From positions 1 through 34,822 of the forward strand of contig CAVWIH010000003.1 in the NCBI GenBank assembly GCA_963755025.1: a DNA stretch of 34,822 bases, written 5' to 3'. Under the pieces are notes generated by a model. The model saw only the letters and a program-made list of their open reading frames with translations, had not been told where the DNA came from and ran no database searches. A program made the position numbers and the translations under genes. The DNA is from an uncultured Actinomycetes bacterium (GTDB taxonomy: Bacteria; Actinomycetota; Thermoleophilia; UBA2241). Shown one piece after another: positions 1-34,822 of this stretch (the stretch's first letter is position 1; the number at the start of each line of letters is the position of its first letter).

Positions 1-76
1 CGTGCAGCATGCCGCAGAACGGCAAGCCGCAGGGAGGCTGAGCTACGATTGAATGCGGCGGACGGCACGACCGCAT

Positions 77-105
77 AGATTACACGAGTATCTGAGGCAT
101 GGCAA
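77..105 (-). promoter_or_regulatory. Sigma70-type promoter TTGCCA-N17-TAATCT firing out of the window's left end (rpoB normally follows rplL)
   Basis: Minus strand reads ttgcca tgcctcagatactcgtg taatct; the downstream gene is inferred from conserved synteny only. Confidence 0.5.
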
Positions 106-196
106 GAGGGTGCAAGATGTGGTTGCCCACAACTTGCACCCCCCAAACCAGGGCTTTGAGGGCGGCGCTTACCGCCCCACGGGATGACTCGGGTGT

Positions 197-586
197 CTAT
201 TTGACTTCGACGGTGGCGCCGGCCGCTTCGAGCTGCTTCTTTGCCTCTTCGGCCTCGTCCTTGTTGACGCCCTCTTTGATCGGCTTGGGGGCCTCTTCGA
301 CGACCGCCTTGGCCTCTTTGAGGCCGAGCCCGGTGAGGGCGCGGACGACCTTGATGACCTCGATCTTCTTCTCGCCGTAGGACTGCAGCACGACATCGAA
401 GGCCGTCTGCTCTTCTTTTTCTTCTGCCTCGCCGCCGCCGGCGGCGGGAGCCGCTACGGCCATCGGGGCGGCCGCGCTCACGCCGAACTCGTCTTCGAGG
501 GCGTGCACCAGCTCGGCCAGGTCGAGGACGCTCATCTTCTTGATCTGCTCGATGAGCTCGTCTTTGGTAAGTGTCTTGTCTGCCAC
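197..586 (-). CDS. rplL: 50S ribosomal protein L7/L12
   Basis: [12 protein letters not shown] hinge, [31 protein letters not shown]; follows rplJ. Confidence 0.98.
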
Positions 587-646
587 GTCAGTCCACCTCG
601 TCGTTGGAACGTTCGTTTCAGTGACTCGTGCAGCGAGCGGGGCCGC

Positions 647-1177
647 TCAGGCCTCGCCGGCCGCCGTCTTTTGGTCGACGATCTGCTGGAGCGCCCGGGC
701 GAAGCCCGAGATCGTGCCTTGCAGCACCGTGACCAGGCCGGTCAGCGGCGCCGCCATGGTGCCGACCACCTGGCCGAGCAGCACGTCGCGCGAGGGCAGC
801 GCGGACAGCGACCGCACGCCTTCGGGGTCGATCATGTCGCCCTGCAGCAGGCCGCCGCGCACCACGAGCTTGGGGTGAGTGCGCATGAACTCGATGAGCG
901 CCTTGGCGGGCGCCACCGGGTCGGCGCCGCAGAAGGTCACGGCCGTCGGGCCCGTGAGCAGCGGCACGATCTGCTCGCGACCGGCCGCCGCGGCGGCGCG
1001 CCGCGCGAGCGTGTTCTTGAGCACGTGCAGCTGGGCGTCGCCGTCGCGCAGCTTGGCGCGCAGCTCGGTGAGCTCGGTCACCGTGAGACCGCGGTAGTCG
1101 CTCAGGTAGAGCGCTTCGGTCGCGGCCAGGAGCCGTGTCGCCTCTTCGACTACCGCCTCTTTGTCTTTTCGCAGCAT
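647..1177 (-). CDS. rplJ: 50S ribosomal protein L10
   Basis: DYRGLTVTELTELRAKL, VLKNTLARRA, LTGPTA, LSALPSRDVL; start moved to ATG 1177 (MLRKDK) behind a GAGG RBS. Confidence 0.96.
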   Translation of the reverse strand: MLRKDKEAVVEEATRLLAATEALYLSDYRGLTVTELTELRAKLRDGDAQLHVLKNTLARRAAAAAGREQIVPLLTGPTAVTFCGADPVAPAKALIEFMRTHPKLVVRGGLLQGDMIDPEGVRSLSALPSRDVLLGQVVGTMAAPLTGLVTVLQGTISGFARALQQIVDQKTAAGEA

Positions 1178-1197
1178 GTGAGACCTCGCGTCGAACG

Positions 1198-1224
1198 AAA
1201 AACCCGCTCCCGGACGGGAACGGG
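1198..1224 (-). terminator. Intrinsic terminator/attenuator hairpin in the rplJ leader
   Basis: CCCGTTCCC-GTCC-GGGAGCGGG followed by TTTTT, about 20 nt before the rplJ start. Confidence 0.7.
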
Positions 1225-1257
1225 CCGACAGGCATGGTGCAAGTCTGGCGCGATTCT

Positions 1258-1322
1258 CGCCTCGGGCGGGCGGGCCATCTGGGCCCATTTACGTTCCCCA
1301 CCGGGGAACACCGACCGTCACC
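1258..1322 (-). ncRNA. L10 ribosomal leader (autoregulatory RNA)
   Basis: GACGGTCGGT...two hairpins joined by TAAA...CCCGCCCGAGG upstream of rplJ, resembling the L10-leader architecture. Confidence 0.6.
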
Positions 1323-1492
1323 GGCTTGCGACGCGCGAACGCGCCGCGAATGCGCAGTATAGGTGTTGCGCCGGCCGCTGGCAACTGCGCCTGCCGACGG
1401 CCCCGCCCGTGCTGCTCGGTGCGCCGCGGACAGGCGGCGCGGTCGCTGCCGGTCGGGCGCGAGGCGGCGAGCCAGGCCCGCCGCCCGAAACG

Positions 1493-2197
1493 CTAGGCTT
1501 CGAGCAGGTCGCGCTGCCGCGTGCCGTCGAGCTCGATCGACGGGCCCATGGTCGACGTGAGATTGACGCTCTTCAGGTAGCGCCCTTTGGAGGCCGACGG
1601 CTTGGCGCGCACGATCTCGTCGAGCACGGCGCTGTAGTTCTCGACCAGCTGACGCTCGTCGAACGACTTCTTGCCGATGCTCAGGTGGATGATGCCGCTG
1701 CGGTCGGTGCGGTACTCGACCTTGCCGGCCTTGGCGTCGGTGACGGCCTTGCCGACGTCGAAGGTGACCGTGCCGGACTTGGGGTTCGGCATGAGACCGC
1801 GCGGACCGAGGATGCGGCCAAGCTTGCCGACGGTGCCCATCATGTCGGGCGTGGCGATGGCCACATCGAAGTCGAACTGGCCGGCCTGGATCTGCTTGGC
1901 GAGGTCGTCGGTGCCGACGATGTCGGCGCCGGCCTCGGTGGCCTCGCGGGCCTTGTCGCCCTCGGCGAACACGGCGACGCGCACGGTGCGGCCGGTGCCG
2001 TGGGGCAGGATGGTGGTGCCGCGCACGATCTGGTCGGCGTGGCGAACGTCGACGCCAAGGCGGAAGTGGACTTCGACGGTCTCGTCGAACTTGGCCGTTT
2101 CGAGCGCCTTGAGCAGGCGCATGCCTTCGAGCGGCGTGTAGACCCTGTCGGGGTCGATGGCAGCGCGGGCTGCCTGATACTTGCGGCCGTGGGCCAT
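1493..2197 (-). CDS. rplA: 50S ribosomal protein L1
   Basis: KFDETVE, LPHGTG, LGPRGLMPNPKSGTVT, STMGP. Confidence 0.98.
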   Translation of the reverse strand: MAHGRKYQAARAAIDPDRVYTPLEGMRLLKALETAKFDETVEVHFRLGVDVRHADQIVRGTTILPHGTGRTVRVAVFAEGDKAREATEAGADIVGTDDLAKQIQAGQFDFDVAIATPDMMGTVGKLGRILGPRGLMPNPKSGTVTFDVGKAVTDAKAGKVEYRTDRSGIIHLSIGKKSFDERQLVENYSAVLDEIVRAKPSASKGRYLKSVNLTSTMGPSIELDGTRQRDLLEA

Positions 2198-2208
2198 GGT
2201 GCCTCCTT

Positions 2209-2243
2209 GTGGTTCAGGCGGCGGCCTGACGGCCGCCTCCCAC
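2209..2243 (-). promoter_or_regulatory. L1-binding leader site before rplA
   Basis: GTGGGAG-hairpin-AACCAC directly upstream of the AAGGAGG RBS of rplA. Confidence 0.6.
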
Positions 2244-2316
2244 CGCGCACGCCGGCTGGCGTACGCCTGGTTGTGCTTTGCTTACCCTTTGGTCGGTGGT
2301 CGGCAGTCGCCCGTGC

Positions 2317-2745
2317 TCAGGCCTTGTCGACCGTGATGCCCATGCTGCGCGCCGTGCCCTCGATGATGCGCATCGCGGCTTCGACGTCGTTGGCGTTCAG
2401 GTCGGGCATCTTGAGCTCGGCGATCTCGCGCACCTTGTCGCGCGACACGTTGGCGACCTTGACGCGGTTGGGCTCGCCGGAACCCTTGTCGACGCCGGCG
2501 GCTTCGCGCAGCAGCACGGCGGCCGGCGGCGTCTTGGTGATGAACGTGAACGAGCGATCCTCGAAGACTGAGATCTCGACGGGGATGATCGTGCCGTTCT
2601 GGGCCTGCGTACGGGCGTTGAACGCCTTGCAGAACTCCATGATGTTGACGCCATGCTGGCCCAGGGCGGGGCCCACCGGAGGCGCCGGGTTGGCGGCGCC
2701 CGCGGGGATCTGCAACTTGATAATGGTCATGACCTTCTTGGCCAC
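2317..2745 (-). CDS. rplK: 50S ribosomal protein L11
   Basis: [39 protein letters not shown]. Confidence 0.98.
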
Positions 2746-2778
2746 GTCATCCTCGCTTCGTCAGGGGGATCACTGCTG

Positions 2779-3303
2779 TCAGCCTGTCTTTTTGACCTGC
2801 TCGAACCCGAGCTCGACGGGCGTTTCGCGGCCGAAGATCGAGACCATCACCTTGAGCTTGTTCTGGTCGGCGTTGACCTCGGAGACCTCGCCCGAGAAGT
2901 CGGACAACGGACCAGAGGTGACGCGTACGACTTCGCCGACCGAGAATTCGGCCTTCTGCTTGGGACGTTCGACGGAGGCGGTGTGAAGGATGCGGTCGAC
3001 TTCGGCGCGCGAGAGAGCCACCGGCTTGTTGGCGGCCCCCACGAAACCGGTCACGCCGGGGGTGTTCTTGACGGCCGACCACGATTCGTCGGTGAGCTCC
3101 ATCTGCACCAGCACGTAGCCGGGGAACACACGCTTTTCGGTCGTGATCTTCTCGCCGTCTTTGGTCTCGACGACCTGTTCGGTGGGCACGACCACGCGCA
3201 CGATCGCCTCTTGCTGCGCCATCGAGACGATGCGGTGCTCGAGGTTCTCCTTCACCTTGTTCTCGTGGCCCGAGTACGTGTTGACCACATACCACTGGAA
3301 CAC
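2779..3303 (-). CDS. nusG: Transcription termination/antitermination factor NusG
   Basis: [34 protein letters not shown] motif, [10 protein letters not shown]. Confidence 0.98.
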
Positions 3304-3319
3304 ACCGACTCCGTTTCTG

Positions 3320-3670
3320 TTACTTGGGCAGGATGTACTGCAAGAGGTGGGCGAACACCCAGTCGAGCGCCCCTGTGTACACGCCGGCGATGGCTACGGC
3401 GACGAGCACGACGAGCGTTGACATGAGCAGCTCATTGCGAGTCGGCCACGTGACCTTCGACAGCTCGAGACGTACGTCGCGCAGGAACTTTGAGAAGCTG
3501 AAGCCCTGCTTTTGGCCGGAACGCGACTGGGCGCGCTGCTTGGCCGCGGACGTCTTCGAAGCGCGCTTTGCCGGCGCTCCCTTGGTGGGGCGTGCATCGC
3601 GCTTGCCGGTCTGCGTGGTGTCGGACTTTTTGCCCGATCCCGTCTGATTGTTCCTCACGGCTTTCGCCAC
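3320..3670 (-). CDS. secE: Preprotein translocase subunit SecE with basic N-terminal extension
   Basis: [15 protein letters not shown] followed by one TM helix; lies between tRNA-Trp and nusG. Confidence 0.92.
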
Positions 3671-3689
3671 GACGATGCTCCGTTTCGAC

Positions 3690-3765
3690 TGGCAGGGCTG
3701 GAGGGACTCGAACCCCCGACCCCCGGTTTTGGAGACCGGTGCTCTACCAATTGAGCTACAGCCCT
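3690..3765 (-). tRNA. tRNA-Trp (CCA)
   Basis: AGGGCTGTAGCTCAATTGGTAGAGCACCGGTCTCCAAAACCGG...GGTTCGAGTCCCTCCAGCCCTGCCA; 76 nt, encoded CCA end. Confidence 0.97.
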
Positions 3766-3811
3766 AAGGAAGCCAGACGCCGCCCCGCATACCCGCGGAG
3801 CAACGCCGGTC

Positions 3812-3961
3812 CTAACGAGTTTCCTTGTGAACGGTGTGCCGTCCGCACCAGCGACAGTACTTTTTGATCTCGATGCGGTCGGGGTCGTTCTTCTTGTTCT
3901 TATTCGTATGGTAGTTGCGACGCTTGCATTCCTGGCAAGCGAGAGTCACCAGTTGGCGCAC
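3812..3961 (-). CDS. rpmG: 50S ribosomal protein L33, Zn-ribbon form (not in ORF track)
   Basis: Hand translation [49 protein letters not shown], 49 aa; GGGAGA RBS. Confidence 0.97.
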
Positions 3962-3989
3962 GCTGTCTCCCTTTCACAGAAAGCAAGTT

Positions 3990-4018
3990 AGGATAGCAGG
4001 CCTTCGCGAGGGGGTCAA
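3990..4018 (-). promoter_or_regulatory. Promoter for the rpmG-secE-nusG operon
   Basis: TTGACC-N17-TATCCT with extended TG; a second TGcTATACT -10 box sits at 4080-4088. Confidence 0.6.
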
Positions 4019-4249
4019 CGAGCCTCGGGCCCGTGCGGCGTACTGGCGCCGACCGGGCCACGCCCCCTGGCGAGGCGTGAGTATAGCAGACCACGGGGGC
4101 GCCGCAACACGGAGCGCCAGAGTCTCTGTCGTTACGGTTGTGTCCCCAGCGCCGCCCGGGGTCAACCGCATCGGTCGGCCTTTCGCCCCGGCGGACCGGC
4201 TCGCCGCGGCGAGCGTGTAGAATCGTCTGCGACCGGAGACAGGGGAGCA

Positions 4250-5422
4250 GTGGACGACGACCGCAGCAGCGAGCAGACCGAGCCGGCCGCCGAAGGTCCG
4301 GTCACGAGCGGTCCGCCGCCCGACCCGGCGCAGGCGCCCGACGACCAGGGACAGGCGCCCGACGACCAGGGACGGCCCCCGGCGTGGCAGCCACCCGCCT
4401 GGCCGCCGGCGCCCGGAGGGCCGCCCGCGTGGTCGCCCCCGACTCAGCAGCCTTCCGCGTGGTCGCCGCCGCCGCCCGACGCGCTGCAGCCCTCCGCGTG
4501 GCCGCCGCCGCGCGACGCGCAGCAGCGGCCTCCGTGGCGACAGGCCGAGCAGCAGCCCGCGCGACAGGCACCCGCCTGGCCGCCGCCCGATGCTCGCCAG
4601 GCGGCCACCGCCCGACGGCCGGCGCAGCAGTACGGTGCGCCGCGCGTGGGCACGCCCGCGCCGCCGGCCGACGCGCAGACCTTCGGCGTCACCCCCGGCC
4701 TGCGACCCGGTCAGGTGCCCTGGCACGGGCGCGACGTGCTCTTCGCCGTGCTCATTGCCGCGGCGCCGATCGCCGCCCTCACCGTGGTGGGCACCATCTC
4801 GAGCGGGAGCGCGTCGGCCGCCAGCCAGACACCGACCGCCGCCTACGCCTTCGCGGCGATCGTCTCGACCGTGCTGGTCGACGGCTGGCTCGTCTTCTGG
4901 GCCTGGTTCTTCTCGCTGCGCAAGTACCGGCTCTCGCTTTCGAGCTACGGCTTTCGCGGCTTCGAAGAGACCAGCTCGTGGGCCGTGGCGGCGGCCGTCA
5001 TCGTGGGCGGCGTGCTGGCCACCACCGTGCTCGGCACGATCAGCGACTACGCCTACCGCAGGATCGTGGGCCCGGTGCCCAAGGAGAACGTCGTGACGAT
5101 CTTCCCCCACACCTCGGCCGGGCTCGTGCTGTTCATCGTGCTGGCGGTCGTCGTGGCGCCGCTCCTCGAAGAGACGTTCTTCCGCGGCTTCGTGTTTCAG
5201 GGGCTGGCGCGCTCGTGGGGACCGCTTGCCGGGGCGCTCACGTCGGCGCTGATCTTCGCCGCGTGGCACCAGCAGCTGTCGGTGCTCGTCCCGATCTTCG
5301 GTCTGGGGATCCTGCTGGCGGCCCTGTTCTACTGGACCAAGTCGATCTACGCGAACATCACCTTCCACGCCGCGTTCAACGCCCTCGGCATCATCGCCTG
5401 GTGGTACGTGACCAAGGGCTGA
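4250..5422 (+). CDS. CPBP (CAAX protease/Abi) family intramembrane metalloprotease with Pro/Gln/Trp-rich N-terminus
   Basis: APLLEETFFRG, IFAAWH and HAAFN motifs; multiple TM helices; GGGGAG RBS. Confidence 0.9.
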   Translation: MDDDRSSEQTEPAAEGPVTSGPPPDPAQAPDDQGQAPDDQGRPPAWQPPAWPPAPGGPPAWSPPTQQPSAWSPPPPDALQPSAWPPPRDAQQRPPWRQAEQQPARQAPAWPPPDARQAATARRPAQQYGAPRVGTPAPPADAQTFGVTPGLRPGQVPWHGRDVLFAVLIAAAPIAALTVVGTISSGSASAASQTPTAAYAFAAIVSTVLVDGWLVFWAWFFSLRKYRLSLSSYGFRGFEETSSWAVAAAVIVGGVLATTVLGTISDYAYRRIVGPVPKENVVTIFPHTSAGLVLFIVLAVVVAPLLEETFFRGFVFQGLARSWGPLAGALTSALIFAAWHQQLSVLVPIFGLGILLAALFYWTKSIYANITFHAAFNALGIIAWWYVTKG

Positions 5423-5431
5423 CCGGCGGCC

Positions 5432-6256
5432 TTACTGCAGCAGGGTGGGCTTGCGCAGCTCGCGGCAGTGGCAGGGGGCGTCGTCGCGCGACCACGACAC
5501 GGCCGCGTCGAGCACCACGCGACCCATGACGAAGGCATCGTCGGTGAACCGCCGCTTGAGCTCGTCGTGACTCCAGTCTTCGACCACGCCCTCGGCGTAG
5601 TTCACGATGAGGTAGATGCCGGCGTAGCAGGCACCGATGTCGCGGGCCAGCCAGACCTCGGGCGAGAAGCTCTGCCCCACGACGTCGCCCGCGCTCTGCA
5701 GGTGGCGGACCTCGGCCGGCGACTCGAAGCGCGGACCCTCGGTCACCACATAGACACCGCGCGAGAAGAGGCGCCGGTCGGGCGCCAGGCGCCCGGCGCC
5801 GCGCAGCAGCGCCGCGCGACCCACCGGACACACCGGCTCGCGCATGATGAGCAGGCGGCCGCCCACCACGCCCTCGCCGGCGCGCTCGGTCGTCAGGTCG
5901 ACGAAGTCGTCGCAGACCACGAGATCGCCCGGGTCGAGCAGGTGGTTCAGGCTCCCGACGCCGGCCTCGGAGAGGATGCGGCGCACGCCGGCCCTGTGCA
6001 GCACGCTGAAGACCTGGCGCGAGGCCAGGCCGCGCGGCACACCCGGGCGCCAGCCGTGCATGCGCACGTGCAGCACGGGCTCGCCGGCGAGCGTGAACAG
6101 CTGAAAGGGCGGACTGTCGCCGTAGGGCGTCTCGAACACGAGGCCCTCGGCGAGCGGGCTGGCGTCGGGGTGCAGGTCGCCGGGAAAGGCGCCCCCCTGA
6201 GTCGCTGAGCCACCGATCACCGCCAGCGCGGCGGCCGGCACCGCGGCCAGTGGCAC
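5432..6256 (-). CDS. MTAP-family purine nucleoside phosphorylase
   Basis: AVIGGS, ETPYG, GVGSL, DDFVDLT, EGPRFESPAE, VNYAEG. Confidence 0.85.
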   Translation of the reverse strand: MPLAAVPAAALAVIGGSATQGGAFPGDLHPDASPLAEGLVFETPYGDSPPFQLFTLAGEPVLHVRMHGWRPGVPRGLASRQVFSVLHRAGVRRILSEAGVGSLNHLLDPGDLVVCDDFVDLTTERAGEGVVGGRLLIMREPVCPVGRAALLRGAGRLAPDRRLFSRGVYVVTEGPRFESPAEVRHLQSAGDVVGQSFSPEVWLARDIGACYAGIYLIVNYAEGVVEDWSHDELKRRFTDDAFVMGRVVLDAAVSWSRDDAPCHCRELRKPTLLQ

Positions 6257-6259
6257 CGG

Positions 6260-7045
6260 TCAGAACCCCGTGATCTGGGTGGGCACCCGCACGGCGACCA
6301 GCTGCACGTGGTCGCCGGCGTCGGTGGTGAAGCGGCGCAGGCCCTGGTCGAGCGTGGTCGGGAACCCGCGCACGGCGCCGAGCACGCTCTCGCCGGCGGT
6401 GACGTTGGCGCCGATCATGACCTGGGGCCTGATCACGTGGGTGATGATGAGCAGCAGGCTGGGGTCGTCGGCGAGCTGCAGGTCGATCTCGGTGTCGGTG
6501 TAGCGACCGAGGAGCTTGTAGGTGGTGACGGCCATCACGCGGCCGTCGACCGGGCTGTAGACGAAGGCGCCGGGCACGGCCCCCACGTCGAGGCCGGCGG
6601 TGCGCGACGAGGCGTCGCTCGCGTCGCCGCTCATCATGTAGTAGCGCATGCCGCCGCTGGCGAAGAGGTCGGCCAGGGTGCCGGTCACGCCCGAGGGATC
6701 GCCTTGCTGGCCCACCGGGCTGAGCGCGACGCTGTTGGCGTTGTCGACGGGGTGAAAGGCGACGGCGGTGGTCGCTTCGAGTCTGACGGGCAGCAGGATG
6801 CTGACGTTCTCGAGCTTGGCCACCACGACCCGGCGGTCGACGGCGCCTGCCTGGCCGAATTGCGACACCACGTTCGCCGTGGGCACACGGGCCGGCTTGG
6901 ACACGGGCCAGGCGTAGGCGGCCCAGACCGCCCCGAGGACAAGAGGGACGACCACTGCGATGGCCGTGAAACGCCGGCGCCTGACCTGACTCCGACGGAC
7001 CTTCCTGGCCTGCCGTCGTTCGTTACTCAGGCTCTGCATGGTCAT
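6260..7045 (-). CDS. Membrane-anchored M23/LytM-like fold protein, probably non-catalytic
   Basis: Basic N-terminus plus TM helix; GLDVGAVPGAFVYSPVDGRV and GANVTAGESVLG resemble M23; start 7045 or 7039. Confidence 0.55.
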   Translation of the reverse strand: MTMQSLSNERRQARKVRRSQVRRRRFTAIAVVVPLVLGAVWAAYAWPVSKPARVPTANVVSQFGQAGAVDRRVVVAKLENVSILLPVRLEATTAVAFHPVDNANSVALSPVGQQGDPSGVTGTLADLFASGGMRYYMMSGDASDASSRTAGLDVGAVPGAFVYSPVDGRVMAVTTYKLLGRYTDTEIDLQLADDPSLLLIITHVIRPQVMIGANVTAGESVLGAVRGFPTTLDQGLRRFTTDAGDHVQLVAVRVPTQITGF

Positions 7046-7267
7046 GAGGGTATACGCGTCGGCGGCTTCGCGCAACAGGCCGCGTCCTCCCCGAGGCTCG
7101 CTGCGGCCGGCTGGTTGCCTGGCCAGACAACGCGTTCCCGACCTCGATCGTTCGTGAACCGTCGGACGCCGCTCAAGTCAACCGGACCTGCCTCCGATAC
7201 GTCCAGCAGACGTGCGCTCACAAGCGACCCCGGCGACCGCGCCGGGGGCGAACGTCCGGAGGCAGTC

Positions 7268-7780
7268 ATGAAACGACTCTCCCTCATCGTCGCCCTTGCA
7301 GCGATCGCCGTGCTCGGCGTCGGACCAGCCGCCTCGGCCCACGCCACCACGCTCACCAAACCCGAACAGCAGCTCCTCGCCCTGATCAACCACACGCGGG
7401 CCAAGCACGGCATGCACAAACTGACCGCGATCAACTGCCTCGAACGCGCCTCGCACTCGCACTCCCGCGACATGGTCAAGTACGACTACTTCAGCCACAA
7501 CTCCCACAGCGGCGAGTCGTTCGCGGCGCGCCTCATCCGCTTCGGCTACGGCCACGCGGGCTACACGAGCTGGGCGATCGGCGAGGACATCGCCTGCGGT
7601 TACGGCTCGGGCGCCACGCCCAAGGCGATCTTCCGCGCCTGGATGCACAGCCCGGCCCACCGCGCCGTCATTCTGACCAGGCGGTTCCGCAGCGTCGGCC
7701 TGGGCCGTTCGAAGGGTACGGTCAAGGGCGTCTCGGGCGTCGTGTTCTTCACCCTCGACTGCGGCGTGCGCACGCACTAG
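7268..7780 (+). CDS. Secreted CAP (SCP) domain protein
   Basis: Signal peptide MKRLSLIVALAAIAVL; LINHTR, HSRDM...FSH, GEDIA, WMHSPAHRAVIL; GGAGG RBS. Confidence 0.9.
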   Translation: MKRLSLIVALAAIAVLGVGPAASAHATTLTKPEQQLLALINHTRAKHGMHKLTAINCLERASHSHSRDMVKYDYFSHNSHSGESFAARLIRFGYGHAGYTSWAIGEDIACGYGSGATPKAIFRAWMHSPAHRAVILTRRFRSVGLGRSKGTVKGVSGVVFFTLDCGVRTH

Positions 7781-7784
7781 ACGC

Positions 7785-7884
7785 GCGACGAAGTCACGCC
7801 TGTCTGAGCGGCGACGACGAAGTCGACCGACGGACAGGCATAGCGACGAAGTCACGCCTGTCTGAGCGGCGACGACGAAGTCGA
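7785..7884 (+). repeat. Two identical 42-bp direct repeats with a 16-bp spacer
   Basis: GCGACGAAGTCACGCCTGTCTGAGCGGCGACGACGAAGTCGA at 7785-7826 and 7843-7884. Confidence 0.9.
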
Positions 7885-7960
7885 TCGCCGGCCTTAGACG
7901 CGTCGCGGCGCCCCCACGCCATCTGGGCGTTTCCGGGCCGGCATCGGCTAGGATGACGCC

Positions 7961-10239
7961 ATGGCCGACCTGTCATTCCTGACCGACGGCTCGCACGAGC
8001 AGGTCGTCTACGTCACCCATCGCGCGGCCCGCGCCGCCCAGCCGGCGGCGCTGCCCGACGCGCTGAGCCCCGACATCGCCGCGGCGCTCGCCGCCCAGGG
8101 CATCACCAGCCTGTTCACCCACCAGCGCCGCGTCTGGGACCTGCTGGCCGAGGGCCGCAACGTGGTCGTGGCCACGGGCACCGCCAGCGGCAAGTCGCTG
8201 GCCTTCGCGCTGCCCACGCTCGACGCCTTCGCCCGCGACCCCACAGCCGGGCGCTCTTCCTGTACCCCACCAAAGCGCTCGCCCAGGACCAGGCGCGCAA
8301 GCTCGCCGCGCTGCGCCTGCCGGGGGCGGTGGCCGCGCTCTACGACGGCGACACGCCGCGGGCGCAGCGCCCCCGCATACGCGACGGCGCCACCATCCTG
8401 CTGACCAACCCCGACATGCTGCACGCTGGCATCCTGCCGAGCCATGAGCGCTGGGCCGAGTTCCTGCACCACCTGCGCTACGTGGTGCTCGACGAGGCCC
8501 ACGTGTACCGCGGCGTGTTCGGCTCGCACGTGGCCCAGGTGGTGCGCCGCCTGCGCCGTCTCTGCGAGGCCTACGGCTCGCGGCCCCAGTTCGTGCTCGC
8601 CTCGGCGACGATCGCCAACCCGCAACCCTTCGCCGAGCGCCTCGTCGGCCTGCCGTTCGCGGCGGTCGACGACAACGGCGCGCCGCGCCCCGAGCAGACG
8701 ATCGTGCTCTGGAACCCGCCCTTCGTCGACGTCGCCCTGGGCGTGCGCAAGAGCGCCCTCGCCGAGTCGAGCTACGTGCTCGCCGAAAGCGTGCTGGCCG
8801 GGCGGCGCGCCATCGACTTCGCCCCCACGCGCAAGGCGGCCGAGCTCATCTACGGCTACGTGCGCCGGCGCGTCGGCGACCGCGACCGCGCGGCCGCCGA
8901 CACCGTCATGCCCTACCGTGCCGGCTACACGCCGCAGCAGCGCCGCGACATAGAGCGCCGGCTGTTCGACGGCCAGCTGCGCGCCGTGGTGGCGACCAGC
9001 GCGCTCGAGCTCGGCATCGACGTGGGCAGCCTCGACGTGGCCCTGGTCACCGGCTTTCCCGGCACCATGACCAGCCTCTGGCAGCGCTGGGGGCGCGCCG
9101 GGCGCGCGGGCAAGGGCTGGGCGGTGCTGGTCGGCGGCCAGGACGCCCTCGACCAGTACTTCATGCGCGAGCCCGAGCGCCTGCTGTCGCGCGAGGTCGA
9201 AGAGGCCATCGTCGACCTGACCAACCCGCACATCCTCGAGTCGCACCTGAGCGCGGCCGCCTACGAGCGCCCGCTGACCGAGCGCGACGAGACCTACTTC
9301 GGGGCGCCCGGCATGGCGCGCGCGGCGCAGCTTGCCGCGAGCGGCAAGCTGCGCCGCGAACCCGGGGGCGCCCTGGTGTGGTCGCGCTCCCACTCCCCCG
9401 CCGCCCGGGTCGGGCTGCGCTCGGCGTCGGCCGAGACCTTCGTCATCTCCGACGGCCGCGACGGCGCCGTGCTGGGCACGGTCGAGGCCGGCCGCGTGTT
9501 CCGTTCGGTCCACCCCGGCGCGGTCTACCTGCACCTCGGCGAGAGCTACCTGGTGCGCGACCTCGACCTGGACGCCCGCAGCGTGGTGGTCGAGCCCTTC
9601 TCGGGCGCCTACTACACGCAGGCCAAGGTCGAGAAGCACGTCGTGATAGCGAGCGCCGGCTCGCCGCGCCCGCAGGCCGGCGGCGCCGTGCTGTACTTCG
9701 GCACGATCGAGGTCACCGAGCAGGTCGTCGCCTACCAGAAGCGCGACCTGGACGGCGGCGAGGTGATCGGCTCGGTCACGCTCGACCTGCCCGAAGAGGT
9801 CTTCACCACCGAGGCGCTCTGGTACACGCTGCCGCCCGAGCTGCTGGGCGCCTGCGTCGACGAGGGCGCCCAGCTCGGCGCGCTGCACGCCGCCGAGCAC
9901 ACCTGCATCGCCATCCTGCCGCTCTACGCCATGTGCGACCGCTGGGACATAGGCGGCCTGTCGACCGCCTGGCACTGGCAGACCGACCTCGCCACGGTGT
10001 TCATCTACGACGGCTACCCGGGCGGCATAGGCCTTACGCGACGGGCCTACGAGGCCTTCCCGGCGCTGGTCGCCGACGCCGCCCTGCTCATCGCCGAGTG
10101 CCCCTGCGAGGCGGGCTGCCCGTCGTGCGTGCAGAGTCCCAAATGCGGTAATTTGAACGAGCCGCTGCACAAGCAGGGAGCGCTCGCGCTCCTGCGCGCC
10201 ATCACGGCCACGAGCAACGACCAGGGGGAGCAGACATGA
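7961..10239 (+). CDS. DEAD/DEAH helicase with C-terminal DUF1998 Zn-binding domain (MrfA/YprA/SftH-like); one frameshift near 8245
   Basis: TGTASGKS in one frame, then YPTKALAQDQ, DEAH, SATIAN, TSALELGIDVG, QRWGRAGR, CPCEAGCPSC in the next. Confidence 0.9.
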
Positions 10240-11058
10240 CGCCGGCCGGCACCGAGGGACCGAAACACGGGGAGCTTGTGACCGAGGGCGCGAGCGCGGA
10301 CGGCCCGAGCGCGGCGGGCGTACGGCGTAGGCGCGGCGGGCGCGGACGCTGTGAGCGCGGACGGCGTAGGCGCGGCGGGCGCGGACGCTGTGACCGCGGC
10401 GGGCGCGACCATCGCGCCGCTCGACGCCGCGCAGCTCGCCGAGCTCGAGCCCCTGTGGCGCGCGCTGATCGACCACATCCGCGACCTGGGCTCGGTGGTC
10501 GAGCTCGTGCCCCACGAGCAGTCGTGGCCGCGCCGCCTGGCCATCTACGAGGGACTCCTCGCCGACGGCGAGTCGTTCGCGCTGGGCGCTCGCCGCGACG
10601 GCCGCCTGATCGGCTACGCCCTGGTGCACGTCGCCCCGCCCGACGCCGTGTGGTCGACCGGCGTCGCGCTACGCCGAGCTCACCTCGCTGTGCGTGGCCG
10701 CCGGCGAGCGCGGCGGCGGTCTGGGCACCGCCCTGCTCGACGCCGCCGAGGCGCGCCTGGCCGCGGCGGGGATCGACCAGTACGTGATCGGCGTCGACAC
10801 GGTCAACGAAGGCGCGCAGCGTTTCTACGAGAAGCGCGGCTTTCGCGACGGCTTTCACCTGATGCACGGCTGGGTGGGCGGCGCCCGCCACGAGCGTCCC
10901 TCCGACGCCGGGGCAAAGGCCGGGCAGGCGACAGCGGGGCCGGCGGCGCGACCTCGGGCGCACCGGCCGCGGCCGGCGCCCAAGCCGCGGCGGGCTCCCC
11001 GGCCGCGGCCGGCGCCGCCCCCGACACCCCCGAGTCGATCATGCGCGGCATCGACTGA
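10236..11058 (+). CDS. GNAT acetyltransferase with Ala/Gly-rich ends; frameshifted (about 10320, 10670, 10920)
   Basis: GRLIGYA, VAAGERGGGLGTALL, NEGAQRFYEKRGF spread over frames; ATGA overlap with the helicase stop. Confidence 0.7.
10322..10393 (+). repeat. 39-bp-period tandem duplication in the GNAT 5' region
   Basis: ACGGCGTAGGCGCGGCGGGCGCGGACGCTGTGA at 10322 and 10361. Confidence 0.8.
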
Positions 11059-11540
11059 TGGCCCGCACCTACGTGAGCGTGATCGGCGGCAGCCGCTGCA
11101 CGGCGGCGGTGGCCGCGCTCGGCGAGCAGCTCGGAGAGCTGCTCGCCGAGCGCGGCTGCGTGGTGGTGTACGGCGGCATGTCGGGCGTCATGGACGCCGT
11201 GGCGCGCGGCGCGAAGCGCCGTGGCGGCGACTGCGTGGGCGTGCTGCCGGGGCTCGACCGCGCCGGGGCGGCGCCCGACCTTTCGCTCTCGCTGCTCACC
11301 GGCATGGGCCACGCCCGCAACCTCGCGGTGGTGGCCAGCGGCGACGTCGTGATCGCCCTGGGCGGCTCCTGGGGCACGCTGTCCGAGATCGGCCTGGCGC
11401 GCTCGATCGGGCGCGAGGTCGTGCTGCTCGAGAGCTGGACCGTGACGCCGGCCGAGGGCGCCGCCGACGGCCTGCACCGCGCGTCGAGCGCCGCCGAGGC
11501 CGTCGAGCTTGCTTTGCGCATCGCGGGCGCCCGGCCCTAG
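11058..11540 (+). CDS. TIGR00725/LOG-like Rossmann-fold protein
   Basis: VSVIGGS, GGMSGVMDAVARGA, TGMGHARN, GGSWGTLSEI. Confidence 0.85.
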   Translation: MARTYVSVIGGSRCTAAVAALGEQLGELLAERGCVVVYGGMSGVMDAVARGAKRRGGDCVGVLPGLDRAGAAPDLSLSLLTGMGHARNLAVVASGDVVIALGGSWGTLSEIGLARSIGREVVLLESWTVTPAEGAADGLHRASSAAEAVELALRIAGARP

Positions 11541-11603
11541 ACGGCGAGGCAGCCCCCGCGCGCCGGGGTGGGCGAGCGTGCGCAAGCGCGCCCTCTTCGC
11601 CGC

Positions 11604-13532
11604 TTACGTCGAGGAGGGCTTGGGGGTAGGAGTCGACGAAGTCGACCCCGAGGGGTTGGGCGTCGGGGTCGACTTGGCCTTGGTGCCCACCAGCAACACC
11701 TCGGGGACCATCGAGTAGACGCTCTTGAAGTCGTCGTTCCAGAGCAGCTTGCCGTTGGCGTCGTAGACCTTGCGGAAGCAGTCGATGCTCATGCCGCCCA
11801 CGCCCGGAGTGTCGACCCTGGTCGTGCCTTTGGCGAGGGTGGGGTCGTCTTGCTTGTGGATCGAGAAGGGCACGAGGTCGTACCAGTTGCTGATCGATGA
11901 GACGACGTGGCGATGCAGCGGCGCGCTGTACAGCGAGACGGTCAGGGACCAGCCCGTGAAGTTCGTCTTGAGCAGGATCCAGTTGGGTGTGTCGTTGCGG
12001 AATTTGAGGTCGTAGGAGCCGTAGCTCACGGTGGCGTCGCGCGCCAGCGGGTAGTGCGCGATGTAGAGCTCGTGGTTGTGGCGTTCGACGATCTGCAGGC
12101 CGGCCTCGAAGGCGGCGTTGAAGACCGTTGTGGAGACCTGGCACATGCCGCCGCCCACCGTATCGCCGAGCTTGCCGTTGATGATGGTCGGCGCCATCTT
12201 GAACCCCTTGGCCGCAGTGCGCTCGCCGGTGGTGGCGTTCACCGAGAAGATCTTGCCGGGTGCGATCAGCGTGTTGTTCATGAGCGACGCGCCCAGCGAG
12301 ACGTTGGTCAGGCGGTTGCTGGTGCCGGCCACCGCAGTGGTGTAGGTGCCGATCCGCGTGCTGATGCGCAGGGCGCGCGCCTCGGCGTCGGTGAGCGTGG
12401 GCGGCGCCTTGCCAAAGACGGCCTGTGCGACGCGGCTGCCGCCCACGGCGGCGGCCGCATCCATGTTGGCGATCGTCGCTTTGGGCACCACTCCGTAGCC
12501 CGGCGAGCCGCGCTTGATGCGCACGTGCCGGCCACCGGCGGTGGTCGTGAACGTGGCGTTCCGGCCGGGCCTGCCGACCTGCTGGGTGATGAAGTCGAAG
12601 TAGCCCCGGGTGACCGGCGAGTCGAAGGTCACGCGCAGATGCGGCTCGCTCGACTGGTGCACGAAGGCGAGGTACTGGCCGAGATCCTGGCGGCTGATCG
12701 TCCAGGTGTGGCCGCCGTGGACGAGCCGCAGCGGTCCCGCCAGCCAGGCCGTGGCGGTCGCGGCCGCCTGTTGTGCGTCGGCGGTCGACACGACGGGGGC
12801 CACGGTGACCACCGGCAGCGCCGCGCTCACCTGGCGACCCGAGAGCGCGGCGTCGGCCAGCAGGCGCACGACGGCGGCGCGCTCGACGGCGCGACCGTTG
12901 CTGGCGGCGCGCACCACCGACCGCGAACCGCTGATCGACACCGCGCCCTGCACCGGCTTCACGTCGACCGCCTGCGCGATGGCGTCGAGACGCTCGCGCG
13001 TCGCCGGCTCGGCAAAGGTGACCGAGGCGGCCACCGGATGGCTGGTGAACAGCAGGGTGAAGCCGCGCCAGCCGCGAGCCATGAAGTTGCCGGTGCGCGT
13101 GTAGGCGAAGGCGCTGCCGGCCGCGACCCTGGCGCGCAGGCGCGCGTGCAGCTCGGCCGCCGTAAGGCGCCACTGCCGGCCGCTCCACGAGAGCGTGACG
13201 CCCCCTCCCCGCAGCGCGACGGTCTCGAGCTTCTGGGTGGCCTGGGCGACGGTGAGCCCGCCGACCGCGACGCCGTCGACCGTGATGTTGCGATGGATCG
13301 TGTCGCCCGTCGACGCGGCGTCGAAGGCGACGGCGGCGACCAGCAGGGCGAGCACGATGCCCACGACGAGCACGACCACGAGGCGCGCCCGGCCGCGGCC
13401 GCGACCGCCGCCGCGCCCGAACAGCTTCTCGAACGGCCACGCCACGAGCGCCACGAGCAGGGCAAGGATGAGGATGGCGAGCGGCTCTTTCTTCTTGCGT
13501 CGCCGCGGGGGTCTCTGGGGTGGCTTTGTCAT
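11604..13532 (-). CDS. VanW family protein with N-terminal TM anchor and PG-binding region
   Basis: NRLTNV, FSVNATTGERT, GGGMCQVSTTVFNAA, ERHNH, DATV, DLKFRND. Confidence 0.88.
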   Translation of the reverse strand: MTKPPQRPPRRRKKKEPLAILILALLVALVAWPFEKLFGRGGGRGRGRARLVVVLVVGIVLALLVAAVAFDAASTGDTIHRNITVDGVAVGGLTVAQATQKLETVALRGGGVTLSWSGRQWRLTAAELHARLRARVAAGSAFAYTRTGNFMARGWRGFTLLFTSHPVAASVTFAEPATRERLDAIAQAVDVKPVQGAVSISGSRSVVRAASNGRAVERAAVVRLLADAALSGRQVSAALPVVTVAPVVSTADAQQAAATATAWLAGPLRLVHGGHTWTISRQDLGQYLAFVHQSSEPHLRVTFDSPVTRGYFDFITQQVGRPGRNATFTTTAGGRHVRIKRGSPGYGVVPKATIANMDAAAAVGGSRVAQAVFGKAPPTLTDAEARALRISTRIGTYTTAVAGTSNRLTNVSLGASLMNNTLIAPGKIFSVNATTGERTAAKGFKMAPTIINGKLGDTVGGGMCQVSTTVFNAAFEAGLQIVERHNHELYIAHYPLARDATVSYGSYDLKFRNDTPNWILLKTNFTGWSLTVSLYSAPLHRHVVSSISNWYDLVPFSIHKQDDPTLAKGTTRVDTPGVGGMSIDCFRKVYDANGKLLWNDDFKSVYSMVPEVLLVGTKAKSTPTPNPSGSTSSTPTPKPSST

Positions 13533-13740
13533 TGGCACTATTCTAACCGGAGAAACGGGACGGGCGCTTGCCGATCACGAGGCAGAGACGTTCGACGAGC
13601 CGCGGCGCACCATCGTCACGCGCGATCCCGAGGCATTGTCAACCACGGGTCGCGAGTGACCCCTCGGCGGCCACTCTGCGAATGATATAGTGGGCGCGCT
13701 CGTAGCGGGAGCGTGGGGCTCCCGGATCGGGGAGCTGCCA

Positions 13741-16621
13741 GTGGGGGATCACCAAAGCTCGCCATCGCGCCGCCGCGTCGCCGGCGTCCCGGCATTCGTC
13801 GCGGCCAAGATCGCCACGCCCAGCGGCGGGTTCGCGCTTATACGCCCCGCCGTGCTCGCCAAGCTTGCCGAGGGCGCCGAGCGGCGGCTCCTCATCGTGC
13901 GTGCGCCGGCCGGCTACGGCAAAACTGTGGTCGTCGCCGAAGCCTCGCGCCGGCTCGGCTGGCGCGCCGCGTGGTACCGGCTCGACGTCCTCGACCACGA
14001 CCCGGCCGTGCTCATCGCCTCGCTCGTGCAGGCCATCCGCGAGCCGGTCCCCGGATTCGGCGCCATCCTGCTCGAACGCTTCGCCGAAGCCCACGAAGTG
14101 CCCATGTCGCCGTCCGAAATGACGGCCCTGCTCGTCTCGGAGCTGCGCGACGAGGTCGACGGCGACCTGCACATCGTCATCGACGACTACCACCAGGCGA
14201 TCGCATCCGCCGAGCTCAACCGCACCCTCGACTACCTGCTTGCCAACGCGCCGCCGCACGTGCACCTCGTGCTGCTCACGCGCTACCAGCCGGCGATCGC
14301 CACGACCCGCCTGAAGCTCGACGATCAGATCGTCGAGCTGAGCTTCGAAGACCTGCGCCTCGACGCCGAGCAGGTCGTCGAACTCTTCGCCGCCCGCTCG
14401 CGGGCCGGGCTCGCCCGCGCCCAGGCCCGCCGCCTGGTCGCGCCTCACCGAGGGCTGGCCGGCGAGCCTGGTGCTCATCAGCAGGGCCCTCGACTGGACC
14501 AACCTCGGTTCCATCGAGCACGCCCTGGTCGACCCGCGCCTCACGAGCGACGTCTTCTCGTATCTGTCCGAAGAGGCGTTTCGCCGCGAAGACGCCGAGA
14601 CCGTCGCGTTCCTGCTGGCCACCTGCTGCCTCGAATCCATGACCGTCGAGCTCGCCGACAAAGTGGCCCGCGCCGACCACGCGCAGCGCTCGCTCGAGCG
14701 GCTGGTGGCGCACAACGTCTTCACCTTCGTCGACCGGGCGACCGGCACGTACCGTTACCATCAGCTCCTGCGCGACTACCTCCGGCAGTGGTATGTCAAC
14801 GAATACGGCGCGGGAGCGTTCCGCGACCTCCAGATCCACACCGCCGGTGCGGTCGAAGACGCGGGCGACCCCGAGACGGCGATAGAGCTCTACCTCGCCG
14901 CCAACGAGCCGGGCGAGGCGCTGGCCGTGGTGTCGCGCAGCGGCGAGCTCGTCACCGACAACTGCCGCTTCGACTCGCTGCGCTCGTGGCTCGACCGACT
15001 GGCTCCATACGCACGCACACGACGACCCGTGGGTCTTGTTCTTGCGGGGACAGCTGGCGTTGCGCGAGGGCGATTCGTCAAAGGCGCTCGACGCCCTCAC
15101 GCTGGCCGAATCCTCATTTCGGGCCCGCGGCGACTCGTGGGGCGTGTACCACGCTCTCAGCGCGATCGAGGCCATCTGGTTCTGGAAGGGCGACCTCGGG
15201 CAAGCGGCCGCTCACTGTGAAGCTGCCTTGCGGGCGGCCACCACAGCAGAGCAGCGTGTTCACACATTGGTCAGTTTGGGATCCGCACACAGCTACGTCT
15301 GCCACTGGGCGCAATCGGAACAGTTCTGGAACGAAGCACGCAGTGTCGCAGACCAAGCGTGCTTTCGCGAACTGGTTCGTATCGCAGCCTTGGAGGCGAA
15401 TACCGGGTACCTCCGCGGGGACTTCTTCATGTCAAGGGCACGCCTGCACGCGGTATTGCCGCAAGTTCAGACTGTTGGCCTCGCGAGCTTGGCGGTTTCG
15501 ATTCTGGGCACCATGGTCGAGATTGAGCGGGAGCTTGCCGACTACCGAGGCGCGCGCAGCACCGCTAGCGCGTTCACTATGGAGTGCGGACGGCTCGGTC
15601 TCGACCACGTAGAACACGTTTTCGACATCAGCCTATTTCGGTTGGCCCTGTCGGAGGATAGCGGCACCGGGACCCTATCTGATTTCGAACGGTTGGCGGC
15701 ATCGCCGCAAGTCCGTGAAGACGCTTGGTCCTTCTCGATGATGTTGACCGGCCTTGCGAACGCCATGCGCCACGCGGGGCGCCTCGACGATGCCTTTATC
15801 ACCTTTGGCCAGGCCGCCGGAGTCGGGCGTTCTATCGGCGCCCCCTCGCTTTGGCTGGCGGCCGAAGCCGGCCTCTGCCTCGTTTCGGGCCTGACGGGCG
15901 ATCCATCGGACGGCGCGACCCGCCTGATCGACGTGGAGCGACAGAGCGCCGCGCTCGAGCTTGCGTTCATCAGCAACCAGTGCCTCTTCTTCAGGGCGGC
16001 CCTGGCGCCACCTTGGCGGCGACGCTCGCTCGGCCCTCACCTCTCTCAGGGCATGCCTGCCCGCCCAGCTCGAGTTGGGTCACATCGACTTCCTGTGCCA
16101 GGAGTTCGCCCAGTGGCCGGCGCTGGCCCTGGTGGCGCTCAACGACCCCGAGCTTGCGGGGCACCGTCGCCCGCTCGTCCAGGCGCTTGCCCACAGCGCG
16201 AAATCTGTGCCCCTGTTCATCGACGTGTTCAGAGGCGGCGACGACTCGCTGCAGGGGCTGGTCGATCGAGGCGTGCGGACAGCACTCCCATCCAGACATC
16301 CCACAAGAGCTTGTGGCATGGACAAGGAAGCACGGCACGCCGCGGCAGCTACGCTCGGTGCGCAAGCTACTGCCGCGCGGCGAGCAGGACGTCGGGCGGG
16401 CTGGCGACCTTACCAGCCGCGAGCACGAGGTGCTCGGCCTCGTCGCAGCGGGTCTTCGCAACCACGAGATCGCGGCGCGGCTGTACCTCTCAGAAAAGAC
16501 GGTCAAAACGCACGTCAACCACATCTTCACCAAGCTGGGCGTCACCGACCGCGTCCAAGCCGTGCTGTACTATCGGCAGGTCGTCGCACCGAGCACCACC
16601 GAAGATACAACCACGGGCTGA
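13741..16621 (+). CDS. MalT-like STAND ATPase / TPR / LuxR-HTH transcriptional regulator; about 4 frameshifts (14445, 15010, 16010, 16275)
   Basis: [68 protein letters not shown] across ORF pieces; start uncertain (13690-13741). Confidence 0.85.
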
Positions 16622-16680
16622 TTTCACCCTGACTCGCGGCCGATAGCCTCCCTCTTGCCAATCGGACCGGGAGGGGGGTC

Positions 16681-17700
16681 ATGGAATCATCCGCATCGAT
16701 CGTCTTCGTAGAATCGCAGCGCATGAGTCCACGCAAGAAAACAGTGATCGAGATCCTGCGCGACAACCCGGGGTTCGTCTCGGGTCAAGCGATCAGCGAT
16801 TCGCTCGGCATCTCGCGCAACGCCGTGCACAAGCACGTGAACTCCCTGCGCGCCCGCGGCTTTCGCATTCTCGGCATCTCGCGACGCGGCTATCGGCTCG
16901 AAGAAGAGCCGCGCCGCCTCGTCATGCCGGTGGTCGCAAAGCTCACCCAGGGCTCGGCCCTCGGCAGGTCGCTCAGATACCACGACGAGATCGAGTCGAC
17001 CAACGCCGAGGCGCGGCGCCTGGCGAACGACGGCGCTCCCGAAGGCACGGTCGTGGTCGCCGAGAGCCAGCTCAAGGGCAGGGGCCGCCTTGGCCGCACC
17101 TGGACGTCGCCACCGGGAAAAGGCCTGCTCTTCTCAGTAATCCTGCGGCCCGAGCTGGCCATGACCGACGCTCACCTGCTGACTCTGACGACGGGCGATG
17201 CCGTCGCCGAGGCGATCGAGGCGCAGGTGAAGATCCCGGTGCACCTAAAGTGGCCCAACGACCTCATCGTCGACAACAAGAAGGCAGGCGGCATCCTGCT
17301 CGAGGTATCGGGCGAACAGGACAGGGTCGACTGGGTCGTCGCGGGCATCGGCATCAACGTCAACGTCGAGTTCTCCGAACTGCCCGTGCCGCTCAGAAAG
17401 ACCGCGACCTCGCTCAAGATGGCGACCGACAAGACGGTCGACCGCAGCGTCCTGCTCGCGAGGATCCTGCTCACGCTCGAACGCACCTACGTCGACTGCC
17501 TCACCAACGGCTTCGAGCGCACCCTGCGCGAGTTTCGCGAGCGCGATTACCTGCTGCACCGCAGCGTGAGCATGCAGACCCGCGAGGGTCCCGTGGTAGG
17601 CGAAGCGGCGGGCATCGACGACCGCGGCGCTCTCCTTGTGGAACTGCCCGATCGCCACATCCGGCGGTTCCATTCCGGCGACGTCACGTTGCATCAGTAG
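16681..17700 (+). CDS. birA: Bifunctional biotin protein ligase/repressor
   Basis: N-terminal wHTH (VSGQAISDSLGISRNAVHKHV), STN, QLKGRGRLGRTW, KWPND, KKAGGIL, GIGIN. Confidence 0.95.
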   Translation: MESSASIVFVESQRMSPRKKTVIEILRDNPGFVSGQAISDSLGISRNAVHKHVNSLRARGFRILGISRRGYRLEEEPRRLVMPVVAKLTQGSALGRSLRYHDEIESTNAEARRLANDGAPEGTVVVAESQLKGRGRLGRTWTSPPGKGLLFSVILRPELAMTDAHLLTLTTGDAVAEAIEAQVKIPVHLKWPNDLIVDNKKAGGILLEVSGEQDRVDWVVAGIGINVNVEFSELPVPLRKTATSLKMATDKTVDRSVLLARILLTLERTYVDCLTNGFERTLREFRERDYLLHRSVSMQTREGPVVGEAAGIDDRGALLVELPDRHIRRFHSGDVTLHQ

Positions 17701-17723
17701 GGAGCGAGCGCGAGACGGCGCCT

Positions 17724-17753
17724 TTGACAGGGGGCCGCCTCGCGCTTTACATT
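17724..17753 (+). promoter_or_regulatory. bioY promoter
   Basis: TTGACA-N18-TACATT. Confidence 0.6.
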
Positions 17754-17785
17754 GTCAACTCTTGCTGTCCTCCTGAGTTGACAAT
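17751..17785. promoter_or_regulatory. BirA operator upstream of bioY
   Basis: Perfect 11-bp arms ATTGTCAACTC-N13-GAGTTGACAAT, matching the TGTnAAC...GTTnACA BirA consensus and overlapping the -10 box. Confidence 0.85.
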
Positions 17786-18345
17786 TGCACACTCCCCTCT
17801 CCACGCGTGACCTCGCCCTGGCGGCTCTGTTCGCCGCACTGATCTCGCTCGGAGCCCTCGTCAGCCTGCCGCTCTTCGGCCCGGTGCCTCTCACCCTCCA
17901 GGTCTTCTTCGTGCTCGCTGCGGGGCTCGTGCTCGGCGCAAGGCTCGCCGTGCTGAGCGTGGTCGCCTATCTGATCGTCGGCCTCGTGGCGCCCGTCTAT
18001 GCACAGGGAGCATCAGGGGCCGGCGCATTAGTAGGCCCGGCCGGAGGTTACCTCTTCGGGTTCGTGGTCGCCGCCTACGTGGTCGGCAGACTTTGCGAGC
18101 GCTGGCAGGCGGAAGGGTTCTGGGCGCTGTTCGGCATCGCGTTCATCGGTCTCGTCCCGATCTACGCCATTGGCGCCTCGTGGCTGGCTTGGCAGCTCCA
18201 CACGACGAGCCTCGATGCCATCCTCTGGGGTGGGGTCGGACAATTCGTTCCGGGAGATGTCGCCAAGGCAGCGCTGGCCGCTCTCAGCGCTCGCGCGCTG
18301 TTCAGCCTGCCGCTGGGTCCTCGCGCGCCCTCGCGAGTCCGCTGA
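17785..18345 (+). CDS. bioY: Biotin transporter BioY
   Basis: PVPLTLQ, YLIVGLV.PVY, GPAGGYLFGF, FVPGDVAK; downstream of birA. Confidence 0.93.
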   Translation: MHTPLSTRDLALAALFAALISLGALVSLPLFGPVPLTLQVFFVLAAGLVLGARLAVLSVVAYLIVGLVAPVYAQGASGAGALVGPAGGYLFGFVVAAYVVGRLCERWQAEGFWALFGIAFIGLVPIYAIGASWLAWQLHTTSLDAILWGGVGQFVPGDVAKAALAALSARALFSLPLGPRAPSRVR

Positions 18346-19762
18346 GGTCAGCCAAGGCGTCACCGCGCAAGCGCAGGTTGAGGCGTCCACGTTCGTACTC
18401 GTCCATGAAGTCGGTCGCGCTGCCGTCCCGATAGGCGAGGTCTTTGTCTCGCAGGATGCCTGCCAGGACCTCGACCCATCGCGCATCGAGACCGACGCCG
18501 GCCATCGCCCGCAGCTCCTTGAGCGCTTCGAACGAGCTCAAGGCCCTACGGTACGGGCGGTCCGAGGTCATGGCGTGATAGGTATCGGCCACCGCCAGCA
18601 TCTTGCTGGCTTCGGGGATCGATTCACCTTTGAGACCCAGCGGATAGCCGGTGCCGTCCAGCCGCTCGTGGTGATAGCGCACGATGTCGGCCACATTCTT
18701 GTAGGTGGCCATGTGCGAGAGGACCTCGGCCCCCTTTTCCGGATGCTGGCGGATGTACGCCCACTCGTCGTCGTCGAGGGTCGAGTCTTTACGCAGAATG
18801 GCGTCCGGCGTGCCCACCTTGCCCAGATCGTGCAGCAGACCGGCGAGGTGGATCTCCTCGGCTTCGCTCTCGTCCATGCCCGCGGCCAGCGCCATGTCGC
18901 GGCAATACATCGCTACCGCCGCCGAATGGTCGGCGGTGTACTCGTCTTTGCTGTCGAGCAGCACGACCATGGCGACGGCAAGCCCCAGGTTCATCTCGAG
19001 GTACTTGTCCGTGAGTTCCTTCTGCTTCTCGACATGGGAGCGCTCACGGACCAGGAGCTTGAACATGTACTGGCTTGCGAAGAGCGGAATGAACAGCAGG
19101 ACAACGGCGGTAATCCCAGCGGTCGCGTACAGCGCCGCGACGGCCACGCCCATTCCCACAACAACTGCCGACGATTGCAGATGTGATCGCATGTCGTCGC
19201 GCCAGAACATTCTCAGGGAGATTCCGTATTTGACCCGAGCGCCAAGGCTGGTCAAGAGATTGTTGACGCCCTCGTAGACGAGCCCAGCGACCGCTCCCGC
19301 AAAGAGCAGCGCAAGCGACACGCTTCCGTCGCGAATAGCCATCTCATGGTGCAGGACTGCAAATACTGCCGCGGCTGCAAACGCCGAGACTGCTAGGTTC
19401 GAGCAGTTGTAGACCACGATCGCTCGCGACGACTCGCGCCAAGCTCCCCAGAGGCCGACCACGGCCGCAACCGACATTGCAGGAATCTGCCCCAGGAACA
19501 TGACTGCCAAGAGGATGGGTAGCGTGCCCGCCGTGACCGTTACGCGGTCGCGAACCTCCACCGCCATCTCATCAGCAATCACAGCAATGAGCGCGAGAAT
19601 CACGGTGTCGAGCACACGCCCGGAAAGTGCCCTATTCCCACTCGCCAGCTTGCCCGCATAAATCGCGCACGCGGCTGCCAAAATGCTCGCCGCGAAGGCA
19701 AGCTTCACAAAATCACGTTCGCGCTTATTCGCCTGCACCAACCACCGCCCCGCAGTTAACAC
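18302..19762 (-). CDS. HD-GYP phosphodiesterase with multi-TM N-terminal sensor domain
   Basis: About 6-7 TM helices, then DSKDEYTADHS, GLLHDLGK, HHERLDGTGYP, VADTYHAMTSDRPYR; start may be 19738; 3' end overlaps bioY convergently. Confidence 0.92.
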   Translation of the reverse strand: MLTAGRWLVQANKRERDFVKLAFAASILAAACAIYAGKLASGNRALSGRVLDTVILALIAVIADEMAVEVRDRVTVTAGTLPILLAVMFLGQIPAMSVAAVVGLWGAWRESSRAIVVYNCSNLAVSAFAAAAVFAVLHHEMAIRDGSVSLALLFAGAVAGLVYEGVNNLLTSLGARVKYGISLRMFWRDDMRSHLQSSAVVVGMGVAVAALYATAGITAVVLLFIPLFASQYMFKLLVRERSHVEKQKELTDKYLEMNLGLAVAMVVLLDSKDEYTADHSAAVAMYCRDMALAAGMDESEAEEIHLAGLLHDLGKVGTPDAILRKDSTLDDDEWAYIRQHPEKGAEVLSHMATYKNVADIVRYHHERLDGTGYPLGLKGESIPEASKMLAVADTYHAMTSDRPYRRALSSFEALKELRAMAGVGLDARWVEVLAGILRDKDLAYRDGSATDFMDEYERGRLNLRLRGDALADLSGLARAREDPAAG

Positions 19763-19822
19763 AAATCTATCGGCGCGTCGCTGGCTCGGCTTTAGCGCTT
19801 TCCGTCAGAAGTGTTGAGTAAT

Positions 19823-19900
19823 CTAGTGAATCTTGCTGTTGCCGCCAGAGGCGACGAGCACCAAGACAATCGACGCCAAAGCGTTTTCGACCTTTTTCAC
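19823..19900 (-). CDS. Small 25-aa peptide MKKVENALASIVLVLVASGGNSKIH (not in ORF track)
   Basis: GTG start with AGAAGGAAAG RBS 6 nt upstream; basic N-terminus, hydrophobic core, polar tail; co-oriented directly upstream of HD-GYP. Confidence 0.7.
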   Translation of the reverse strand: MKKVENALASIVLVLVASGGNSKIH

Positions 19901-19976
19901 TTGAATCTTTCCTTCTTCGAAGAAACTAGTGGAGCTTGGTCATCGTGACGATCATCAGGACCCCCTAAAGTTCTAG

Positions 19977-20005
19977 GTCAACCATGCCGATAACTTAAGG
20001 TTGAC
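19977..20005. promoter_or_regulatory. Second BirA-operator-like palindrome
   Basis: GTCAACC-N15-GGTTGAC; same core and spacing as GTCAACT-N15-AGTTGAC at 17754-17782. Confidence 0.55.
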
Positions 20006-20154
20006 GATTGCTGTGGTCTGGATGGTATACACAGGCTCGTAGCCTGCGCAAGCCCTCGTCCGTCAACCTGCCGGAATCGGAATGGCCTTGCTTTGCCTAG
20101 ACTGACAACGCTTTCGCGCCAAAAAGCCTCGTGTATGAGCGGGAGGAGCCCGGG

Positions 20155-21390
20155 GTGACGACCATCAGCGAGACCGCTCCAGCCCGTCCGCTCGCGCGCA
20201 ACACCAACTTTCTGCTCCTGGTGGGCGGACAGTTCATCTCGCAGATGGGCGACCGCCTCGCCATGGTCGCGTTTCCCTGGCTCGTCTACACGACGACCCA
20301 TTCGGCGCTCTCTACGGGTGTGGTCCTCGCGCTGTTCACGCTCCCGTACGTGCTGTTTGGGGCCGTGGCCGGTGGCGTGCTCGATCGCCTCGACAGGCGG
20401 GGCGTGATGGTGGCGGCCGACATTGTGCGCGGCGGGCTGGTGCTGGCCGTGCCGTTCGTCGCGCAGCACTCCACGGCGGGCGTGTTCGCGCTCGCGTTCC
20501 TCACGTCGTGCGCGACTGTCTTCTTCGACCCCGGCCTGATGACGCTCCTTCCGGAGATCGTGCCGGACGACGGTCTGCTGCGCGCCAACTCGGTGCTCGA
20601 CGCGAGCTCGCACGTCACCGAGATCGTGGGCTACGCAGCCGCGGGGTTCATCGTCTACTACCTCGCCACCCGCACGACGTTCACCGTGGACGCCGCCACG
20701 TTCGCCGTGTCTGCCGTGACGCTGCTGGCCATGACGCTCAAAGGCGGCGGGTCGACAGCCGACGGCGATGACGTCGACGGTGCCCTGCCGCGGCTCGGCT
20801 TCTGGCGAGAGACCCGCGAGGGGTTCTCGTACCTGCGTCGCCACGCCGGTCTGCGCGCCAACACCATCGTTGCCGTGGCGGCGGTGGCCGGCGTCGGCGC
20901 CTTCTACCCCTTGACGTTCCTTCTTGCGGCCGAGCGGTTCCACGGCGCGCGCACCTTCGGCTTCATGGAGGCCGCCATCGCGGTCGGCTACCTCGGCGGC
21001 TCTCTCGCGATGGCCGCCGTGGGCAAGCGCGTGCGCAAGGGCCTCGCCATGACGATCGGGCTGATGGTCATGGGCGGTTGTTACACCGTGCCGTGGGTCG
21101 TCCACTCCCTGCCGCTCGTTCTGGCCGACTTCGTGGTGCTCGGCGCCGCCAACGCGGCGGCGCTCATCTCGATCGACACCTACGTGCAGAGCGTGGTGCC
21201 CAAGGCGCTGCGGGGGCGCGTGTGGGGCACCAGGTTCACTCTCACGCAGGGCGTCTATGCCCTGGGCGTGCTCGTGGCTGGGGCGCTCGCGACCACGCTC
21301 GGCCTTGGGCCGCTCTTTGGGTTGTGCGGCCTGATCGTGTTCGTGCCGGCCCTCGTCGGCTTGTTCGTGCCTGTGGTGCGCGACATCTAA
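20155..21390 (+). CDS. MFS transporter (DHA3/macrolide-efflux-like)
   Basis: RNTNFLLLVGGQFISQMGD, GGVLDRLDRRGVM motif A, LRGRV; GGAGG RBS before GTG 20155. Confidence 0.88.
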   Translation: MTTISETAPARPLARNTNFLLLVGGQFISQMGDRLAMVAFPWLVYTTTHSALSTGVVLALFTLPYVLFGAVAGGVLDRLDRRGVMVAADIVRGGLVLAVPFVAQHSTAGVFALAFLTSCATVFFDPGLMTLLPEIVPDDGLLRANSVLDASSHVTEIVGYAAAGFIVYYLATRTTFTVDAATFAVSAVTLLAMTLKGGGSTADGDDVDGALPRLGFWRETREGFSYLRRHAGLRANTIVAVAAVAGVGAFYPLTFLLAAERFHGARTFGFMEAAIAVGYLGGSLAMAAVGKRVRKGLAMTIGLMVMGGCYTVPWVVHSLPLVLADFVVLGAANAAALISIDTYVQSVVPKALRGRVWGTRFTLTQGVYALGVLVAGALATTLGLGPLFGLCGLIVFVPALVGLFVPVVRDI

Positions 21391-21512
21391 GACGACGCGC
21401 TCGCCGCCGCGTCGCCCCGCGGCCGTCCCCGCGCCGCGCTGCACGGCCGCCGCCGGGTCGCACTCGGATCCCGGCCGCCCAGCTGTGAGGCCATCCTCAC
21501 CCTCGTGGTAGC

Positions 21513-22507
21513 CTAGATGATTGATTCCACGCCCACAGCCTCAGGCGCAGTAGTCGACCAGGGCGCGGCTCGGCCGTCCCAGCCGGTGGTTGAGGCTGAT
21601 GCAGACCGCCAGGCAGCAGAAGCGTTGCAGGATACGCTCGCGTAGCCCCGCCATGGTGCGTGCCCCGTGGCGCTCCAGGGTGAGCAGATCCTTGGCCGTC
21701 CAGAAGATCGACTCGATGCGCTGGCGGATGGGCGCCAGGTACGGGCCGGCTGCGGTCTCGTCCTTGCGCGCAGGTCGCACCACAGCGACGCCGCGCTCGG
21801 CGGCCCCGCGAGCGAACTCGCGCCCGGCGTAGCCCTTGTCGCACAGAAGGACCTCACCGCCGCGCGCCGCGCGTCGCAGCAGCTCGAGGGCCACCTCGCG
21901 TTCGCCGCGGGCGGGATCGGCGAGCGTAAAGGCCCGCGGGGTACCATCGGGAGCCACCAGCAGGTGGAGGCGAAAGCCCCAGAACCAGCGCGAGTGGGCG
22001 GCACAGTAGCCGTAGCCGGCGGCCTCGCCAAGCGCTGAGCGCTTGGCCGTCTCGCGGCTGGCGGCGCAGGGCAGCGGGGTCGAGTCGCACAGCAGAAGGT
22101 CGTCCGTAAAGCCCGGGCTTTTGCTGGCGAAGACGCCCGTGAGCCACTCGATCGTGTCGGCCAGACGGCGGCGGCGTTTGTGATAGCCGGCCTGGCGAGG
22201 CACGTCGGGGAACAGATGGACGAGGCGCTTGCGGGCCGTCGCCAGGAAGCGCCGGTCGGATGGGATCCCCATGATCGCCTGGGCCACGCAGAGGGTGACG
22301 ACCTCGGCGTCGCTCACGCGGCGGCGGGCGTTACGCCGTGCCTCTGGCAGAAGATCGTCGGCTGTGCAATAAACCACGGTGCAGAGAGTGTCGAGGTCGG
22401 CGTCCATCGTGGCCTCCGGGCAGACGGTGACTTAGGGCACCGTCGGCTTCGGCCTCTCTGCTTCTCTTTCCTTGCCTGAGGCGAATCTCGTGGAATCAAT
22501 CATCTAG
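21513..22507 (-). mobile_element. Complete IS982-family insertion sequence
   Basis: Terminal inverted repeats CTAGATGATTGATTCCACG / CGTGGAATCAATCATCTAG, extended inward by GCCTCAGGC/GCCTGAGGC; CTAG at both ends; one transposase. Confidence 0.88.
21541..22407 (-). CDS. IS982-family DDE transposase
   Basis: SDAEVVTL, CDSTP, GYGYCAAHSRWFWGFRLHL, CDKGY, RQRIES. Confidence 0.9.
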   Translation of the reverse strand: MDADLDTLCTVVYCTADDLLPEARRNARRRVSDAEVVTLCVAQAIMGIPSDRRFLATARKRLVHLFPDVPRQAGYHKRRRRLADTIEWLTGVFASKSPGFTDDLLLCDSTPLPCAASRETAKRSALGEAAGYGYCAAHSRWFWGFRLHLLVAPDGTPRAFTLADPARGEREVALELLRRAARGGEVLLCDKGYAGREFARGAAERGVAVVRPARKDETAAGPYLAPIRQRIESIFWTAKDLLTLERHGARTMAGLRERILQRFCCLAVCISLNHRLGRPSRALVDYCA

Positions 22508-22563
22508 GCGCGACCGAGGGGGCGCGCGACGGCGCAAGAGCCCGCGCGCGAGGGAAGGACACC

Positions 22564-23877
22564 GTGACCACGCCAGCCGACACCGGCCAGACGCCGGCGC
22601 TGCGCCAGACCGACTGGACTCAGCTCGCGCTGGTCTGTTTTGCCTCGTTCGTGGTGTGGTCGGGCTTCGGCGCCATCCTGCCCTACCTGCCGGTCTTCCT
22701 GCACGAGCAGGCGCACGCACCGGTGTGGATGATCGGCGTCATCGCCTCCATGTACTACGCCGGCACGTTCCTGTGCTCGTCGCCGCTCGGCCGCCTGAGC
22801 GACCGCGTAGGTCGCAAGCCCGTCGTGGTCAGCGGCGTGTTCCTCTACGCGCTCGCCACCCTGCTGTTCGTGACCACCACGAACGCGTGGTGGTTCCTGC
22901 TGTTCCGCCTGTGCGAGGGAGTCGGCGCGGCCTCAGTGGGGCCGGCGGGCAGCGCGTTCATCGCCGACATCAGCAACGACGAGACCCGCGGGCGCGCCTA
23001 CGGCCTGTTCACGAGCGCGCAGTTCGGCGGCCTCGTCGCCGGGCCGCCGCTCGCCATCCTGCTGAACACGCTGGGCGGCGGCGGCAAGCACGGTTTCTAC
23101 GCGATCTTCCTGGCGGGCAGCGCCATGACGCTGGCCATGGGCATCATGCTCGCCGTGTTCCTGAAGGAGCCCGCGCACGTCGCGGCGCGCCGCAAGGAGC
23201 GCGTCGTGCGACCGAGCTACCGCTCGCTGGCCACGCCCTCGGTGGTCGCCTTTCTCGTGGTCGCCGCCACGAGCCACTTCGCCATGGGCGGCTGGGAGGT
23301 GCTCTGGAGCCTGTGGTTGCGCCACCTCGGCGCCTCGATGGCCTACGTGAGCCTCACCTGGATGGCCTTCTCGGTGCCCATGATGTTCTCGTTCGTCGGC
23401 GGCATGCTGGCTGAGAAGGGCAACCGCTTTCGGCTGATGTTCGCGGGCTACACCTTCTCGGCGTGCTCGTGGATCGTCTACGGCTTCACGCGCAACCTCA
23501 CAGTCTTTCTGCTCTTCAACGTGCTCGAGGGCATCGCCGTGGCTATCTCGATGCCGGCCAAGCAGGCCTTCCTTGTGCAGTGCAGCCCGCGGCGCTGGCT
23601 GGGCACGGTGCAGGGCATGGAACAGACCTCGATGCAGCTCGCCGCCCTGGTGGGCACGCTCACCGCCCCCGTGCTGTTCACGTGGATCAGCGGCTACGCG
23701 ATCGGCGTGGGCGGCTTTCTGGCCCTCGGCGGCCTCGCCGCCGCGGCGCCGGTCCTGGGGCGCAAGTGGACGCAGATCGCGGCGCAGGGCGAGGCGCTCA
23801 GCCTCGCAGAGGCGGAGCGCCTCGCCTCGGCGCCGGCCGGCGGCGCCTTCGACGACGAGCGTTCGCCGGCCGGATAG
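22564..23877 (+). CDS. MFS transporter (DHA1/TetA-like)
   Basis: GRLSDRVGRKP motif A, RGRAYG, GLVAGP; about 12 TM helices. Confidence 0.9.
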   Translation: MTTPADTGQTPALRQTDWTQLALVCFASFVVWSGFGAILPYLPVFLHEQAHAPVWMIGVIASMYYAGTFLCSSPLGRLSDRVGRKPVVVSGVFLYALATLLFVTTTNAWWFLLFRLCEGVGAASVGPAGSAFIADISNDETRGRAYGLFTSAQFGGLVAGPPLAILLNTLGGGGKHGFYAIFLAGSAMTLAMGIMLAVFLKEPAHVAARRKERVVRPSYRSLATPSVVAFLVVAATSHFAMGGWEVLWSLWLRHLGASMAYVSLTWMAFSVPMMFSFVGGMLAEKGNRFRLMFAGYTFSACSWIVYGFTRNLTVFLLFNVLEGIAVAISMPAKQAFLVQCSPRRWLGTVQGMEQTSMQLAALVGTLTAPVLFTWISGYAIGVGGFLALGGLAAAAPVLGRKWTQIAAQGEALSLAEAERLASAPAGGAFDDERSPAG

Positions 23878-23973
23878 GCGCCCACCGAAGGTCCGCGCTC
23901 AAGTCGATTGAAGGATGGCCGATGTCGAGGTAACCTAGGTCGAACCCGGTCATCAAGCAGCTCGGCGGGTGTG

Positions 23974-24567
23974 ATGTTCAAGAGACTCCGTCCAGAAAGC
24001 GGCGCTCGCCGCACGATCATCGACTACGGCCTGACGGCCGTCATCGCGATCGCCCTCGCCATCGTCGTGCAGTCGTTCGTGGTCAAGCCCTACCTCATTC
24101 CGTCGACCTCGATGGCCAACACGCTGGTGCCCGGGCAGCGGGTGCTGGTCGACCGCATGGTCTATCGGTACCGCTCGGTCCACCGCGGCGACATCATCGT
24201 CTTCCGTCGCCCGCGGCCGCCCTACGACGTGCTCATCAAGCGCGTGGTCGGGCTGCCCGGCGACCTGCTGTCCGTGCACGGCGGTCACCTGTACATCAAC
24301 GGCGTGCGCGCCAACGATTCCTTCGTCGACAAGGTCAACGGCGTCACCGAACCCACCGACCCCGCCGACCCCTACGCCAGCACCTACCCCGATGCGCCGT
24401 GGTCGCTGGCGCAGCCCTTCCGCGTGCCCGCCGGCAACTACTTCGTGATGGGCGACAACCGCACCGACTCGGCCGACAGCCGCTACTGGGGGACCGTGCC
24501 GCGCCACGCCATCATCGGGCGCGCCTTCTTCACCTACTGGCCGCTGGGTCGTCTGGGCGACCTGTAG
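23974..24567 (+). CDS. lepB: Signal peptidase I
   Basis: IPSTSM (Ser), RGDIIVF, IKRVVGLPGD (Lys), MGDNRTDSADSRYWG; start approximate. Confidence 0.93.
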   Translation: MFKRLRPESGARRTIIDYGLTAVIAIALAIVVQSFVVKPYLIPSTSMANTLVPGQRVLVDRMVYRYRSVHRGDIIVFRRPRPPYDVLIKRVVGLPGDLLSVHGGHLYINGVRANDSFVDKVNGVTEPTDPADPYASTYPDAPWSLAQPFRVPAGNYFVMGDNRTDSADSRYWGTVPRHAIIGRAFFTYWPLGRLGDL

Positions 24568-24715
24568 TCCGCACCGTTCTGGGCGACCTGCAGCCGGTCT
24601 TAGGCGACCCGTAGTCCCTACCGCTCAGGCTCGGCGGACAAGCGCGCAGGCGCGCCTCAGCTCGCAGTGCCCCAAGGCTTGAGACGAGGAGGGGCGGTTC
24701 GCCCCAACACCGAAC

Positions 24716-24750
24716 GAGGAGGGGGCGGCCCGCAGGGCCGCCCCCTCCTC
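24716..24750. terminator. Perfect 16-bp hairpin between convergent lepB and permease genes
   Basis: GAGGAGGGGGCGGCCC-GCA-GGGCCGCCCCCTCCTC. Confidence 0.7.
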
Positions 24751-24854
24751 TTGTTCCATCTGCCGACCGCCGCGCCTCTGTTCGTGCTGCTTGCGGTCGG
24801 AATGCTCGTGTCGCCGAAGCGTCGAAGCCTCGTGGACCTGACTCTAAGGCCCCC

Positions 24855-26462
24855 TCAGGCCGCTCGCCCGGGTGGCCGCAGCTCGGTCGTCGTGGCGACG
24901 GGCACCGCCGCCGCTTCGGCCTGCTCGGGCCGCGACTCGTCGTACCACGGCACCATGGCGTCGACGGTCTCCATCTTGCGAGCGAAGAACGGCCGCGAGC
25001 GCTTGGAGAACAGCCAGAAGGCGAGCATGCCCACGATGCCGGCGACCAGGAAGACCGCTCCCAGGATGAAGGGTGGCCCGACGCCGAACCACGAGGTGCC
25101 CGACGCCGAGTTGGCCGGGTACCAGAGGCTGTCGAACGACGCGGCGAGCACCCAGGTCAGGATGGCCGCGCCGGCCAGCGGAAAGACGAGCAGCATCAGC
25201 ACGCTCTTCCAGCTCTCGAACAGGTGATGGCGATAGAACAGCGGCACGGCGTAGCCGTTGATGCCGTAGTAGAAGGCGATGGTGATGCCCAGGGCGGCGA
25301 TCGAGTCGGCCAGCACGTTCTGGCTGAGCAGGGTCAGCCCCACGTACCACACGATCGAGGCGATGCCGTAGATGATCGTGCCCCAGACCGGCGTCTGGAA
25401 GCGCGGGTTGACCTTCGCCCAGACCGACGGGATGGCGCGATGCGAAGCCATCGACAGGGTGGTGCGGGCGCCCGGCAGGATGGTGGTGAGCGTCGAGGCC
25501 GTGGCCGAGGTCAGCACGACCGCGATCAGCAGCTTGTCGAGGCCCGAGCCCAGCACGGCGTTGCCCAGGGGACTCAGCACGTCGGCTGAGTTGTTGCCCA
25601 GGAAGGCGGGGCCGTGGAAGGCCTGCGCCGCGGTGGTCGCCAGCACGTAGATGAACACCAGGGCGACCGTGCTGAGGATGGCGGCGATGCCCGGCACGAT
25701 CGATTTGTTCGAGGTCTCCTCGTTGACCGAGACCGCGGTGTCCCAGCCCCAGTAGATGAAGAGGGCGAGCAGCACGCCGCCGGCGAGCGCCCCCAGGTTC
25801 ATGTTGGGCACGAACCAGGAGACCGCCGGGTGGATGGAGCCGGCCGGATGTGAGGTGTAGACCTTGGTGAGCGCGACCACCGAGAAGATGACCAGCATGA
25901 GGTACTCGAAGCCCAGCAGGAACCACTGCAGCCGGGCCGACACCTCGATGCCGATCGCCGTGATCGCGCACATGAGCACGAGGAAGGCGACGCCGATGAC
26001 CGTCACCCAGAACAGCGAGTTGGCCAGGCTGTTGGCGCCGATCAGCAAGAAGAAGTAGGTGCCGGTGATCTGCGCCAGGCTGGCCATGACGATGACGTCG
26101 GCGGCGACCATGACCCAGCCGGTCACCCAGCCGGTGCGCGGACCGATGGCTCTGGTCACCCAGCTGAAGGTCGTGCCGCAGTCGGGATCGGCCTTGTTCA
26201 GGTAGTAGTAGGAGCTGGCGATGAGGATCATCGGGACGAACGAGATCAGCATGATCGCCGGAGACTTGAGGCCGACCCCGGCCACCACGACCACCAGGCC
26301 CAGGGTCACGGCCAGGCTGTAGGCCGGGGCCGTCGAGGCGATCCCGATGACGACGCTCGACAGCATGCCTACGGCGTTGGTCTTGAGGCCCTTGGCGTCG
26401 TCGGTCGCCTTCAGCGTCTCGTCGCGTTTGGGTTCGGGAAGTGGTACCACTGCACCTTCCAC
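24855..26462 (-). CDS. APC family amino acid/polyamine permease
   Basis: GIASTAPAYS, PDCGTTFSW, YWGWDTAVSVNEE, VNPRFQTP; about 12 TM helices. Confidence 0.9.
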   Translation of the reverse strand: MEGAVVPLPEPKRDETLKATDDAKGLKTNAVGMLSSVVIGIASTAPAYSLAVTLGLVVVVAGVGLKSPAIMLISFVPMILIASSYYYLNKADPDCGTTFSWVTRAIGPRTGWVTGWVMVAADVIVMASLAQITGTYFFLLIGANSLANSLFWVTVIGVAFLVLMCAITAIGIEVSARLQWFLLGFEYLMLVIFSVVALTKVYTSHPAGSIHPAVSWFVPNMNLGALAGGVLLALFIYWGWDTAVSVNEETSNKSIVPGIAAILSTVALVFIYVLATTAAQAFHGPAFLGNNSADVLSPLGNAVLGSGLDKLLIAVVLTSATASTLTTILPGARTTLSMASHRAIPSVWAKVNPRFQTPVWGTIIYGIASIVWYVGLTLLSQNVLADSIAALGITIAFYYGINGYAVPLFYRHHLFESWKSVLMLLVFPLAGAAILTWVLAASFDSLWYPANSASGTSWFGVGPPFILGAVFLVAGIVGMLAFWLFSKRSRPFFARKMETVDAMVPWYDESRPEQAEAAAVPVATTTELRPPGRAA

Positions 26463-26642
26463 GTGCCCTCCTTCCGAAAGCCAGGCGGAGGGCGGAAGGC
26501 CATCCGCCGCGGTACAAGGGCCCCCCGGTCATCAACAGGCCGAGGCGGCTAACGCAGGGATTCCCCTTTGGCCGTAGTGGTAAAACGGGTTGGCTTGCCG
26601 GCCGATGCGAGCCGGGCGCGAACGACGGGGCGAGCCGAGGGC

Positions 26643-27702
26643 TCAGGCCTGCGGGTAGCGCCGCACCTCGCCGTAGAGGGTGTCGCGCTGGACCGGCGTG
26701 AAGCCGGCGGCGGCGATCAGGCGCACGAGCTCTTCGACCGTGACCGCGTGGCTCACGCCCGCGGCGCGCACCACGTTCTCCTCGATCATGGTCGAGCCCA
26801 TGTCGTTGGCCCCGAACGACAGCGCGACCTGGCCCATGCGCAGTCCCTGGGTGACCCACGACGCCTGCACGTTGGGCACGTTGTCGAGGTAGACCCGGCT
26901 GACCGCCAGCAGACGCAGGTAGTCGCTGCCCGTGGCGCCGGGCCGGCCGTCGTCGAGCGCCGTGTTGCCCGCCGCGAAGGTCCAGGGGATGAATGCCGTA
27001 AAACCGCCGGTCTCGTCTTGCAGCTCGCGGATGCGGCGCAGGTGCTCGATGCGTTCGGCGGGCGTGTCGACTGAGCCGAACATCATGGTCGCCGTGCTCT
27101 TCATGCCGAGCGCGTGCGCCTCGCGCATGACCTGCAGCCAGGTCGCCGTGGGGATCTTGTGGGGGCTGATGGCGCTGCGCACGCGGTCGACCAGCACCTC
27201 GGCGCCGCCGCCCGGCAGCGAGTCGAGGCCCGCCGCGCGCAGCCGGCGCAGCGTCTCGGTGACCGTCGAGGCCGCTGCGGCTCGCGATGTGGGCGACTTC
27301 GGGCGGCGAGAGCGAGTGGATGTGGATCGGGTAGCGCGCCTTGATGTCGGCGAAGACCTGCTCGAACCAGCAGATGTCGAGGTCGGGCGACAGGCCGCCC
27401 TGCATCATGATGGCGGTGCCGCCGAGCGCGAGGGTCTCCTCGATCTTGCGGAAGATCTCGTCGCGAGTGAGCAGGTAGCCCGCCCCGCTGCCCGGCTCCT
27501 TGTAGAAGGCGCAGAAGCGGCAGCCCGAGATGCAGTAGTCGGTGTAGTTGATGTTGCGGTCGACCACGAAGGTGACGTCGCTAGCCGGGTGGAGGCGGCG
27601 CCGGACTTCGTCGGCCGCCGCCCCGAGCTCGAGCAGGTCGCCGCCCTCGAGCAGCGCCAGCGCGGCGGCGTCGGTGAGCCGTTGCGCCGCCACGTCAGGC
27701 AC
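26643..27702 (-). CDS. mqnC: Cyclic dehypoxanthine futalosine synthase (radical SAM); frameshift near 27268
   Basis: DRNINYTDYCISGCRFCAF, MQGG, GGGAE, TATMMFG, QASWVTQG, FGANDMGS, QRDTLY. Confidence 0.9.
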
Positions 27703-28352
27703 GCTCGTCGGAGGGCGCGGTCGCAGGCGACGCCGCGCGCGACGCGGCGGTGGCGGGCGCGCCTGCGGCGGGCGACGCGGCGGCGGCGGCGAGGCGACGC
27801 GGCGGCGGCGGGCGACGCGGCGGCGGGCGCGTCCGCCGCGAGTCGCGTCGAGGGAGCGCCCGGCTCGTCGAGGCGCAGCTCGAAGTGCACGACGGCGCCC
27901 TCCGGCACGCTGGGCTCGCCAAAAGCCGGCAGGCCGTCGACCTCGAGCTCGCCGGGCAGCAGCACAAAGCCGAGGCGCTGGTGAAAGGCGAGGGAGTCAT
28001 GGTTGACGACCGAGGTCACGGCCCGCACGCGGCTGCGCCCGGCGGCCCGGGCCGCGTCGCTGAAGCGTCCGTAGAGGTCGCGAGCCAGGCCCACGCGCCG
28101 CCAGGCCGGGTCGACCCCGACGAAGTGCACGTAGGCCTCGTCGTCGTGCGTCGGGCACAGAAAGCCGACCAGAAAGGCGACGGGCCGCTGTTCGTACTCG
28201 GCCACGAACGACGTGTCGCGGAAGTGCTCGAAGAAGACGCGCGGCAGCATGGCGCGCAGGTCGCGCCCGCCCCACCACACCGGCATGGCGTCGGTCACGG
28301 ACTGCCAGTCGCGCGGCTGTGCGTGCCTGACGGTCAGGCCGCAGCAGGTCAT
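27695..28352 (-). CDS. GNAT acetyltransferase inside the mqn operon; Ala-rich tail with probable frameshift
   Basis: WWGGRDLRAMLPRVFFEHF, AYVHFVGVDPAWRRVGLARDLY, NHDSLAFHQRLGF; ATGA overlap with the mqnA stop. Confidence 0.8.
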
Positions 28353-29242
28353 AGCGCCTGGCCTTCGCGTGCTGCCATCGCCGACTCGCGCGCCGCCGAA
28401 GTCGCGGCCGACTCGGCCGCCGGCGCGGCGCCGCCCAGGTCGGGCAGGCGGTCGAGCTCGCCGATGGCCTGCGCCCGGCGGTAGAACTCGGCGAGACCGC
28501 GGCGGTAGTCGTCGGGAAAGCCGTACTTGAGCTGGTCGAAGTAGTGATCGAGGTAGGCGGCGCTGAAGTCGCAGAGCTGCGCCGCCGCCGCGGCGGTCTC
28601 GAGGTGGTGGGCGGCGCAGCGGTCGCGCGAGGCGACCAGCGCCGCTTCGATGGCGCGCGCCTCGTCGCCGCGTTCGTCGAGAAAGTCGCGGCGCACCGCG
28701 CAGACCGCGTAGACCATGGGCAGGCCGGTGACGAGGCGCCACTCCTCGCCCAGGTCGTAGCTGTAGGGGTAGACGCCGGCGCGCAGAATGTGGAGCGCCT
28801 CGTCGCCGATCAGCAGCAGGCCGCCGAAGTTGGCGAGCGCCTGGGCCAGCGGACCCTGACGGGCGCCGTACGAAGGCGCCATGCCCCACTCGTCGCAGAG
28901 CACCTTGAGCAGGCACACCGAGGTGGCGCTCTTCTCGGTCAGGGCGATGCTTTCGACCTGCGCGCGCGGCAGCTGGGTGAAGAGCTGGATCGAATCGACG
29001 GCGCCGAACGAGCTGATCGAGATGCCGGGCAGCAGCGCCAGCTTGTCGGCGTGACGGGCGAACTCGATCGACGAGGGCAGGGCAACGTCGATCTCGCCGG
29101 CGACGAGCAGCCGGTTGAGCTCGGACGGCGGCCCTTCGACGATCTCTGCCTCGTAGCCCAGCCGCGAGAGCTCCTCGACGAAGTGGTAGTAGAGCGGGAA
29201 GCAGTTGACGAACTCGATGCGTCCGACGCGGGCGACTCTCAC
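28349..29242 (-). CDS. mqnA: Chorismate dehydratase MqnA
   Basis: VGRIEFVNCFP, PSELN, GAVDSI, SATS, LLIGDEAL, DLGEEW..TGLPMVYAV; GTGA overlap with the mqnE stop. Confidence 0.9.
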   Translation of the reverse strand: MRVARVGRIEFVNCFPLYYHFVEELSRLGYEAEIVEGPPSELNRLLVAGEIDVALPSSIEFARHADKLALLPGISISSFGAVDSIQLFTQLPRAQVESIALTEKSATSVCLLKVLCDEWGMAPSYGARQGPLAQALANFGGLLLIGDEALHILRAGVYPYSYDLGEEWRLVTGLPMVYAVCAVRRDFLDERGDEARAIEAALVASRDRCAAHHLETAAAAAQLCDFSAAYLDHYFDQLKYGFPDDYRRGLAEFYRRAQAIGELDRLPDLGGAAPAAESAATSAARESAMAAREGQAL

Positions 29243-30372
29243 CTGGGCGCTCCGTCGTCGTAGCGGCGCACCACGTTGTAGAGCGTGTCGCGCTCGACCG
29301 GCACGCGCCCGGCGCCGCGGATGACGCGCACGAGCTCGTCGCGGGTGAGCTCCTGGCCGGTCTCCACGCCGGCAGCGTGGCTGATCTTCTCTTCGACCAC
29401 GGTGCCGTCGAGGTCGTTGACGCCGAACGACAGCGAGACCTGGGCGAGCTTGAGGCCGACGTTGATCCAGAAGGCCTTGACGTGGCGGAAGTTGTCGAGC
29501 ACGAGGCGCCCGGCGGCGAGCACCCTGAGGTCGTCGAAGCCGGTCGGTCCGGGCAGCTCGGAGAGGCCCGTGTTGGCCGGCTGAAACGAGAGCGGGATGA
29601 AGGCGTTGAAGCCGCCCGACTCGTCTTGCAGCTCGCGCAGGCGCAGCAGGTGGTCGGCGAGCTCGTCGGGCGTCTCGACGTGGCCGTAGAGCATGGTGGC
29701 GTTGGAGCGCAGCCCCACGCCGTGGGCGATGCGCATGACCTCGAGCCACTCGTCGCCCGAGATCTTGCGCTCGCAGATCAGGTCGCGCACGCGGCCGCTG
29801 AAGACCTCGGCGCCGCCGCCGGGCAGCGAGCCCAGGCCGGCCTCTTTGAGCTGGCGCAGCGTCTCCTGCACGCCGAGGCCGCTGACGCGCCCCAGGTGGG
29901 CGATCTCGCTGGCCGTGAAGGCCTGGATGTGGACGTCGGGAGCGAGCTCCTTGAGGCCGCGCATCATCTCGAGGTAGTAGTCGAAGGGCAGGTCGGGGTG
30001 CTCGCCGCCCACGATGTGGATCTCGGTGATGCCGCCGGTCAGGGTCTCGCGCGCCTTGTCGAGCACTTGGTCGACCGACAGCGTGAAGGCGTCGGCGTCG
30101 CCGTCGTCGTGGCTGAAGGCGCAGAACAGGCAGCGGTTGCGGCACACGTTGGTGTGGTTGATGTGGCGGTTGGCGATGAAGTAGACGTCGTCGCCGACGG
30201 CGCGGCGGCGCACGTAGTCGGCCAGCGCGCCGATGGCGATCAGGTCGGAGCTGGTGAGCACGTCGCGGGCATCGGCGGCCGACAGGCGCCGCCCGTCGAG
30301 CACCTTGTCCCACACGTGCGAGAGGCCGGCGCGCCGGCTCAGCAGGTCGATCTGTCGTTCGTCTAAGCTCAT
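29239..30372 (-). CDS. mqnE: Aminofutalosine synthase MqnE (radical SAM)
   Basis: NRHINHTNVCRNRCLFCAF, HIVGG, SNATMLYGH, HVKAFW, DLDGTVVEEKISHAAG. Confidence 0.92.
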   Translation of the reverse strand: MSLDERQIDLLSRRAGLSHVWDKVLDGRRLSAADARDVLTSSDLIAIGALADYVRRRAVGDDVYFIANRHINHTNVCRNRCLFCAFSHDDGDADAFTLSVDQVLDKARETLTGGITEIHIVGGEHPDLPFDYYLEMMRGLKELAPDVHIQAFTASEIAHLGRVSGLGVQETLRQLKEAGLGSLPGGGAEVFSGRVRDLICERKISGDEWLEVMRIAHGVGLRSNATMLYGHVETPDELADHLLRLRELQDESGGFNAFIPLSFQPANTGLSELPGPTGFDDLRVLAAGRLVLDNFRHVKAFWINVGLKLAQVSLSFGVNDLDGTVVEEKISHAAGVETGQELTRDELVRVIRGAGRVPVERDTLYNVVRRYDDGAPR

Positions 30373-30452
30373 GTCGGCTCGTTTGCGCTCGTGTTCACAG
30401 GTACTCCCAGCGTACCGGCCGCCGGCGTGGCGGTCGACAGTTAGCGATCGGC

Positions 30453-30519
30453 AGGGCAGCGTCGTTCATAGGGTAGCGGCGTTCATAGGGTGGCGGCGTT
30501 CATAGGGTAGCGGCGTTCA
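30453..30519. repeat. 17-bp tandem repeat, three full copies plus partials
   Basis: CGTTCATAGGGTRGCGG at 30463, 30480 and 30497. Confidence 0.85.
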
Positions 30520-30583
30520 CGCGGTGATGCGCAGCGGCGGTCACGTGCTGGCTGCGTGGCGACGTTCACGTGGCCCAAGCGGT

Positions 30584-31567
30584 TCAACTGTAGCGGTCGA
30601 CCATCGAGCCGGCGAGCTCGTCGAGCAGCTCCCGCTCGAAGCCGCTCGGACAGGCGGCCAGGCGCCGCCGGGCCTCGTTCATGAAGTCGAGGGCCATGGC
30701 GCGGGCACGCTCTATGGAGCCGCTCTCGCGCACGTCGTCGACCACCCCCTCGAGGCAGGTCTCGTTGTCGCGGCAGGTCAGCAGCCGCGGGCCTATGTCG
30801 GGCCGCGTGGCGATGGCCAGGACGATCGGCAGGGTGACGGTGCCGTCGCGCAGGTCGGCGCCGCGGCGTTTGCCGGTGACGGCCTCGTCGCCGGTCAGGT
30901 CGAGGATGTCGTCGAGCATCTGGAACGACAGGCCGAGCGAGTCGCCGAAGGCGCCCAGGGCCGCGACGGTCTCGTCGCCGAGGCCGCTCATGCGGGCGCC
31001 CAGCCGGCAGGCCGCCGAGAACAGGTCGGCGGTCTTCAGGCGGCAGCGATGCAGGTAGTCGTCGACGGAGACGGTGGTGCGAAAGGCGTCGCCGGCCTGC
31101 AGGCGCTCGCCCTCGGACAGCCCCCAGGCGACCTCGGCGAGCTCCGCCACGGCGGCGGCGTCGCCGCTGCCGGCGAGCTCGGCGAAGGCCTGCGCCAGCA
31201 GGTAGTTGCCCGTCGAGATCGCCATCTGGTCGCCGTAGGTGCGGGCCACGGTCGGCAGGCCGCGGCGCAGCTCGGCGCCGTCGAGCACGTCGTCGTGCAC
31301 GAGGGTCGCCATGTGGAGCAACTCGACCGCGGCGGCGGCGCGGGTGACCGCGCCATCGAGCGGGCCGGTGTTGCGCGCCGCCAGCAGCACGAGCAGCGGG
31401 CGCAGGCGCTTGCCGCCGGCGGCGAGCGTGGAGCTGCCCGCCTCGCCGAGGCGGCCGGGGATCGACGAAACCACCCTCGAGAGGCGCTCCTCGACGGCGG
31501 CCAAGCCGGTGGCCACGCGATGGCGCTGCGCGGCGGAGCGCCACGAGAGCACGTCGGCGGGCTTCAC
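30584..31567 (-). CDS. Polyprenyl diphosphate synthase (HepT/IspB-like)
   Basis: GGKRLRP, ATLVHDDVLD..LRRG, KTA, FQMLDDILD; start uncertain. Confidence 0.9.
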   Translation of the reverse strand: MKPADVLSWRSAAQRHRVATGLAAVEERLSRVVSSIPGRLGEAGSSTLAAGGKRLRPLLVLLAARNTGPLDGAVTRAAAAVELLHMATLVHDDVLDGAELRRGLPTVARTYGDQMAISTGNYLLAQAFAELAGSGDAAAVAELAEVAWGLSEGERLQAGDAFRTTVSVDDYLHRCRLKTADLFSAACRLGARMSGLGDETVAALGAFGDSLGLSFQMLDDILDLTGDEAVTGKRRGADLRDGTVTLPIVLAIATRPDIGPRLLTCRDNETCLEGVVDDVRESGSIERARAMALDFMNEARRRLAACPSGFERELLDELAGSMVDRYS

Positions 31568-31637
31568 GACGGCACCGAGGCGGTCGGACCGACGCCGGCG
31601 CCGGCGAGGCAAGGATCGCGCATCAGTCGGTCGGCCC

Positions 31638-32350
31638 TCACGCCGGCGCCTCGCCCACGTGCAGCGCCATGGCGCCGAAGCCGAACAGGCGGTAGCGCAC
31701 GTGCGTGAGGCCGGCGGCGCTCATGATGGCCGCCAGCCCGTCGGCATTCGGGAACGACCGCACCGAGGCCGGCAGGTAGGCGTAGGCCTCGGCGTCGCCG
31801 GTGACGAGGGCGCCCATGGCGGGCACGACGCGCTCGAACCAGACGCGTGGAAGCGCCGCCCGGCGGCGCCGGCCGGCGTGGTCGCCTCGAGGCACACGAC
31901 CGGCGCTCCCGGCGCGGCCACGCGCACCATCTCGGCGAAGGCCTGCGCGAGGTCGGCCACGTTGCGCACGCCCCAGCCGACGGTGACCGCGCCGAAGCTT
32001 GAGTCGGCGAAGGGCAGCGCCAGCAGGTCGCCGTGCACGAACTCGACGGCGGGCGCCGCGTGGGCCGCCTTGGGGCGGGCGCGATCGAGCATGGCCTGCG
32101 AGAAGTCGAGGCCGGTGACCGCGGTGCCCGGGTAGCGCCGCGCCAGGGCGAGCGTCAGGTCGCCGGTGCCGCAGCAGGCGTCGAGGATGGGCTTACCGGG
32201 CAGCGGCGTGGCGGCGGCGGCAGCCGCGGCGCGCCAGCGGCGGTCGAGCCCGACCGTCATCAGCCGGTTCATGAGGTCGTAGTGCGGCACGATGCGGTCG
32301 AACATCGCCTCGATGCGGGCGGGGTCGCGAGCGGGCCGAGCGTCGCTCAT
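31638..32350 (-). CDS. menG: Demethylmenaquinone methyltransferase MenG/UbiE; frameshift near 31845
   Basis: MFDRIVPHYDLMN, LDACCGTGD, LPFADSSF, GVRNV, then AYAYLPASVRSFP in the next frame. Confidence 0.88.
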
Positions 32351-32956
32351 GTGCGCGCGGCCTTCCCAGGGCCGCGACAGGCGCTGCGCGAAACCCAGCG
32401 CCTGCAGCACCCGGTCGACGACGAAGTCGACCAGGTCGTCGAGGGTGCGCGGCAGCGAGTAGAAGCCGGGCATGGGCGCCACGATGACGGCGCCCGCGCG
32501 GCGCGCTTCGAGCAGGCGCGCGAGGTGGATCTCGGAGAGCGGCGTCTCGCGCGGCACGAGCACGAGCGGCCGGCCCTCTTTGAGGGCGACATCGCCGACG
32601 CGGTGGATGAGGTTGTCGGTGGTGCCGAGCGCGATGTGGGCGACCGTCGACATGGAGCACGGGCAGATGACGGCCGCGTCGGGGAAGTTGCTGCCGCTGG
32701 CCACCGGCGCCTCGAGGTCGCCGGGCGCGAAGACGCGGGCCTCGGCCTGGGCGGCAGCAAGGAAGGCGGCCGTGACACCGGCACGGTCGCGCACGTCGAG
32801 CTCGAGCTCGTGAGCCACGACGGCCACGCCGACCTCGGAGAGGCACAGCGTGAGCTCGCAGCCGGCCGCGGCCAGCACCTGCACCAGCCGCACGGCGTAG
32901 GGCGCGCCGCTGGCGCCGGTGACACCGACGAACAGACTGGCGGGCGGCTGCGTCAT
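32347..32956 (-). CDS. ubiX: Flavin prenyltransferase UbiX; reads in-frame into menG as assembled
   Basis: VGVTGASGAPY, ASGS, PCSMST, DVALKEGRPLVLVPRETPL, PMPGFY. Confidence 0.9.
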
Positions 32957-33026
32957 GAGAGCTCCTTGCTGGCCGGTGACAGTCCCGACGCCCTGCGGCG
33001 TCGGGGAAGCGCTGACAATGCGTCGA

Positions 33027-33068
33027 CCGACTACGTCGTCGCCGCTCAGGCGCGCGTGACTTCGCCGC
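33027..33068 (-). repeat. Third, diverged copy of the 42-bp element
   Basis: 36/42 identical to 7785-7826 by hand alignment. Confidence 0.8.
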
Positions 33069-33354
33069 GGGCCTGATGCCGATCCCTATCCTATCGCGCC
33101 TCCGACGGCGCCGTCCCCGTCGGCACGTGGAGGCATTGGACGCCGCACGTCGAGGCCTGCGGGTCCGTCGGCTGCGGCGGGGCCGGGGGCTCGGGCTCTC
33201 GCTTCGCGAAGCAGAGTACGGCATCTGCGGCTGCGCCGCAGAGAGCGCTCACGCTCAGAGTTCGCCCTCGTCCCCCGACCCCACCTGCGCCGACTCCCTC
33301 ATCCGTCGCGCAGCACACTTCCTAGACCCTCTCTGCAGAAGGGCGTAGGGTCCG

Positions 33355-33392
33355 GAAGGCAGTACGCAGACTGCAGAATCACTGTTAGGTGC
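33355..33392 (+). other. Putative attI-like / first cassette recombination point
   Basis: GTTAGGTGC at 33384-33392 is the exact reverse complement of GCACCTAAC at 33863-33871; no attC hairpin visible upstream. Confidence 0.5.
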
Positions 33393-33397
33393 ACACT

Positions 33398-33870
33398 GTG
33401 GCGTCCGAGAACAACAAGCGACCGCGGCGATCCCTTGCCCCGACCCTGAAGGCGCGCGGTTTCAGGAAGTCGGCCGCGACGTGGCGCAAGTACGGCAGCG
33501 ACGCCATCGTCGTCGTCAACCTGCAAGGCTCCAGTACGGTCCGTCCTTCTACCTGAACCTTGGTGTCTACTTCCGCGCCGTCGGCGCTCGGACGGACCCG
33601 CTCGCATACCACTGCCACATCCGGACTCGCTTGAGCAAGCTAGTGCCGACGGACAGCGTCTCGCTGAACTCCTTGACTTCGAGCAACCCCGTGCCAGATC
33701 ACGTCCGATTCGCGGAGCTCGAGAACCTCCTCGTGGACCACGCCTGCCTTGGCTTGAACTCGTCTCCACGCCCGAGGGGGCGCTCCAGTATGGCCGCTCG
33801 CTTCCCGCTGGATCGGCGTGGGTGACACGGGAGGGGGCGCAAGTTCCTTGGCCTGGCGCGAGGCACCTAA
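33398..33870 (+). pseudogene. Cassette 1: DUF4304-like protein, frameshifted (real decay or sequencing error)
   Basis: LAPTLKARGFRKSAATWRK..IVVVNLQGS / QYGPSFYLNLGVY..CHIRTRL; TAA stop falls inside the attC R'' box. Confidence 0.6.
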
Positions 33871-33966
33871 CACGCGCGTCAACCTGACAAACCGAGGCCC
33901 ACAGAGTGGAGTAGAGTCCGGCGTGGGCAGGGCCTCGCTTTGCAGGTCATGCCCAACACGTTAGCC
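33865..33966 (+). mobile_element. Integron attC site (102 bp)
   Basis: R'' ACCTAAC, R' GTTAGCC; inner arms ACCTG(A)C/GCAGGT with an extrahelical base, and CGAGGCCC/GGGCCTCG. Confidence 0.8.
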
Positions 33967-33987
33967 GGACTTGGAAGGCCGAGTTTT

Positions 33988-34698
33988 TTGACGGATAGGC
34001 ACACAGAGGACCAGCTCGCGGCGCGAACACCTGATGCCGTAGCTACCATCGCAAAGGCCGTTGCGGGCATGACCCCGGTCGTCGGTCCTCTCCTTGCTGA
34101 ACTGATCGGGACGATCGTTCCCGGACAGCGCTCCAGCCGTGTTGCCGAGTTCTGCGTTCAGCTTGACGCTCGCGTTTCGGAGCTCGAGAAGGCGAGCCTC
34201 CAATCGCAGCTCGAAGACCCGGAGTGTTTCAGCCTGGTGGAGGAGGCGCTATTGCAATCAGCTCAGGTCGTTTCCAGCAATCGCCGCGCGCAGATTGCCG
34301 AGCTTGTTGCCCGCAGCCTTACTCTCGGCGAGATGGAGTACGCCGAATCGGAGCACGTACTGGGCACTCTCCGCGAACTCAACGACGTTGAGGTCATCCG
34401 GCTAGGCTCGTATCTCCATCGATCCTACGGCCCAGACGAGTATCGGGACCGTCATAGCGAGGAGTTGGCGTCGGTGTTCGCCAATTACGCTTCACCTCAA
34501 CGCGAAAAGGACAAGTCCGCCCTGCAGCAGAGCTACGACCAACATCTCGAACGCCTGGGACTGCTACGAGTGCGCTACTCCGTCGATATGCAGACCAAGG
34601 CCCCCCGCTTCGACCCACGAACCGGAGCCCAGAAGGTGAGCGGCTACGAACTGACGCCTTTCGGCTCGCTGCTGTTGCGACAGATCGGCGTGGAGTGA
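33988..34698 (+). CDS. Cassette 2: hypothetical protein (about 236 aa)
   Basis: Open frame bounded by attC sites; GGAAGG RBS before TTG 33988; codon usage less GC-biased than host genes. Confidence 0.7.
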   Translation: MTDRHTEDQLAARTPDAVATIAKAVAGMTPVVGPLLAELIGTIVPGQRSSRVAEFCVQLDARVSELEKASLQSQLEDPECFSLVEEALLQSAQVVSSNRRAQIAELVARSLTLGEMEYAESEHVLGTLRELNDVEVIRLGSYLHRSYGPDEYRDRHSEELASVFANYASPQREKDKSALQQSYDQHLERLGLLRVRYSVDMQTKAPRFDPRTGAQKVSGYELTPFGSLLLRQIGVE

Positions 34699-34707
34699 AC
34701 GCAAGCA

Positions 34708-34795
34708 CGGCTTGTGGACAAGCATTTTCAGCAGACTCGTCGAGAGTGCCAAGAGCGGGCGCCTCGCTCGCACCTCAAATGCAGCGACGTTAGCG
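34708..34795 (+). mobile_element. Degenerate second attC site
   Basis: R' GTTAGCG at 34789; GCATTT/AAATGC arms; same 17-nt spacing from AC to ...GAC as attC1, but R'' reads CGGCTTGTGGAC instead of GGCTAAC. Confidence 0.55.
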
Positions 34796-34822
34796 CTACA
34801 GCGCGAGCCGCAGTTGTCTACC

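Follow-up and report, generated by a model that had tools for sequence, protein, structure and literature searches.

A 25-codon gene, sORF2, lies just upstream of a gene for a membrane HD-GYP protein in the window, the 34,822-nucleotide stretch of actinobacterial DNA analysed here, and sequence comparison across relatives confirmed that it is a real, conserved gene tied specifically to the HD-GYP gene. It is accompanied by a second putative mini-gene, the 9-codon uORF1, with which it shares a C-terminal tail. The explanation that we tentatively favour is that the two peptides form a trans-acting input module whose target, at the membrane, would be the MASE9 domain of the neighbouring HD-GYP protein. 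A sequence-only reading of the window had paired the 25-residue peptide with this enzyme as a candidate peptide-to-c-di-GMP signalling system; the pairing proved real and conserved, with related mini-genes at paralogous and distant MASE9 loci. Absent from that reading were uORF1, which is newly recognised here, the WhiG-type promoter that separates sORF2 from the HD-GYP gene, and the divergent MFS exporters as co-regulated neighbours.

sORF2 and the adjacent MASE9-HD-GYP gene

As the sequence-only reading had it, sORF2 (19823..19900, minus strand) is a GTG-start ORF of 25 amino acids with a good ribosome-binding site: it encodes MKKVENALASIVLVLVASGGNSKIH and is preceded by the Shine-Dalgarno site GAAGGAAAG (19907..19915, minus strand, read from the sequence), and close relatives have purine-rich sites at the equivalent position. 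The peptide begins with a basic segment, continues into a hydrophobic core and an invariant Gly-Gly, and closes with Lys-Ile-His; E5 and K23 are separated by 17 uncharged residues. No more than 11-14 residues of the core are strictly hydrophobic, and the small residues after them, ASG[AG], resemble a signal-peptidase site. No Pfam or NCBIfam family matched sORF2 or uORF1.

The syntenic loci that we compared belong to one family of uncultured, probably Thermoleophilia, actinobacteria. The suggested check for a conserved upstream sORF among homologues was run on them and came out positive: of 30 loci, with HD-GYP proteins at 57-100% identity to the one in the window, 25 have an intact sORF2. Among 22 gap-free copies, the fraction of sequences that differed from the commonest base was 0.23, 0.12 and 0.40 at codon positions 1, 2 and 3, respectively, and pN/pS was 0.39. 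G19, G20 and H25 were invariant in the orthologues and K23, S10 and E5 nearly so; G19 and G20 drew on all four Gly codons and S10 on five Ser codons. The tail pattern was present in 67 of 89 genomes of the family, and the strict tail motif occurred as a real peptide once in the 3.37-Mb genome. The number of intact copies, the third-position bias with its low pN/pS and the single genomic occurrence of the tail motif together place the conservation of sORF2 above chance.

The HD-GYP gene is the longest ORF (18302..19762, minus strand; 486 aa). Its product matches Pfam HD_5 (E 8.7e-42, residues 266-426), also HD, and MASE9 (PF20972; 29.2 bits against a cut-off of 24.3, residues 52-231), and a six-frame family search agrees with the MASE9 assignment. 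The HD and HHERLDGTGYP motifs are intact, and H311, D312, H364, H365, E366, D369, G370, G372, Y373 and P374 are invariant in 19 orthologues; the protein is a predicted c-di-GMP phosphodiesterase. The earlier description of a co-oriented transmembrane gene with an intact HD-GYP domain was borne out, as was its spacing of 60-85 nt from sORF2. The sORF2 stop is 60 nt from the first possible HD-GYP start (GTG 19762) and 81-84 nt from TTG 19741 and GTG 19738, both of which are preceded by a GGGGCGG site; we consider the latter two the likelier starts because transcription from P1, a promoter described below, would begin at about 19760. T. maritima TM1467 and S. venezuelae HdgA are described as MASE9-HD-GYP proteins, and the enzyme here, with both Pfam domains above cut-off, is a member of the same group.

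A second mini-gene with the same tail

uORF1 (19926..19955, minus strand) is a micro-ORF of nine codons, MIVTMTKLH, that is intact in 27 of 30 loci. Its Shine-Dalgarno site, GGGGG at 19961..19965 (minus strand), stands 5 nt before the ATG and is kept as GGGGG or GGAGG in the alignment. The peptide ends in Lys-Leu-His and sORF2 in Lys-Ile-His, giving the two a shared Lys-hydrophobic-His C-terminus, which uORF1 retains without any hydrophobic segment. In some genomes, uORF1 contains two or three in-frame tandem x-x-K-hydrophobic-H units, the expansions keeping the frame in steps of 18-24 nt. The tails of uORF1 and sORF2 were identical in 10 of 23 loci, including all four Lys-Met-His cases and an Arg-Leu-His pair for which the two genes use different codons. 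These alignment patterns show both mini-genes to be conserved at the level of the predicted peptide.

sORF2 was missing from two loci, each of which had a pair of uORF1-like copies in its place: L009, whose assembly is poor, and L022, whose genome is rated as 100% complete. Since uORF1 has no helix and these two loci have no sORF2, the tail rather than the helix may be the active part.

Conserved promoter elements crowd this region on both strands, which would suit the view that sORF2 is not a gene and is conserved merely through overlapping promoter or operator DNA. However, the core promoter elements fall outside both ORFs, variation in sORF2 is biased to third codon positions with varied codons at G19/G20 and S10, the uORF1 expansions stay in frame and Lys/Arg exchanges were made via unrelated codons. 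We therefore regard this view as extremely improbable.

Putative WhiG-type promoters at the locus

Two sigma-28/WhiG-type promoter motifs flank the mini-genes. P1, TAAAG-N15-GCCGATAG (19767..19794, minus strand), lies between the sORF2 stop and the HD-GYP start; P2, TAAAG-N15-GCCGATAA (19966..19993, plus strand), faces a divergent MFS_3 gene. The exact pattern TAAAG-N15-GCCGATA had five matches in the genome, those at P1 (19768-19794, minus strand) and P2 (19966-19992, plus strand) among them, and its reversed control had none. With a looser pattern, P1 was found in 21 and P2 in 16 of 31 syntenic loci. By sequence, both satisfy the WhiG promoter consensus as given in the part of PMC8325347 that bears on it, namely a -35 TAAA and a -10 GCCGATAA separated by about 15-16 nt. 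The genome encodes a FliA_WhiG sigma factor (TIGR02479; C7:4210-4887, 271.5 bits against a cut-off of 189.6), and searches of the genome for FlhA and flagellin as flagellar genes found neither. The motif matches thus show that the HD-GYP gene and the divergent MFS exporter gene carry putative WhiG-type promoters.

The promoters have the same -35 TAAA and -10 GCCGATAA as those of the sigma-WhiG/RsiG/c-di-GMP switch of Actinomycetota (PMC8325347; 10.64898/2026.01.14.699351). The portions of these two papers that treat the switch mention neither the mini-genes nor a MASE9-HD-GYP protein in this lineage.

A third element, a sigma-70-like promoter (20022..20051, minus strand), probably drives the mini-gene transcript. 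It consists of a -35 TTGCGC (20051..20046), an 18-nt spacer and a -10 TACCAT (20027..20022), and by eye the TAnnnT hexamer was kept in the 25 alignment rows that cover the site. An imperfect palindrome without strand assignment, TTGCC-N6-GACAA (20093..20108), lies near the MFS start and, again by eye, is conserved in the alignment as an operator-like TGTTGYC-N6-GRCAACA.

Transcript evidence and the leader question

RNA-library contigs of relatives, about 93% identical, cover the region as unstranded assemblies that could derive from DNA. Contigs from two studies end at 20006, in keeping with the sigma-70-like promoter, although such assembled ends may not be the true ones; one of these unstranded contigs spans 19489-20006. 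All three differences that the contigs showed inside sORF2 were synonymous, and in one RNA run there were no differences within sORF2 and nine in the next 20 nt.

uORF1 and sORF2 sit in the 5' region of a transcript able to read into the HD-GYP gene, and a shared C-terminal tripeptide followed by a stop resembles termination-stage arrest peptides. Both features would suit cis-acting leader peptides, of which translation or stalling at the Lys-hydrophobic-His-stop would control HD-GYP expression and which would have no function as peptides. However, the leader showed no conserved RNA structure (consensus fold of 15 sequences -2.51 kcal/mol, with 4 pairs and 0 compensatory changes) and no terminator, the leader of the window folded no better than shuffled versions (z -0.47), and an Rfam scan of 17000-21500 at E up to 1 returned no match. 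TnaC- or Erm-leader-like attenuators differ in having a coupling RNA structure or a terminator, neither of which was detected here. Moreover, the HD-GYP gene has its own conserved promoter, P1, predicted downstream of sORF2; the helix, E5, S10 and GG are conserved though a leader role needs none of them; the two tails co-vary although the ribosome is unchanged; and an orphan mini-gene pair exists on contig C26 without a recognisable downstream partner. A leader role is consequently unlikely, and we would give it only a small chance. The missing fold and terminator, the position of P1 and the orphan pair are our grounds for preferring action in trans over action in cis.

Two candidate structures were considered and rejected. 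The first was a long-range helix between TATCGGCA, a leader sequence, and TGCCGATA, which precedes the HD-GYP start: in L016, L017 and L021 one side had changed and the other had not followed, and the two sequences proved to be the -10 elements of WhiG-type promoters that face opposite ways. The second was a 5'-terminal GTCAACC/GGTTGAC hairpin, of which the 3' arm is not conserved.

Neighbouring exporters and mini-genes at other loci

The divergent gene, a conserved neighbour, encodes an MFS_3/MFS_1 transporter (20131..21390, plus strand). It was present in 26 of 30 loci, the other four being cut by contig ends or short flanks, and at distant HD-GYP homologues an MFS gene follows on the same strand. 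Two MFS genes stood in tandem under a WhiG-type promoter motif in seven of eight extended loci. In four of the eight, an S26 signal-peptidase paralogue followed, one of four copies and adjacent in close genera only.

Within the family, BirA-BioY, HD-GYP, mini-genes and MFS are inherited as one block, and adjacency by itself does not reveal which of them are partners. The peptides, small, cationic and hydrophobic, might then serve the MFS exporters, or act alone as membrane-active or bacteriocin-like molecules, with the HD-GYP gene a mere syntenic neighbour; MFS genes beside distant HD-GYP homologues would also fit. Against this, the peptide is uniformly hydrophobic and not amphipathic, and outside the syntenic block the mini-genes track MASE9-HD-GYP, not MFS. 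In a second family of the class, two lineages combine mini-genes with HD-GYP and have no MFS gene within reach; in another family, four loci combine HD-GYP with MFS and have no mini-gene. We hold either role, service to the exporters or action alone, to be improbable.

Upstream of paralogous and distant MASE9-HD-GYP genes there are mini-genes built alike, with a hydrophobic segment, an ASG[AG] hinge and a short tail of K/R/W/H residues. They were found within 600 nt upstream in 11 of 45 non-syntenic MASE9 loci, against a background of 0.019 per 600 nt, by a relaxed pattern that was defined after seeing the data and whose 215 background matches were nearly all out-of-frame GC-rich junk; a strict pattern missed the ...SGAAKKWS type. 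Among the 11 is a paralogous MASE9-HD-GYP locus on contig C17 of the same genome, which carries two mini-genes, with SGA in place of GG, and no MFS gene. A search of genome contigs keyed on the HD-GYP catalytic motifs, which mostly returned unrelated HD-GYP proteins, yielded another of them in a separate MAG (L064), where a mini-gene precedes a MASE9-HD-GYP gene; this was one of seven full-length matches inspected. The C26 pair has no HD-GYP gene adjacent. The recurrence of related mini-genes beside paralogous and distant enzymes takes the tie between peptide and HD-GYP beyond simple synteny. Our literature search found no paper describing such mini-genes beside MASE9-HD-GYP.

A proposed membrane partner or a possible pheromone

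MgrB and SafA are small membrane-protein modulators of the membrane sensor PhoQ. By analogy, sORF2, likewise hydrophobic and very small, would tune the cytoplasmic output of a polytopic sensor from within the bilayer, and it has what characterises that class, a single hydrophobic helix encoded near a sensor with conserved adjacency. It differs in having no sequence relation to them and no family match, in being shorter (25 aa) with a tail-only sister peptide of 9 aa, and in that the sensor here has an HD-GYP c-di-GMP phosphodiesterase as its output in place of a histidine kinase.

On the membrane-partner reading that we favour, sORF2 would insert in the membrane and stay there; by the positive-inside rule, its N-terminus would face inwards and its C-terminus outwards. 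Its helix and short cationic tail would dock on MASE9 within the bilayer, and the docked peptide would set phosphodiesterase activity much as MgrB does for PhoQ. uORF1 would provide the same tail in free form, and the module may feed into a WhiG/c-di-GMP feedback loop. The sequence-only reading had offered membrane retention as a modulator of the transmembrane domain as one alternative, and this fits at least as well as its reading of export and cleavage.

A MASE9 model predicted outward-facing loops of about 5, 9 and 1 residues, which are poorly conserved, and a short hairpin within the membrane, formed by helices 80-89 and 92-109; those receptor residues that never vary are located in the membrane core or close to it. 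In its passages on MASE9, the paper that defined the domain (Galperin and Chou, 10.1101/2021.11.05.467447) gives no known ligand and proposes that ligands bind within the membrane. The hairpin that it describes for the family is present in the enzyme here; those passages mention no mini-gene, and a conserved peptide partner is what we propose. Action at the level of the membrane is suggested by the proposal of that paper, the tiny predicted outer loops and the position of the invariant residues. Complex prediction for MASE9 residues 9-250 with sORF2, with alignments as input, gave scores of 0.16 and 0.24 against a mark of 0.32, for a partner of fewer than 30 residues, which is outside the calibration, and so counts neither for nor against an interaction.

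Some observations sit less comfortably with a membrane partner. uORF1 keeps the tail without the helix, L009 and L022 do without sORF2, and the short core with ASG[AG] fits cleavage as well as anchoring.

Phr, SHP and PrgQ are short Gram-positive pheromone precursors, and pheromone systems usually diversify into variant signal types, or pherotypes. Phr-type precursors of 20-40 residues likewise have a basic and hydrophobic N-terminal part, an active C-terminal 5-8-mer and a place beside the receptor gene; the candidate receptor here is instead a membrane MASE9 domain, not a cytoplasmic RRNPP protein, and pherotype diversification is absent. A diffusible pheromone is possible, if doubtful: signal peptidase I would cut sORF2 after ASG/GG, the released x-S-K-hydrophobic-H would be sensed outside by MASE9 and uORF1 would be exported via MFS. 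The peptide has the tripartite look of a signal peptide, with small residues at -3/-1 and a tail of 4-6 residues in every variant. That tail is its best-conserved part, recurs alone and at times as two or three tandem units in uORF1, and matches between the two peptides in the 10 of 23 loci noted above. The MFS tandem under its WhiG-type promoter (7/8 extended loci) and the S26 paralogue (4/8) could supply export and processing. In addition, one orthologue weakly resembles the Phr N-terminal model TIGR04429, at 13.4 bits and below the cut-off of 25; this was one of nine peptides searched, and the peptide of the window gave nothing.

In contrast, while receptor identity drops as low as 57% within the family, the tail stays almost constant and has not split into pherotypes, and the receptor is predicted to expose only tiny outer loops of low conservation. 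A signal peptide that is discarded would seldom keep two of its residues nearly invariant, as the 'signal' part does at S10 and E5, and uORF1 is without an export signal. The paralogue locus in the same genome is without an MFS gene, and S26 stands beside the locus only in close genera, as one of four copies. No cytoplasmic RRNPP/Rap-type receptor lies beside sORF2, where the neighbours are BirA, BioY, MASE9-HD-GYP and MFS. Agr-type systems have the processing protein AgrB; the sequence-only reading had noted no AgrB-like gene nearby, and this extends to the whole genome (84% complete), in which PF04647 had no match. Double-glycine leader peptides need a C39 ABC transporter, whose peptidase domain (PF03412) likewise had no match in the genome, and the paralogous mini-genes have SGA, not GG.

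Small membrane proteins wired into c-di-GMP signalling also occur in C. difficile, where, in the part of PMC13724677 that describes them, membrane-associated proteins under c-di-GMP riboswitches act on sporulation. Those proteins are outputs of c-di-GMP, whereas the peptides here are candidate inputs of an enzyme that degrades it. Together, sORF2 and uORF1 are the best candidates so far for the input of the MASE9 sensor.

Significance

A bolder proposal, which we consider rather unlikely, is that the Lys-hydrophobic-His peptides and their Trp/Lys-tailed cousins constitute a new gene-encoded class of ligands for a c-di-GMP phosphodiesterase. sORF2 would be the tethered and uORF1 the free, MFS-exported form, giving an autocrine or quorum-type input directly on MASE9, with feedback via the sigma-WhiG/RsiG/c-di-GMP switch in early-branching Actinomycetota.

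The lower length limits of common gene callers exceed genes of 9 and 25 codons, and the mini-genes described here would fall into an annotation gap. The WhiG-type promoters would tie a c-di-GMP-degrading enzyme and two exporters to WhiG in a lineage for which the WhiG-RsiG switch is considered ancestral, and a positive feedback loop through the WhiG circuit could be examined there. MASE9 is a widespread sensor domain of c-di-GMP enzymes, and the conserved peptide pair provides concrete, testable ligand candidates for it.

A conserved 25-codon gene precedes a MASE9-HD-GYP phosphodiesterase gene

The mini-gene sORF2 (19823..19900, minus strand), an ORF read from the window, starts with GTG, encodes MKKVENALASIVLVLVASGGNSKIH and is preceded by the Shine-Dalgarno site GAAGGAAAG (19915..19907, minus strand). 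The next co-oriented ORF (18302..19762, minus strand) encodes a 486-aa protein with Pfam matches to HD_5 (E 8.7e-42), HD and MASE9 (residues 52-231; 29.2 bits, above the 24.3 cut-off), and its HD and HHERLDGTGYP motifs are invariant across 19 orthologues. The AlphaFold2 model of this enzyme (mean pLDDT 68.7; 80-90 in the membrane part) contains helices at 2-40, 46-65, 113-140, 150-179, 183-215 and 217-270 and two further short helices at 80-89 and 92-109, which in the model correspond to the intramembrane hairpin described as a MASE9 feature in the accessible part of the defining paper (10.1101/2021.11.05.467447). The enzyme is an ordinary member of the MASE9-HD-GYP family. Because the ORF, its ribosome site, the domain matches and the modelled helices agree, the sequence-only reading, which had described a GTG-start peptide ORF with a ribosome site ahead of a co-oriented membrane protein with an intact HD-GYP domain, was correct on these points.

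Judged by the best matches outside the family, the source taxon is probably Thermoleophilia. A search for orthologous enzymes in 61 related genomes returned 30 loci, including the window's own, at 57-100% identity. In all of them a BirA-BioY pair converges on the HD-GYP gene, followed by the mini-genes and a divergent MFS gene (MFS in 26 of 30 loci, BirA in 29, BioY in 25; the misses are contig ends or short flanks). The proposed check for a conserved short ORF upstream of homologues found sORF2 intact in 25 of the 30 loci, with a coding-type bias in codon positions. The five others comprise a degraded copy (L008), a frameshifted one (L015), one truncated at a contig end (L025) and two loci with no sORF2, L009 in a poor assembly and L022 in a genome rated 100% complete. 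Among 22 gap-free 25-codon copies, 0.23, 0.12 and 0.40 of sequences deviated from the commonest base at codon positions 1, 2 and 3, mean pS was 0.64 and mean pN 0.25; all four Gly codons are used at both Gly19 and Gly20 and five codons at Ser10. The consensus is M-[KR]-K-[VIL]-E-x-x-L-A-S-[IL]-[VL]-x-A-L-V-x-x-G-G-[SN]-x-K-[ILVM]-H. Its tail pattern was found in 67 of 89 family genomes, nearly always once per genome, and the strict peptide motif had one real match in the window's genome. No Pfam or NCBIfam model scored sORF2-type peptides above its cut-off.

A sister ORF encodes the tail alone

A second ORF, uORF1 (19926..19955, minus strand), starts the same way as a mini-gene roughly 25 nt upstream of where sORF2 has its ribosome site; its nine codons encode MIVTMTKLH, and a GGGGG ribosome site sits 5 nt ahead of its ATG. 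A micro-ORF ending in [KR]-[ILVM]-H (-R in L022) occupies this position in 27 of 30 loci; the exceptions are out of frame (L024) or truncated at contig ends (L018, L025). By its pattern of substitution, uORF1 is conserved as a peptide: Lys and Arg exchange through unrelated codons (AAG, AAA, AGA, CGG, CGC), and the middle residue of the end tripeptide is always I, L, V or M. Several lineages carry two or three in-frame tandem units: L014, for example, has three of ...GGKMH, L026 has two of PGKVH, and L023 has two uORF1 copies, each with PVKIH twice. In 10 of 23 loci uORF1 and sORF2 end in the same tripeptide, which is so for every one of the four Lys-Met-His cases and for an Arg-Leu-His pair spelled with different codons. 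Both loci without sORF2 carry two tail-only micro-ORFs, both MTRMQTRLH in L009 and MRQSWKLR and MRKSWKLR in L022.

Similar mini-genes accompany other MASE9-HD-GYP genes

Adjacency within this family is weakly informative because the whole block is inherited together. Outside it, similar mini-genes also precede MASE9-HD-GYP genes, and all share a basic N-terminus, a hydrophobic core of 11-14 residues, an ASG[AG] hinge of small residues and a tail of 4-6 residues rich in K, R, W and H. The paralogue in the same genome (C17:109129-110439, minus strand) has two, ...AVASGAAKKWS and MRSLLYNRVVIALALVVALAVASGAWWKWD; these are 31 and 30 codons long with ends AKKWS and WWKWD and lie, with an exact WhiG-type promoter upstream of both, within C17:110498-110858. 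The orthologues of this paralogue carry the same two types in three congeneric genomes, and ...ASGAGRKWH, ...SSGAGFKWA and ...ASGAGRKWS in another genus. A second family in the class (two lineages) has ...AASGGRWTW or RWRW plus ...ACAGSWKF, a third family has ...ATGAGWRTT and a separate actinobacterial MAG has ...SAGAGYHWG. A relaxed pattern, set post hoc after viewing the data, found a co-oriented mini-gene in the 600 nt upstream of the MASE9 gene at 11 of 45 non-syntenic loci, where related genomes do not count as independent; the background in this genome is 0.019 per 600 nt. Mini-genes are mostly absent from MASE9 proteins with other architectures. We also observed an orphan paralogue-type pair (...ASGAAKKWC and ...ASGAWWKWD) at C26:49551-49643 (L172:4052-4144, minus strand) and about 100 nt upstream; no HD-GYP gene lies beside it, the nearest recognizable gene being a convergent MMPL transporter.

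At six loci a distant HD-GYP homologue has a co-oriented MFS gene behind it; the C17 paralogue locus has none. In extended flanks of eight related genomes, seven have a second MFS gene directly adjoining MFS_3 (20131..21390, plus strand, in the window), and in four, close genera only, an S26 signal peptidase gene comes next. In the window a DDE transposase gene (21541-22407, minus strand) splits MFS_3 from the second MFS gene (22564-23877), beyond which lies a signal peptidase I paralogue (23908-24567, plus strand), one of four in the genome. Farther out, a radical-SAM, GNAT and VitK2_biosynth (futalosine-type menaquinone) block (24844-30313, minus strand) is syntenic in relatives. On the other side, three long overlapping ORFs occupy different frames of 13690-16646 (plus strand) and end with a LuxR/GerE helix-turn-helix (15725-16621); frameshifts or assembly errors may have broken up a single large regulator gene here.

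WhiG-type promoter motifs flank the mini-genes

Two conserved upstream blocks had been considered as RNA elements; this reading was dropped when upstream-region alignment and a genome-wide pattern search showed them to be sigma-28/WhiG-type promoters. P1 (TAAAG-N15-GCCGATAG; 19794..19767, minus strand) falls in the gap after the sORF2 stop and ahead of the HD-GYP gene, and P2 (TAAAG-N15-GCCGATAA; 19966..19993, plus strand) is directed at the MFS gene; the WhiG consensus used in the accessible part of PMC8325347 is -35 TAAA and -10 GCCGATAA. Since transcription from P1 would begin at about 19760, the true enzyme start is probably TTG 19741 or GTG 19738 rather than GTG 19762. The exact pattern has five matches in the 3.37-Mb genome and none in the reversed control, the third lying upstream of the paralogue's mini-genes (C17, 110832-110858). 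The two remaining matches, C5:34216-34242 and C12:65088-65114 (both minus strand), lie ahead of a protein that is small (about 65 residues) and very basic in one case and of a secreted protein with a signal peptide in the other. A looser pattern found P1 in 21 and P2 in 16 of 31 syntenic loci, and it occurred upstream of the mini-genes on the same strand in six of six paralogue loci and none of six distant loci. The genome has a gene for a FliA/WhiG sigma factor (271.5 bits; cut-off 189.6), which is probably WhiG-like because neither FlhA nor flagellin was found in the 84%-complete assembly.

For the mini-genes themselves, the alignment suggests a sigma-70-like promoter (-35 TTGCGC, 20051..20046; -10 TACCAT, 20027..20022; minus strand), whose TAnnnT hexamer is retained, by eye, in all 25 alignment rows covering the site. 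Close to the MFS start, an imperfect palindrome (TTGCC-N6-GACAA, 20093-20108; family-wide TGTTGYC-N6-GRCAACA) may be the operator of some regulator.

Assembled metatranscriptome contigs, in which strand and level are unreadable and DNA carry-over is possible, cover the region. Contigs of 514 and 518 nt from two studies, about 93% identical to the window, run from 19497 or 19489 to 20006, both ending a few bases downstream of the inferred transcription start, and a third run gave two 151-nt contigs (19760-19910 and 19885-20035). Each of the three RNA-library differences within sORF2 (19844, 19853, 19879) is synonymous; in the third run sORF2 has none and the 20 nt past its stop have nine.

The most likely mode of action is in trans

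The peptides are unlikely to be cis-acting leaders: 15 leader regions, from uORF1 to the enzyme start, share no common RNA structure (-2.51 kcal/mol, four pairs, no compensatory changes), no terminator was found in the leader, the window's leader has no folding advantage over shuffled versions (z -0.47), and the enzyme would have its own promoter, P1. Since this evidence weighs against a cis role, action in trans is the most likely mode for the peptides, which are constantly accompanied by the MASE9 domain.

We tentatively favor, at somewhat less than even odds, a membrane-resident peptide that would dock on MASE9 inside the bilayer. In the model, MASE9 has almost no extracellular surface, its outer loops being about 5, 9 and 1 residues long and poorly conserved; W105, W108, R109, E110, N119 and F134, which are invariant in the orthologue alignment, map to the membrane core or its vicinity; and ligand binding inside the membrane is proposed in the accessible part of the MASE9-defining paper (10.1101/2021.11.05.467447). 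These tiny loops, invariant core residues and proposed binding mode are what favor docking. The main rival, that a cut after the ASG/GG hinge frees a diffusible tail peptide, seems rather improbable. The short hydrophobic core, a hinge resembling a signal-peptidase site, the repeats and tail-only form of uORF1, the co-variation of its tail with that of sORF2 and the exporters next door all speak for it, whereas the near-invariant tail throughout the family, the conservation of both Glu5 and Ser10 and the fact that uORF1 carries no export signal speak against it. Neither AgrB nor a C39 peptidase was found in the 84%-complete genome assembly. The proposed peptide-to-c-di-GMP signaling system is supported in part: a conserved peptide gene is paired with MASE9-HD-GYP beyond synteny, and the diffusible-signal interpretation ranks below membrane-resident docking.

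Discussion

The mini-genes belong to no described family. Functionally, their peptides resemble small membrane modulators of sensors such as MgrB, which pairs with PhoQ, or short pheromone precursors of the Phr type. Our full-text literature search found no paper that pairs an HD-GYP or MASE9 protein with a peptide or small ORF; the target tables of 10.64898/2026.01.14.699351 may list the enzyme family. The nearest concept, in the accessible part of PMC13724677, is a set of small membrane proteins that c-di-GMP riboswitches control in C. difficile. The accessible part of 10.64898/2026.01.14.699351 predicts c-di-GMP enzymes to be the most widespread WhiG targets in Actinomycetota. The mini-gene pair would provide a small peptide partner or ligand for a membrane sensor, on a class of sensor without a known input, at a locus wired to WhiG-type promoters.

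Follow-up and report, generated by a model that had tools for sequence, protein, structure and literature searches.

The contig end at 33312-34822 is very probably an integron-type gene-cassette array, made up of its own attI-like site and three cassettes and lacking a neighbouring integrase gene. The window (the whole stretch of DNA analysed, 34,822 nucleotides) comes from a soil Thermoleophilia bacterium (genome G000), and its array is flanked by ubiX and mqnP of the futalosine-type menaquinone gene cluster. In IntegronFinder terms the array is a CALIN, reportedly defined with that program by Cury et al. in 2016 as clustered attC sites with no integron integrase. The available sections of PMC9024848 and PMC8618304 propose that CALINs originate by loss of intI or are served in trans. 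The features of the array, all on the + strand, are as follows.

33166-33311, + strand: left copy of the ~147-bp hairpin-forming repeat flanking the array (BLAST: C12 90%, C20 83%)
33312-33384, + strand: attI-like site; conserved cores: ...AAGGGCGTA... and ...AGAATCACT just ahead of G|TT
33385-33960, + strand: cassette 1, a DUF4304 pseudogene and its own attC
33865-33966, + strand: attC1, intact (model R1: 35.4 bits, E-value 5.7e-6, full length, + strand only)
33961-34789, + strand: cassette 2, one intact ORF followed by attC2
34713-34795, + strand: attC2, decayed; R' GTTAGCG is kept (34789-34795), the R'' region reads GGCTTGTGGAC and the L-box pairs are broken
34790-34822, + strand: cassette 3 (its first 33 bases), of toxin-antitoxin type (Unstab_antitox and ParE-like)

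Genomic setting and assembly continuity

An earlier note, made from the sequence alone, had placed a cassette array beside menaquinone genes in an actinobacterial chromosome. This placement is supported: the flanking genes encode UbiX and MqnP/UbiA, and the host belongs to the Thermoleophilia. G+C content falls from 0.72-0.77 to 0.59-0.65 at the array. The array is small, with compact, co-oriented cassettes, and contains no resistance gene. A promoter scan of the + strand found no sigma-70-like site ahead of the cassettes, and an Rfam scan of 32000-34822 at E <= 1 gave no match (Rfam has no attC family). The only tRNA gene found by a tRNA scan is a tRNA-Trp far from the array, which rules out a tRNA-linked island.

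The G+C drop at the junction, the ending of the contig within the array and the source of the sequence (a metagenome-assembled genome with 5% contamination) could point to an assembly or binning artefact, with low-GC cassette DNA of foreign origin attached to an actinobacterial contig at about 33300. Such an artefact is extremely unlikely. Four public runs, belonging to four studies, yielded contigs that tile the array region, and the junction between ubiX and cassette 1 is bridged in two runs of two studies: X1 record 3 covers 32894-33506 and X2 record 11 covers 32952-33512, each with 8 differences from the window. Because these contigs span 32894-33512, the junction with the core genes is not chimeric; a contig chimeric at about 33300 was one of the outcomes that the earlier note had named as refuting it. 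The same junction is present in three genomes of the same genus and is flanked by repeats that are native to the genome. Further downstream, attC1 is bridged by contigs of X1 and X3 with 0 differences, and contigs of three runs (X2, X3 and X4) within 33444-34117 show 0 differences. No excised or alternative cassette joints were found in the contigs of four metagenome runs; because contig coverage is patchy, this result is not evidence of their absence.

The attI-like site and the flanking repeat

The sequence at 33312-33384, which does not figure in the earlier note, can be assigned by homology as a putative attI site at the head of the array. Its crossover point would lie between G33384 and T33385. 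The site is 87-92% identical to sequences at the same ubiX locus in three genomes of the same genus (G760, G515 and G473). It also aligns with the stretch immediately after the intI stop codon in a complete integron of G525, a further member of the genus, and with the leader of another array in G605 (alignment A7). The six attI-like sequences in this alignment all diverge right after GTT. A reading of 33316-33392 as a decayed attC was rejected, since this stretch has no attC fold and the attI-like reading fits better.

The ~147-bp repeat to the left of the attI-like site is native to the genome. An inverted copy is found at the far end of the array (contig C12:491-637), and the repeat occurs elsewhere in the genome too. 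Inverted pairs of this repeat bracket the arrays of G760 and G515 as well as that of G000. Class 1 integrons with a pair of MITEs around them, or integron mobilisation units, are known. The arrangement here is similar in that inverted repeats of ~130-147 bp enclose the arrays of all three genomes, but differs in that there is no sign of movement and the repeat is also present elsewhere in the genome. At the G605 array, which has the same attI-like leader, the repeat was not seen in the ~300 nt read upstream.

A covariance model for actinobacterial attC sites

A custom attC covariance model (R1) was built from 41 attC sites, all from other genomes: 40 from IntI-adjacent arrays in ten Actinomycetota genomes and one from a Comamonas MAG. 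The training sites were hand-picked from a motif-plus-hairpin scan, which in its relaxed form is too permissive for use alone. Compensatory changes are present in 11 of the 15 base pairs of the model. On its training loci (203 kb) R1 finds 67 sites, strand-consistent within each locus, including 26 that were not used in training and score 25-65 bits. A further 56 sites are found in 79 kb of family loci.

In the 34.8-kb window the only significant R1 match is attC1; the next has 15.5 bits (E-value: 0.14), and nothing in the rest of the window exceeds this score. Likewise, where contig ends and other low-GC regions of the genome were scanned (88.6 kb), nothing scored above 14.7 bits. A whole-genome search with R1 gave no match, but with 150 of 13009 candidates scored and the known attC1 itself unrecovered it is uninformative. 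A strict RYYYAAC...GTTRRRY scan of the whole genome produced 42 pairs, none of them clustered, and missed attC1 because GTTAGCC breaks the strict consensus. A sequence-only nhmmer profile from the attC alignment found nothing in the genome and also missed attC1, and BLAST of attC1 and attC2 against the genome found no second copy of either.

Cassette 1 and attC1

Cassette 1 carries a DUF4304 pseudogene at about 33389-33887 with at least two frameshifts. Pfam DUF4304 matches fall on two frames, and tblastn against an intact homologue in G575 places the pseudogene in frames 3 > 2 > 1. This homologue is itself a DUF4304 cassette (71% nucleotide identity), in which a BrnT-like ORF comes first and DUF4304 second; it lies downstream of an intI that is frameshifted. 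The boundaries given for cassette 1 in the earlier note hold: the sequence GTTAGGTGC at 33384-33392 has its exact reverse complement, GCACCTAAC, at 33863-33871, although the full inverted repeat measures 10 bp (33383-33392 with 33863-33872). The ORF's stop codon, which had been placed within GCACCTAAC, is not there; the last frame ends at a TGA (33885-33887) inside attC1 rather than at a TAA. A 9-bp inverted repeat is not significant by itself, with ~7 such pairs in shuffles of the 1.5-kb tail.

The attC1 site occupies 33865-33966, with R'' at 33865-33871 (ACCTAAC) and R' at 33960-33966 (GTTAGCC), and is thus the 102-bp imperfect palindrome closing in GTTAGCC that had been described. Folding of its bottom strand, a check that the earlier note had suggested, gives one long hairpin, imperfectly paired, that has an unpaired spacer and, on the R''-L'' arm, a bulged T; the plain fold energy gives only z = -2.0. 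The cassette of attC1 begins with bases complementary to the R'' of the site (10 of 10 bases), the rule in real arrays and one that is also seen in G253 and G760. The site resembles attCs of IntI-linked arrays in G319 (alignment A2), in a Thermoleophilia-labelled MAG locus (L166) and in L182 (alignment A5), and is 80% identical to one attC of G760. The R1 match (35.4 bits) goes against the other refuting outcome named in the earlier note, a lack of covariance-model matches.

Cassette 2 and attC2

Cassette 2 is, as had been reported, a single-ORF cassette following the first attC. The ORF (33988-34698) is intact and encodes 236 amino acids, with a TTG start and GGAAGG 10 nt upstream. The start codon was set by alignment A1, and 30 homologues were found. 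The protein is distantly Abi_alpha-like (E-value: 0.028), and this domain is matched by 5 of 28 members of its family, with a best E-value of 1.8e-8. A homologue with 45% identity is a cassette behind a model-positive attC in a Comamonas MAG (L017). Neither PADLOC nor NCBIfam gave a match to the cassette-2 protein, and a search for related loci with it found none in the genome contigs and none in two metagenome scans.

The second attC-like site of the earlier note stands in part. It ends in GTTAGCG and is homologous over its full length to model-positive attCs of relatives (BLAST E-value: 1.8e-17; alignment A6, which holds attC2 and eight attCs of G525, G770, G605, G515 and G760). With R1, the homologues in G525 score 37.1, 44.2 and 27.1 bits, and for two of them the fold z-scores are -3.2 and -2.8. 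The attC2 site itself has no R1 match at E <= 10 and no fold in two tests (z = +0.75 and z = -0.04). Its R'' reads GGCTTGTGGAC where relatives show ..CCTAAC, so that the AAC of R'' is lost, and as it stands is not complementary to the start of cassette 2. As a conjecture, this R'' could be read as GGCT..AC with an insertion. On these features attC2 is a decayed site that does not look functional.

Weak fold z-scores, and 9-mer inverted repeats that are common by chance, are what an ordinary genomic island with chance palindromes and motifs and no integron ancestry might show. Such an island can hardly be reconciled with the R1 match of attC1, the attC likenesses in alignments A2, A5 and A6 and the attI homology in A7, and is a most improbable source of the array.

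Cassette 3

The earlier note had a third cassette beginning at the window edge, and the last 34 bases of the window do match a cassette start in two genomes of the same genus (88-91% identity to L243 6176-6210 and L244 6591-6624). Judging from the synteny of G760 and G515 rather than from reads, cassette 3 probably continues on contig C12:1-466 past a gap of ~128 nt; this part of C12 is 89% identical to L243 6339-6804. C12 encodes a toxin-antitoxin pair. The antitoxin matches Pfam PF09720 (E-value: 1e-15), and the ParE_toxin match (E-value: 0.0064) is under its cut-off. The ParE-like toxin gene has an internal stop and a shifted stretch. Of the third attC, on C12, only a mutated R'' remnant is left, without the R'' triplet and without a model match. 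The toxin-antitoxin cassette in G760 and G515 has an attC R'' (CGCTAAC) that is the exact complement of the cassette start, GTTAGCG.

It is very unlikely that the window holds one lone cassette (SALIN) that entered a GWT "attG" site before unrelated island genes, with the other GTTAG motifs due to chance. The available sections of bioRxiv 10.1101/2022.09.11.507474 describe insertion of cassettes at GWT sites in genomes and report that isolated ones are common, and the window resembles these cases in having cassette DNA outside a complete integron. Only one R1-positive attC is present in G000, the IntegronFinder default being two (available sections of PMC9024848), and the enrichment of GTTAG is mild (three on one strand vs 0.89 expected from local composition). 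However, the site upstream of cassette 1 is homologous to an attI adjoining an intI, attC2 is a full-length homologue of real attCs, and the bases after GTTAGCG are the start of a cassette found behind other sites in G760 and G515. Relatives also have multi-cassette arrays at the same locus. Unlike SALIN or attG insertions, the window has an attI homologue and several cassettes, not one at a GWT site.

Related loci and the integrase

The mqnE-ubiX synteny, the repeat and the attI-like site are shared by G760, G515 and G473. The ubiX locus is thus a fixed chromosomal locus common to these genomes and G000, and its cassette content varies: G760 and G515 hold different cassettes there, and in G473 the contig stops shortly past the site. 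For all three cassettes there is a homologue that serves as a cassette elsewhere (in G575, the Comamonas MAG and G760/G515, respectively). In Thermoleophilia MAGs that are more distant (L029 to L037), the regions upstream of ubiX gave no useful match to the genome.

In the available sections of PMC9024848, surveys of complete genomes report no complete integron in Actinobacteria, and a 2026 soil study (PMC13323075, available sections) speaks of a "virtual absence" of integrons in Actinomycetota; the cause of this gap is regarded as open. The statement in the earlier note that integrons are rare in Actinobacteria is therefore true of this literature, but in the genomes searched it does not apply to the present lineage, because IntI exceeds the curated cut-off in 53 of 401 Thermoleophilia genomes and is matched at E <= 1e-40 in 44 of 79 genomes of the same family. 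Model-positive attCs were found at 4 of 12 Thermoleophilia IntI loci with 1.5-kb flanks, which are too short for the other 8 to weigh as negatives. Complete integrons of relatives consist of intI, then attI, then co-oriented cassettes (G525 L241, L166 and L112 to L114), and a large array with 27 model matches over 15.5 kb is present in G770, of the same family. One Actinomycetota locus (L118, in G315) has the classical divergent layout.

The search for an integron integrase that the earlier note had proposed found none in the assembled contigs: the best TIGR02249 match has 83 bits against a cut-off of 265 and lacks model positions 174-239. The genome is 84% complete, so its missing part may hold an intI. 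No intI adjoins the attI-like site here or at the G760 and G515 loci.

A possible but rather doubtful reading is that the array is a working satellite array rather than a fossil, fed and shuffled in trans by an integrase encoded in the unassembled 16% of the genome. The attI-like site, attC1 and all three GTT crossover triplets are intact. Cassette content at the intI-less locus differs between species, and the newer cassettes lie nearer to the attI than the shared toxin-antitoxin cassette does. Of 10 genomes of the same genus, 2 have IntI matches at E <= 1e-40, in addition to the counts for the family, and G473 has both an IntI on another contig and the attI-like site at the ubiX locus. These observations are set against the lack of an IntI in the assembled genome, the decay of two of the three attCs, the breakage of DUF4304 and the ParE-like toxin among the four cassette genes and the lack of alternative joints in four metagenome runs. 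The array is now decaying in G000, where only attC1 and the Abi-alpha-like gene look intact.

Comparison with known elements

The window's array is a known kind of element, a CALIN, in an under-reported lineage. Like other CALINs, it has attC-bearing cassettes and co-oriented ORFs with no intI nearby. Unlike them, it keeps an attI-like site at its head, has only one model-positive attC and lies at a genus-conserved locus in a Thermoleophilia host. Treponema denticola is said to be an example of an "inverted" integrase integron. In these integrons intI and cassettes are on the same strand (available sections of PMC13323075), as in the intI-attI-cassette layout of the relatives' complete integrons, the source of the sites of the window's array; the array itself is without any intI. 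With sedentary chromosomal integrons of the Vibrio type, as characterized in the available sections of bioRxiv 10.1101/2024.07.02.601686, it shares a fixed chromosomal locus, lineage-specific attC families, and toxin-antitoxin and small single-gene defence-like cassettes, including an Abi-alpha-related one. It differs from them in having three cassettes rather than tens to hundreds, no intI and signs of decay.

Proposed origin and significance

The proposed model for the origin of the array, based on the established integron mechanism, is as follows. An integron integrase would have inserted the cassettes singly at the G|TT of the attI-like site, working on the attC of each cassette in the form of its folded bottom strand. 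This integrase would be encoded elsewhere in the genome or would have been that of an ancestor. The oldest cassette would be the toxin-antitoxin one at the far end, and the Abi-alpha-like and DUF4304 cassettes would have arrived later. A broader reading, for and against which the balance is about equal, is that this Thermoleophilia family routinely carries sedentary chromosomal "inverted integrase" integrons with their own attI and at least three attC families, and that the genus also keeps integrase-less, attI-headed satellite arrays at a fixed site in the menaquinone cluster, still fed in trans at attI.

What is new here is a bona fide cassette array in a Thermoleophilia chromosome, in a family in which integrases with adjoining attC arrays are common. 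If these findings are correct, the supposed phylum-level barrier to integrons would be, in part at least, an artefact of sampling cultured genomes, recombination assays could use attI and attC sites from actinobacteria, and soil cassette metagenomes may have an unrecognised actinobacterial source. If the family does carry integrons routinely, they would contribute regularly to genome plasticity in a soil lineage of high-GC Gram-positive bacteria, one that the searchable literature treats as nearly integron-free.

Location and continuity of the array

The integron-type cassette array that the earlier note proposed for this actinobacterial chromosome is real, and the note's reading of it is right in kind. 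The array comprises an attI-like site and three cassettes with one intact and two decayed attC sites, and it lacks an integrase gene (intI). Its position beside core menaquinone genes is borne out by four - strand genes (including mqnE, menG and ubiX) to the left and, beyond a join predicted by synteny with same-genus genomes G760 and G515, by an MqnP/UbiA prenyltransferase on contig C12 of the same genome.

Features of the array and its left flank
Left of array, - strand: mqnE (484.5 bits; cut-off 434.55)
Left of array, - strand: polyprenyl synthase gene
Left of array, - strand: menG
Left of array, - strand: ubiX (171.5 bits; cut-off 108.9)
33312-33384: attI-like site
33385-33960: cassette 1
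33865-33966, + strand: attC1
33961-34789: cassette 2
34713-34795: attC2
34790-34822: start of cassette 3

The G+C content drops from 0.72-0.77 across the flanking menaquinone-side genes to 0.59-0.65 from approximately position 33300 to the window end. The window is the entire contig C3 of the metagenome-assembled genome (MAG) G000 (39 contigs, 3.37 Mb, completeness 84%, contamination 5%). Because its MqnE is 76-81% identical to MqnE of Thermoleophilia-labelled MAGs, the host is a Thermoleophilia actinobacterium. The sole tRNA gene in the window (tRNA-Trp, 3690-3765, - strand) has no relation to the array.

According to the earlier note, a contig chimeric near 33300 would have spoken against the array. 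Contigs from public runs of two studies, X1 (32894-33506) and X2 (32952-33512), bridge 33000-33400, running from ubiX through the repeats into cassette 1; the junction between array and core genes is not chimeric. Both contigs carry the same 8 differences from the window and so derive from a related strain. AttC1 is spanned by contigs of X1 (33723-34541) and a third run, X3 (33471-34117), with 0 differences, and two run contigs extend 105 and 58 nt past the window end. UbiX and menG form one 411-aa ORF in the window, with menG frameshifted near its 3' end (~31895). As contigs from all four runs have one base fewer at 32356 or 32358, this fusion may reflect an indel peculiar to the G000 assembly.

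Identification of attC1

Each motif named in the earlier note is present at its position. Cassette 1 is bounded by a 10-bp inverted repeat (shuffling the tail yields approximately 7 9-mer pairs), GTTAG occurs 3 times on one strand (0.89 expected from local composition), and fold energies have z-scores of -2.0 for attC1 and +0.75 for attC2. Each of these signals is weak alone, and the case therefore rests on comparison with real attC sites.

An attC covariance model (R1) was constructed from 20 kb regions around ten integrase (IntI) genes, drawn from Actinomycetota genomes scoring above the cut-off of the integron integrase profile TIGR02249. Following a motif-plus-hairpin scan of the arrays, 40 sites were hand-picked and one from a Comamonas MAG was added; two sites resembling that of the window were excluded and the remainder aligned (A3). 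The RNAalifold consensus of A3, from which R1 was built, is attC-like, with 15 pairs and compensatory changes in 11. In the training loci (203 kb), R1 finds 67 sites, on one strand per locus, including 26 outside the training set (25-65 bits). Elsewhere in G000 (88.6 kb of low-GC regions and contig ends), nothing scores above 14.7 bits. In the window (filters off), R1 has a single full-model hit, on the + strand at 33865-33966 (35.4 bits, E-value: 5.7e-6; runner-up 15.5 bits), coinciding exactly with the 102-bp palindrome first noticed.

AttC1 resembles single attCs of IntI-linked arrays: two in G319 (alignment A2), two in locus L166 and one in locus L182. L166, from a MAG labelled Thermoleophilia, has IntI followed by two model-positive attCs. 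The G319 sites (L111 5228-5326 and 1852-1953) score only 16.8 and 13.2 bits, so R1 fails to recover some true attCs of this kind; for the first, the only one checked, the R'/R'' chain rule places it in register in a bona fide array.

The attI-like site and flanking repeats

The 72 bases ahead of cassette 1 are 87-92% identical in three same-genus genomes (G760, G515 and G473), where the mqnE-ubiX genes and the hairpin-forming repeat described below likewise precede them. The site also aligns (A7) with the stretch directly after the intI stop codon in the complete integron of same-genus G525 and, in G605, with the sequence that heads a different array. The common cores are AAGGGCGTA and, directly before GTT, AGAATCACT. 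All six sequences diverge immediately past GTT, which is attI behaviour, and the site is a predicted attI. Folded as a possible attC, the stretch gives no attC fold.

In G000, G760 and G515 the array lies between two inverted copies of a hairpin-forming repeat of ~130-147 bp. Contig C20 has another such pair, 2.7 kb apart, enclosing DNA without attC hits. A shorter repeat (~55-58 bp) occurs on many other G000 contigs, often as 2-4 tandem copies in intergenic DNA.

Repeat copies in G000
Window 33166-33311; C12:491-637; C20:51302-51430 and 54153-54302: hairpin-forming repeat
Window 33021-33075: ~55-58-bp repeat
C14:176553-176727; C7:10196-10482: ~55-58-bp repeat, tandem examples

AttC2 and the third cassette

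When 80 same-family genomes were searched with the tail DNA, three separate pieces recurred in relatives. One, 34718-34800, matches attCs within the array after intI of G525 (R1: 37.1, 44.2 and 27.1 bits). The second attC-like site is a homologue of real attCs from end to end (alignment A6), but it reads GGCTTGTGGAC where the others have ..CCTAAC, two L-box positions are altered, and the hairpin fold is lost (z -0.04, against -3.2 and -2.8 for two G525 copies). AttC2 is a decayed attC.

A third cassette does begin at the window edge: the 34 bases after the GTT of attC2 match the opening bases of a cassette that encodes a toxin-antitoxin pair in G760 and G515 (Unstab_antitox, E-value: 1e-15; ParE-like protein, 0.0064, below its cut-off). 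By synteny, the remainder opens contig C12 (C12:1-466, 89% identical to G760), across a gap of ~128 nt estimated by G760 coordinates. On C12 an internal stop interrupts the ParE-like toxin and one stretch of it is shifted, and the R'' of the cassette is CCGCCGAC (G760 and G515: CCGCTAAC). Next come the 147-bp repeat, in inverted orientation, and the prenyltransferase gene.

Cassette genes

Cassette 1 carries a DUF4304 gene with at least two frameshifts. Contigs from three runs of three studies show 0 differences from the window within 33444-34117, so these are not an assembly error of G000. In G575, the cassette that immediately follows a frameshifted intI holds an intact homologue (71% nucleotide identity), preceded there by a small BrnT-like ORF.

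Cassette 2 holds, as first read, a single intact ORF (236 aa, TTG start at 33988). Its product is distantly Abi_alpha-like (E-value: 0.028; 5 of 28 relatives match Abi_alpha) and its family is rare in the phylum (5/401 genomes, G000 included). A preprint describes small cassettes with defence genes, one of them related to Abi-alpha (bioRxiv 10.1101/2024.07.02.601686). A homologue in the Comamonas MAG is a cassette behind a model-positive attC; it is the middle one of a three-cassette array (L017 7327-9370) with one model-positive and two degenerate attCs. The ORF adjoining that array has no NCBIfam match, and hence no integrase is recognised there. Two other homologues are not in cassettes: L018 7968-8669 (Spirosomataceae MAG) follows a 1102-aa gene beside an apparent tRNA gene (read by eye), and L015 7931-8767 (actinobacterial genome) overlaps a 624-aa gene. 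These settings look like defence islands.

Integrases and integrons in relatives

The search for an IntI in G000 proposed earlier gave no TIGR02249 match over the cut-off; the best (83 bits against 265) does not cover the IntI-specific middle of the profile. The profile exceeds its cut-off in 23/401 genomes sampled from the phylum (two of them, G082 and G148, flagged unpublished) and in 53/401 sampled from the class, where many matches sit on long contigs. The stated rarity of integrons in Actinobacteria holds for the literature but not for the window's own family, in which 44 of 79 genomes have an IntI match with E <= 1e-40 (2/10 in the genus). On the literature side, a survey of complete genomes reports no complete integron in Actinobacteria (PMC9024848) and a 2026 soil study describes integrons as virtually absent from Actinomycetota (PMC13323075), while Actinobacteriota figure among the integron-bearing phyla in a review (PMC8618304). 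Within the literature library searched, no paper describing integrons in Thermoleophilia or its orders was listed, and likewise none for Actinomycetota, Actinobacteriota or Acidimicrobiia.

Model-positive arrays lie beside or near IntI in G525 (6 sites), G575 (13 sites), G446 and L166, and in 4/12 loci with short flanks. Apart from G315, every inspected Actinomycetota locus has intI and cassettes in the same orientation, the array lying downstream of the intI stop. Same-family G770 has 27 model-positive attCs on one strand over 15.5 kb (L242; G770:C2:668000-686000), a large, sedentary-integron-type array. The G575 integrase is split over two frames (L247 2450-3499), yet 13 model-positive attCs follow; here, too, an integron of the family is losing its integrase.

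History of the array

The locus is conserved in the genus, while its cassette content is variable. In G000 and G760 the shared toxin-antitoxin cassette closes the array, after cassettes particular to each species; in G515 it comes first, retains a complete attC and is followed by further cassettes. This order fits insertion at G|TT of attI by IntI. From what is established of how integrons work, the cassettes would have been inserted there by an IntI that either acts in trans or was formerly present. The G000 array is eroding. By default, calling an attC cluster without integrase (CALIN) needs two attC sites (PMC9024848); single such attCs (SALIN) and attG insertion are described in bioRxiv 10.1101/2022.09.11.507474.

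The element belongs to a known class, of which it is a small and decaying example. The frequency of integrons in this actinobacterial family is a more interesting result than the element itself, and it calls for an IntegronFinder-grade survey.
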